Source of the DNA: Eledone cirrhosa | Lineage: Eukaryota | Direction of reading: 5' to 3' | NCBI GenBank assembly: GCA_964016885.1 | Contig: OZ024759.1 | Location: 4,092,001 to 4,156,000, forward strand | DNA length: 64,000 nt | Shown here: in pieces, positions 1-64,000 of the stretch | How the letters are laid out: every line of letters starts with the position of its first letter | How positions within the stretch are numbered: position 1 is the first letter of the stretch | Notes under the pieces: generated by a model | What the model saw: only the letters and a program-made list of their open reading frames with translations | Database searches by the model: none | Told to the model about the DNA's origin: nothing | Made by a program: the position numbers and the translations under genes

Positions 1-1830
1 CTCTTCCACCAATCAGTGAGTCCCTTAATACTGTCGTGGTCCCTGTCTCTATCTTCCACCAATCAGTGAGTCCCTAAATACTGTTGTGGTCCCTGTCGCT
101 TCTCTTCCACCAATCAGTGAGTCTCTTAATACTGTCGTGGTCCCTGTCTCTATCTTCCACCAATCAGTGAGTCCCTAAATACTGTTGTGGTCCCTGTCTC
201 TTCTCTTCCACCAATCAGTGAGTCCCTTAATACTGTTGTGGTCCCTGTCTCTATCTTCCACCAATCAGTGAGTCCCTAAATACTGTTGTGGTCCCTGTCT
301 CTTCTCTTCCACCAATCAGTGAGTCCCTAAATACTGTTGTGGTCCCTGTCTCTTCTCTTCCACCAATCAGTGAGTCCCTTAATACTGTCGTGGTCCCTGT
401 CTCTTCTCTTCCACCAATCAGTGAGTCCCTAAATACTGTTGTGGTCCCTGTCTCTTCTCTTCCACCAATCAGTGAGTCCCTAAATACTGTTGTGGTCCCT
501 GTCTCTTCTCTTCCACCAATCAGTGAGTCCCTTAATACTGTCGTGGTCCCTGTCTCTTCTCTTCCACCAATCAGTGAGTCTCTTAATACTGTTGTGGTCC
601 CTGTCTCTTCTCTTCCACCAATCAGTGAGTCCCTAAATACTGTTGTGGTCCCTGTCTCTTCTCTTCCACCAATCAGTGAGTCCCTAAATACTATCATTGT
701 CCCTGTCTCTTCTCTTCCACCAATCAGTGAGTCCCTTAATACTGTCGTTGTCCCTGTCTCTTCTCTTCCACCAATCAGTGAGTCTCTTAATACTGTTGTG
801 GTTCCTGTCTCTTCTCTTCCACCAATCAGTGAGTCCCTAAATACTATCATTGTCCCTGTCTCTTCTCTTCCACCAATCAGTGAGTCCCTTAATACTGTCG
901 TTGTCCCTGTCTCTTCTCTTCCACCAATCAGTGAGTCCCTAAATACTGTTGTGGTCCCTGTCTCTTCTCTTCCACCAATCAGTGAGTCCCTTAATACTGT
1001 CGTGGTCCCTGTCTCTATCTTCCACCAATCAGTGAGTCTCTTAATACTGTCGTGGTCCCTGTCTCTTCTCTTACACCAATCAGTGAGTCCCTAAACACTG
1101 TTGTGGTCCCTGTCTCTTCTCTTCCACCAATCAGTGAGTCCCTTAATACTGTTGTGGTCCCTGTCTCTTCTCTTCCACCAATCAGTGAGTCCCTAAATAC
1201 TGTTGTGGTCCCTGTCTCTTCTCTTCCACCAATCAGTGAGTCCCTTAATACTGTTGTGGTCCCTGTCTCTTCTCTTCCACCAATCAGTGAGTCTCTTAAT
1301 ACTGTCGTGGTCCCTGTCTCTTCTCTTACACCAATCAGTGAGTCCCTAAATACTGTTGTGGTCCCTGTCTCGTCTCATCCACCAATCATTGAGTCCCTTA
1401 ATACTGTCATGGTCCCTGTCTCTTCTCTTCCACCAATCAGTGAGTCCCTAAATACTGTCGTGGTCCCTGTCACTTCTCTTCCACCAATCAGTGAGTCCCT
1501 TAATACTGTTGTGGTCCCTGTCTCTTCTCTTCCACCAATCAGTGAGTCCCTTAATACTGTTGTGGTCCCTGTCTCTTCTCTTCCACCAATCAGTGAGTCC
1601 CTAAATACTATCATGGTCCCTGTCTCTTTTCTTCCACCAATCAGTGAGTCCCTTAATACTGTTGTGGTCCCTGTCTCTTCTCTTCCACCAATCAGTGAGT
1701 CCCTAAATACTATCATGGTCCCTGTCTCTTCTTTTCCACCAATCAGTGAGTCCCTTAATACTGTCGTGGTCCCTGTCTCTTCTCTTCCACCAATCAGTGA
1801 GTCCCTAAATACTATCATGGTCCCTGTCCC
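1..1830. repeat. 51-bp minisatellite (~36 copies; runs off the left edge), intronic
   Basis: Unit ctcttccaccaatcagtgagtcccttaatactgtcgtggtccctgtctctt repeated. The ORF track shows 17-aa periodicity (VVVPVSSLPPISESLNT), which reflects the 51-bp unit. Confidence 0.97.
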
Positions 1831-1865
1831 TTCCCTCTCTAAAGGGTAAACAGATAAAAACTTAC

Positions 1866-2003
1866 TTGACTGGCAGCTGTGTCCCCTGTGACCAGGTGAG
1901 CACCTTCCATGGATGCAGATACCATTGTCAGAGTAACATTTGCCATTATTCAGACAGTGGCACTCCTTCACACAGTTGACACCAAACATGCCATGGGCAC
2001 ATC
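1866..2003 (-). CDS. Exon (138 bp, phase 1-1) encoding an EGF-like repeat of a MEGF/PTPR-like receptor
   Basis: Minus strand ttctcag|GA TGT GCC...CAG TCA A|gtaag. Translates GCAHGMFGVNCVKECHCLNNGKCYSDNGICIHGRCSPGHRGHSCQS. Confidence 0.9.
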
Positions 2004-2029
2004 CTGAGAAAACAACTTCAATATGTAAT

Positions 2030-2606
2030 TACTGTATTTCCTGACGCCGAAGACACTTCGTCCTCGAGGACACACCCTAATTCTGACAACCAAAAATTTG
2101 AAAAAAAATAATTGTTTCTACTTTTGGCACAAGGCCAGTAATTATTCCAGTGTATTACTGGTACTTTATTTTATCGACCCCCGTAAGGATGAATGGCAAA
2201 GTTAACCTCGGCGGGATTTGAACTCAGACCATAAAGGGACGTAACTCTTTGCTGCAAAGCATGGCGTCAGACCGATACTGCCAATCCACTGCTCTTTGAA
2301 TTTGAAGAAAAATAATTGTTTCTACTATTGGCACAAGGCCAGCAATCACCCAGTACATTACTGGTACTTTATTTTATCGACTCCGTAAGGATGAAAGGCA
2401 ATGTTAACCTTGGCGGGATTTGAACTCAGAATGGCAAGTGCTGTAACTCTATGCGTCAAAGCATGGCGTCCGACCCTCTACCGATACTGCCAATTCACTG
2501 CCCTTTGAAGAAAAATAATAAACAACTTTCGGCCTCCAGGATGCATGGTAGATTTTTGAGACTTATTTTAGTAAAAGTAGCGTCTTTGACGCCGGGAAAT
2601 ACGGTG
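2030..2606. mobile_element. Tc1/mariner/pogo-like MITE carrying two nested SINE copies
   Basis: Inverted ends tactgtatttcctgacgccgaagac / gtctttgacgccgggaaatacggt. A shorter copy of the same family is at 39453-39591. Confidence 0.7.
2113..2505 (-). mobile_element. Two tandem tRNA-derived SINE copies (family A)
   Basis: Reverse complement of the family-A consensus: gggcggtgaattggcagtatcggtag head, gagttcaaatccc B-box, ctttcatccttacggggtcgataaaataaagtaccag core and tggccttgtgccaaaagtagaaacaa tail. Confidence 0.85.
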
Positions 2607-2779
2607 AGTTTAATTAATTCAAATTTCAGAGTTGTTATCTTTCATCCTTTGAGTGTATCCCATTTACAATAGTAACTCTATAACCCTGCATGTTGTAGAA
2701 AGAGCCTAAAATAGTTTGGCATCAAGAAGGGCATCCAGCAGCAAAATAATGCCTCAATACTATATATCATCATCATCAT

Positions 2780-3170
2780 TGGATGCGCAATGTCAATGTG
2801 CATGAATGAGCAAGCATAGACGAGTTGAGAAAGAAATTGTGTATAATAGGGATAAGCTGTAGTGTGTGGGAGAGAAGACTGCGTTGGTATAGACATATGA
2901 TGTGCATGGAGGATGACTGCTGGGTAAAGAAGTGCCAAGAAATCCCAGTAGAAAGAAGATGCAGTAGAGGAAGACCACGAAAATCATGGACGAAGGTGGT
3001 GAGATCTGACCTCAGATTGCTGAAGCTCATGGAGGAGATGACGAAAGACTGTGATGAATGGAGAGATGCTGTGCTGTATAGGACCCATCCCACCCTTGCA
3101 AGCAGGGAAAAGCGGACGTAAAATGATGATGATGATCATCATCATGGTTATCATCATCATCATCATCATT
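2780..3170 (+). mobile_element. 5'-truncated RTE LINE 3' fragment
   Basis: ORF ...ERRLRWYRHMM...RGRPRKSW... followed by a (GAT)n tail. A related minus-strand copy is at 18400-18790. Confidence 0.85.
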
Positions 3171-3350
3171 GTTTAACATCCATCTTCCACACTAGTCTGG
3201 ATAAGATGGTTTTGTTCCACTTGAGGTGAGATTGGTCTGGAGACTGTGTCTTGCTTGTACAGAACTGTCTTTGGTAGGTTTTTTACCCCTGGAGGCCCTT
3301 CCTAACACCAACCACATTTACAGTGTACATCTTCTGTTTATTACATAATT

Positions 3351-3417
3351 CTGTTATACGTATTTCGAAGATGTCAGAGTGGTTGCATAACTTTCTGACA
3401 TGTTCTCTTCAGACAAG
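3351..3417 (-). ncRNA. Type I hammerhead ribozyme motif
   Basis: Minus strand: ttgt CTGAAGA gaacatgtcaga-[loop]-tctgacatcttc GAAA tacgta TA acag. Intact catalytic core, paired stems I and II, palindromic stem III (ATACGTAT). Confidence 0.75.
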
Positions 3418-3891
3418 TTGAAATTTGTGTTCTTTTATTTTGTTTTTGATATGCTACCAAGGAGTGGGGGTTAGAGTTGTGTTTGCATTCCTGTCCAGTT
3501 GTTATATGGTTTGGATGGCTATTCTAGTAGGCAGATATGAAGCAGGAGGTGCTATTGTTGCTGACATACTAGGGATGCTAAGTAGGTTAAGGTATCAAAT
3601 TACCAGAGGGGTAAGTCATCACCCCACCCCCCGTTCATATATGTTAAAGAATTTGTTCGAATAATCTACTTATTTTTTTGTTTATTTGAACTTTGTTTAT
3701 TTGTTTGAACTACATAGCTATATATCCAGGCTGTGTATTATTAGAGAAGGTGATTCTTGTGTAACTATGTAAGGATGCATTAAATGTATAGATTTAGTCA
3801 TTATGTTCAGCTCTAGGTGGAAGTTAGCATGGAACGTGTTAACTATCTAATCTAAGGAAAGTTTTAGATATTTTATGCATACAAGTATTAA

Positions 3892-4057
3892 CTCTTTAGC
3901 ATTTACATTACTCTGTAATGTATTTTCTCTGTAAAGTCTTTACCTCACATAATAATCTCACATAATATCAAATCCACAAGATTTTGATATTATTTATTTT
4001 GAGAACAATACCTTAACAAAAGTATGAGCAGCCAGTTACGGCTGGTTTGAACAGAAA
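3892..4057 (+). mobile_element. Truncated copy of the TTAA (piggyBac-like) MITE
   Basis: Starts ttaa|ctctttagcatttac; body is homologous to 17324-17544. Confidence 0.7.
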
Positions 4058-4215
4058 AAGCACCACCTACACTCCACTCCCACTATAACCATGACAGCCA
4101 CCTCCACTCCACCACCACCTCCACTCCACTCCCACTATAACCACGACAGCCACCAACACTCCACTCCCACTATAACCATGACAACCACCTACACTCCACC
4201 CCCACCACCACTCAC

Positions 4216-4350
4216 CTTTACAAGTGTTATTCACATCAATATATCCATCTTTACATCCAGTCACACATTTGCCAGTCAATTGATCACATGTCTTTCTGCA
4301 GTTGTTGCACTCTTCTTTACAATTTCTTCCATAGAATCCAGGGAGACATT
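4216..4350 (-). CDS. Exon (135 bp, phase 1-1) encoding an EGF-like repeat
   Basis: ctttctag|AA TGT CTC...TGT AAA G|gtgag. Translates CLPGFYGRNCKEECNNCRKTCDQLTGKCVTGCKDGYIDVNNTCK. Confidence 0.9.
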
Positions 4351-4388
4351 CTAGAAAGACAAACAATCTTAGTCATTATTTCAATCTA

Positions 4389-4768
4389 GGGCAGTGGATT
4401 GGCAGAATCGGTGGAGCATCGAACACCATGCTTTGCGGCATAAAGTTATGGCCCTTTATGATCTGAGTTCCAATCCCGCCGAGGGTAACTTTGCTTTTCA
4501 TCCTTACGGGGTCTTGTGCCTATATAAGGAACCATTATTTTAATCAAGGGCGGTGGATTGGCAGTATCGTTAGAGTGTCGAACACCATGCTTTGCGGTAT
4601 TGAGTTACGACCCTTTCCATTCTGAGTTCAAAACCCGCCAAAGTTAGCTTGGCCTTTCATCCTTACGGGGTCGATAAAATAAAGTACCAGTCACACACTG
4701 GGGTCATTTAAATCGACTTTCCCCCTTCCCTTCAAATTGCTGGCCTTGTGCCAACAGTAGAAACAATT
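4389..4768 (+). mobile_element. Two tandem family-A SINE copies
   Basis: gggcagtggattggcag heads, B-box, tcatccttacgggg core and ...tagaaacaatt tail. Confidence 0.85.
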
Positions 4769-4805
4769 ATTTCAATCTGCACTTTGACAATGCTGTTTAT
4801 TTTAA

Positions 4806-7800
4806 CCCTTTAGCATTTACATTACCCTGTATTTACTATTGTATTTTCATGGTAAAGGCTTTACCTCACATAATTATCTCACGTAGCATTTACATTACTC
4901 TGCATTTACTATTGTATTTTAATGGTAAAGGCTTTACCTCACATAATTATCTCACATAACATTTACATTACCCTGTATTTACTATTGTATTTTCATGGTA
5001 AAGGCTTTACCTCACATAATTATCTCATAACATTTACATTACTCTGTATTTACTATTGTATTTTCATGGTAAAGGCTTTACCTCACATAATTATCTCACA
5101 TAACATTTACATTACCCTGTATTTACTATTGTATTTTCATGGTAAAGGTTTTACCTCACATAATTATCTCATAACATTTAAATTACTCTGTATTTACTAT
5201 TGTATTTTCATGGTAAAGGCTTTACCTCACATAATTATCTCACATAACATTTACATTACCCTGTATTTACTATTGTATTTTCATGGTAAAGGCTTTACCT
5301 CACATAATTATCTCATAACATTTACATTACCCTGTATTTACTATTGTATTTTCATGGTAAAGGCTTTACCTCACATAACATTTACATTACTCTGTATTTA
5401 CTATTGTATTTTCATGGTAAAGGCTTTACCTCACATAATTATCTCACATAACATTTACATTACTCTGTATTTACTATTGTATTTTCATGGTAAAGGCTTT
5501 ACCTCACATAATTATCTCATAACATTTATATTACTCTGTATTTACTATTGTATTTTCATGGTAAAGGCTTTACCTCACATAATTATCTCACATAACATTT
5601 ACATTACCCTGTATTTACTATTGTATTTTCATGGTAAAGGCTTTACCTCACATAATTATCTCACATAACATTTACATTACCCTGTATTTACTATTGTATT
5701 TTCATGGTAAAGGCTTTACCTCACATAATTATCTCATAACATTTACATTACTCTGTATTTACTATTGTATTTTCATGGTAAAGGCTTTACCTCACATAAT
5801 TATCTCACATAACATTTACATTACCCTGTATTTACTATTGTATTTTCATGGTAAAGGCTTTACCTCACATAATTATCTCATAACATTTACATTACTCTGT
5901 ATTTACTATTGTATTTTCATGGTAAAGGCTTTACCTCACATAATTATCTCACATAACATTTACATTACCCTGTATTTACTATTGTATTTTCATGGTAAAG
6001 GCTTTACCTCACATAATTATCTCATAACATTTACATTACCCTGTATTTACTATTGTATTTTCATGGTAAAGGCTTTACCTCACATAATTATCTCACATAA
6101 CATTTACATTACTCTGTATTTACTATTGTATTTTCATGGTAAAGGCTTTATCTCACATAACATTTACATTACTCTGTATTTACTATTGTATTTTCATGTT
6201 AAAGGCTTTACCTCACATAATTCTCATAACATTTACATTACTCTGTATTTACTATTGTATTTTCATGGTAAAGGCTTTACCTCACATAATTATCTCACAT
6301 AACATTTACATTACTCTGTATTTACTATTGTATTTTCATGGTAAAGGCTTTACCTCACATAATTATCTCACATAACATTTACATTACTCTGTATTTACTA
6401 TTGTATTTTCATGGTAAAGGCTTTACCTCACATAATTATCTCACGTAACATTTACATTACCCTGTATTTACTATTGTATTTTCATGGTAAAGGCTTTACC
6501 TCACATAATTATCTCACATAACATTTACATTACTCTGTATTTACTATTGTATTTTCATGGTAAAGGCTTTACCTCACATAATATCTCACATAACATTTAC
6601 ATTACCCTGTATTTACTATTGTATTTTCATGGTAAAGGCTTTACCTCACATAATTATCTCACATAACATTTACATTACCCTGTATTTACTATTGTATTTT
6701 CATGGTAAAGGCTTTACCTCACATAACATTTACATTACTCTGTATTTACTATTGTATTTTCATGGTAAAGGCTTTACCTCACATAACATTTACATTACCC
6801 TGTATTTACTATTGTATTTTCATGGTAAAGGCTTTACCTCACATAATATCTCACATAACATTTACATTACTCTGTATTTACTATTGTATTTTCATGGTAA
6901 AGGCTTTACCTCACATAACATTTACATTACTCTCTATTTACTATTGTATTTTCATGGTAAAGGCTTTACCTCACATAATTATCTCACATAACATTTACAT
7001 TACCCTGTATTTACTATTGTATTTTCATGGTAAAGGCTTTACCTCACATAATTATCTCACATAACATTTACATTACTCTGTATTTACTATTGTATTTTCA
7101 TGGTAAAGGCTTTACCTCACATAATATCTCACATAACATTTACATTACCCTGTATTTACTATTGTATTTTCATGGTAAAGGCTTTACCTCACATAATATC
7201 TCACATAATATTTACATTACCCTGTATTTACTATTGTATTTTCATGGTAAAGGCTTTACCTCACATAATATCTCATAACATTTACATTACTCTGTATTTA
7301 CTATTGTATTTTCATGGTAAAGGCTTTACCTCACATAATTATCTCACATAACATTTACATTACCCTGTATTTACTATTGTATTTTCATGGTAAAGGCTTT
7401 ACCTCACATAATATCTCACATAACATTTACATTACTCTGTATTTACTATTGTATTTTCATGGTAAAGGCTTTACCTCACATAATACCTCACATAACATTT
7501 ACATTACTCTCTATTTACTATTGTATTTTCATGGTAAAGGCTTTACCTCACATAATTATCTCACATAACATTTACCTTACTCTGTATTTACTATTGCATT
7601 TTCATGGTAAAGGCTTTACCTCACATAATTATCTCACATAACATTTACATTACTCTGTATTTACTATTGTATTTTCATGGTAAAGGCTTTACCTCACATA
7701 ATTATCTCACATAATATTGAATCTACAAGATTTTAATATTATTTATTTTGAGAAGAAAACCTTAACATCAGTATGAGTGGCCAGTTGCAGCTGATTTGAA

Positions 7801-7850
7801 CAGAGGTTAGAGAATTCTGGCCGGATATGGCCAGTTTAAATGCTAAAGGG
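4806..7850. mobile_element. piggyBac-like TTAA MITE with an internal ~73-bp satellite expansion (~40 units)
   Basis: TTAA|ccctttagcattta ... taaatgctaaaggg|TTAA ends enclose tandem units cataacatttacattaccctgtatttactattgtattttcatggtaaaggctttacctcacataattatctca, with 60/71/72/73-bp variants. Confidence 0.9.
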
Positions 7851-8224
7851 TTAAACTGTTTACATTCCATTATAATTTCATGTAAGAACCTTTGTTAAGT
7901 TATATTCCAAACCACCTGAACTGCCCCAGGTTCTATGCTACAAAATTGTTTATTCCAAAGCCTTTATATTATCTAAAAATCTTCCATCTAATTTCATGTA
8001 AGAACCTTTGTTAAGTTACATTCCAAACCACCTGAAACTGCCCTTATTCCACTTTAAGTTTACGGTTCATTTCTTTTTCATTTAGAATTGTCTCCTGCAA
8101 GAACATAGATGAAAATGGATGAAAATGCACAAAAATTCAAACTGGTTATAATCAACAAGTAAAATCTTATTCATTTTTTTTTTTTTGGCATGGCATTGGA
8201 AAAGCATCACACTGTCTAAAAACG

Positions 8225-8900
8225 TCTGTCTTAAACCAGAAGGCTTGTTAGGCCAATGCTTATCTCGGTTTCATGGCATGAAGCAACTTGAAGTACAAGA
8301 CACCTTGCTGTGAAGGCACATGTCTTAGTGGTTAGAGCATTGGGTTTGCAATCGAAAGGTTGTGAGTTCAATTCTCGGACCAGGTGATGTGTTGTTTCCT
8401 TGAGCAAGACACTTTATTTCACATTGCTCCAGTTTACTCAGCTGTAGAAATGAAATGATAGGACTGGGGTCCGTATCATTAAATTACCCTAGACACCTCC
8501 AACGAGATATACCTTGGAGGAGGCCAGCTAAACCTGCATATGTGTGAGCTGTAACAACAACAACCTCGCTGGACAGGACACCAGTCCATCACAGTGTTAA
8601 ACCTCCAGCTATTACTGGTACTCATTTTCAGCTATATAATACAATATATTTTTCGTTACGCTGGTGCTTATCTCTGGGAGTACAAGTATCGACTGGGAGT
8701 ACAAGATTCCCCCTGGACAGGACACCAGTCCATCACAGGGTTAAACCTCCAGCTATTACTGGTACTCATTTTCAGCTGAGTATACTGGAGCAATGTGAAG
8801 TGAAGTGTTTTGCTCAAGAACACAACATGTAACCCAGCTCAGGAATCGAACCCATGACATTATGATTCTAAGTCCAACACCCTTACCACTAGGCAATGCA
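8225..8900. mobile_element. CORE-like tRNA SINE (family B) on the minus strand, interrupted by a plus-strand family-B copy (~8314-8460)
   Basis: Core gtgt(t/c)cttgagcaagacactt occurs in both orientations. The tail at 8225-8305 is the reverse complement of 19665-19742. Confidence 0.75.
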
Positions 8901-9139
8901 CCAAACTGTGCAACTCCTAAATATTTTTGTATCTCCTCGTGTTTGTGTTTTTGTAGTTTTTATGTCAAATGAATTCAGAGCATAATCGACATGAGATGAT
9001 TTCAACTAAAACCTGTTTCCCTATAAATATGAAACACCCTAATATATATGTATATATGTTAAAGGTATATTATAAAGAGAAAGGACCTGCTGGCTGAGCT
9101 CTTGCTCTTTATAAAATAGCCATGCTCTACTACCGCGGG

Positions 9140-9400
9140 CTTTGTGTTGTGTTCTTGAGCAAGACACTTTATTTCACGTTGTTCCAGATCACTCAGCTGT
9201 GGAAATGGGTTGCGATGTCACTGGTGCCAAGCTGTATCGGCCATTGCCTTTCCCTTGGACAATATCAGTGGCATAGAGAGGGGAGGCTGTTATGCATGGG
9301 CTACTGCTGGTCTTCTACAAAACAACCTTGCCCAGACTTGTGCCTTGGAGGGGAACTTTCTAGACTCAAATTCTATGGTCATTCGTGACCGAAGGATCTC
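9140..9400 (+). mobile_element. Family-B CORE-like SINE (5' part missing)
   Basis: tgtgttcttgagcaagacactttatttcac core followed by a gatgtcactggtgccaagctgtatc tail also seen at 32400 and 35115. Confidence 0.75.
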
Positions 9401-9519
9401 TTTACCTTTTACCCTTACTAACCCATGTATCGAATACTCTGTTCAGTAATGGTCTAACTAGTTTTAAACTGGTTCTATCCTGATTTATGTTAAAGGTATA
9501 AAGGTATCTATATACTTAT

Positions 9520-9708
9520 GAAAGACCTCCACTTCACACATGCTAAGGCTAGGTCCTGACAGCAGAATTATTGTGATTTTGTTGCCCTTAACAGGACTAG
9601 AACATTGCACATCAATAACTTTTGTCTTCTCTAGATTGGAAATCTTCTCACATATTCTGTGTTTTTTGTCTTTTGATACCAACACTATTATTGAGAATTT
9701 ATTTTGTG
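9520..9708 (-). CDS. Exon (189 bp, phase 1-1): C-terminal half of the F-type-lectin/galactose-binding-like domain; the donor reads ATAAGT
   Basis: tttctgcag|CA CAA AAT...SLSMCEVEVF C|ataagt. LSMCEVEVF is the typical end of F-type lectin domains. Joins in frame to the 4216-4350 exon (…EVFQCLPG…). Confidence 0.8.
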
Positions 9709-10844
9709 CTGCAGAAAAACATGGTAAGAAAGTTAAAACAAAAAACAATTAGCAATGGTATTTGGTGGTGGTGGTAGTGGGGATGGTGGTGAGGAGGAGG
9801 GAGATTTGGGTAAAGTTTAGTCAAAAACTGATTGGCAAACATGGGCTTGGACGAGTGCAAGATTTAGGGCACATGAAGCCCTGTGCTAGTTATGTTATGA
9901 GGCCTCTTACTCGTAAAAAATTCATCATAAAAAATTGTGCCAAATTTAGAATTAACCCTTTAGCATTTAAACCGGTTGTATTCGGCCAGAATTTTCTCAA
10001 CTCTTTCTATTCAAACTGGCTGTAACTGGACACTCATACTTATATTAAGGTATTGTTCTCAAAATAAATAACATCAAAATCTCATAGATTCGATATTATG
10101 TGAGATAATTATGAGGGCGGTGGTTTGGCAGTATCGGTAGAGGGTCGGACGCCATGCTTTGCCGCATAGAGTTACGGCCCTTTATGATTTTAGTTCAATC
10201 CCGCCGAGGTTAACTTTGCCTTTCATCCTTATGGGGTTGATAAAATAAAGTACCAGTCACTCACTAGGGTCGATTTAATCGACGTTCGCCTACCCCAAAA
10301 TTGCTGGCCTTGTGCCTATATAAAAAACCATTATGTGAGATATTATGTGAGGTAAAGCCTTTACTGTGACGATACAATAGTATATATAGAGTAATGTAAA
10401 TGTTATGTGAGGTATTATGTGAGGTAAAGCCTTTACTGTGACAATACAATAGTATATATAGAGTAATGTAAATGTTATGTGAGATATTATGTGAGGTAAA
10501 GCCTTTACTGTGAAAATACAATAGTATATATAGAGTAATGTAAATGTTATGTGAGATATTATGTGAGGTAAAGCCTTTACTGTGAACATACATTAGTATA
10601 TATAGAGTGGTTTCTTTATTTGCCACTAGGGCACAAAAGGTAGGGACAGATACAAGGGGGGATGTTTACATATAATTAACGAGTACAAAAATATAACAAT
10701 GAAATAACAACAACAAACGAAGTCCTCAATAGGGAGGGGGCATTAACATGGGTCGCACACACCCCGGAAAAATGTGCAACCCTTCTCCTCAGGAGCACAA
10801 AGAGTAGGTGATTCCCTCGTCTCCTCTTTTTCCTCTTCTTTCAC

Positions 10845-13800
10845 CTACAGGCTGATATAGAGAGAAGACCCATTCACTCTGGCCATTCTCCCTACTTTCA
10901 CCCACCTTTCATAAAACTTGCTGGGGTAGAGCACCTCTCTCTCCATTCTGATCCTTCTTTTAAAATGGTATTTGAAAAAGGGGACCAGTTGTTGGCCGGA
11001 GAGATAGGTGTCTGACCTCAGCCCTTTCAGCCTCGTCCACCATACAACTTCTTTAGCCATGGCTATCACACAGAGAAAAACCGCCTCTCCTTCGTTTTTG
11101 AAAGGGGGAGGCGGTTTGATTGTGACAATGGACTCGGTGGTCAACCGGATTGGTCCCACCTTCGACAGTAGTCGTTCCACATAGCCCCACAGGTCAGCAA
11201 TGCCTGGGCAGTGTACGAATGCGTGCGCAACCATTTCGTCATCATGCACGCATCTCGGACAGATCTTATTCAAAGGATCCCTACCCAAGCTCCCATGCCT
11301 GGAGCTTGTCTCGAACGGGTAGAGCCCCTCGGTAGCACTGCCAAGCCAGGGACTTTTGGATGTTGTCCATCGGTCCAGGGCCAAACGTCCTACCGAACAG
11401 ACTGGCCAGTTCATCTTCCTCCATGCCTAGAGCTTCTCCGAGAGCATCGTCGCACCTGCTGCGTACCAACCCTCTATAGAATGTCGAGGTGGAGTCTCCA
11501 CTGATTGCCGGGTCCGCTTTCCAGAGGGCCGTGAGCGCCTGGGCACATTCAATGTGCCAGTCGCCCACTTTTCTCGGTCTTTGCTTGACCCATGATTGCA
11601 GCTCGGTGAGCGAGACGAGTCTGGGAAAGGCTCGCCTCACAAACGGGGCCCACACCGGTTGACCGGTGAGGAATACCTGGAGGTGCCGTAGCCTTAATGC
11701 GTGTTTACGCATCTGTAGCCATGGCATCCCCAGCCCTCCTTTCGAAGGGTGTTGACAGCAGATGGATCTCCTCCCCAAAGGGGTCCGCTTGTTCCAAAGA
11801 AATTGGAACAGCGCGCACTCCATTTTGGCGAGTCTTTTCACTGGGCAAGGCACGACGGTCAAGCGGTAGTAGATGACGGATGCTATATAAGTATTCGCCA
11901 CCTCCGCTCGACCTTTCAGGGATAGTTTGCACTGGGCCCACACCCTGGCCGTTACCTTGTTCCAGTTTTTCTCCACCTGGAGGTCTGGTCCGAACGAGAC
12001 CCCAAGCAGCTTCACCGGGCCCTCTGTCCAGCGTCCGACGACCTCGTTGGAGGGCATCGGTTTGCCTCTCCATGTTCCGAGTTGCAAACCGACGGACTTG
12101 TCCCGGTTCAGCTTGGCTCCTGTAAACCTTTCATATTCCTCCAGTAAGGTGCCAATTTGCGAGGTTTTCGACACCATTACTGTCACGTCATCGGCGTAGG
12201 CCGACGCCGCTTTCTGCAATCCCGGTTCCAAAGTGATGCCCTGCAACCGCTCCAACTTCCGCAGTAGTGGCTCAAGAGCCAGCACATACAGAAGGGAGGA
12301 GAGAGGGCATCCCTGTCCGATGGATCGCATGATTTGGAACGGCTCCGAGAGGTGGCCGTTCACCTTGACCCTTGAGCAGACGTTGCTGCTGTGCATCGCA
12401 GCAATCCAACCCCTGAAAAAGGGTCCGAAGTCTGCCGCCGTGAGCACCGCATCCAGGTAACGATGGTCAACCCTATCGAAAGCTTTAGATTGATCCAAGT
12501 TGATCAGGGCCCCACTAAAGCCGGGTTCATTCCCTACCCTCTCTATGATGTATCGCATAAGGTGGAGATTGTCGTGAATGGACCTGGACGGGATTGCGCA
12601 TGTCTGCGCTTCTCCCACCAGGTTTCCGACGACAAGCGCCAACCTCTTCGCTAACACCTTGGCCAAAATCTTTAACTCTGTATTTAGCAGAGTTATGGGC
12701 CTGAAGTTACTTATGTCATCCCCCTTGTTCTCACCCTCCTCACCAGCGTAACTACGCCCTTGGTCACAGAACTGGGAATTCTCCCGTTCTGCTGCCAGTT
12801 GCAGTAGACCGCTTCAAGGATATCAGAGAACAAGTCCGGCATCGCTACATATAGCTCGTAAGGTAGACCATCGACACCCGGGGATTTGCGTTTGCCGCTT
12901 TGGCTCAGCGCCGCCCCTATCTCAGCAGCTGAAATCGGCCTTTCGCAGGACTTCGCCTCCGTGTCCGAGAGGCGCGGCAGACCGTCGAGGTATGGATTGA
13001 AATCCATAGTCTCACCCGGCGCGCCGCCCCTCTCGAACAGTCATGCAAAGTGCCACTGAAAGGCCGCACACATCTGCCCAGGTTCAAGGATCACACGCCC
13101 ATCCTGGTCCTTCAAAGACCGAATCGTGGACTTGTTACCACTTTTTGCCTCTGTCACTCGGGCCCAGCTAACAGCTTTGGCTCCCTCATTACCCAGAGCA
13201 CGTATTTTACTCCTGACAACGCAGCCTTCATGCTTCACCTCAAAGAACTGGTCTAAGGCCATTCTTGATGCCAGCACGCTGGCTACATTGCCACTCCTAA
13301 TCGCCTCATCTACTCTATCTACTAATTCCCTTTCCGTCTTGTTCCTATCCCTTGCTAAATCCTGACTAAAACCTATCGATTCTATTCTAATTGCTCTCTT
13401 AAGAGAGATCCACCACCTGTTGTTGACAATTGCCCCTGTCAAACTCTGCTTAACTAACGTGCTAATCCATTTACTGTAAGCTTTGCTTGTCGGTAAGGAC
13501 AAGTTCAGCTTCCAGTAACCGGGTCCCTGTCTATGGGTTCTATCAAGGTTGGCTATGCAGGTCACTAACTTGTGATCCGAATAGTCAACCATGAACATTT
13601 TTGGACAGCTAAATGTGTCCCTATCCTTCTCTCTAACTAGGATCCTATCTAGGTACGACCTAGAGCCGCTGCGATTGGTCCACGTCCATAGTGGTACAGT
13701 CGGAAAATCTAGTCGATATCTATCGGCCAGGTCAAATCGGCCAATTAACCGTTTGAGGCTTTTACACCCCTCTGTATTGGCACATGCCCCTACATAGTCC

Positions 13801-14249
13801 CAACGTGCATCCAGGATACCATTCCAGTCCCCCACTAAAAGCAAGGAGCTGGACGTTCCCAGAAAAGTTTCCAGATGTTGGAAGTATTCCGGCCGTGCTG
13901 CCCAAAAAGGGGCGTACGCAGCAATTAGTCTAAGGGCTCCACTTTCACTACTGCCGACTTCTAAAACCACCAGTCGACCCTCCGGGTCCAGGTGCACCTT
14001 CTGTATGGTGAGGCTCAGGTATTTTCGCAGCAGAACGACAACTCCACCCCCACCCCCCGGTTGACAGAGAGATGCGAAGATCTCAAAGTCGTCGAAGAGG
14101 GGCGCCAGTTGGCGCTCGCTGCTGATCCTGGACTCGCAAATAGCCATTACATCCATTCTATGCGACCTGAGATCGTTTAAAAGTTTGCCTTGTTTCCAAG
14201 ACAGTCCCAGGCCGCGTACATTCAGACACCCAACTCTTATATCAGCCAT
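10845..14249 (-). pseudogene. Tx1-like ORF2 (APE endonuclease + reverse transcriptase + zf-RVT) with stops and frameshifts
   Basis: Motifs CLNVRGL, ICESR, VGDWN, LDRIL, YSDHK; KSPGVDGLPYE; LDQSKAFDRVDH, QGCPLS, AYADD; CPRC...HAFVHC. Split over ORFs 13041-14249, 12711-13007, 11281-12666 and 10845-11414. Confidence 0.9.
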
Positions 14250-14254
14250 GTTGG

Positions 14255-16018
14255 TTAAAAGAGGAAGGACCTACCTGTTCGGCTCCTGAGGAGCAGGTTG
14301 CACAATATCCATGGGCGTATTGGAGGGATTGTTTGGTGGGGTGTTGTTTTGTGGTGGGGTGGGGTGGGGGTGTTTGGTGAGGTGTGGGTGGGGAAACGTT
14401 TCAAGAGGACGCGGTTATAGGGTCGAGTACATGTTTTCCCCACGTCCTCAGGAAAGTTCTCTCTTAGTTTTGCATAGGTGTCCATTGGGAGTCTTATCAT
14501 TTTTAAATGCGGTTTGTTGGCCGCGCTTGCAAAGAATTGCCCTTCAGTTTCCACCGAAGGGTCTTTGTGTATTGTTTTTACTAGTTCTCTGTTATTTGTG
14601 TTAATGTATGTATACTGTTTTATTTGTGTTGTGTTTGTTTGTTGTTCTTGTGTGTGCTTGCGTTTTGTTGTATGTGTTATGTTTTGGGGCGGGGCGGATT
14701 TTGTTTGTTCTGTTTGTTTTGTTTTTGTTGGTGGTTGTGTGTTTCTTTCATTTATGTTCGAGTGGTGCTTTCTTTTTTTCCTTTTTACAGGTTGGAAGGG
14801 TCCCCCCCTCTTCGTCACTAGGTGCTATTTCAGCTGGGTCCTCGTCCGTGCTGTCGGGTAGTGGTGTATTTTGGGGTTTTGTTGTGTTTGTGTGTGTTTT
14901 TGGAGTTGTTTTGGGTGGGGCCGTGTCTTGTGTTATTTTTCCGTGTTGTTTTTTGTTGTTGTTGTGGTGGTGGTAGTGGTGGTGGTGGCGGTGGTAGTGT
15001 GTGGGGTGTAGGCAAAAGAGCCTTTTTTTTGTCAATTGAGGGCAGGCAGCCCTTAGATGACCCCTGCTTGAACAGTAGTAACATATGGGCCTCCTACCCT
15101 GGGCTGAAATGTATATAAATGTTTCTCCATCGAGGGACACCCTCTGTGGTATTCTAGCTATTCGTTCTGGTCTCATTTGGACCAGAACCTCCACGCTCAA
15201 ACCGCAGAAAACGTCTGTGGTGACTTCTCCTACTGAAAGGATTCCGTCCTCGTCTTCTAAAAATCCTGTTAGTACCCAGGAAATGCATTAATTTGGCCGG
15301 ATTCCGGAGACTCTTATTTTCTGCGTTCTTTTCCCCAAATATGTGGGGAGAAATGTGTGTAGCTTGGAAACAATTGGCGACACAGAGTATTTCCTGGCCG
15401 TCAATTGATCCTTCATTAGCACCGTTATATTCCCATAGAGTGGCCCTTTTTGTATGAACGATATATCACTCCACACACTTTTTAGGACCAGCTCAATTTC
15501 TTTTGGGATAATTGAGCTGGTTTCCTTGTTATGTTGGAAATTGTTCTGAAAGATATCGTTCTTAGTGTCGTGTCTCTTTTGATTTCTTGTGGGGAGGTGA
15601 TTGTGAAGTCTCCTCCTTCTTTGAAAGTTACATACTGTTTTGCTTCCTTCATCTTTTCTCTCAGAGTTGTAATGTCCAGTTGCTTGCAGGTCTGTGTTTT
15701 CCGGACCGCCTGTGCAAAGGAGGCACCAGTAGTGGGTTCGCTTTGTTTGGTGTTATCGTTATTTTTTCCTTGGTTGGTGTTGTGACTATTGCTGTTGTTG
15801 ATCATGCTGTTATTGTCATTGTTGTTTTTGTCTGCGTTTATGTGACTTTCTGGGTTTTCACCCATTTTTACAAATTTTTCTTTTAATTCCGTGTTCCATG
15901 TTTCTTTATCAGAAGTGAGGAGGGAAGACTTAGAGCCTTGTGCTTCTAGCTTCTCTGTATCACCTTTCTTAGGGGGCGTGGCTTTCTTGTTAGGATGAGA
16001 TGTGAAAATTCCGTCCAT
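14255..16018 (-). pseudogene. Tx1-like ORF1 (gag-like, CCHC zinc knuckle), frameshifted
   Basis: ASFAQAV motif, GRRPICYYCSSRGHLRAACP knuckle and FQPVKRKKRK basic patch, spread over several frames. Confidence 0.75.
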
Positions 16019-17114
16019 TTCTATCAGTTTGCCGTAATAAATTTTTAAAAGGAAAATTCGCCCCAAAAAGGGGCGAAAATAAATAAACTCAAAGTTTGAC
16101 AACCAAGGCAAGGGGTTAACGTATATTACAGTATAAAAAAATTAATCAAAACTCACTTTTGAGTAAGTAAATCCAACTCGGTAGCCGAGCTTGTTCACAC
16201 ACGTCAACACACGTCTCTCGTATACGAGATGTTATGTGAGATATTATGTGAGGTAAAGCCTTTACTGTGAAAATACAATAGTATATATAGAGTAATGTAA
16301 ATGTTATGTGAGATATTATGTGAGGTAAAGCCTTTACTGTGAAAATACAATAGTATATATAGAGTAATGTAAAAGCTATGTGAGATATTATGTGAGGTAA
16401 AGCCTTTACTGTGAAAATACAATAGTATATATAGAGTAATGTAAATGTTACGTGAGATATTATGTGAGGTAAAGCCTTTACTGTGAAAATACAATAGTAT
16501 ATATAGAGTAATGTAAATGTTACGTGAGATATTATGTGAGGTAACGCCTTTACTGTGAAAATACAATAGTATATATAGAGTAATGTAAATGTTATGTGAG
16601 GTATTATGTGAGGTAAAGCCTTTACCACAAAAATACAATAGTATATATAGAGTAATGTAAATGTTATGTGAGGTATTATGTGAGGTAAAGCCTTTACTGT
16701 GAAAATACAATAGTATATATAGAGTAATGTAAATGTTATATGAGGTATTATGTGAAGTAAAGCCTTTACTGTGAAAATACAATAGTATATATAGAGTAAT
16801 GTAAATGTTATGTGAGGTATTATGTGAGGTAAAGCCTTTACCACAAAAATACAATAGTATATATAGAGTAATGTAAATGTTATGTGAGAGATATTGTGAG
16901 GTAAAGCCTTTACTGTGAAAATACAATAGTATATATAGAGTAATGTAAATGTTATGTGAGGTATTATGTGAGGTAAAGCCTTTACTGTGACAATACAATA
17001 GTATATATAGAGTAATGTAAATGCTAAAGAGTTAAAACATAACTTAACAAATGTTCTTACATAAAGTTAGGATAGAAGGTTTTAAGATAGTTATAAACAT
17101 TTTATCATAAACTA

Positions 17115-17660
17115 AGATGCGTGGCTCTGTGTTTAGAGTATTCGCCTCACAATCGTAAGGTCATGAGTTTGTTTACCAGCGGAGTGTTGTGTCCTTGAGC
17201 AAGACACTTTATTTCATATTATTCCAGTTCACTCAGCTGGCAAAAATGAGTTGTACCTGTAATTCAAAGGGTCAGCCTTGTCACACTCTGTGTCATGCTG
17301 AATCTCCCTGAGAGCTATGTTAACCCTTTAGCATTTAAACTGGCCATATCCGGCCAGAATTCTCTCACATCTTTCTGTTCAAACCAGCCATAACTGGCTG
17401 CTCATACTTATGTGAAGGTATTGTTCTCAAAATATATAATATCAAAATCTCATAGATTTGATATTATGTGAGATAATTATGTAAGATAAAGCCTTTACCA
17501 CAAAAATGTAATATTAGATATGGAGTAATGTAAATGCTAAAGGGTTAAGGGTATGCATGTCTGTGGAATACTCAGCCACTTGCACGTTAATTTCATGAAC
17601 AGGCTGTTCCAGTAATAGTGTCAACTGGAACACTCATTGTTGTAACCGACAGTGCCAGTT
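17115..17660 (+). mobile_element. Family-B CORE-like SINE split at a TTAA by a MITE
   Basis: gtgtccttgagcaagacactt core. The body continues across the insertion (gagctatgTTAA ... TTAAgggtatgcatgtc), colinear with the 52615-52665 copy. Confidence 0.75.
17324..17544. mobile_element. 221-bp piggyBac-like MITE (unexpanded reference copy)
   Basis: Duplicated TTAA target; TIR ccctttagcattta / taaatgctaaaggg. Confidence 0.9.
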
Positions 17661-17781
17661 CAAGTTCAAGGGGTAGAGTTGATTCAGACAGTTTGGTATC
17701 CAAACAGTTAAACAATTAGGAACATGTGTGTTTCATGCCAATTATAAATAAATGTCTTTAGTAAATGGTGACATTCTAGAA

Positions 17782-18961
17782 CAGAGGTTCTCAAACTTTT
17801 TCGGGCCATCGCCCCCCACACGGCCTTGTAATACCCTCTAAAACACCACACCTATTTCCAGAGAGACCTACCTACAAGCAAATTGTAAATAATATAAAAA
17901 AAAGGAACGATTGACTTTCGTCAAATCGGACCGAGGAAACAATGTTTCCGTTGGTCTTTCCAATTGCTAATACTATCTATCGGTCGCAACTCCAGGTCGA
18001 AGGAGCAACGTGAAATAAAGTAAATAATATATAATACATAAAATGGTTGATATATAATAAATAATTCTTTCTACTTTTGGCACAAGGCCAGCAATTACTC
18101 CAGTGTATTACTGGTACTGTATTTTATCGACCCAGTAAAGGTGAAAGGCAAAATTAACCTAGGAGGGATTTAAACTCAGATAATAAAGGGCCGTAACTCT
18201 ATGCTGCAAAGCATGGTGTCCTACCTTCTATAATATATCGACAGTCGATCAACTTCCATCAAATTGGACCACGGAATCAATGCTTCCATTGGTCTTTCCA
18301 ATTGCTAATACTATCTATCAGTTGCAACTCCAGGTAGAAAGAACAACCTCACAACCTCACGATTGCAAATCCGATTCGCTAATCACTCAGCCTTCACTAT
18401 CATCATCATTATCATCATTTTACATCCGCTTTTCCCTGCTTGTAAGGGTGGGACAGGTCTTATTAAACACAGCATCTCTCCATTTGTCACGGTTCCTTGT
18501 CATCTCCTCCATGAGCTTCAGTGATCTGAGGTCTGCTCTCACCACCTCTGCCCATGTTTTTCGTGATCTTCCTCTACTGTGTCTTCCTTCTACTGTGATT
18601 TCTTGGCAGTTCTTTACCCAGCTGTCATCCACCATGCGCATCACATGTCCATACCAACACAGTCTTCTCTCCCACACACTACAACTTATCCCTCTTATAC
18701 ACAGTTTCTCTCTCAACTCGTCTATACTTTGTCGTTCACACACATTGACATCACACATGCAACAGCATATACTTGCTTCATTTCTATCCACTATATAATA
18801 TATACTATGTATCAATAAATATCATATACTTTTTTTATTTTACTATATTTATATATAAAATTTATCATTTGATATTTGATATACTATTATATCCTCTCCA
18901 CCCCCATCCTTAAGCCCCAGCACCCCTCTTGGGGCAGTAGCACCCACTTTGAGAACCTCTG
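17782..18961. mobile_element. hAT (Charlie/MER5-like) MITE with a nested SINE (18064-18230) and an RTE fragment (18400-18790)
   Basis: TIR cagaggttctcaaa / tttgagaacctctg. 8-bp TSD ttctagaa / ttctagag at a TCTAGA-type site. Confidence 0.85.
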
Positions 18962-19040
18962 TTCTAGAGGGAAGTGAAATTGTAAAGTTTAACAGGCAAG
19001 AAGACAACATTTTTCCAAACAAACAAAAAAACCAACTTAC

Positions 19041-19295
19041 TATCAATATAGTTATAATATATCCTTAGTTGGGAAATATCGTATGTTTGTCTGAGTTCAA
19101 GAGTCCACAATGATGTTGGAGAGCTCATTGTATGAGAACAAGATCTGTGTTGTGGGTTTTGATCGAAGTTATCTACAGCCAGGTTAGCTGACATTGAGTA
19201 CATTTCATTGCGACAAACATTGTTTTTCATTAGAATTACACTGCTTGTTTTGTCTGTCGTGGTTTGTGTAGCTACTTTACCAATAGCTATATTTC
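19041..19295 (-). CDS. Exon (255 bp, phase 1-1): N-terminal half of the F-type-lectin-like domain
   Basis: tttcag|GA AAT ATA GCT...ATT GAT A|gtaag. Translates NIAIGKVATQTT...ANLAVD...CSHT...WTLEL...ISQLRIYY. Confidence 0.88.
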
Positions 19296-19465
19296 CTGAA
19301 AAAGAATGAAAGAAAATTTAATGAAAGTCAATTACTATGAAATGAAATGGATCTCAGTCAGTTGAAACGATGATTGATCCAGTGGGAAAAGACAAATTGT
19401 TTTCTATATACTAAACTTTTGAAATATCTTTTACGTTATCTCTAAATTATTCCATATTTCCAGTA

Positions 19466-19742
19466 GAGGCATGTGGCCTAGTGTTAAGTGTGTTGGACTT
19501 ACAATCATAATGTCATGGGTTCGATTTCTGGGGTGGGTTGTGTGTTGTGTTCTTGAGCAAAACACTTCATTTCACGTTGCTCCAGTATACTCTGCTGAAA
19601 ATGAGCACCAGCAATAACTGTGGAGGGTGTAACCCTGCAATGGACTGATGTCCTGTCCAGGAGGAAGTCTTGTACTCACAGTCGCTTTATGCCATGAAAC
19701 CAGGATAAGCATTGGCCTAATGAGCCTTCAGGCTTGAGACAG
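19466..19742 (+). mobile_element. Family-B CORE-like SINE
   Basis: tRNA-like head gtggcctagtg..gggttcgat and core tgtgttcttgagcaaaacactt. Confidence 0.8.
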
Positions 19743-19926
19743 TATAGTCCTATACGAACGAGACACGGTCACCCGACCAATCTTGCCTCAATTGGGACAA
19801 CTCCCGACTAACCCATGCTAGCATGGAAGATAGATGTAAACGATGATGATGATGATGATGATATAGCAACCTCAGCCTCAACAGCGACAGCAACAACAAC
19901 GGCATGATAATTAGAAATCTACTTAC

Positions 19927-20070
19927 TATAGGTTTTTACTTGGCAATCCGGTCCGGTCCATCCTTCTTCACAGCCATATGGGCAAGCCCCAGTTTGTTGA
20001 TGGCAGTCAGCATCGTTTAAACAATGGCATTGCTTGTTACAAGTATATCCATACCATTGAGATGCACAAC
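19927..20070 (-). CDS. Exon (144 bp, phase 1-1) encoding an EGF-like repeat
   Basis: aacatag|GT TGT GCA...ACC TAT A|gtaagt. Translates GCASQWYGYTCNKQCHCLNDADCHQQTGACPYGCEEGWTGPDCQVKTY. Confidence 0.92.
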
Positions 20071-20140
20071 CTATGTTAAAAGTTAGAATTTATCACACTG
20101 ATGGACTACATTTCCACAGTTCTCTCTCATCTACAGTTAA

Positions 20141-21127
20141 TTGTTTCTACTATTTGGCACAAGGTACCAGTAATACACAGGGGTAATTGCTGAATTACCT
20201 CAGTGCATTACTGGAACTTTATTTTATTGACCCCCCCATAAGAATGAAAGGCAAACCTTGGCGGGTTTGAAATCAGAACGTAAAGGTCCATAACTCTATG
20301 CTGCAAAGCATGGTGTCTGACACTCTACGGATTACTGCCAATCCAATAATAATAATTGTTTCTACTTTTGGCATAAGGCCAGCCAGCAATTACCCCCAGT
20401 GCATTACTGGTACTTTATTTTATCGACCTCCGTAAGAATGAAAGGCAAAGCTAACTTCAGCAGGATTTGAACACAGAACGTAAAGGGCCATAATTCTATG
20501 CTGCAAAACATGGTGTCTGATGCTCTACGGATTACTGCCAGTCCAATCCAGCAATTACCCCCAGTGCATTACTGGTACTTTATTTTATCGACCCCTGTAA
20601 GGATGAAAGGCAAAGTTAACCTCGGCGGGATTTGAACTCAGAACATAAAGGGCCGTAAAAATGGTGTCTGACACTCTACCGATTACTGCCAGTCTCACAT
20701 AATTATCTCACCTAATATTATGGTCTGAGTTCAAATCCCGTCAAGGATAACTTTACCATTCATCCTTACGGGGGTCGATAAAATAAAGTACCAGTAATAC
20801 ACTAGGGTATTTGCTGGTCTTGTGCCCCCAAAAGTAGAAACATAATATTGAATATATTAGATTTTGATATTATCTATTTTGAGAACATTATCTTAACATT
20901 AATAAGGGCGGTGGGTTGGCAGTATCGGTGGAGGGTCGGACGCCATGCTTTCCAGCATAGAGTTACGGCCCTTTACGATCTGAGTAATGCACTGGGTCAT
21001 TGCTGGCCTTGTGCCCAAAGTAGAAACAATTATCTTAACATTAATATGAACGGCTGGTTACAGCCAGTTTGAACAGAAAGAGGTGAGAGAATTCTGGCCA
21101 GATACAGTCGCTTTAAATGCTAAAGGG
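20141..21127. mobile_element. Cluster of ~5 family-A SINE copies (both strands) mixed with the right part of a TTAA MITE
   Basis: Repeated family-A core and tail motifs; MITE end taaatgctaaaggg|ttaa at 21127. Confidence 0.75.
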
Positions 21128-21188
21128 TTAACAGTCACAGTTTGTAGAGATTAACAACTAAAGTTTGAATGAATAAAGATCAACAGAC

Positions 21189-21338
21189 CTGATAATGATA
21201 ATGTTTCGATACAGGTACCCTCTCCTTTTATAGAAATAGACCAAGCGTTTACATCCCCTGAACAGCTCAAAGGTCTGGTTGTACATATTGATTTACAAAA
21301 GGGTTCCTTAGATTTGTCAAAAAATACCAAAACTGTCT
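21189..21338 (-). CDS. Probable exon (150 bp, phase 1-1) of the same receptor gene
   Basis: catttcag|AG ACA GTT...TCA G|gtctgt. Stop-free TVLVFFDKSKEPFCKSICTTRPLSCSGDVNAWSISIKGEGTCIETLSLSG, in phase with the next exon; the donor is weak. Confidence 0.6.
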
Positions 21339-21766
21339 CTGAAATGAGAAGTGTAAATATATATATATATATATATATATCATCATCATCATCATCAACG
21401 TTTAACGTCCGTGTTCCACGCTTGCATGGGTTTGGACGGGGGTATTCCCACTTGAGGCAAGAGTGATTGTCTTGCTCGCATAGGACTGTCTGGCAGGTTT
21501 TCTACAGTTGGATGCCCTTCCTAACACCAACCACATTTACAGTGTGGGACTGGGAGGTTTTTACCATAATATACATATATAATATATATATAATATATAT
21601 ATAATATATATATATAATATACATATATAATATATATATATAATATATATATATATAATATACATATATAATATATATATAATATATATATATAATATAT
21701 ATATATAATATACATATATAATATATATATAATATATATATATAATAGATATATAATATATATATA

Positions 21767-23093
21767 TCTATACTATAAAGCTGATGGCCGTATGTAGGTA
21801 CAAACTTTCCGCCAAACGGCTAGACCAAACAGCACCAAATTTGCTCCATAGATGTAACTTTTTCCAAGTAAAAAAGTGAGGGTATTTTTGTCTACTGAAT
21901 GATTAAAGACATTATTTAAATATTCACTTTTTTAAAATTTCAAACATCAACACTTCCGGTTATACGTCATTCCTCAATTTTCTTATGACGTCACACAACA
22001 TTCCCCTCTTTTTCTTAGTCTGTATGTCTGGCTGTCTGCATTAGATAACGTTTTTCGAAATATTTACTTCTGCGTTCACAGACTGATATTTTTAGTTTCA
22101 GAAGATCCCATTAAGGGTGAAAGCAGCGATTCTTTGCCTAAACTTTAATCTGTTATTTTAATATATATATTCGTGTACAGATATTTTTGCATACACAAAA
22201 ACAAAAACCTATTTATTTCATGAAAGCACAGACGGCTTATCGTCATTGTTACTGTTCGAGGTTAGAGGACCACAGTCTTTCCAAGATCTGAGAACCATCA
22301 ATGGCCATCAATGTTCCACTTACTGTTAGGCTTGCCAGATGCGTGGTATGTTACATGATGACAGCCATTGACACCTCACCCTGCTAAATAGCTAAAGTCC
22401 CTTCTCAGCTGCGAAAACCTTTTGCTATTATGCTGCACAACTGCGATATCGCCGACCCTCTCGCACTGTGGAACAACCACTGCGAAAGTCTAGCTGAGGA
22501 TATCCTCCACCGCACACACAGACACAATCCAAACCTAACATACAATGTCGTTTTCAATGAGGCGCTCATTTGTCTTGAAAACAGAGTCCTGGAGATTGGT
22601 GGTCGGCCTCTAGGCCACTACAGCTTACCTGCTCCTGACAGGAGTGTCCAGAGGTCAACGTCTACAGAGCTTCTTTGCGAGACGAGCTACGAAATCAGTG
22701 ATTCTCCCATGGTCAATTGTATGTAGGATGCTCTAGGGTTAGCTCACCAAACAATCTTTGCTCCGGAGGGCTGAACAAAAAATATTTTATACTCTGAGGC
22801 TCTAACAATGTAATTTAAATATTTTCTGTTACTTGGAATTTCCATTATGGTTGTACAAATTATTGTTTGTTAAAAAATGTGTTCTCTGTTCAGCCTTTAT
22901 TGTTGTAACTATCAATTTTCTTTAATGTACTGGCTGCTGAAGTGGGGAATCTTAAAAACTATTGAAACCCAACACCAGAGCACATTAACCCCCCCAACCC
23001 CCTCTCGCTTACTTGAGAGGGCATGCGGTATCTTTCCTGAAAAGATAAAATGCCGGTATACTTAGCCAGGCACCAGCCGGAAAGGCCAGCTAG
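21767..23093 (+). mobile_element. Non-autonomous Helitron retaining a degenerate RepHel fragment
   Basis: a|TCtatactataaag 5' end and GC-rich subterminal sequence followed by CTAG|t 3' end. Internal LLLFEVRGPQSFQDLRTINGH...LWNNHCESLAEDIL resembles the RepHel linker region. Confidence 0.8.
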
Positions 23094-23132
23094 TAATATA
23101 TATATATAATAAATATATAATATATATATATA

Positions 23133-23317
23133 ATTGTTTCTACTTTTGGCACAAGGCCAGCAATTACACAGTTCATTACTGGTACTTTATTTTATCGACC
23201 CACTAAGGATGAAAGGCAAAGTTAACCTTGACGGGATTTGAACTCAGGCCGTAAAGGGACATAACTATGCTGGAAAGCATGGCGTCCGACCCTCTACTGA
23301 TACTGTCAATTCACCGC

Positions 23318-23320
<3 letters not shown>
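23133..23320 (-). mobile_element. Family-A SINE
   Basis: Full head-to-tail match to the other family-A copies. Confidence 0.85.
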
Positions 23321-23387
<67 letters not shown>

Positions 23388-23509
23388 CTCACTCTTCGTG
23401 CGGCTGTTACTTAAATATAAGTATGTATACGTACATACATATATGTATACAGGCGTACAGTAGTATGTATATATATATACATACATGCACACATATATAT
23501 ATGTACGTA

Positions 23510-26500
23510 TGGCACTCAATGACAATGTCACAGATAAAGACAAATTCACCTCCTGCTGCAAGACGAGAATACAAGGACCCCTCTTTATTTCAGACACAGA
23601 TGACCAACAAAATCCCGTCTCCCACACCCCTCCCTGCCCCTCCAACCCATCCATCCCACCCTCCCAACTTCAGAGTTGGTACCATGAACGTAGGCACATT
23701 GAAAGGTCGCTCAAATGAGGTTGTAGAGATGCTTGAACGTAAAGAAGTTGATGTTTGTTGTATTCAAGAGACTAGGTGGAGAGGGGGATCTGCCAGATTC
23801 ATCGTTGGTAAAAAACGATGCTATAAACTTTTCTGGGTGGGAAATGACAACGGACAGGGTAGTGTAGGAATTATGTTAGCTGAAAAATGGGTAGATAAGG
23901 TAATGACGTAAATATAGTGAATGACAGAATAATTGAATTAAGACTAGTTCTAAATAGAATTACTGTGACAATAATATCCGCTTATGCACCCCAATCTGGT
24001 CTACCTGATGTTATAAAGGACAGGTTCTATGAGATGCTAATGCACACTACCTCCCAAATAACCGACAGCGACTACTTAATTATTGCTAGCGATCTAAACA
24101 GTCACGTTGGACAACATAGTGATGGCTATGATGGAATTCATGGAGGCTATGGGGTTGGAAATAGAAATGAGGAGGGTTTCAGAATCCTGGAATTCTGTGA
24201 TGCAAATAGCCTAACTATATGTAACACAAACTTCAAAAAACGTGAAAACCACTTGATCACCTATAGATCAGGGGAACACGCCAGCCAGATAGATTATATC
24301 TTACTAGAAGACGGGACAAAATGTCTGTTGTAAACTCTAAATCCCTCCCCCGTGAAGAATGCCCCTCCCAACATCGCCTAGTAGTTAGTGACCTCATAGT
24401 CAGGAATAGACGTACTCGACTACAGAGGAGGCCTACCTTGAGGAGAAGAATATGGAAGTTGAAGGACCCCATAGCCAGTGACAAATTTAAAAGCTTATTA
24501 TTTGTTGCCTTTGACAATAAGGAAGAGCAATTAGAGACGTGCAATAGAGAGGAACAGTGGCAATTCTTGAAAGTGAACCTGCTGAAAGCAACGGATGAAA
24601 TCTGTGGCTGGAGCAGACCTATTGGCAGGAGGAGAGTAACTTGGTGGTGGAACAGTGAGGTGGAAGAGACAATCAAGGGCAAAAAGCAGGCTTGGAAAGA
24701 ATGGGAGGATGGGGGGAAGTAGAGAGCACTATCAAGTGGCCAGGAGAGAAGCTAGGAGACAAGTGTACCTTGCAAAAAGGGTAGCAGAGGATAGAAAGTT
24801 CAAGCATGTTCTGCAACGTGAGGACCAAAAACGTGAGGTGTTCAGGATTGCTAGACAATGTGTCAAGGAAAACCGTGATATTGTCGGGGAGAAGTGTGTC
24901 CGTAATGATAATGGTGTACTTGCGCTCACTGATACTGATAAGCCTGGAAGTGTCACTACGAGAGACTATTAAATGAGGAGAAAAAGTGGGAAAAAGATAG
25001 TCTGCCCCAAATCGATCCAATGGTGCAAGGTAAAGGTAGTATAATAAGTAAGGCAATCAAAGATATGAAGACAGGCAAGGCAGCTGGGCCTTCGGAGGTA
25101 GTTGCTGAGATGTTGAAGGCATCTGGTATGGCGGGACACACTATGGTCACCCGTATAGTTAACCAAGTAATACAGAATGGGGTCATACCGAAAGACTGGC
25201 GTAGCAGCATCATCATTAACTGCTACAAGGGTAAAGGGGATGCTCTAGATAGGGAAACTATAGAGGCATTAAGTTAGTTGACCAGGTCATGAAGGTCACA
25301 GAAAGAGTAATAGCACAACTAATCAGAGAGCGAATTGATCTAGATGAAATGCAGTTTGGGTTTGTGTCAGGTAAAAGTACCACAGACGCTCTTTTCCTTG
25401 TACGACAACTACAAGGGAAGTACCTAGCTAAAAGTAAACCCCTCTACTTAGCTTTTGTAGACTTGGAGAAAGCTTTTGACAGAGTCCCCCACTCCATTAT
25501 CTGGTGGGCTCTTAGAAAACTAGGTGTAGATGAATGGCTGGTGAGAGCTATACAAGCTATGTATAATGAAACAGTCAGTAAGGTTAGAATTAACAATGAA
25601 TATTGTGAAGAATTTAGTGTAAAAGTTGGCGTTCATCAAGGCTCTGTCCTTAGCCCCCTCTTATTTATTATTGCCCTTCAGGCTATAACAGAGGAGTTCA
25701 AGACCGGCTGCCCATGGGAACTCCTATACGCAGATGATCTAACGCTCATAGTTGAATCAATGGCTGAACTAGAGAAGAAATTCAAAACATGGAAGCATGG
25801 CCTAGAATCAAAAGGCCTTAAAGTTAACTTGTCTAAGACTAAAGTTCTAGTTTGTAGAAAGGAAAATAGGGCACCAGTCCCATCTGGGAAATGGCCATGC
25901 TCAGTGTGTAGGAAAGGAGTAGGCAGAAATTCCATTTTATGTCCCAAATGCAAAGTATGGGTACATAAAAGATGTAGTGGGATCACAGGTAAACTATCTA
26001 AGAACGTAGACTTTATATGTGGCCAATGCTCAGGTGCAATAAGTAGCAAGTGTCCAAAGGATACTAGCTCCTTCCATTGCCCAGATGGTTCTATAGAAAT
26101 AGTAGACACTTTCTGTTACCTGGGTGACGAAATCAGCAGTGGTGGAGGGTCTTCTGGAAGTATAGTAGCCAGAGTCAGAACGGGATGGAAAAAGTTCAGA
26201 GAGCTTATACCGCTGTTGGCCACTAAAGGTTTCTCTCTAAAAATGAAAGGCAGATTGTATGATGCCTGTATACGAACAGCAATGCTACATGGCAGTGAGG
26301 CATGGGCATTACGTGCAGAGGACCTGCGTAGGCTGGAAAGGAACGAAGCTTGCATGCTCCGTTGGATGTGTAATAGTAATATGCGTGAACAGCAAAGCAT
26401 ATATGAACTAAGTGAGAAATTAGGAATAAGAGGGATCAGATGCTGTTTACTTGAGAGAAGACTACGTTGGTATGGCCACGTGATGCTCATGAAAGACGTC

Positions 26501-27050
26501 AGTTGTATAAAAAAGTGCAGGGCGATCAAAATTGATGGTAGTTACGGAGTAGGTAAACCCAGAAAAACCTGGGATGATCTGATAAATTCCGACCTTACAC
26601 ACTTACATCTCTCTAAGTCAATGTCTCTGGGCCGAGATCTTTGGTGCTATGCAGTAATACAGAAGACCCGCCTTGCCTATGCACAAAGCGAAACCTACAG
26701 TCAGTAGGCACCTCTTAACCAAATATACACCCCAATCTACTACCCCTACCCTATCCTCCCACTCCCACCAACAGCATGAGAAAATGAAATCGAGTTTGTG
26801 TAGGTGTCACGGAAAAAAAAACACACAGTCCACGCTGTAATGTGGTCGTGTAGGTGACACGGTAAAAAGTTCCCAGTTCCACACTGTAAATGTGGTTGGT
26901 GTTAGGAAGGGCATCCAGCCGTAGAAAAAGTTAGTTCTATATGAGTGAGACACGGTCACCCGACCAGCCTTGCCTCAACTCCCGTCTAACCCATGCTAGC
27001 GTGGAAAATGGACGTTAAACGAAGATGATGATGATGATGATGATGATGAT
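23510..27050 (+). mobile_element. Near full-length RTE-clade LINE (APE + RT + PHD-like finger), frameshifted
   Basis: [33 protein letters not shown]; FVDLEKAFDRVP, HQGSVLSP, LLYADD, FCYLG, RLRWYGH; (GAT)n tail at 27024-27050. Confidence 0.93.
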
Positions 27051-27520
27051 ATATATAGGAAAATGTATGACCCCGACGGTAGAGCTCAAGCCGTTTCGAC
27101 GGCTATTTCTGGACTAAATTAGAATTTTTAGCCTGGTAAATAAATAGCCGAACTTTTCAAGGGGTACTTCCTTATATGGGAAGATTGTAGCTGTCAAGAG
27201 GATTGGTCAAAAATTCCTGGTAAACACAATTAAGTCTATCATGGCAGTGGGTGGGAGGTGGGGATGGCTGAACTTGCCTGTAGAGCAATGAGGGAGTGGG
27301 TGGAGCCGGTCAAGCGTTGAAAGTGAAATCTAAACAGCAAATTCTAAGGATTGTGTATGAAAGTAGGCCAACTTTCATACTTTCCGCCATGGCGATTGGA
27401 CTGCATACCCTGCTTTCCAGGTTACCCTTTGCCACTGATATATATATATTTATATATTGAGTACTCTGGTGCATTATGGTCCTTCTGGTTCCTTACCACA
27501 CCTCCTTTGTTATATATATA

Positions 27521-30500
27521 TATAACGGCGGCGAAGATTGGAAACCGAATCTGAGCTTTCCCACCTCTGGGACAAGCCGTGGTAAGTTGTTTACGCTCAA
27601 GAGACTAACCCCTGGGGGATGTTAAACACAGGTCAGAGGTGTTTAAGCCTGACAGAAAATAGGTCAGAGGATATATCCATCTTTCTGAGTTGTTTACGCT
27701 TGGCAAAATAATCCCTTGGGAGACTCTAACCAAAGTTCAGAGGATATATCTATCCTTCTAACTTCAACTCTTATAAATACAGGGGTTGTTTACGCCCCGA
27801 CAGAAAAGAAGTGATATACAGACAACACAAGTGGCCTTTACAAGCTCTCGTCACGAAATACCAGTCCGTCACTAATTTCCACTCCTGCCTGGCTGATCGA
27901 TACAACCACATATTCCGTTACAACTGGTGACCCCGTAAAACAGACACACAACTTCTGATCATCCACTACAAACGATGTCTCTAGCACACGACGATTCATC
28001 TACAGCAGAAATGGCAGTGAGGGCGGCATTTACATTAAGAATTCCACCATTCTGGGTGCACGATCTAACACTGTGGTTCGCGCACATCGAAGCGCAGTTC
28101 GCATAATAACACACGGCCCACCTGTTGCTGCACGACCTAGAAGGCTACCACCAGACCGGCTGAAGTCCGTCAAACAAGAATTTCAGCACATGCTGGATAT
28201 CGGCATCATACGTCCGTCCAGCAGCAACTGGTCCTCACCCATACACTGTGTACCCAAGAAGTCGTCAAACGACTGGCGAATCTGTGGCGACTACCGTGCA
28301 CTGAACAACTGCACCGTTCCTAACTCTTATCCAGTGCCTCATCTACAGGACTTCTCTAGCTCGCTGCACGGGGCTCGCATATTTTCGAAGATCGATCTTG
28401 TGCGAGCTTACAATCAGATACCCGTTGAGCCCGCAGATATTCCAAAGACCGCCGTCACAACACCCTTTGGAATGTTCGAATTTCTGCATATGCCTTTCGG
28501 TTTGCGAAATGCAGCGCAAACATTCCAGCGATTCATCGATACAGTCACCAGGGGTTTACCTTTTGTATACGCATACATTGACGACTTACTGGTGGCCAGC
28601 AGCTCCCACGAAGGACATGAGAAACACCTGGATCTCCTATTCACACGTTTGCGTGAATATGGAATTGTTATCAACCCCAGCAAATGTGAGTTCGGAGTTG
28701 CGTCCCTTCATTTTCTGGGACACATCATTGACAAAGATGGTATTCGCCCACTTAAGGAGAAAGTCAAATCCATCATTGATTTTCCACAACCTATATCTCT
28801 CCGCAAACTGCGAGAATTTCTTGGCCTGGTAAACTTCTACGGAAGATTTATACCCCACTGTGCAGAGACAGCCCAACCACTCACAGATTTGCTGCGGCAG
28901 CGTACAACCAAAAACGCAAACATCAAGCTCAGTGAAAAAGAATATACCGCTTTCGCTGAGTTGAAGAAAATGTTGTCCGAGGCTACAATGCTGAGTTACC
29001 CCAAACCTGACGCCCCAATGTGTTTATTGACTGATGCATCCGATTTCGGAGGTGGAGGTGTGCTTCAACAACTCTCTGGCGATATTTGGCGACCTGTATC
29101 TTTTTTCTCTAAGCGATTAAAACCCGCTGAAACTAAGTACAGCACATTCAGTCATGAATTATTGGCAGCATACCTTGCTGTCAAGCATTTTCGACACATG
29201 CTAGAAGGTCGTGTGTTCTCTATATACACCGACCACAAACCACTAGTGTACGCGTTCAATGCCAAGCCTGACCGACACTCACCCAGGGAGGTCCGACATC
29301 TGGACTTCATTTCTCAGTACACTACTGATATTCGGTACATTAAGGGTGCCACCAACTCAGCAGCTTATGCCCTATCGCGCATGGAGCTTAAGGCAATCCA
29401 CACCACTGCCACTATCGACCTCCAGAAGATTCCAGCGGATCAACAGAATGACGAGGAACTGCTGCAACTCCGGAAATCATCCTTGAAATTGAAGGAATGC
29501 CCGCTGCCCTCTTCTTCGGGTTATATTTGGTCTGACATCTCCACAGGCCGCGAGCGCCCATACGTGCCCCGGAAACATCGACGCGACGTTTTCTCGGCAC
29601 TGCATTCTCTGGCACATCCTGGCGTCCGCGCCACGCAGAAACTGATGGTTGCCCGCTTTGTGTGGCCCAACATCAACAAGGACACCCGTGAATGGGCTAG
29701 GAACTGAATCGTGTGCAAGAAGACGAAAATTCACCGGCACATCAAAGCCCCGATCGGTTCTTTCGCAACACCTGATGCACGGTTCCAACATGTGCATATA
29801 GACATAGTTGGACCTTTGCGTCCTTCTCAAAACTACACTCAACTTCTCACCTGTGTCGACCGATTTTCTCGCTGGCCAGAAGCTTTTCCCCTGACGGATA
29901 TTACTGCGGAAACTGTCGCCAAAACGCTAGTGTTTCACTGGGTTTCGTGTTTCGGCACACCCGCGACCATCACTACGGATAGAGGACGTCAGTTCGATTC
30001 GAACCTATTTACCGAGCTGACTCGTCTCCTCGGGTGCAAACGCATCCGTACAACAGCGTATCACCCTGCCGCTAACGGCATGGTAGAACGCTTACACCGC
30101 CAGCTAAAATCATCTATCAAGGCTTACGAAGACTCCACTAACTGGTTCGACTACCTCCCACTCATTCTTCTTGGTATTCGTTCCACTGTTAAAGAGGGAG
30201 TCGGACATTCTCCGGCTGAAATGGTGTATGGCACCGTACTCACTCTACCCGGACAAATGATCACTCCTGTTTCGCCACAAGAACTTCCAGACCCTACAAA
30301 ATATGTGCACCGTTTACGGTCATCAATGTCGCATCTGTCTCCTTCAGCCCCTAAACAACAGCACGTTACTTCACACATACCAAAAAGCATCGATACATGG
30401 ACGCATGTTTTCGTTAGAAATGACGGTATTCCATCGCAACTTCGTCCGCCGTATTCCGTCCGGGCCCTACAAGGTGATACAGAAATGCTCTAAGTATTTC

Positions 30501-31754
30501 GTCTTCGACTTGAACGGGAAGCGAAATACCGTCTCCATTGATCGTTTAAAAAAAGCGTTCATACAACAGGAATTGCCACCAGTACCCACCGTTTCTCCAG
30601 CAGACTCACCAACAACTTTGCCCGACACAAACACGGCAAATTCTGCACAACCCCGACACACCAAATCCGGAAGAACAGTCCGATGGCCCACGCCATGGGA
30701 TACGTACAAGTTTATCGGGTAAGTACAAATTATGCATCTGGTCGACATTTTGGCTAATTTGTACATTTCAACGAATCGGCCAATTTCTGTGGTCATGAAC
30801 TATTGCTACACACAAATCAATTAACTCTGTGCATCACCCACATCAAAAGAACAGACAAAAGAACATTTTCCCGTTTCTATGAAATGAACGAACTTTTAAT
30901 CAACAAACTTTTCGTACGAACATTTTCAATATTATGTAACATCACAGTACATTTTCCTGCATGTAAATTTCTTTTGGTTTGCATGTTTTCTTTCATGTCT
31001 CCTGTTTGTAAATGACTTTCATGTGTTTTTTTATTTTTACTGATTTTCTTCAACAACACACCTAGTCATACCTATCTTCATTTCACATGCACCTAGATCG
31101 TTCAATCTTAACTTGTTTACGCTCAAGAGACTAACCCCTTGGGAGAGGCTAAACGCAGGTCAGAGGTGTTTATGCCTGACAGAAAATAGGTCAGAGGATA
31201 TATCCATCTTTATGACTTGTTTACGCTTGGCAAACTAATCCCTTGGGAGACTAACCAAAGTTTAGAGGATATATCTATCCTTCTAAATTCTACTCTTATA
31301 AATACAGGGATTGTTTACACCAAAAACAGAAAAGAAGTGGGATACAGACAAGACAAGACGTTTTACAAGCTCTCGTCACGAAAAAACAGTCTACCACTTA
31401 TTCTCACCTTCCTGGCTGATCGCTGACTCCTGCAATACAAATAAGTAAATATACTGATACGCCGCACACACACATTCATAGTGAGTCCAGCATTTGTACA
31501 CGTATCATTCATTTCTGTTTACACGTATTATAATCGTATTCTGTGATATTTGAATTTACGTGGCTTGAAGAGCCACCAAATTATTGTATGAATATTTTGT
31601 GTCAATTATTTTATCATTCAATATTCAAATTGAATATTGTTGTAATAAAATAAACTTTGTAACAACACTCCTGGTATTTTTCTTTACACCGAAACCACCA
31701 TACCAACAGTTACATCCATCGTTGTCGTTACAACCACACATAATATTCCGTTAC
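27521..31754 (+). mobile_element. Gypsy/Ty3 LTR retrotransposon, internally deleted
   Basis: 5' LTR ~27521-27922 (tataacgg...ccgttaca) followed by PBS tggtgaccccg. LTR-homologous sequence at 31114-31754 also ends ccgttaca. RT, RNase H and integrase lie between. Confidence 0.9.
28073..30722 (+). pseudogene. Gypsy pol: RT, RNase H and integrase (stop in the HHCC region, frameshift near the GPY motif)
   Basis: [86 protein letters not shown]. Confidence 0.92.
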
Positions 31755-31896
31755 ACCTCCGTCTATATTTCAACCACTGGAACAACCTCACACAAGAAAC
31801 AGTTGTCGCACCTTCAGTCAACATTTTAATGTCAAACATCGAAATAAATGTTATGAGTGTATATAGATAGATGTATATTGTGCGTGTGTATATATA

Positions 31897-32100
31897 CAGT
31901 AATCCCCCGCTATATCGCGGTTCACTTTTCACGGTCCCGTTACATAGCGGATATTTCTTTGGAACGTATCTAATTTCCTATCGCGGTAATCCTCGCCACA
32001 TCGCGGATTATTCGTTAGAACATATCTATTTTCTTATCGCGGTACGTCTGAGTAAAAAGTGTTTAAAATTTAAACTTATTAAATAAGTTTCGATGTTATT
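31897..32100 (+). mobile_element. Tc1/pogo (Tigger-like) DNA transposon end fragment
   Basis: ta|cagtaatcccccgctatatcgcgg terminus with repeated tatcgcgg motifs. No partner end was found. Confidence 0.5.
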
Positions 32101-32257
32101 AAAGAGTATATCGTAAGGAAGGGACATCTTAAGGCTTTAATTATGAACAAATGTTTATATTTTCATTCCATTATTGTTTTACTGATTGTGTTTTGCTCTA
32201 ATCTACTATAAACCCTTCATAGATTGGTCTCTCTGTAACATGGTTGTTTCTGGAACG

Positions 32258-32450
32258 TATCATGGCTTAGTGGTTAAAGCATTGGGCTTGCAATCTAAAG
32301 GTTGTGAGTTCGATTCTCGGACAGGGTGTTGTGTTGTGTCCTTGAGCAAGACACTTTATTTCGCGTTACTCCAGTTTACTCAGCTGTAGAAATGAGTTGT
32401 GATGTCACTGGTGCCAAGCTATATCAGTCATAACCTTTCTCTTGGACATA
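32258..32450 (+). mobile_element. Family-B CORE-like SINE
   Basis: tggcttagtggttaaagc head, gagttcgattc B-box and tgtgtccttgagcaagacactt core. Confidence 0.8.
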
Positions 32451-32491
32451 TATATAGTGTATATATACTGTACACAGTGTATATATATGTA

Positions 32492-34130
32492 TATCATCAT
32501 CACTGTTTTACGTCCCTTCTTCCATGGTAGTATGGGTTAGACAGGTTGTCCTGTTGTGGGCAGTGCCAGGTAGGGTGACCTTGTCTTGCTCAGATGGGAA
32601 CCGATTTAGGCTTGATTTCTACAGCTGGATGCCCTTCCTAACACCAACCTCACAGTGAGTGATGGGTGCTTTTTTGTTGTGACACCTCCACGGCCACTTT
32701 ACAGTGAGTGGGCTGGGGCATATTGTCTATCTGCTTCAGCTTGTACCCAGGGGCTACAACACAACCTCCTCTGCTGCACACAGCATTTGATTCCTCTTAT
32801 GTTCAGTCTCTCTCTCAATTTGTTAATGCTTTACCATTCGCGTATATTACTATTACACGTCCATCGGAGCATGCAAGCTTCGTTTCTTTCTAATCTACGC
32901 AAGTCTTCTACAGACAGTGCCCAGGTCTCACTACCATGTAGCATTGCTGTTCGTATGCACGCATCATACTGTCTGCCTTTCATTTTGAGGGAAAAGCCTT
33001 TTGCAGCTAGCAATGGCAGTAGCTCCCTAAACTTCTTCAATCCTGTTACTGTACTTTCAGAACACCCACCTCCGCTGCTCATTTCGTCACCTAGGTGGCA
33101 AAAGCAGTCTACTGTTTCTACAGATCTCTCCCAGAGTTTGGTGGTGCTTGTTTCTTTAGTTCTGCCATAGATTCAGCTATAAGTGTAAGATCATCCGCAT
33201 ATAGGAGTTCCTATGGGCATCAGGTCGTAAACTCCTCTGTTATAGCCTGCATTACTATTATAAACAGAAGAAGGTTAAGAACAGAGCCCTGGTGGACACC
33301 GACCTGTATGCTAAATTCCCCGCTATAGTCATTGTTAACTCTTTGCTGACTGCTCCCCTATACATGGCTTGTACAGCTTTCACAAGCCACTAATCTACTC
33401 TTAGTTTTCTAAGAGCCCACCAGATTATAGCACGGAGCACTCTGTTGAAGAACTTTTCCTTATCGACAAGAGCCAGGTAGAGCGGCTTGCTTTTAGCTAG
33501 GTACTTTACCTGTAACTGCCTCACAAGGAAGAGAGCATCAGTGGTGCTTTTTCCTGGCACAAGCCCAAACTGCATCTCACCTAGTTTTACCCACTCCCTG
33601 ATCAACTGTGCTATGACTCTTTCGATTACTTTCATGACCTGGTCCATCAGCTTCATACCTCTATAGTTTATTCTATCTAGTGCATCTACTTTACCCTTGT
33701 AGCAGTTGACGATGATGTGCTGCACCAATCATTTGGTATGACACCCTCCAGTATTACCTGGTTAACAATATGTGTGGTTATTCCTTTATCTACCCATTTG
33801 TCAGCTAATAGTATACCTACACCACCCATCCCATTGTCATTTCCCACCCAGAAAAATTTATAGCACTAACTTTTGCCTACAAGGACTCTAGCGAACTCTC
33901 CTCTCCACCTAGTCTCTTGCACACAGCATACGTCAATATCCTTTCACTCTAGCATGTCTATAATTTCTCCTTCCCTTCCTTTCATTGTGCTTATGTTGAT
34001 GCTGCCGACTCAGAGTTTTGGACATTTGCCATCATTTGTGGGAAAAGGTGAATTTTTGCAGGGGAGTGTGTATGCTTCCTGTCTCTGAATTAAAGCTTTG
34101 CATGGGTGCTTGGTAACTCGCGGATTCATA
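32492..34130 (-). mobile_element. RTE LINE copy with multiple internal deletions
   Basis: Fragments NCYKGK..DQVMKV..STTDALF, LLYADD and KKFRELLPLL colinear with 23510-27050; (ATC)n tail at ~32494. Confidence 0.85.
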
Positions 34131-34207
34131 TTCATTTATTTATTCGGGTTGTTCCATTTATCCTTCGCTTCTCCATACATAACAGTAATCAAGTATACTT
34201 TGGTGCA

Positions 34208-34700
34208 GGGCTAGAAGGACAGTAGTAGTAATGACAGAGTTTGTTGGGGTTGGTAACGGCTAGAAGGACAGTAGTAGAAATGGCAGAGTTTGTTGGGGCT
34301 GGTAAGGGCTAGAAGGAGAGTAGTAGTAATGGCAGTGTTTGTTGGGGCTGGTAAGGGGTAGAAGGACAGTAGTAGTAATGACAGAGTTTGTTGGGGCTGG
34401 TAAGGGCTAGAAGGACAGTAGTAGTAATGGCAGTGTTTGTTGGGGCTGGTAAGGGCTAGAAGGACAGTAGTAGTAATGGCAGAGTTTGTTGGGGCTGGTA
34501 ATGGCTAGAAGGACAGTAGTAGTAATGGCAGAGTTTGTTGGGGCTGGTAAGGGCTAGAAGGACAGTAGTAATAATGGCAGAGTTTGTTGGGGCTGGTAAG
34601 GGCTAGAAGGACAGTAGTAATAATGGCAGAGTTTGTTGGGGCTGGTAACGGCTAGAAGGACAGTAGTAGTAATGGCAAAGTTTGTTGGGGCTGGTAATGG
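34208..34700. repeat. 49-bp minisatellite (~10 copies)
   Basis: Unit gggctagaaggacagtagtagtaatggcagagtttgttggggctggtaa. Confidence 0.95.
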
Positions 34701-35580
34701 GTAAGGACATGTTGCTGAGGTTTGATTGGTCAAATAGCCAATGGTGGTGAGTGGGAAATTGTGAAATAGGTAGCCATCATGACATATATCATCACAGGAG
34801 ATTCGGGGGAAATAAGCAGATATAAGTAGGCATATTAGAAAAGGCAGATATGCAAGAATTTCGAAGATTGTCACCTAGCTTTGAAAGAAAGGAGAGGTAA
34901 TTGCAGGGGTTAGGGATGAGTTTGTAGAGAAAGACACAATGTCCAACATAGTTTATATCAAAACAAGGTCGAAGTATATACATTGTGGAAACAAGTGAAT
35001 GATAATAATAATAATAATGTAAACAGAACATTTTGAAATTGGGGAAGAGAGATAGCTGTAGAATAGAAATAATCTATGGAAGTCTGGGATATAAGTTATA
35101 TATATATATGTTGTGATGTCACTTGTGCCAAGCTGTATCAGCCATTGCCTTTCCCTTGGACAACATATATAGCGTATAATATATATTGTACACATCGTAT
35201 ATATACTATATATATTGTGTATATATACTGTAGACAGTGTATATATGATATATATATAGTATATATATATGTAGTGATGTAACTGGTACCAAGCTGTATC
35301 AGCTATTACCTTTCCCTTGGACAACATCGGTGGCGTGGAGAGGGTAGACTGGTATACTTGGGTGACTGCTGGACTTGTGTCTCAGAAGGGAACTTTCTAG
35401 TTGCAAATCACATGGTCATTCTTGACCGACAGAGGTCTTCGATATGTTAGGTGTGTATATATAGATGTGTATTGATGTCCATGTGGGAGTCATTGATACC
35501 AATGCTAGGGATGGCTGGTCTTCTATATTACTGTATAACACCAAAGATCTCGATCCTGTGTCATTGTCTTAGAGAAGTGC

Positions 35581-38082
35581 AATTGTGTGAGGTCAGCTGT
35601 TATCACCTCATCCCAGGTCTTCCTACTTAATATCTTCCATCAATTGTGTGAGGTCAGCTTTTATCACCTCATCCCAGGTCTTCCTACTTCATAGCTTCCA
35701 TCAATTGTGTCAGCTCAGCTATTATCACCTCATCCCAGGTCTTCCTACTCCATAGCTTCCATCAATTGTGTCAGGTCAGCTGTTATCACCTCATCCCAGG
35801 TCTTCCTACTTCATAGCTTCCATCAATTGTGTGAGGTCAGCTATTATCACCTCATCCCAGGTCTTCCTACTCTATAGCTTCCATCAATTGTGTCAGGTCA
35901 GCTTTTATCACCTCATCCTAGGTCTTCCTACTTCATAGCTTCCATCAATTGTGTGAGGTCAGCTTTTATCACCTCATCCCAGGTCTTCCTACTTCATAGC
36001 TTCCATCAATTGTGTCAGGTCAGCTATTATCACCTCATCCCAGGTCTTCCTACTTCATAGCTTCCATCAATTGTGTTAGGTTAGCTTTTATCACCTCATC
36101 CCAAGTCTTCCTTCTCTATAGCTTCCATCAATTGTGTCAGGTCAGCTTTTATCACCTCATCCTAGGTCTTCCTACTTCATAGCTTCCATCAATTGTGTCA
36201 GGTCAGCTTTTATCACCTCATCCCAGGTCTTCCTACTTCATAGCTTCCATCAATTGTGTGAAGTCAGCTTTTATCACCTCAGACTAGGTATTTTTACTCC
36301 ATAGCTTCCATCAGTTGTGTGAGGTCAGCTTTTATCACCTCATCCCAGGTCTTCCTACTCCATAACTTCCATCAATTGTGTGAGGTCAGCTTTTATCACC
36401 TCAAACTAGGTCTTCCTACTTCATAGCTTCCATCAATTGTGTAAGGTCAGCTTTTATCACCTCATCCCAGGTCTTCCTACTCCATAGCTTCAATCAATTG
36501 TGTCAGGTCAGCTTTTATCACCTCATCCCAGGTCTTCCTACTTCATAGCTTCCATCAATTGTGTCAGGTCAGCTTTTATCACCTCATCCCAGGTCTTCCT
36601 ACTCTATAGCTTCCATCAATTGTGTAAAGTCAGCTTTTATCACCTCATCCCAGGTCTTCCTACTTCATAGCTTCCATCAATTGTGTGAAGTCAGCTTTTA
36701 TCACCTCAGACTAGGTCTTCGTACTCTATAGCTTCCATCAATTGTGTCAGGTCAGCTTTTATCACCTCAAACTAGGTCTTCCTACTCCATAGCTTCCATC
36801 AATTGTGTGAGGTCAGCTTTTATCACCTCAAACCAGGTCTTTTTACTCCATAGGTTCCATCAATTGTGTAAGGTCAGCTTTTATCACCTCATCCCAGGTC
36901 TTCCTACTTCATAGCTTCCATCAATTGTGTCAGGTCAGCTGTTATCAACCCATCCCAGGTCTTCCTTCTCTATAGCTTCCATCAATTGTGTCAGGTCAGC
37001 TTTTATCACCTCATCCCAGGTCTTCCTACTTCATAGCTTCCATCAATTGTGTTAGGTTAGCTTTTATCACCTCATCCCAAGTCTTCCTTCTCTATAGCTT
37101 CCATCAATTGTGTCAGGTCAGCTTTTATCACCTCATCCTAGGTCTTCCTACTTCATAGCTTCCATCAATTGTGTCAGGTCAGCTTTTATCACCTCATCCC
37201 AGGTCTTCCTACTTCATAGCTTCCATCAATTGTGTAAGGTCAGCTTTTATCACCTCCTCCCAGGTCTTCCTACTTCATAGCTTCCATCAATTGTGTGAAG
37301 TCAGCTTTTATCACCTCAGACTAGGTATTTTTACTCCATAGCTTCCATCAGTTGTGTGAGGTCAGCTTTTATCACCTCATCCCAGGTCTTCCTACTCCAT
37401 AACTTCCATCAATTGTGTGAGGTCAGCTTTTATCACCTCAAACTAGGTCTTCCTACTTCATAGCTTCCATCAATTGTGTAAGGTCAGCTTTTATCACCTC
37501 ATCCCAGGTCTTCCTACTCCATAGCTTCAATCAATTGTGTCAGGTCAGCTTTTATCACCTCATCCCAGGTCTTCCTACTTCATAGCTTCCATCAATTGTG
37601 TCAGGTCAGCTTTTATCACCTCATCCCAGGTCTTCCTACTCTATAGCTTCCATCAATTGTGTAAAGTCAGCTTTTATCACCTCATCCCAGGTCTTCCTAC
37701 TTCATAGCTTCCATCAATTGTGTGAAGTCAGCTTTTATCACCTCAGACTAGGTCTTCGTACTCTATAGCTTCCATCAATTGTGTCAGGTCAGCTTTTATC
37801 ACCTCAAACTAGGTCTTCCTACTCCATAGCTTCCATCAATTGTGTGAGGTCAGCTTTTATCACCTCAAACCAGGTCTTTTTACTCCATAGGTTCCATCAA
37901 TTGTGTAAGGTCAGCTTTTATCACCTCATCCCAAGTCTTCCTACTTCATTGCTTCCATCAATTGTGTCAGGTCAGCTTTTATCACCTCATCCCAGGTCTT
38001 CCTACTTCATAGCTTCCATCAATTGTGTCAGGTCAGCTATTATCACCTCATCCCAGGTCTTCCTACTTCATAGCTTCCATCA
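35581..38082. repeat. 61-bp satellite (~41 copies) derived from the 3' end of an RTE ORF
   Basis: Unit aattgtgtgaggtcagcttttatcacctcatcccaggtcttcctacttcatagcttccatc. Its reverse complement matches RTE 46254-46325, and the left flank 35505-35580 continues RTE sequence. Confidence 0.92.
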
Positions 38083-38186
38083 AATTTATAAAATGCTTGA
38101 AAACAACTTAGAAAAAATGTTACTCAAAATCAAAATTTAATCCCAAAGAGAGGAAATTGGAACATTATCCACTGAAAGTTGCTTAA

Positions 38187-38655
38187 CCCTTTAGTGTCCA
38201 AACCAGCCAAAACTGGCCAGAATTCTCTACCTCTTTCTGTTGAAACTGGCTGTAACTGGTCGCTCAGACTGATGTTAAGGTATTGTTCTCAAAATAAATA
38301 CTTTCAAAATCTGATAGATTCAATATTATGTGAGATAAAGCCTTTACCATGAAAATATAATAGTATATATAAAATAATGTGAATGCTAAAGGGTTAACCC
38401 TTTAACATTTAAACCGGCAATAACTGGCCAGAGTTCTGTCCTCTTTTTCTTTTTAAACCACTCGTAACTGGCCACTCATACTGATGTTAAAGTATTGTTC
38501 TCAATATAAATAATATCAGATTCGATATTATGTGAGGTAAAGACTTTGCCATGGAAATATAATAGTATATATAGAGTAATGTAAATGTTATGTGAGATAA
38601 AGACATTACCATGGAAATATAATAGTATATATAGAATAATGTAAATGTTAAAGGC
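38187..38655. mobile_element. Two TTAA MITEs in tandem sharing one TTAA (38187-38393 and 38398-38655)
   Basis: ttaa|cccttt...aaaggg|ttaa|cccttt...aaggc|ttaa. The second copy has two ~60-bp internal units. Confidence 0.85.
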
Positions 38656-39452
38656 TTAAACCCTGAAGAAAGGACTTTTAGGTCCCGAAATATTGGACAG
38701 ATAAAAGAACAACAACAAAAAAACAAAACAAAGATTACCAGGTAACTTTTACTTTTCCTTACCTCATCTTATTGTCCATTTTGCATTGTTTAGCCTTCTA
38801 TCTCTTTCAACGTTATATTTTATATAGAATGCTTCAAACAAACTACAACATTTAATTATATATCATCATCATCATCTTCAATTAACGTCCATCTTCCACA
38901 CTAGCATGTGTTAGACGGGTCCCATTTAGAGGCAAGTGTGGGCTGGATGCTTTTTTGCTGTCTTCTACACGTCCAGTGTGGGTGAGATATATATATATGT
39001 GTATGTATATATCATCACCATTTAGCGTCCATTTTTCCATTCTTGCATGGGTTAGACGGGTCATCCACGCCAGGAGGCAAGTCTGGCCAGGGTTGGCCAT
39101 GTGTCGCACCTTGCTCAGGTGAGGTCTGTAAATTTGGTGGGGTACTTTACAGCTGGATTCCCTTCCTAACATCAACCATGTTTACAGTGTGGAACTGGAT
39201 GGCTCTGTTATGAGGAGGGACAGGCCAGTTGGCTGCACTGAACTCGTCTCACAGTGGAACTATAATTTTGGGGGCCTGGTACTGGGTGGCACCACTGTGA
39301 GGAGGGGTAGCCAGTCAGCTGCTCCAAACTCATCTCACGAGGTTACCACAGTTTTGGGGCCCTGTACTAGATGATCCCGCTATAGTGATGGTGTAGCTAG
39401 TTTATATGAATAAGTAAATCTGACGCAGGTATATTTCTACAGTTTACCAATG

Positions 39453-39591
39453 TACCGTACTTACTGGCGCCAATGACGACCAATTTTTGAAAAAAAAATA
39501 ATAATCAACCTTCGGCCTCCAGGACATATGGTAGATATTTTGGACTTATATTAGGGAAAAAGTAATGTCTTTGATGCTAGGAAATATGGTG
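39453..39591. mobile_element. Tc1/pogo-like MITE (same family as 2030-2606)
   Basis: taccgtacttactggcgcc ... gatgctaggaaatatggt ends; shared internal ttcggcctccagga. Confidence 0.65.
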
Positions 39592-40255
39592 AAAATGTAA
39601 AATTTCCACTGTTAAATCTATCCCTGCATTTTAAGTATTCTCTATTATCTCATACTGTTACTTTCTTATAAGTCCTATAAGAATGCATTTTTTGCTAAAC
39701 TGCCATAGAGCAGACCTCTGAAATGATAGAAGGATATAATTTATAGAGCATGCTGGAATACCACTGCTTACATTGGAGAGAATTTCTCTGGACAGAATGT
39801 TGATATCTACAGTTTACCAATATAGAAATATAACATTTCCACTGTTAAATCTATCTCTGCTTCTAAAGTATTCTCTATTATCTCATACTGTTTCTTTCTT
39901 ATTTCAGAATATCAGATGACATTGGGATAAATTATTATTTTCAATCTTGGATACATCATCTCTATTTATCATCATTTGAAGACTAAAACCTTCTAAACAG
40001 AACTTATATAACACTGTTTATATAAATCTATAGTTCAATTACTGTGAAATATTTCCTCAAAACTGAGTTTATTTTCTTCACTATAAGATGGTTTTGTATT
40101 TTAACTAAACTTGGATGAAACAGAAGTTTGTATTATCTTCAGATATTAACTGAAATCACAGTTGAGGGAAATATAGAAGAATATTTTATAAGAAATATAA
40201 TATAAAAAATATTACAAGAAAAACATCTGTATATTCTGTTGAAGAAGAAATCATT

Positions 40256-40975
40256 ATGCCAAATAAATTGACAAAGAAGATTAAATGTGAAACACAATCT
40301 AAAGTGTTTAGTATTGCTGGTGAGATGACAAAGGTTAGAGAAGAGAAGCCATATCACTGTGATATCTGTGATAAATCATTCTCTCAAAGTGGTACCTTAA
40401 CTACTCACAAACGTATACATACAGGAGACAAGCCATATCACTGTGATATCTGTGGTATATCATTCTCTGGGAAAAGTAGCCTAACTACTCACAAATGTAT
40501 ATATGCAGAAGAGAAATCATAATGCATTGACATCAGTGATAAATCCTTCTCTCAAATTTGTGAATTAATGAGAATACAAATACATATCATTGTAACATCT
40601 TAGGGAAATCCTTCTCTTTGAATGTTACATTAACTACACACACACATATACATACAGCTGGGAAGCCATATCACTTTGATATATTTGGTACATCATTCTC
40701 TAAATGTTGTGGCTTCACTAGACACCAACATCTACAGGAGAGGAACCATATCACTGTGATGTCTGTGATAAATCCTTCTCTAAATGTTGTGGTTTCACTA
40801 GACACCAACATATACATACAGGAGAGGAACCATATCACTGTGATGTCTGTGATAAATCCTTCTCTAAATGTTGTGGTTTAATTAGACACTAACATATACA
40901 GGAGAGGAACTATATCACTGTGATGTCTGTGGTACATCTTTCTCTTATAAAGATTACTTAATGCAACACAATTAG
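40256..40975 (+). pseudogene. Decayed C2H2 zinc-finger gene
   Basis: Two recognisable fingers ([38 protein letters not shown]...) followed by stops and frameshifts in ~6 further fingers. Candidate acceptor ttatttcag at ~39907. Confidence 0.85.
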
Positions 40976-41059
40976 ATAAAAACCATGTCACTCACCTAAA
41001 ATAGTGCCATCAATGTTGTTAATATTTTGAATAAACCTGTTTTACTAAGAAATTCTCCT

Positions 41060-42700
41060 TTCATTTTATGTCTGTACAAACACAGTCTTCTCTCTTACAC
41101 ACCACTTCAGCTCACTCTTAAACCCAGCTTCTTCTTCAACTTGTCCAAGCTCTCCCTTTCTCTCACACTTACACAACATATCCTACAAAGCATGGTTGTT
41201 TCATATCTCTCCAGTCTACATAACCTCTGCAGTCACAGCCCTTATTTCGTTACCATGCATCATTGCATATCACCCACATGTGTCATACAGTTGTCCTTTT
41301 GTACAGAGAGAGAGAAACCTTTTGTGGTCAACTGTTGCAGTAGCTCTCTAAACTTTTTCCATCCTATCCTTATTCTAGCTATACATCTTTCAGAGCAGCC
41401 CCCTCCACTTCTAATTAACTCACCTAGATTGCAAAATATATTTGTCAGCATACTTTATGAAGGGTCTGTTTGGAAGTGCCTCGCCTAATAAACAATGGTG
41501 CCATAACTGGACTCAGAAACCAATGGTCACACATACATGGTAAGTTAGCTAAGAACGTAGGTTTTACATTGGTTCACTGCGCTGGAGAAGTAAGCAGCAA
41601 TCACGTTTAGGAGACAAGCTCTATCAAATATTTAAAGGGTTCCATAGAAGCAGTTGACAGTTTCTGTTACCTGGGGTATCAAATAAGCAGTGGAGGTAGG
41701 TGTTCTGAAAGTACAGTAACAAGAGTAAGAACAAGATGGCAGAGGTTTAGGGTGTTACTACTGCTGCTAGCTACAAAAGGTTGTTTCACCAAATTGATGT
41801 GTGCATATAAAGAGCAATGCTGCATTGCAGTGAGGACCCCAGAAGATTGGATAGAAATGAAGCTTGAATTCTCCGATGGATGTGTAATATTAATATACAT
41901 GAAGGGGAAAGTGTAAATAAACTGAGAGAGAACCTGGGCATGAGAGGGAAAAGATACAGTATGCAGGAGAGGAGATTGCTGTGGTATGGACATGTGATGT
42001 GTATGAAGGTAGAGATGCTGTATAAAAGGTTGACCACTTGAAATTGATGGAAGAGGAAGACCTAGGAATGCTTGGGATGTGGAGGTAAAAACTGACCTGA
42101 CACCATTGTACCTCTCAAAGGTGATGACACAGGATTGAAATCTCTGGCATTATACAGTACTGCAGGAGACCTGCATTCCCATGTGCACGGGTTGACACAA
42201 CATTTAGTGGTTTGAAGTATGCTCCAATTTTCCTCCCTTTCACATCTTAACACTCCACCCCCTTACCAGCTAAGTACACCACCCTGACCTACCTCTCCAA
42301 TCCCCACTCTACATACACACAACCCCACCCCCACTTTCACATCTGATACACCTCTCTTGACCAACCCATGTATACAAGTAAGGAAAGCTTAACATTATCT
42401 CCTCCAATGCTGCTGAAATGGCTAAAAGCCCTCAGGCAACCCTGTAAGGTGGTCATGCAGGTGTCATGACAAAAGAACACTGAGTCCTCTCTGTTAGGTA
42501 ACATGACAAAAGAACACCTAACCCTCCCTGCAAGGTAGTCATGCTGATGACATGACAAATAAGCACCCAGTCCACCCTGTGAGGTAGACATGACAGAAGG
42601 CCCCCTAGCCCACTCTGTAAAGTAGTCATGCTAGTGGCAAGACTGAAGGGACCCGAAGCACCCTTCAAAGTGATCAAATTGGTGACATGACTTGACACCA
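41060..42700. mobile_element. Old degenerate RTE fragments (minus 41060-41440; plus ~41530-42700 including modular 3' UTR repeats)
   Basis: FCNLG..SGGGCSE..GWKKFREL and FCYLG..SSGG remnants. Confidence 0.7.
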
Positions 42701-43728
42701 TTTTTTAGTTTACTTCTAAAATATCTCATTTTTATTTTACTTCTAAACTATCTCATATATTTAAAAATTACTTATTTTAAAAAATTATTATTTATTTCTT
42801 AAAAAAATTACTTTTTAAAGATTATTTAAAATTTTTTAATATTTTTAAATATTTTTTTAATATTTTAAAACATTTTAAGTATTTTATTTTGTTAAAAGGG
42901 TTTTTTGAGTATCTTCTGAGATTAAAAAAAAATTTTTTTTTTAATTTTTCCAGAAATTTTTTCCAGAACTTTTAATATTTTAATATTTTTAATATTTTTT
43001 AATTATTTAATATTAGAGTTATAACCAATAACTAATTCTGGCTATATATATCTTTCAACATTTATATCTTCGTCAAAATGGTCTCATACTAACTAATAAA
43101 TAAACAAAGCTGGGTTTTTCAGTATCTTCCTAATTTAAAACATTAAAAACATATAAATAATCTTATTAACTCAGTTAATTTAATTACTTACACTAAATAT
43201 AAACCAGTATCCCTCATAACTTATTAAAACAATTATCTATAACATGATATAGCCATTTATCCACTCATATATCTATTCTTCTATCTATTGATTCTCCTAT
43301 TTTCTACTTTATATCTATTTATTTTCAATTTATTATTCAATGTCTTTATATATATTTATTTTTTCTATATATCTATTTTTCTATATACTTATAATAGTAA
43401 ATATTATATTGTATTATATTAGAATTCTAACAATAATTAGTAAATATACGTAACATTAATATAAACGTAATACTTATTTACGTTACATGAGTTCATCCTC
43501 TATAAATGTCTTTCTTCTCTCTATCTCTCTATCTATCTCATAACAGTAATTTTTTTCTCTCTCTTTCTTCTCTTTCTTCCCTATCTTTCCCCAGCGTAAT
43601 TTAAATAAACGGTTGTTTTTTCAATTTTTCATACATTCATTTGCATATTCACACATAACTTTGAATTACCCCTAATAAGTTTCCCTTATCCAGCGAATTT
43701 CCGACCGTTATTTATAAAACAAATTTTG

Positions 43729-43793
43729 TATTTTATCTGATGAAAGAGCACCAAGATTGACTTGGTCGCCCTTGAAATATATATAATAAAATA
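43729..43793 (+). ncRNA. Type I hammerhead ribozyme motif
   Basis: tattttat CTGATGA aagagcaccaag attga cttggtcgccctt GAAA tatata TA ataaaata: 8-bp stem I, long stem II, palindromic stem III. Confidence 0.75.
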
Positions 43794-44160
43794 AATATGC
43801 AAAAGTTCTATTTAAATTGTTGGGATACAACAAGCAAATATGTTTATAACTGATATAAAGCACTCAACAAGTATTTGGAATAAACATACGATATTAACAA
43901 TCCTTTTGTATTTTATGTACTCAATTATATTATGTACTATATTGATTTATACTTCTCTCTATATGTGAGTATATATGTATATGTGTATATTGACATACAT
44001 GTACATGCGTTCTATGCATTTTTATGAATATATTGACATACATGTACATGCGTTCTATGCATTTTTATGAATATATGTCTGTCTGTATGTATGCATGCGT
44101 GACGCGAATCTACCAATTGGCCGAGGATGCACACACATGTATATATATGTATATGTAAGA

Positions 44161-46703
44161 TCTGGAAGCTGAAAGTCCCCTCAACCAGTAACAGATTTAA
44201 AGATATTTTACTCAACGCCTACGACAGTAAAGAAGAACAGATAGAGACATTTAACGTAGAAGAGAACTGGGAGTTCCTAAAAAATAACTTACTAGAGGCG
44301 ACGGATGAGGTTTGTGGCTGGAGTAAGACCTCAAGCAGGAGGAGAGTGACTTGGTGGTGGAACAATAAGGTAGATGAAGCAGTCAAGGCCAAGAGACAGG
44401 CATGGAAAGAATGGAAGAACGGGGGGAGCAGGGTACATTACATAGAGACCAAGAGGGAAGCTAGGCGACAAGTATACTTAGCTAGGAGGGAAGCAGAGGA
44501 TAGAAAATTCAAGCATGTTTTACAACGTGAGGACCAGAAACAGGAGGTATTCAAGATTGCGAGGCAGTGTGTCAGAGATAGTTGTGATGTCATTGGAGAG
44601 AAGTGTATCCGGAATGATAAAGGTGAGCTTGCCCTCACAAGTGCTGAGAAGAAAGATGCATGGAAGAGTCATTATGATAGATTACTAAATGAGGAGAATG
44701 CATGGGAAGAAGAGACCCTACCCCACGTAGACCCTATAGAGGGACCAGCAGTACAAGTCAGCGGCAGCGTAGTAAGTAAGGCAATCAGAGATATGAAGAT
44801 AGGGAAGGCAACCGGTCCATCGGGTATAGCTGCCGAGATGCTGAAGGCATCTGGGTCTGTAGGTCACACTATAACCACACGTATCATTAACCAGGTAATA
44901 CTAGAGGGGGCCATACCAAAAGATTGGTGCAGTAGCATCATTGTCAACTGCTACAAAGGTAAAGGCGATGCACTAGATAGAGGAAACTATAGAGGTATAA
45001 AGTTGATGGACCAGGTCATGAAAGTAACAGAAAGAGTTATAGCACAGCTGATTAGGGACCGGGTGAATATAGACGAGATGCAATTTGGGTTTGTACCAGG
45101 GAAAGGCACCACTGATGCGCTCTTCCTTGTGAGGCAATTACAGGAAAAGTACCTAGCTAAAAGTAAGCCACTCTACTTGGCATTTGTCGACCTTGAGAAA
45201 GCCTTTGACAGAGTTCCACGTGCAGTAATCTGGTGGGCTCTTAGAAAACTAGGAGTAGATGAATGGCTTGTGAAAGCGGTACAAGCCATGTATAGGGGAG
45301 CAGTCAGCAAAGTTAGGATTGGCAATGAGTATAGCGAGGAATTTAGCGTACAGGTTGGGGTCCACCAGGGCTCTTAGCCCTCTCCTGTTCATCATAGTCC
45401 TGCAGGCAATAACGGAGGAGTTTAAGACCGGATGCCCATGGGAACTCCTGTATGCTGATGACCTCGCACTCATAGCTGAATCTATGGTAGAACTAGAGAA
45501 TAAATTCCAAACCTGGAAGCAGGGACTAGAGAGAAAGGGCCTCAAAGTCAACATGACAAAGACTAAGGTCCTTATAAGTAGACGAGAAAACAGAACCCAG
45601 ATCCCCTCAGGGAAATGGCCTTGCTCAGTATGTAGGAAAGGTGTAGGTAGGAACTCCATTCTTTGCCCCAAATGCAAACAATGGGTACACAAGAGATGTA
45701 GCGGGATCTCAGGAAGCTTAATTAAGAATGTAGGATTCACATGCAGCAGCTGTGCTGAAACAGCAAGCAAACAGCCACAGGAAACAAGTACCACCAATCT
45801 CTGGGAGGGCCCTGTAGAAACAGTAGACAGCTTCTGCTACCTAGGTGACCGAATTAGCAACGGAGGTGGGTGCTCAGAAAGTACAATAACTAGGGTAAGA
45901 ACGGGATGGAAGAAGTTTAGGGAACTACTACCACTGCTAGCTGCAAAAGGCTTCTCCCTCAGAATGAAAGGCAGACTGTATGATGCGTGTATCCGAACAG
46001 CGATGTTGCATGGTAGTGAGACCTGGGCGCTGAAGGTGGAAGACTTACGTAGATTAGAGAGAAACGAAGCCTGCATGCTCCGATGGATGTGTAACAGTAA
46101 TATACGTGAACGACAAAGCATAAATGAATTGAGAGAGAGACTGAGCATAAGAGGAATCAAATGCTGCGTGCAGGAGAGGCGGTTACGCTGGTATGGACAT
46201 GTGATGCGTATGAAGGATGACAGCTGCATAAAAAGGTGCAGAGCACTAGAAGTTGATGGAAACCGCGGAGTGGGGAGACCCAAGATGACTTGGGATGAGG
46301 TGATAAAAGCCGACCTTACCCAACTACACCTCTCAAAGTCAATGACACACGACCGTGACTTCTGGCGTCACGCAGTAATACAGGGTACCCGACCTCCCAT
46401 GGGTACATGCTGAAGCATATAAACAATATGCCCCCCCCCCCCCACCGCAAGGTGGTCGTGGAGGTGCCACGGCAAAAAAGCACCCAGCCCACACTGTAAA
46501 GTGGACGTGTAGGCGCCACGAAAAAGCACCCAGCACTCACTGTAAATGAGGTTGGTGTTAGGAAGGGCATCCAGCTGTAGAAATCAAGCCAGATCAGTTC
46601 CTGTATGAGCAAGGCATGGTCAGCCGACCAGACACTGCCCACAACAGGACAACCCGTCTAACCCATGCTAGCGTGGAAGAACGGACGTAAAACGGTGATG
46701 ATG
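44161..46703 (+). mobile_element. 5'-truncated RTE LINE, relatively young (one frameshift at ~45370)
   Basis: ORFs 44127-45377 and 45319-46413 carry RT motifs; (GAT)n tail; TSD atgtaaga at 44153-44160 and 46704-46711. Confidence 0.95.
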
Positions 46704-47487
46704 ATGTAAGAATTGTGTGTGTACATGTACATGTATACCCATACAATTTGATTGCAGATAGACATTACTAACAGCCATAAATGCATACCAGCTAATCTTA
46801 TATATTTATATATATATATTAAAAACATTTTTTATAAAAAATATTTTATTTAATGACACAAAGGATGGATAACATTAAATTAAAAATTCATTTATGCTTT
46901 GTATGTATATATTATATACGTGGTTAGATATGGTGTGTATTTTGTGAGTGTGTGTGTATATATATATATTTATGTGTATTTTTGCGTGTGTGTACGTGTT
47001 ATATGATATGTAGTTCTCTAGCAATATATAGATTTCTTAATGTTTAGATTCCAAGTTTTAATATATTGATCTCAATTTTTAAACTAAATATCTAATCATA
47101 GTTAAACAATGATTAATTTCTCATATTATGTATGTATATTCCATTCATGATTATTAATATTTCTAATTTTATTTATTCATTTCATCTCAATTGTTAAGTT
47201 AACTTAATATGACATGACTTAATGTGTTCATTCTTTCCCCCTCTCTCTATCTCTATATTTTTGTCTCTGTCTGGTGTTTTGATATATCTCTCTCGTTTTT
47301 CTCTCGTTTTTCTTTCTTTCTTTCTCCCTTTTCTCTCTCTCCGTCCTTTTCCTTATCTGTAACACTACGACTTATTTTAAAAATACTAATATAAGTAAAC
47401 AACTCCACTATCCCTGAGTCTTCCAAAAGTAACGGTTGCATTTTGTAAGGGTATGTCAATATTTATTTATAAAACTGTTATATATTG

Positions 47488-47552
47488 TATTTTGTCTGAT
47501 GAAAGCATACCATAATTTAACATGGTATCCTCGAAATATGTATAATAAAATA
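47488..47552 (+). ncRNA. Type I hammerhead ribozyme motif
   Basis: tattttgt CTGATGA aagcataccat aatttaac atggtatcctc GAAA tatgta TA ataaaata. The first stem II pair is mismatched (A-C). Confidence 0.65.
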
Positions 47553-47620
47553 GATATGGTTTTATAAATATAGTTTCCATTTGTTAATATCGTATAATAA
47601 AATAAATATAGTTTTATAAA

Positions 47621-48000
47621 TCATCATCACCGTTTTACGTCCGTTCTTCCATGCTAGCATGGGTTAGACGGGTTGTCCTGTTGTGGGCAGTGTCTGGTCG
47701 GCTGACCATGCCTTGCTCATACAGAAACTGATTTTGGCTTTTCTACAGCCGGATGCCCTTCCTAACACCAACCTCATTTACAGTGAGTGTTGCGTGCTTT
47801 TTTCCGTGGCGCCCACACGTCCACTTTACAGTGTGGGCTGGGTGCTTTTTCTGTGTGGCACCTCCACGACCACTTTGCAGTGGGAGGGTGTGGGGGCATA
47901 TTGTCTATATGCTTCATCTTGAACCCATGGAAGGTCGGGTACTCTATATTACTGCGTGACGCCAGAGGTCACGGTCGTGTGTCATCGCCTTTGAGAGGTG
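47621..48000 (-). mobile_element. RTE LINE 3' end fragment
   Basis: Reverse complement of 46325-46703, with an (ATC)n tail. Confidence 0.9.
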
Positions 48001-48003
48001 TGT

Positions 48004-48040
<37 letters not shown>

Positions 48041-48280
48041 AATAAATTATCGAGAATCGGAATCTCGGCCCACGAAATAACGAAACACAATCTTCGAAAA
48101 GTGTAGCAAAGTGCTCAATAGTTTGAGCTATAACTAATATTTAAATACCAACACACTGAGATAATGCTTAAAATCATTCGCACAGCCGAAAAAACGACCA
48201 AGAAAATTCGGGTCAGACAAATAATAAATATATATATATATATTTTTTCTTTTAACATATATGTGTTTATAAAATATATA

Positions 48281-48355
48281 CAGGAACTCCCCAAAAATGT
48301 ATACACACTTCAACTACAGTCTATGTAAGTGTGTATATATTTTTGGGGGACACTG
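48281..48355. mobile_element. ~75-bp Tc1/mariner MITE (second copy at 49936-50011)
   Basis: ta|cagg..cccaaaaatgtatacacac ... gtgtgtata.attttgggg..ctg|ta. Confidence 0.7.
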
Positions 48356-49145
48356 TAATATACATATCATTAAACGTATCTCCTACATGTGTATAAATAA
48401 ATATACATGTATTTTATTAACAATTTTCTGTAGAATCTGTTAAACATGGAAGAAAATGTGGAGACTAAATAAAATTAACGTGTTGGTCACATTAACTTAA
48501 TAATATAACTATATATTAATGAAATATGTCGAAATAAAAGTTGTAATTGTGACAAAAATATTGATTCGGTAGTTTATTATGACCAAGATTGAATATTTAA
48601 TGGAATTAAGTGGAATTTATTAGGAAATAAGACAATAAAACAGTGAAATGTTGAGGTTAAAAGAGAGAAAAACAAAATGTCCTCTCTTTATAAACTTTAA
48701 TGTGGTTGAATTAGTAGCGGCTCGGCTTACTAAACTCAGCTCTCTCAAGGGTTCGAATCTCACGTAGTTTACTATAGTGTCTACAGAGTTATCTCCTACT
48801 GCTTTTATATAGTATCACTGTTTATTGTAAAGAGGGCGCTACAATCATTTACTAGTGTGACCAATGGTTTGCAGTCTGGCTTACTAACGCCAGGACTAAA
48901 GTGTTACATGGTTCCAACCGGGCTGGTTCCTTAATTTTTAAAAAGAGTTATCACCCATAGTCTTTCAGAGATTCCTCGAAAGGTGGCGTGGCGATCTGCT
49001 TTCATGAGGAGTAGTAAGAGACAATAATATATGTAAGGAGGAGGAGTGAGAGAGACAAAAACAAAACTGTGTTAATTCTCTCTCCCCCTCGCTTCTTTTA
49101 CTCTATCTACCTGTTATGTCTTCATTTCACTGTTTTATTGTCTTA

Positions 49146-49180
49146 CTAGCAGTGTATCCCGGCGTTGCACGGGTAAGAAC
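49146..49180 (-). mobile_element. Isolated Helitron 3' terminus
   Basis: Minus strand acccgtgcaacgccgggatacactgCTAG|t: hairpin followed by CTAG. Confidence 0.6.
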
Positions 49181-49239
49181 ATTGGTAATAGCACCTCCAA
49201 TGAGAAACCTTTATTTGTGAGTGCCTGTTAAAAACTCAC

Positions 49240-49475
49240 AAACTGGACATGCTCACCGACATCCAGAGTTGACACTGCACTCAGTGCTCCTGTGGGAGAC
49301 TCTGCATGGACACACTGGAAGAGGAAGACTGAGGTGAACATATGTTGATGCCCTCAGGACAGACACTGGTCTGTTGGAGGTGCAGGACATGGCAGTGATA
49401 ATGAGGGACAGAGACCCCTGGAGAGACCTCGTCTATGGTTCTTGGGAATTTTACCCGTCCTAGGTAGATAGATAT
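49240..49475 (+). mobile_element. 3' fragment of another non-LTR retrotransposon
   Basis: Translates ...VLLWETLHGHTGRGRL..YVDALRTDTG...MRDRDPWR and ends in a tagatagat tail. Confidence 0.55.
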
Positions 49476-49500
49476 ATTTGTATGTGTATATTTATATATA

Positions 49501-49543
<43 letters not shown>

Positions 49544-49611
49544 ATATGTGTTTGTATATGTATGTATATCTATACAAATATATAAAAATGAAATTGTGTG
49601 TGTGTGTGTGT

Positions 49612-49810
49612 CCTGATTTTTGCACCGCCAAGGAAGCACCAGAGATGTCGCAGCCTCAGGGCGTGTTTGTGCATCATCAGCCGCAGCATGCCAAGCCCTC
49701 CACGCAACGGGTGTTGACAGCAGATGAATAGTCTGACCATGGGAGCATGTCCCTTCCATAGAAAGCGGAAGAGGAGGTGCTCCATTTTTGTCAGAGTTGG
49801 GCCGGGGCAA
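49612..49810 (-). mobile_element. Tx1-like ORF2 fragment
   Basis: KMEHLLFRFLWKG..ICCQHPLRGGLGM..HALRLRHL, homologous to 11680-11850. Confidence 0.8.
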
Positions 49811-50072
49811 TATTTCCTAATTCCACTTAATTCCATTAAATATTCAATCTTGGTCGAAATAAATATTTTCATCTGTGACGATCTGTACAACCAATAATAG
49901 TAGGAGTCACGTTACATGATATGTATATATATATACAGGATGTCCCTAAAATATGTATACACATTTACATAGACTGTAGTTGAAGTGTGTATACATTTTG
50001 GGGAGACCCTGTATATATTTTATTTATATATATATATGTTAAAAGATGATTGATATATATATCTACACTCAA

Positions 50073-50462
50073 ATAAATTAATAAAATAATGAATAAACAA
50101 AGAAACAGTTCTTTATATTAAAAAAATTCATCATTTTACGATCGTTTCTAGGATATATATGTGTTAGAGTTGGTATGCATATTCTATAGATCTATGTACA
50201 ATATTTATAAAAACTATCAGAGGGAATATACATACCTACACATATATATGCTGTCTTCAGAAATAATATTATTTCTGAAGACATCATATATATGTGTAGG
50301 TATGTATATTCCCTCTGATAGTTTGTATAAATATTGTACATAGATCTATAGAATATGCATATCACCTCTAACACATATATATCCTAGAAACGATCGTAAA
50401 ATGATGAATTTTTTTAATATAAGGAACTGTTTCTTTGTTTATTCATTATTTTATTAATTTAT
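50073..50462. repeat. ~390-bp spacer-less palindrome
   Basis: Arms are near-perfect reverse complements about the centre gaaataat|attatttc (50267/50268). Mirror ORFs 50161-50343 (+) and 50192-50374 (-). Confidence 0.95.
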
Positions 50463-50656
50463 CTTGACTCTGTTTTCCGTTTATTTTTCACCGAAAGTAG
50501 TTGTTGAATGCATCTTCTCTTTTCATGATATCTGGATTACATTGAGTTCTTCATACGGATTGGACACTACCGTAAACTTTTGGTAGATTTATCTACATTC
50601 TACACTCAAATGTATATTTATATATATATAAATATATATAAATATATTTATATATT

Positions 50657-50697
<41 letters not shown>

Positions 50698-51494
50698 ATA
50701 TATATATACTTTTACGTGTATACATCTGAAAATGTATATATGGATGTAAACATATACGTAAACATACATGTTTACATATAGATGGACAGTTATACATATA
50801 CAATAACTTATTTCTATACATAAATATACCACAAGGCATGGTGCTGCCAACTAACCAGAGCTCCCTCATAATGGACCAGCTAGATCCCAAAATACAGGCC
50901 TGCTAGCCAACACACAGTCCCAATAAGTGCAAACTACAGCGCAGCTATCTGGACTGACTTCTCTTAAGACTACTCATTATCCCACTACATCTTTTGTATA
51001 CTATATATATACTGTATATATACTGTTTATATATATATACACACACACATATAATTGTGTGTTCACACATTATCTTAGTAATGAAATAATAATTTTAGTA
51101 AATTGTTCAAAATTCTTCATTAACCCTTTTGGTAGAAACCCAGCCAAAATAGGTTCTCCTTCTATGGAAATGGTTCCTATCTAAATTAAAGTCTTCCAAC
51201 GAAATTCTATATAACAACCATATGTTAAGTTACTATGTTAGTAATTAACTAACAATTGTGATAAATAGCCCAACATTATTCATAATTAATTGAAATACAA
51301 GGTTCATAATTATAATAAAATCTTCGAATAGGCTACGAAGCCGGTAAACCTTAAAGGTACGCAACACAAACATCGTTATAGCGTTTCACCAGGCAATTCC
51401 TTCCTCAATCATTACATAGATGTGTGTATGTAATAATTATTTTGTATTGTGTGTCTATTTATGAATATGTATGTGTAGATGTGTGTGTGTTGTG

Positions 51495-51912
51495 TGTGTG
51501 TAACCCAGTAGATGTGTGTATGTAACACAGTAGATGTGTGTGTATGTAACTCAGCAGATGTGTGTGTATGTAACTCAGCAGATGTGCGTGTATGTAACAC
51601 AGTAGATGTGTGTGTGTGTAACACAGTATATGTATGTGTATGTAACACACTAGATGTGTGTGTATATATAACACAGTAGATGTGTATGTAACACAGTAGA
51701 TGTGTGTATATGTAACACAGTTGATGTGTATATATAACACAGATGTGTATATAACACAGTAGATGTGTATATATAACACAGTAGATGTGTATATATAACA
51801 CAGTAGATGTGTGTGTATGTAACACAGTAGATCTGTGTGTATATAACACAGTAGATGTGTGTATATAACACAGTAGATGTGTGTATGTAACACAGTAGAT
51901 GTGTATGTAACT
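51495..51912. repeat. ~20-24-bp degenerate minisatellite
   Basis: Unit taacacagtagatgtgtgtatg with variable TG/TA length. Confidence 0.9.
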
Positions 51913-52426
51913 AAAGTGTAACGTACGTTACGAATGGACAACTAAAAGATTTTAACTTGTTTTTTAACAATTGATGGTAGAAACAAATTTAGATTGTCTC
52001 AATTCAGACCAGAAAGGGCCGCAACACACTTACCGGCTACATAGCCTCGGAGTCTATTTTACTGAGACCAGCTACATATCTTCTTCCTAAAATCTTCCAA
52101 CATAATTTTATACAAGAACCACATATTAAGTTACTAATAAAATAATTAATAATTAAAAACTTCAGTAAATCCTTCAAATGATATCTCAGTAATGAAATAA
52201 TTAATAATTGTTATAAATACCTCAAAATTCCTCATTAATTAAACCCAAGACAGGTAAAAACTCCAGAGTCTTTCAATCGGACATGAAACAAATTAATTTC
52301 TAATGGAAGAAGTAAAGATTGTAAAGTCAGCCAAGGGAGATCACTCTCAGCGACTTATCGTAATTCTTGTTCCTGAATTAATCCGGATTAAAATATTCTG
52401 GTGTATTTTGTGTGGAGGAAACCGGA

Positions 52427-52752
52427 TTTAGGCGGTGATAGCACGCAATACATGAACGTATGGTTCGTGAGTTCGAATCCCATACCGGGTGGTCTGTACG
52501 TCGGGGCCTTGAACAAGACACTTTATTTCTCATTGTTTTATTTCACCCAGCTGGCAAAAATAATAAGTTGTAATAATTATAGTGGAAATGTTGTTACATA
52601 GAATTGTCACACTGAATCTCCCTGAGAAGAATGTCAACGGTATACGTGTCAATGAAATACTCAGACACATTATAATATAAGATGGGTTCTACATGTATTT
52701 CAAAGGGAAGCCATGCCATACGTCTTGCTGAATCTCCCTGAGAACTACGTAT
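52427..52752 (+). mobile_element. Degenerate family-B SINE
   Basis: gagttcgaatccc B-box, ccttgaacaagacactttatttc core and a duplicated gaatctccctgag. Confidence 0.65.
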
Positions 52753-52757
52753 ATACT

Positions 52758-53512
52758 AGTGACTATCAGACATAGTGTATCTAGGATTACATTATCTAAT
52801 GTACAGTACAGTAGTTAGTATTAGTGGCTATAAGACATAGTATATCTAGGACTACATTATCTAATGTACAGTATAGAAATTAGTATTAATGGCTATCAGA
52901 CATAGTGTACCTAGGACTACATTATCTAATGTACAGTATAGTGTCTATCAGACATAGTGTATCTAGGACTACATTATCTAATGTACAGTATAGTGGCTAT
53001 CAGACATAGTGTACCTCGGACTACATTATCTAATGTACAGTATAGTGGCTATCAGACATAGTGTATCTAGGACTACATTATCTAATGTACAGTATAGTGT
53101 CTATCAGACATAGTGTATCTAGGATTACATTATCTAATGTACAGTATAGTAGCTATTAGACATAGTGTACCTAGGACTACATTATCTAATGTACAGTATA
53201 GTGGCTATCAGACATAGTGTACCTAGGACTACATTATATAATGTACAGTATAGTGGCTATCAGACATAGTGTACCTAGGACTACATTGTCTAATGTACAG
53301 TATAGTGGCTATCAGACATAGTGTATCTAGGACTACATTATATAATGTACAGTATAGTGGCTATCAGACATAGTGTACCTAGGACTACATTATCTAATGT
53401 ACAGTATAGTGGCTATCAGACATAGTGTACCTAGGACTACATTATATAATGTACAGTATAGTGGCTATCAGACATAGTGTACCTAGGACTACATTATCTA
53501 ATGTACTATATA
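52758..53512. repeat. 52-bp minisatellite (~14 copies)
   Basis: Unit tagtggctatcagacatagtgtacctaggactacattatctaatgtacagta. Confidence 0.95.
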
Positions 53513-53549
53513 GCAGTTAGTAATTGTGGCTATCATTATTATAGACTTC

Positions 53550-54124
53550 AAGTCGGTAGAGGGTCAGACGCTATGCTTTCCAGCATAGTTACGTACCTTT
53601 ACGATCTGAGTTCAAATCCCGCCGAGGTTGACTTTGTCTTTCATCCTTAGGGGGTCGATAAAATAAAGTACCAGTAATGCACTGGGTAATTGCTGGTCTT
53701 GTGCCTAAAGTAGAAACAATTATTATAGACTTCAAGTAAATCTTTGTCAACTTACCTCATTCACATATAATCAATGTGTTCTGTTGTTAGTTGTAACTAA
53801 ACAACCAAAGAAATAATCTCTTTGTTATCAAATTAAAAGTTTCAAAGATGTTATCAGCTTTATTTCACGACATTAACGTTGGTGTATCTTCTTCATCTTT
53901 AGTCATGAATTGATATCTTGTCAGAATGAAGTAGTGAGGCTGACTTTATGTCTTTAGCTACAGATTTGATAGGAAATATATATATTGTCTATAAATGACT
54001 GATAGCAGATGTTCTGGTGAAATAGTAGTTTTACTACTACAGATTGTAATGGAACTCTTAGTAGACACAATTGTAAAGTAAGAATAGATATGACAGTGTA
54101 AGACTGATGTCGGGGAAATAAACT

Positions 54125-54167
<43 letters not shown>

Positions 54168-54390
54168 GTTACACAAGATATAATTAGATTAATTAAAGTT
54201 ATAATTGTTTCTACTTTAGGCACAAGGCCAGCAATTACCCAGTGCATTACTGGTACTTTATTTTATCGACCCCGTAAGGATGAAAGGCAAAGTCAACCTC
54301 GGCAGGATTTGAACTCAGATCGTAAAGGGACGTAACTATGCTGGAAAGCATGGCGTCCGACCCTCTACCGATACTGCCAATTCACCGCAA
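53550..54390. mobile_element. Two family-A SINEs (plus 53550-53722; minus 54203-54390)
   Basis: Family-A core and tail in both copies. The plus copy is flanked by a repeated ttattatagacttcaagt (TSD-like). Confidence 0.8.
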
Positions 54391-55284
54391 TGAAGGCAGC
54401 AGGTACTCGGTGTCGTTGTGCATGTTTCAACTCTCTTCCTGGTGTCATACGTTAAAAGTCCCTGATATAATTTAATACCTTCAGACACAGTTCCAATCGT
54501 TTTTAGTTTATTGTAAATCAGAAAGTATCACTCAATAAAATATCAATTATATATCAATAAGAAAACCTCTAGGTAGTCTCACTGACTGCTAGAAATAGCA
54601 GCGATATTACCCATTACAACTGCTCTCTCTCTCTCTATATATATATATACACACATATATGTACGTATGTATGTATATGTGTATATATGTGTATGAATGA
54701 GTGTGTATGTGTGTATATGTGTACATAGGGTTTTGGTATATGTACGTTTGGTGAACATATGTGTATTTACCTGTAGGAATGTGAGTGTGCGTTCTATACG
54801 CATTTATGCGTGTATATTTATATATGTATTTATAATTATATGTATATATACACACACAAACATATATTTATATGTGTATTTGGTGCATACAATCGTATGT
54901 GTGCGGGTATATGTGTTGCGCCGGTTTACGTCCGTGCGCGCCTGTTTATGTGTACGTATATGTATATGCATGCATGCCGTGAGTTTTCGCATATGCTCAT
55001 GTATAAATGTGTGTATGTATATATTTAATTATTATTACTTTTATGATTTTAATAACATCTGTCATTTTCGTTCAACTAATTTATTTACATTATTCTGGAC
55101 TCCGAAGCCGAGCATCATTCAGTTTCCTTAATAGAATATTAGTCTACGACTCCATTTACACCATAAAGGTGGTTTTGTCTTTACGTGTAATTGTTGTCAC
55201 CGCTCCACATAACGACGTATTATCTTCTTTTTCCCGTTCATTGCCAGAGAATGTCTTCACGAATCAAAGCATAAATTATTTTCC

Positions 55285-55848
55285 CGAGCTGACGTACCCA
55301 GCTTCGCCCGGGTAAACAGATGATAAAAGAAAAGGTCCCTATTTACTCCCTTCACAACTCTGTATGTTAGACTGACAGACAGGCACACAGACAGATAAAC
55401 TGCGTGGCGATTGTGGAACGCCGCACGTATACACACATACACGCACACAAACTTACACACGCACCCGTGCACTTACACACACGCACACACTCACACATGT
55501 TGATAGTTTTTACTTTCTGTGGAACGCTGCACGCACGCACACATACATAAACATACGCGCACGTACATACACACGCACACGTGTTAATAGTTATTGCTTT
55601 CCTTCCCCTCTTATTTCCACACACATCACACACACACACACACGTCTCTACACTGACACATATACATAGTGTATCCAACACAGCGTTCACTTTGCCTCTC
55701 TCCGCCTCTCACTCTCTCATTGGCATTATACATATTAATTTAAGTTTGGCGTAGTTGAGGTGGGCGGAGTCGTTTGAAACCTATGAACCAATGATAATCG
55801 AGAATTATGACACATGGAATATTGACATTGTTGAAATTAATATATAGA
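55285..55848 (-). mobile_element. Non-autonomous deletion derivative of the adjacent Helitron
   Basis: 55325-55848 is homologous to 61275-61690. The 3' end acccgggcgaagctgggtacgtcagCTCG matches the large element's end. Confidence 0.88.
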
Positions 55849-58800
55849 CTAGCTGACGTACCTAGCTTCGCCCGGGTAAACAGATGATAAGAGAAGACAG
55901 GTAAAAGAGAAAATGTCTGTATTGGATGTTTGTCTGGTTACAGTGTGAGGCGAGTCCGTGTTGTCTGTGTGATACAAAAAAACAGTAAAAATAATCTTCC
56001 AGATATACCAGATTCTTCGTCGTGCGGTTTGTGCATAGTATATGAACAATTCTAGGTGCTCCCACCTAGAATAGTGACCTCTAGGAGATGGTTCCTCTTC
56101 TGCCTGACTGGAAAACGTGTATCATTGCATAGACGTGGTTGTTCCACGTTTCTCAAAAGGATGATGGAAGTTCCAATCTTTTATATTATATGTAGATATA
56201 GATATAGATAATTAATAAAAAAGATGTCCGTCAATGTAAAGAAGGTCCCTATTTACTTGAAATGGTTTATACAAATGCCAAATTAATATGGATATGGATA
56301 ACATGCTTATCTATAAGTGGTCAGCTATAATAATAAAACAACAAATTATATGACACAAAAATTTATTCAGTAATTTCCAGGCTCTTAGCCACTGAGTAAT
56401 AGACAGTCAATATTGCCCAGAGTTCAACTCGGGGAGGTGGCCTGGTTTGAACTCAAAATGGCGGATCCTTCTACTTCGAAAATAGAATCGTTTTTCAATA
56501 TTACTCTAGCCCTGGCCGGCCATAGGCACCAAACTTTTTGCCAGACTCAGCATATGATGAGGTTTTATTACCACTGCAATCAGAAGCGATAAATTTGAAG
56601 GCAATTTCTACCAATACTTGTTGGTTTTTATTGCTCATTATCGACAATAAATGACATTGGACATAAATGATAACTCTGCCAAAGCTCACAATACAAATGA
56701 AAGGAAACCAATGTCCGAATCATATACGTCGCTTATTGATAGCTTTAAAGATATGCATACATCAGCTCAAAGCTTCATTATAGACAATATTTAGGTTTGT
56801 TACTCTGTTAGTGGTATCAATTGCAAATTTTATACCATCAGGATCGCACACTCGAGATGCAGCAACATAGAGTTGCCCATGGCTGAATGCTGGATCATTC
56901 AAGTAGACACCGACTCGCTTGAAAGTCTGTCCCTGTGCCTTGTTGACAGTCATGGAGAAGGCCAAATTGACGGGAAACTGTCTCCTTTGCCAAATAAATG
57001 GCAGCAGATCTTCACTTGGTCTCAGCATGATCCTCGGAATGAGAACCGATTCCTCTCTGCCTGGGAGTTTAGCTTCTAAATCTCTTCCGTTAATCAATCT
57101 CTCAACAATCAATCTGGTACCATTGCAAAGACCCATTTTATGATTGATATTTCTAAGCAATATAATCGGCAAACCCTTTTTCAACCTCAAAATATGTGGG
57201 GGAAATCCGGGTATTTGAAGTGAATTCAGATACTCAGTCGGAACATCCATACTGTTCTGCTGATTAGGCTCCATTGCATACGCACTGACGGTCAACCATT
57301 CCTCTCCAGGAAACATTCCGGCTACTTGTGAATTTATTTCATCGACCGTTGTATTCGTATGAGTTAGAATAACATGTTCCGATATCCAGGAGATATTCTG
57401 CCAAAAAGCATTCAAATTAGGGAACACCCAGTCAATCAAGCCTTGGCGGTCCAGTGGCATGACCAAATGGTCTGGGATTCATACAGTCTGATTATCACCA
57501 ACGTGTGGCAATTCATCGTTTCCCAACTGCATCAACCATCGGCCGTATGTCTCAGCCTCTTCGTTTTGCCCGAACATAGGAAGTCGCATATTATCGTGTA
57601 ATCGCAAAACTCTGAAATGGCCCCACAACGGGGACTTTTTCAGACATGCATCGACAATTTGCGCTCTTTGAGCATTCCTAACAATTGGTAGCACCTGTCT
57701 GAAATCACCACCAACAACGATAGTCTTACCACTGAATGGCAGGTCACTACCGCAGATATCTCTCAAAGTTCTGTCCAATGCCTCCAGCAAATATCTGTGT
57801 GCCATTGGAGCCTCGTCCCAAATAATCAGAGACGTATTGCGTATAAGGCCCGCGAGTTCACTTTGTCCTGTAATATTACAGACACTCAACTCATCTGGAG
57901 CCAATGGAGCCTTGAAGCATGAGTGGAAGGTCCTTCCACCACTCAGCAAAGTGGCAGCGATGCCCCTGGTGGGCACAGGGAGAGCAATCTTCCTCTGAGC
58001 TCTGACTGCCGATAACATAGTGTTGAAACAGAATGTCTTTCCGGTGCCTCCTGGAACATCTATGAAAGCACAAAGTTGCTCATTAGTGGAAATCGAGTGG
58101 AGAGCGCCATCGACCAATTCTCTGTGAGATTGGGTCAACATTGGCATACGTTCATCCACAATACGTTGCTGTTCCAGTGGATCAAACTGGAATAGTTCCC
58201 TCCGATCGAGTGGCAACCGTCTAAGCTGCAATCTCATGTTCAATGCTAAGACACGTTGCCGCATTTCTTCATCAGGAATTGGCAAATTGAAATCTGTTAA
58301 ACATTTCAAATGAACTTCGAGCAGTTGCTCAATATTGAGCAAAACAATAGCCTTCATCAAATGTTCATCATAGACCTGAAGATGGTGCCTAAAATCATCA
58401 GCCATAATTCCCCAATGGCGTTCAAATAACTCTCTTGGATCGGCAGGATTGCAGAATCCTAGAATCGTGACAAACAACTGCCATATTCGAGCTGGCATCT
58501 GTGTTGTTCCTGCAGCTTCCATGGCGTTATTCCATTCAGCGTCATCCTGAAGGAGTCCCAGATGCTGACACACAGCCTGGTATCTTTTATATTCCACGCC
58601 ATTGATTGTTTTCAAATCAGCGAAGCTCTGTTTACCTCTCGAAAAATCACTATGCAACAGAATTCGGAGATAAAACACATCACCAGATGCTGGATGGACA
58701 TTACAAACCCGTCCAATAGTCATGAATCTCAACTTTTGTTTTCTATCATTCCATTTCTTTCCCTTCTTATCCCACGTATAGTGCGAAGGGAAATCGCAGT

Positions 58801-61690
58801 AGAGTTGCTTTTGATCCGGGTTCAAAGCATGTTCCCTATTATGCTTGAACCACTCAGTCAATTCCGTCTTAGGAGGTGGTGCGTTAGCAATTCTTTCTAT
58901 ACCTCTTCTACTGTCCTTAAAACAGACCATTTGCCTATTCTCTAAGTGAACCGTCAGTTTCTGAACGCTGTGTTTGCGTTCATTGAGATCAAAATCGAAC
59001 AATCTCCAGCAAGCTTCGCTAGATCCAATCGAGCGAACATCCTGGAACCTGCCAACTTCATCTCCTTGGTTCGCTTCCTCATTCCTGACATTCATCATTG
59101 CCCCATCATGACCTTTGTAAACATACTTGAATAGATATTTGCAAGCTTTCACTGAGCTACAAATTTCCACATTAATATGACAACGATATTTCATAATCAA
59201 ATATGGATTGTATGGCACAACCCATTGATTTGTAACCTGTCGACCGTTTACATTTTCGACCAAACCGCCATCGGCAGGCGACCGTCTTCTGTATGAGGGA
59301 TGAGCATCCCCATCATTCCAGGAAGTGTTCCTGACAAAAGATTTCGGAAAGTGCTTACTGCATTGGCCATTTTTCATGCAAGGCGCTTTCCGATTTGCCA
59401 CTCCGCATTGGTTGTGCACCATTGACTTTGCCACCAAGTTGCATAGTGCCTCATTCTCCGGCAGTTCAGCACACACAATGCTGTCGACATCCTCAGCACA
59501 TCACAATTTGCAATCTCTATGTAAAATGATCAGCAAATGTGCATGTGGCAATCCTCTTTTTTGGAATTCAATTACATATGTAAAAGCAACTATACCTCCA
59601 AAGATTCCCTCTTTTTCCACATCATCCATTATCTTTTTCAGATATCCTTTGAATACTCTTGCCACAATATCAGGACGGTCCTTTGGCTGTTGTCCTGGCA
59701 AAAGTGCATCCTTAATATCAGTCCATTCAGGATTGCATGTAACAGTTATAAACAAATCTGGCTTTCCAAACTTTCTGACAATAGCCATTGCATCCTGATA
59801 GCGAATGTTCATATATCTCGGGCCGCCGATGAACGACGATGGCAAAATGATGCGTCGACCAATTTGCTTGTAATTGGCATCATCGGCTGTTATCGCATCC
59901 TGTATATTATTATACAATTCAGCTCTGATATGTTGCTGATGTGTAGCTATATAATTTAGCCTTTGATTTTCGATCTTTGCGTATGCTATACAACAGTATT
60001 CCTGGAACAATCTGCTGGCTTGAAATAGCGCATTTCTCTGTTGATTCCTCTCGTTCAAATGGAACGCGTAAAAGTCGCGAATCGAATTATTGTGTCTATT
60101 GCCACCTCCCTGTTGATGCTGATTCTCATGATCATCTAAATGAACAGACATGTTCCATCCATTTTCACCTTTTGGGAATAAAAGAACATAATGCAATGGA
60201 TGGTATGTCCTATTTGACTCATTGATAGTGTTGAGACCACCATCTCTGCGATTGAGGGCGATATCTCTCGATCCAGGCTTATCGTCCATCAACACAGCAA
60301 CTTCACGAAATCCTTCGGGGGCATTATATCGCCGTTCGTGTTGATTCCTTGGCACTGCGTCAGCCTTAATCACCAATGTTTGTTGCTGAACATTCTGCAG
60401 TTCAGCCACCAACATGAAATCCATAACATAAGGATTACACTGTCTAAGCCATGATTGCAAATCATGGATCAAATCACTTAACCTTTGCCGTTCAAGTTCA
60501 GTTATATTTCCCGGCAACTTCATCCAACCGATCCTGATATCCTCCTCCGATTCACTATAATCTGGATTGTTAACGTAAATTTGAGCGAATCAAGGCCTCT
60601 CTCCTGGGGTAACTTCTAAATTATCGATACAATGATACAAACGGCATTGAATGACGACATTCGGTTGCCATGCTCCACTCTCAAACATCTCACTAACTCT
60701 CTGCGATGCTAAAGCTAATAAATTGTTAATTTGCCGCGAATATTTGCGCAGTAATCTACCTCGGTCTCATTGATCACCCCACATACTTAGTATTTTAAAC
60801 TCCGGTGACTCCCCATCATCCGGCATTCGCAAAGGTTCTAGTTGAACTGCTCCTTTGTGACAGCACATTGTGGTCCACGTCTTTTCGTGCCACCAAAGCA
60901 ATGCTCCACAATGTGGAGACCCTGGTCGTCCACCAATCTGACAGTGACACGGTTGCCATGATCCATTTTTAATATCATTCGTTCGCCTCTTTACTGGAAT
61001 GAGGAGCACTTTGCGACACATTCCCTGAACTTCTGTATTGCGCTGGCGCTGTTCAGCCAGCTCCTCTTCATCCACCGGAGCACGCCATTGCTGCTGAATT
61101 CTGGCCACCTGCTGATGATGCTCAGCCAGTTCGTTTTTCAACCATCGCAGCACTCCGTCGCCGCTGTAGTTCACTGTTTGATAAAGTCGAATTGCTTTTC
61201 TTATCAGTATTCATTTGGAGCAATTGTAAAAAAAAATGACACAATAATAAATATAAAAGATGTCCGTCAATGTAAAGAAATGTCCCTATTTACTCCCTTC
61301 ACAACTCTGTGTATGACAGACAGGCACACAGACAGATAAACTGCGCGGCGATTGTGGAACGTCACACGCATACACGCATGGAAACGCGCACACGCACACA
61401 AACTTACACACGCACACACTCACACATGTTGATAGTTTTTACTTTTTGTGGAACACTGCACGCACGCACACACACATAAACATACGCGCACATACATACA
61501 CACGCATACATGTTAATAGTTATTGAACACAGTGTTCACACTCTCCCCTCTCACTCCCTCATTGGCATTATGCATATTAATTTCAGTTTGGCGTCGTTGG
61601 GGTGGGCGGAGTCCTTTGAAACCTATGAACCAATGATAATCGAGAATTGTGACACACGGAATACTGACGTTCTTCAAATTAATAAATAGA
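55849..61690 (-). mobile_element. Near full-length Helitron
   Basis: a|TCtatttattaat 5' end at 61690; acccgggcgaagctaggtacgtcagCTAG 3' end at 55849; RepHel coding region inside. Confidence 0.93.
56762..61174 (-). pseudogene. Helitron Rep/PIF1 helicase (RepHel) with several stops and frameshifts
   Basis: GKPDLFITVTCNPEW, YVIEFQKRGLPHAHLLI (HUH), KYLFKYVYKGHD (Y2), PGGTGKTF, IIWDEAPMAH, GGDFRQVLP, RRQFPV..TVNKAQGQT, FSHGQLYVAASRV. Confidence 0.93.
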
Positions 61691-62482
61691 TATATATATA
61701 TCATCATCATCATCATCATCATCATTTTACGTCCGCTTTTCTCTGCTTGCAAGCCATGTGCCTCTTCCTATATATACATATATACTATATACATATACAC
61801 ACATATACATATATATATATGTATATATATATATGTATATATATATACGTAATTAATACATGCATACATTTATTTTTTTTAAATTAATTGAGTTCTTAAC
61901 ACGCAGGATTAAAATTGTTTTTAAAAAAACTAATTAACCCACGTGGATATTATTTTACTTTCTTGTGTTTCGCGATTGCCTCCCTTTTCCGCTTCGTGAC
62001 GCTGTGAAATTCCTCAGTCTAGGACTGCTGGAATTTCAAATTTGGCGGTCATTATGATGCGTGAAGGGACGACTTAGCTGACACGAAAAATAACTGCAGT
62101 AAGAAATGTTTTCTTATATCAATGTTTGAAGGGCATCCACTGATGATTTATAAGTGCCCACCTGCATATGTTCTTACAGAAAAATATGTAGGCTTCTACA
62201 TAAACCGGAAACATTCTCCCAACTTGTAGAAAACTTATAATGAAACAATTGTTTGGAAAGAGAGATATATTTTAATTTTAATTATATCTCATATAAAATA
62301 ATACAACTGGTTTTCCACAAAATACATATAGTTAGCACCCCAAACACAAAATTGGGATTATACTAAGGTATATCCTAATGTTTGTTGAGTGAGATGGTAG
62401 TCAGTCAGAGTTTAGCTTAAAGCTTTCTCTGTTATTGTATTAAATATATGTATATATATATATATATATGTATCTATATATA

Positions 62483-64000
62483 TCACCTTGACCGACCAGT
62501 CTGTCGGGCGTCCATTCGACGCCGCTGGTCACAGCACGCCGTCCATTCCTCTCCGTATTGTGCTTTCCTCATCCATGTAGTCCCAATCATATTCCTAAAA
62601 TTATCTGCCACCTTCATGGAGGCCTTCCGAGTGGTCGCTTCCACTCGCACGGGTACCACTCCGCAACTGCGCAGGTCCAGTGATTATCGGTGAACCGGGC
62701 GGCGTGTCCAGCCCATCTGAACTTGCTGCGTATATATTGCGCGATGACGTCCCTCACACCGGACTTCTGTCTAATGACTTCGCTCCTGATGTGCTCTCTC
62801 AACAAGATTCCTAGCATTGATCTCTCCATGGCTCTTTGAGCCGTTACCAGCCTCTGCTCTTCTCTCTTCGTTGTAGCCCAAGATTCACTGCCATATAACA
62901 TTGCAGGTAAAACTGTGCTATTGAAGGGGTTGGCGTGGGTGGTCTTGTCCAACCTCCCCTTGAGCACATCCCTTATGCCGCTGAACGCCTTCCATCCCTT
63001 ACTCTCTGCGAGATCAGCCTCTCAATGTATTGGCGCATGTTCACTTCTTGTCCTAGGTAGACGTATTCCTCCACCTCCTCTATTTCATCACCACCAACCA
63101 CCATTCGACCTGTTGGTACGTTGTCGGACCGCATGAAGTTCGTTTTCATGCTGTTCATCTTGAGGCCTACTGCAGAGCTTTTGATGTCGAGCTCCGTCAG
63201 CATGGTCTGAAGCCGATCCGTGGTTTCAGCGATGAGTACGATGTCATCAGCGAAACGGAGGTGGGTAAGTATCTCCCCATTGATGGTGACACCGCCTTGC
63301 CAGTCAATGCCTCTGATGATCTGCTCGAGACACGCGGTGAAAACTTTTGGAGAGATCGTATCTCCTTGCTTCACTCCCTTCTCGACCGGCACTCGTACGG
63401 GTGATGACAGCAGAGCTGTGTCGGTGGTGCATCCGGAATTCGCCTCCTTGAGCAGTTGAACGTATTCTGCCTCGACTCCTTGCCTCTGCAGCGAGTTCAG
63501 CACTGCGTTGATTTCGACGCTGTCGAAGGCCTTCTTGTAGTCTACGAACGCGACGCAAAGAGGCATCTTGTACTCTTTTGCTTGCTCAAGCAGTTGTGTC
63601 AGAGTAAATATGTGGTCCATCGTGCTGTAGTTCTTCCGGAAGCCGGCTTGCTCTTTCGGTTGCGGTTCGTCCAGATGATGTGATAACCTGTTCAGGATTA
63701 TCTTCGTGAACAGCTTGTACACGTGAGACAGCAGGAATATGGGTCAGTAGTTCTTCAGATCTTGTCTATCGCCCTTCTTTTATAGCAGGATGGTATTCGA
63801 CTCTTTCCACTGCGAGGGTATTCTTCCCTCGTCCAGATCGTGTGTGAATCGCTCGGCGAGGATTTTCCAGAGCTGTTCTCCGCCTGACTTCAACACCTCC
63901 GATGTTATTCCGTCTTTCCCTGGCGCCTTTCCGCTTTTCATTACACCGACGGCTCTTTCCACCTCACCGACAAGGATGGGTGGCACATTTTCTTCCTGTT
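62483..64000 (-). mobile_element. GC-rich RTE-clade LINE (second family), running off the right edge
   Basis: KAPGKDG, EQAGFRK..STMDHI, FVDYKKAFDSV, KQGDTISP, LRFADD, EYVYLG, VLPAMLYGSESW, FRWAGHAAR, RPLGRPP. Confidence 0.92.

Follow-up and report, generated by a model that had tools for sequence, protein, structure and literature searches.

Small hammerhead ribozymes have been described in association with Penelope-like retroelements, and the published accounts are compared here as far as their accessible parts allow. The min-hammerheads of Cervera and De la Peña (2014; PMC4209133) are of type I, with CUGANGA and GAAA segments, a long helix II, a short helix I and a palindromic helix III, and occupy the 3' repeat of truncated elements that occur as dispersed single copies and as inverted pairs 100–700 bp apart. 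Single molecules are reported to be inactive and dimers weak and slow (PMC4209133), and a review gives the same picture of molecules inactive singly and weak as dimers (PMC6765202). Lünse, Weinberg and Breaker (2017, as cited in PMC6765202) described small hammerheads that are likewise associated with Penelope elements, have a diminished stem III and cleave as dimers. In the Hydra clade of Craig et al. (2021; PMC8557442), stem III mostly has 3–4 bp and a loop of 1–3 nt. Weak monomer activity is on record for axolotl hammerheads (PMC7229834). The hammerhead of an Anolis element cleaves only with its protein, its cleavage is dispensable for insertion in vitro and, in the accessible part of that report, RNA-seq showed no read ends at its site (PMC11167929). 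A palindromic stem III, weak activity and a need to dimerise are thus already known for these ribozymes. Type I hammerheads also lie in amniote introns, where the ultraconserved C10orf118 type (PMC3088659) is a single-locus motif, conserved across species and active with a pseudoknot.

Here we describe a hammerhead in an intron of Eledone cirrhosa, within a window of 64,000 nucleotides (the whole stretch of DNA analysed; contig OZ024759.1, positions 4,092,001 to 4,156,000). Direct reading of the minus strand from 3416 to 3351 gives a minimal type I hammerhead, and the stems, CUGAAGA, GAAA, AUA and the C3402·C3370 mismatch of the original prediction were all read again as described (Table 1). 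The core CUGANGA...GAAA...NUH is accompanied by stems I and II. Stem II runs G-C, A-U, A-U, C·C and then eight further pairs, with a loop of 15 nt. It opens with the canonical G10.1-C11.1 pair (G3405-C3367), a pair that varies in sister families, being A·C in the motif at 47.5 kb and A-U in that at 43.7 kb of the window. The motif resembles the min-hammerheads in the architecture and setting listed above, the dimeric variants in its Penelope association, its diminished stem III and a predicted cleavage as a dimer, and the C10orf118 type in being of type I and intronic. It differs from the latter, however, in being a repeat relic with an unstable stem III, and from the Hydra-clade hammerheads in that stem III is a loop-less 8-nt palindrome. 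The extra base between positions 9 and 10.1 of the >80% consensus of PMC4209133 is absent from this copy, in which G10.1 directly follows A9; since the base is also missing in several Hydra-clade rows of PMC8557442, it is typical and not defining.

Table 1. Positions of the hammerheads, the carrier element and the flanking host exons in the window.
Feature	Position	Strand	Basis or remark
Host exon, EGF-like repeat, upstream of motif	4216..4350	-	AG/GT ends
5'-truncated Hydra-clade-like Penelope-like element	3323..3891	-	last endonuclease codons, 3' region, hammerhead, AATAAA
Stem I	3416-3413 (UUGU) / 3354-3351 (ACAG)	-	sequence
Core CUGAAGA	3412-3406	-	sequence
Stem II, 12 positions	3405-3394 / 3378-3367	-	sequence
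Mismatch at stem II position 4 (10.4·11.4)	C3402·C3370	-	sequence; conserved genome-wide
GAAA	3366-3363	-	sequence
UACGUA, then AUA triplet	ending at A3355	-	sequence
8-nt palindrome AUACGUAU, dimer stem III	3363-3356	-	sequence and folding energies
A17	3355	-	predicted cleavage at 3355/3354
Host exon, EGF-like repeat, downstream of motif	1866..2003	-	AG/GT ends; PF24887 below cut-off
Hammerhead of a second Penelope-like family	43733..43789	+	position 4 of this copy is A43747·C43770
Hammerhead of a third family	47492..47548	+	C47506·C47529 at position 4

The position-4 mismatches that had been pointed out in the two plus-strand motifs were confirmed. With its A·C, the motif at 43.7 kb stands apart from its family, which has C·C in nine of 12 distinct sequence contexts among the matches listed. 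Self-complementarity of the six nucleotides after GAAA, claimed for all three motifs, holds on the whole, but the segment at 47.5 kb, UAUGUA, is self-complementary only if a U·G pair is allowed. Two points had been overlooked: all three motifs are the 3' ends of Penelope-like retroelements, and the palindrome is a known dimerisation feature of such ribozymes. An Rfam search of the window gave no hammerhead match at E ≤ 5. Twenty nucleotides past the cut site, a segment at 3329-3336 on the minus strand (GAAGAUGU) is able to pair with the second strand of stem II and so place a G opposite the mismatched C; segments of this type occur in most copies of the motif's family, and in that family only. 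A role of C·C as a switch with such a downstream, G-containing strand was rejected, as GA(A/G)GAUGU is confined to this family among the 99 motifs scanned. Also rejected was a one-base register shift, with an extra base after A9, that would remove the mismatch: it disrupts the pairing of the intronic copy as well as that of the GGUC, GGAC and UAGC families.

By its sequence, the intronic motif is the 3'-end hammerhead of a decayed Penelope-like element. From 3891 to 3323 this element comprises the final endonuclease codons (NTCMHKISKTFLR), followed by a 3' region of about 450 nt, the hammerhead and AATAAA. The repeat is delimited by dispersed copies at 77–85% identity, with a short inserted repeat before it and a different repeat beyond 3323. 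The true parent frame came to light when upstream sequence of copy L143 was used as the query, and translates as CNCRIPANCP...IVYECKI...YIG...R...H...CDLC..E...NKRSDIFNICMH. In family copies (L164, L171, L180 and L183) a CxCX5C, CxxC, CxH endonuclease lies 380–560 nt upstream of the same hammerhead, which places the motif at the 3' end. The CxCX5C linker, with CxxC and CxH around conserved E and N, was found in L183, of the motif's own family, and in L147 and L148. DKT is in frame in L149, and a DKT string also occurs in L183, in an unconfirmed frame. The CCHH motif is absent, and a single cysteine stands between the GIY- and YIG-like motifs. An N-terminal RWK was found in frame in none of four loci, whose N-termini are broken or missing, and is present in homologue P0003. 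These features appear to match the Hydra clade as characterised in the accessible part of PMC8557442, and an assignment to Neptune/Nematis was dropped because the motifs fit Hydra.

In sister families, long RT-endonuclease frames lie between inverted motifs 2.6–4.2 kb apart (six of the seven loci read), one of them with DKT. Inverted truncated pairs also occur in these families, and sister copies have (TA)n ends shortly after the motif. The third family, that of the 47.5 kb motif, is represented with an upstream RT-endonuclease frame by copy L149. The sole homologue named to species among the 120 matches listed is from Argonauta hians, at 39% identity, and Pfam gave no match for five element proteins. 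Non-LTR retrozymes consist of tandem repeats of 200–400 nt with a hammerhead in each; here a single motif lies in a 570-nt fragment with no tandem copy. An RT-endonuclease frame beside copy L029 was rejected as the parent, only L029 itself crossing the junction at query base 871 (one of 51 matches); it belongs to another Penelope family with its own hammerhead-like end.

The original prediction, drawn from three copies, was that the position-4 mismatch marks a conserved structural subtype, and it called for a genome-wide alignment of the core. The genome bears this out far beyond three copies. With stem II unconstrained, the core pattern has 82,323 exact matches in 3.0 Gb, or about one motif per 36 kb, compared with 171 for a reversed control, and 73,284 of these (89%) have C at both position-4 sites, compared with one in the control; the motif is therefore not due to chance. 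Because the pattern fixes the TAYRTA palindrome and AUA, these counts are silent on the generality of those two features. The copy number, about 82,000, compares with about 4,000 and 9,000 in the genomes highlighted in PMC4209133. C·C is present in 92 of the first 100 unconstrained matches listed. Neither side is C in 453 matches (control 94), and 385 (0.5%; control 7) have C-G, scattered over many families as single changes would be; roughly 8,200 matches lie outside these three classes. C·C motifs with other stem III starts showed no excess (1,483 versus 1,556 in the control), though a few real families are among the rows.

Position-4 C·C is conserved across families, with covarying neighbouring pairs. 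When 96 distinct motifs from 231 of the genome's own loci were grouped into 16 clusters (a sample that excludes loci picked for being non-C·C and includes some drawn from C·C-constrained lists), position 4 was C·C in 14, C·U in one and C-G in one. Positions 2, 3, 5 and 6 have three to six pair types each across the same clusters, and stem I varies too, with pairing mostly kept. In the family of the intronic motif, C·C is found in 24 of 28 aligned rows, two of which represent one place; six candidates had no spanning match and eight duplicates were skipped. A short-stem family of 2,536 copies keeps a mismatch, with 67 C·A, 29 C·C, three T·C and one T-A among the 100 matches listed. Position 4 is paired in a small family (L278, L284 and L305) and several C-G copies stand as inverted pairs, so that C·C is not absolutely required, and RNA of such C-G copies may have been copied at least once. 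We also noted a further repeated hammerhead family (for example, G000:C1:47986324 and 77783675) with GGUCACAG...GCGAC and a AGAGCUUU-like stem III, in which A9 is followed by the extra base and stem II is patterned differently.

Outside this genome, metagenomes scanned with 32 aligned element proteins gave 77 loci, 48 of them showing a hammerhead. Among 46 distinct endonuclease-linked motifs position 4 is paired in 42 and unpaired in four, and none has C·C. Counted by eye, neither the 26 Hydra rows in File S2 of PMC8557442 (Hydra-1_oBim included) nor the 56 rows in Fig. S3 of PMC4209133 show C·C, whereas it is fixed here. Two rows of the latter figure have another mismatch at position 4, C·A in S. 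purpuratus 1 and U·U in Clonorchis 2, which pass without remark in the accessible part of that paper. Since C·C is absent from the 46 metagenomic motifs and the 26 published Hydra rows, it looks like a lineage-specific variant. The feature is apparently new to the literature, in which we found, going by article listings and the passages cited here, no description of position-4 C·C in Penelope hammerheads, the Lünse 2017 alignments lying outside the comparison.

Folding calculations bear on what the intronic copy could do by itself. The palindrome AUACGUAU has an energy of +4.7 kcal/mol as a hairpin and -6.5 kcal/mol as a duplex, which makes it an unstable stem III within one molecule, and the A15.1-U16.1 pairing probability in the monomer is 0.003 (0.0001–0.006 over all eight motifs folded); a partner would therefore be needed. 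The full monomer fold has a probability of about 1e-6, and stems I to III reach at most 0.012 when 270 or 500 nt of context are folded. In the homodimer, stems II and III form correctly and stem I slips into the core (in-register P = 0.08). A strict scan of 214 kb around the window, which may miss decayed copies, found four motifs: the intronic one, a same-strand paralogue 131 kb off and two on the plus strand. On the other side, a same-strand paralogue lies 114 kb away.

The motif was said to lie in sense orientation between two host exons, and this is so: the flanking exons are on the same strand with AG/GT ends. Exons 4350-4216 and 2003-1866 join in frame across a GT-AG intron into two Cys-rich EGF-like repeats. 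Upstream are an EGF-like frame at 20089-19922 and, at 19317-18967, a weak match of F5/8 type that does not reach the cut-off (E = 0.0034), and about 18 more EGF-like exons follow within 60 kb; a protein search for a name for the host gene gave no match. The region is part of a segmental duplication: counting the window itself, there are 19 places with 97–100% matches to the motif region, most of them about 100–170 kb apart on one contig. Over these 19 paralogues, two of 51 motif sites vary compared with 45 of 1,437 flank sites (3.1%; p = 0.67, at low power). G12 is changed to A in two of the 19 copies, and the palindrome is broken in one. A second insertion class in the duplicated region (L022-L030; nine loci fetched, five inspected) stops at window position 3421, 9 nt before the core, and keeps more upstream endonuclease sequence than the window does. 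Compared with the column majority of its family, the window copy differs at one of 51 motif sites and 81 of 432 upstream sites, and other copies differ on average at 9.8% and 14.8%. Its low motif divergence may reflect ascertainment, though selection after insertion would give the same result.

Two runs, X1 and X4, provided contigs of unrecorded kind. In X4, one contig matches precisely the exon 4216-4350 and continues at either end in other sequence, which hints at spliced RNA; exon 1866-2003 has no cover among the contigs of this run. Another X4 contig, of 730 nt, runs over the cut site from 3323 to 4005, so that uncut molecules exist; partial cutting would be compatible with it.

We consider it probable (roughly 0.7) that the intronic motif is the 3'-end hammerhead of a dead Hydra-clade-like element, of a kind that would cut as a dimer in element RNA and in which C·C would be a selected contact, and that the partnerless copy in the intron does not cut the host transcript to any meaningful extent. 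In the element's own RNA, two motifs would be expected to pair through the 8-nt palindrome and then to cut after AUA, with a tandem element transcript perhaps supplying the partner. By analogy with the published systems, we infer dimer cleavage and a weak, protein-assisted activity. In a canonical hammerhead with a 4-bp stem II, loop 2 meets stem I (PMC4209133, PMC3088659). With three pairs between it and the core, the C·C is close to the start of that loop and may therefore supply the contact between stems I and II or a site for the RT-endonuclease protein; a selected docking or protein-binding site thus seems its likely role. The original prediction that the copy could cut the pre-mRNA finds no support, since a partner would be needed, the same strand offers none nearby and nothing in the paralogues points to upkeep. 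Because stem III is predicted barely to form, same-strand copies are 114–131 kb off, the paralogues lose core bases at the background rate and a contig spans the site, cutting of the host pre-mRNA appears unlikely, and the copy is most likely an ordinary relic and passenger.

The constancy of C·C could also go back to the founder of a single retroelement radiation, as an inherited and nearly neutral trait that is merely tolerated, which we regard as improbable. A single ancestor is possible, and the endonucleases of this genome cluster apart from 26 metagenomic ones, with support of only 76–89; as the families are related, shared descent would add to the constancy, though the trees are weak. 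Relatives elsewhere work with a paired position 4, and the one small family here pairs it too. However, the carrier families have only 33–54% protein identity to L149, and while adjacent pairs changed repeatedly the 5' C stayed and its partner moved, at the level of families, only to A or U.

The intronic copy might instead act alone on the pre-mRNA, or be kept by the host for that purpose. The sense orientation, the intact core, the single difference from the family majority and the weak monomer activity in axolotl (PMC7229834) would be in keeping with this, but the near absence of the monomer fold, the slipped stem I favoured even by the homodimer, the paralogues that have lost G12 or the palindrome and the nine-locus class that ends short of the core make it very unlikely. 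Cutting in trans, in which RNA of the sister families, whose copies are far more numerous, would serve as the enzyme half, pair through the shared palindrome and stem I arm and cleave the pre-mRNA after A3355, is a doubtful prospect. Co-folding of a motif of the 47.5 kb type, or of L149, with the intronic copy gives a trans stem III at P = 0.89 and an in-register trans stem I at P = 0.57–0.58, with the enzyme stem II formed, and the palindrome class is common to >80,000 loci. Yet co-folding forces the strands together and ignores concentration, the contact amounts to only about 12–15 mostly A-U pairs, both trans stems exceed 0.5 for only two of the seven other motifs tried, published dimers are slow (PMC4209133), and the 730-nt contig bridges the site, partial cutting again being compatible with it. 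We would likewise give low odds to a combined scheme, in which tertiary or protein docking has passed from loop 2 to an internal loop formed by the C·C, and element RNA forms a pool of half-ribozymes that cuts in trans the host pre-mRNAs with sense copies, that of this intron among them; such a pool is conceivable given that the palindrome is common to tens of thousands of copies and their stem I arms are compatible.

On the preferred reading, of a relic whose C·C was a selected contact, a mismatch fixed in >73,000 copies of many families and absent from close relatives outside this genome offers a one-base handle on the contacts of these ribozymes, and bears on why Penelope hammerheads are slow, dimer-dependent and protein-assisted. 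With about one motif per 36 kb, a bias between sense and antisense copies in introns is testable at high power, given annotation.

Several other features of the locus may be recorded. The EGF-repeat gene lies in a tandem segmental duplication at about 3.48–5.30 Mb of G000:C20 (the window and L349-L363), in units of about 100–170 kb, with further copies on C16, C22, C23 and C27; two units were read, with about 20 EGF-like exons apiece. In both of them, two of these exons appear frameshifted or truncated (G000:C20:4089337 and 4220520; 4081913 and 4213150, minus strand), including the one that directly follows 2003-1866; skipping of these exons or decay of the gene copies may account for this. 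Long tandem arrays occupy introns of the gene at 4820-7650 (units of about 72 nt) and 1-1830 (about 51 nt), and the former resembles the short repeat found at about 3890-4085. At 56765-60589 on the minus strand lie Helitron-like Rep/helicase frames (PF14214, PF05970), and LINE-type RT or endonuclease frames at 44103-46410 (plus strand, between the two plus-strand hammerheads), 10848-14270 and 62617-63998 (both minus strand). A tRNA-like match at 32263-32320 on the plus strand (33.9 bits, above the Rfam gathering score; model positions 8-63) is possibly the head of a SINE.

Follow-up and report, generated by a model that had tools for sequence, protein, structure and literature searches.

Predicted Hammerhead Motifs of Two Nested, Truncated Penelope-Like Element Copies in Eledone cirrhosa

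The Locus

The stretch analysed, hereafter the window, comprises 64,000 nucleotides of Eledone cirrhosa DNA (GenBank assembly GCA_964016885.1, contig OZ024759.1, positions 4,092,001 to 4,156,000, forward strand; coordinates below count from its first letter). Two hammerhead motifs lie on its plus strand, motif 1 at 43729..43793 (predicted cut after A43785) and motif 2, of subfamily B, at 47488..47552 (predicted cut after A47544). Both had been claimed in a preliminary description of this DNA and were recovered by direct inspection and with a structure-aware descriptor. Each has an 8-bp stem I, CUGAUGA, stem II, GAAA, and a palindromic stem III (ATATATAT in motif 1; ATATGTAT, with a G-U, in motif 2), and each is a type I hammerhead by its CUGANGA and GAAA core, NUH cut site, and three stems in type I order. 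The descriptor, which demands, besides the core, a stem II that folds, a stem III complementary to itself, and at least 5 bp of stem I, matched exactly these two motifs in the 64-kb window and nothing in 40 block shuffles; the loose core pattern alone stayed at chance level (9 window matches versus 8.9 expected). Including flanks, motifs 1 and 2 are 78% identical over 97 nt.

The description also had both stem II sequences pairing, which holds for motif 1 and, in motif 2, for all but the base, where an A10.1-C11.1 mismatch is found (also in other copies of the array described below, 9 of 27 with the window copy included). Both motifs have a fold of lower energy than the monomeric hammerhead (−11.6 versus −7.9 kcal/mol for motif 1; −8.5 versus −3.9 kcal/mol for motif 2). 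Scoring against Rfam Hammerhead_1 (RF00163), suggested as a check, recovered neither motif at cut-off (the model has 45 positions, and stem II of the motifs has 30 nt); a scan at an E value of ≤10 returned 50 hits with no hammerhead among them, and none of the 18 RF00163 matches in the genome (74 candidates scored) was on the window's contig. Those 18 matches sit elsewhere in the genome. Cleavage by related minimal hammerheads is weak and confined to dimers (parts of PMC4209133); each motif here is predicted to self-cleave no more than weakly, probably with the help of protein or as a dimer.

Motif 1 lies in element A (42709..43798, plus strand), which we assign to the 5'-truncated 3' untranslated region (3'UTR) of a Hydra-clade Penelope-like element (PLE) of subfamily A, broken at its hammerhead by element B. 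From 42709 it is 87% identical to locus L041 and 77% identical to L036, in both of which a Hydra-type open reading frame (ORF) ends 1.2 to 1.7 kb upstream of the same hammerhead type. Element B is bounded by a 17-bp target-site duplication (13 to 17 bp allowing for TA microhomology), whose left copy (43782..43798, plus strand) spans A's predicted cut site and whose right copy (47593..47609, plus strand) is followed by the remainder of A's tail to ~47619. Its left arm (43799..43900, minus strand) is a piece of ~100 nt in inverted orientation that reaches to the far 3' end of the family (E site); it consists of a 90-nt extension plus ~13 nt, is 94.5% identical to L104 2108-2217, and includes the first leader hairpin (R1; 43859..43881, minus strand), one stem position of which is a U-G wobble here. 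The main arm (43899..47596, plus strand) comprises ~1.15 kb of 3'UTR, stops at the near 3' end (S site), and is split by a LINE; its identity to L104 is 87.6% over 46704-47596 and 76% over 43899-44160, with one internal duplication. Public contigs exit into (TA)n at 47596 (22 in run X1 and 32 in run X2).

L042, a paralogous locus more distant than the array copies, matches 42000-43798 and then directly 47593-48019. It carries the 17-mer once, where the window carries it twice, and the DNA between is therefore an insertion, element B, into stem III/I of the older copy A. All 25 genome matches to the A|B junction are in array copies, so that the junction records one event; recurrent self-targeting of the hammerhead was considered and rejected on this exact junction. 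An older inverted 3' fragment of the window's LINE family in A's tail (47620..48001, minus strand) is common to the B-free L042. Joints between 43793 and 47554 in contigs from X1, X2, and X4 were not used as evidence, as these contigs do not span the locus and other family copies explain the joints best.

The LINE in B's main arm (44161..46703, plus strand), which we take to be of RTE type, is young and 5' truncated, with reverse transcriptase (RT) and PHD domains in two frames (Pfam RVT_1 and PHD), a (GAT)n tail, and an 8-bp duplication (44153-44160 and 46704-46711). It is present at this site in the window's array copy only, and the site is empty in 23 of 27 array loci, which confirms the insertion bounded by target-site duplications that had been described. 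Removing it had been said to leave the motifs ~1.2 kb apart, and they are indeed 1,133 to 1,249 nt apart in those 23 loci; this spacing simply reflects how long the truncated copy B is, and the true hammerhead-to-hammerhead unit measures 3.5 to 4.2 kb. Three array copies (L064, L069, and L070) carry a different piece of this LINE family inside B, inverted, 533 bp long, and independently inserted; these pieces are 99.4 to 99.8% identical to the window LINE, and the family is young.

The best 27 matches of each motif are copies of a duplicated block of ~100 to 130 kb on four contigs, 95 to 100% identical around the hammerhead site. The giant segmental array has at least 27 copies, mostly 100 to 130 kb apart (G000 C20:3.52-5.30 Mb, C27:13.08-15.44 Mb, C16:0.55-0.68 Mb, and C19:39.82 Mb). 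A decayed C2H2 zinc-finger gene lies at 40200-40950 (plus strand) of the window, and open zinc-finger ORFs occur in the paralogous loci L031 (17 fingers) and L042 (10 fingers); the array may be a zinc-finger cluster expansion. The order of events at the locus was insertion of A, insertion of the LINE fragment into A's tail (both common to L042), insertion of B into A's stem III/I, ~27-fold segmental amplification, and insertion of the young LINE into B of the window copy only. Because B landed in nonrepetitive DNA, the locus usefully exposes a 13- to 17-bp target duplication of the kind normally masked in (TA)n targets.

The nested hammerheads might instead have been retained to direct 3' processing of the upstream zinc-finger gene of the duplicated unit. 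Element A does lie on the same strand as, and ~3.2 to 3.7 kb downstream of, the open zinc-finger ORFs of L042 and L031, and also downstream of the decayed gene in the window. We nevertheless regard such a role as very unlikely: one ancestral insertion has been carried along by duplication, such motifs occur about once per 52 kb of the genome, and the window's zinc-finger gene is broken.

The Hammerhead Family Across the Genome

A tight hammerhead pattern matched the genome exactly 21,647 times and a broader one 57,531 times, each versus no match in the reversed control. From nonarray loci, 88 or 89 distinct motifs were gathered, of which 45, hand-picked to span subfamilies, were aligned. RNAalifold predicted stems I and II unprompted from this alignment. 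With the palindrome added, 96.8% of cells were paired (35 to 68% in slid registers), and covariation was 0.400 versus 0.240 (0 of 500 shuffles, which ignore kinship). Compensatory, both-sided changes occur in all seven pairs of stem II and in one of the four pairs of stem III. Changes in stem I are one-sided only and constrained by the search pattern; stem I counts are partly circular because the pattern fixed much of that stem. The covariation among genomic copies that had been asked for as a check is thus present in stems II and III across subfamilies. Among the 88 distinct copies, stem III is self-complementary in 81 (the seven exceptions are singletons), H17 is A in every one, and the base of stem II (10.1-11.1) is A-U in 72, rather than the usual G-C. 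Further hammerhead families with a palindromic stem III were seen at L031 4556 (minus strand), L040 998 (plus) and 6178 (minus), L032 2989 (minus), L036 7755 (minus), and L038 2226 (minus).

The Element Family

The autonomous unit consists of a hammerhead, a 188-nt leader (cut site to ATG), a 743-amino-acid (aa) RT/GIY-YIG-type ORF, a 3'UTR of 1.5 to 1.8 kb, and a second hammerhead. Head-to-tail hammerhead-ORF-hammerhead arrangements were found in 4 of 14 long loci (L170, L172, L176, and L177), spaced 3.5 to 4.2 kb. Both hammerhead types lie 1.2 to 1.7 kb downstream of the ends of Hydra-type ORFs, and A-type hammerheads lie downstream of sister ORFs 66 to 70% identical to the 743-aa ORF; the 3'UTRs of subfamilies A and B are barely alignable. 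L104 bears an RT/endonuclease-type ORF, whose genome matches were 88 to 100% identical in all 82 cases scored, several with 738 to 816 stop-free codons within the match. An earlier suggestion of a family with no recognisable ORF left is right for the window copies, where tblastn with four family proteins found no match, and wrong for the family, which has many RT/endonuclease ORFs, some full length and open.

The 743-aa ORF carries RIRWR (an RWR variant of RWK), DKT, YRDD, CxCx5C, and CxxC..CxH and so matches the motif diagnosis of the Hydra clade (PMC8557442, section 11). The family further has a single ORF in which RT is followed by a conserved C-terminal GIY-YIG-type endonuclease domain, a (TA)n insertion preference, pseudo-LTR tandems, inverted truncated arms, and a one-sided tail. 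By motifs and homology, it is a Hydra-clade PLE. Pfam searches with pieces of the ORF found no RT in any of 10 and one GIY-YIG hit below threshold, and PDB sequence searches with the family ORF found no match; a structure model of the protein reached a pLDDT of 71.5. At least 921 of 8,000 database candidates scored are relatives (best identity, 38 to 44%), and the one named relative is from Argonauta hians. The family is very abundant, with tens of thousands of copies, and apparently unlisted in those parts of the published sets covered here.

The ORF motifs, together with the hammerhead positions downstream of Hydra-type ORFs, bear out the expectation that type I hammerheads with a palindromic stem III would belong to a Penelope-like family. 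We are highly confident that the two motifs in the window are the 3'UTR hammerheads of two truncated Hydra-clade PLE copies, B inside A, with weak self-cleavage predicted for each. They are usual hallmarks of a PLE family, with self-cutting predicted, and not a new two-ribozyme unit; PLE 3' hammerheads are already known, the family is new within a known clade, and the nested arrangement arose by chance.

The preliminary description had read the pair as a candidate pseudo-LTR or retrozyme unit, and neither form of that claim survived. If the two hammerheads were the pseudo-LTRs of one ~1.2-kb nonautonomous PLE derivative moving as a unit, their shared strand, their homology, their spacing without the LINE, and the occurrence of the arrangement in 27 genomic places would be accounted for. 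All 27 places, however, are copies of one large, 95 to 100% identical duplication, outside which the A|B junction is found nowhere; the motifs come from subfamilies whose 3'UTRs hardly align; the DNA between them starts with an inverted arm; and the 17-bp target duplication and the empty L042 mark two nested insertions of different subfamilies. In the window, no 3' end occurs twice flanking an element body, and we consider a pseudo-LTR unit extremely unlikely. A non-LTR retrozyme yielding a small circular RNA between the two cuts is extremely improbable as well: type I hammerheads do lie in AT-rich DNA, and read-through of an RTE-free array copy would hold two predicted cut sites ~1.2 kb apart, but metazoan retrozymes are tandem repeats of ~170 to 400 nt (parts of PMC7229834), whereas the window has no such ORF-less tandem monomers with the same hammerhead, and its two hammerheads differ and each map to the 3'UTR of an ORF-bearing PLE.

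Comparison With Known Systems

Comparisons refer to the parts of the cited sources that treat these elements. The Hydra clade of PLEs with a C-terminal endonuclease, including the octopus element Hydra-1_Obim (Craig et al. 2021, PMC8557442), is alike in its single ORF with RWK-like, DKT, CxCx5C, and CxxC/CxH motifs and in its (TA)n targets, 3' type I hammerhead, partial tandems, inverted 5'-truncated arms, and one-sided tail. Published Hydra elements are generally shorter than 3 kb and have tails of 30 to 40 nt, versus 3.5 to 4.2 kb, with a 3'UTR of 1.5 to 1.8 kb, and a 90-nt tail in the family described here, whose hammerhead also differs from that of Hydra-1_oBim in its 8-bp AU-rich stem I, long bulged stem II, and even-length palindromic stem III.

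The minimal hammerheads of PLEs (Cervera and de la Pena 2014, PMC4209133) resemble those reported here in being of type I, with a long stem II and a small palindromic stem III suiting dimers, and in occurring as many variant families per genome and as opposite-strand pairs 100 to 700 bp apart. The family differs from them in having a stem I of 8 bp, mostly A-U at 10.1-11.1, and no obligatory extra nucleotide after A9.

PAc, a Poseidon element of Anolis (Frangieh et al. 2024, PMC11167929), shares two fixed internal ends that define a tail, an AT-rich target, and copies extending past the hammerhead cut site. It belongs to another clade, and its starts are inside the ORF, in one stem-loop, and without target homology; in the present family, each presumed start precedes a hairpin copy of its own and shows UA microhomology, and the two are 90 nt apart within the leader.

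Metazoan non-LTR retrozymes (PMC7229834; bioRxiv 10.64898/2026.07.22.740005) are alike in type I hammerhead, low GC content, and a link to PLEs. Here, in contrast, there is no short tandem monomer, and the hammerheads are in the UTRs of ORF-bearing elements.

Leader Hairpins and Copy Ends

Copies of the family run into (TA)n at one of two fixed ends, S at 48 nt and E at 138 nt beyond the cut site. With both ends beyond that site, the copies derive from RNA uncut at the 3' hammerhead, whose cleavage would then not set their 3' end. Head-to-head pairs combine one S and one E end in 16 of 16 classifiable cases (15 independent; three more were unclassifiable), and element B obeys this rule, with an E-ended short inverted arm and an S-ended long arm. 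An origin from uncut RNA agrees with PAc, in which RT starts at two internal sites in vitro, hammerhead mutants still insert, and cleavage needs protein (parts of PMC11167929).

Both S and E sit just 5' of a conserved bulged hairpin (5-bp stem, 2-nt 3' bulge, variable upper stem, and RCU tail), and read-through copies show the repeated motif just 3' of both. A subfamily with 46% identity and a completely diverged spacer retains the twin motif, and the double motif was found at 615 genome places versus none in the control. Among six published Hydra consensuses inspected by eye (parts of PMC8557442), four carry the hairpin, the Hydra-1_Ajap leader having two copies. Its presence is doubtful in Hydra-1_Obim, and Hydra-1_Amil, a consensus that ends early, lacks it.

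An independent test used 78 metagenome loci in 61 clusters, 44 of them with a leader of at least 80 nt. The hairpin was present in 39 of these 44 unrelated Hydra-type leader clusters, twice in 25 (antisense, 3); with only the longest member per cluster, it was present in 37 of 44, versus a shuffle mean of 0.26. It lay downstream of hammerheads in 16 of 21 metagenome cases. In 82 of 84, a C-G, U-A, or U-G pair sits above the 2-nt bulge, and in an alignment of 53 hairpins, 99.6% of cells are paired (0 of 500 shuffles). Where the leader is known, 9 of 10 copy ends were judged by eye to lie 2 to 7 nt before a hairpin (the exception is L219); two of these are contig ends, and L253 was left out as ambiguous. 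A pattern-free self-repeat test on five leaders gave modest support (1, 8, 18, 0, and 9 of 300 shuffles), the best repeat of L177 being another one, and a shuffle test demanding both hairpin cores was set aside as circular. Rfam had no family for the leader hairpin in five loci, and no published description of it was found, including in the sections, passages, and supplement parts of PMC8557442 covered here.

The hairpin likely positions reverse-transcription starts. A DNA-level site in place of an RNA hairpin is a rival explanation because the four core pairs barely vary. In the mechanism we propose, the endonuclease would nick both strands of (TA)n-like DNA, which for B would be the AT palindrome in A's stem III. 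On RNA left uncleaved, RT would begin at two internal positions, both with UA microhomology and each lying a few nucleotides 5' of one of the conserved bulged hairpins. The resulting pair of internally primed cDNAs would be joined head to head; hammerhead cleavage would trim the 5' end of tandem transcripts. For the clade as a whole, we lean modestly toward a model in which Hydra-clade PLEs carry two copies of one hairpin between hammerhead and start codon, each docking an RT that starts a few nucleotides upstream, one per nicked strand, to give a two-armed insertion and a one-sided tail; the palindromic stem III may pair two RNAs for both arms and would itself be a (TA)n-like target of the element's own endonuclease, as in B into A. 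If the hairpin does position RT initiation, this telomerase-related RT would have an RNA signal common to the clade, and the long-noted PLE tail would be explained.

Other Features of the Window

A Helitron Rep/PIF1 helicase ORF lies in three pieces at 56762-60589 (minus strand), and LTR-type pol (RT, RNase H, and integrase) and further LINE RT/endonuclease ORFs lie at 27959-30493 (plus), 23255-26707 (plus), 11281-14270 (minus), and 62973-63743 (minus). Tandem repeats account for the long ORFs at 231-1849, 4874-6302, and 16146-17066, the last two of which share a unit. A partial tRNA-like match at 32263-32320 (plus strand), above the Rfam cut-off and not called by ARAGORN, is possibly a SINE head. 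A near-perfect 195-nt inverted repeat without a spacer (97% complementary) lies at 50073-50462.
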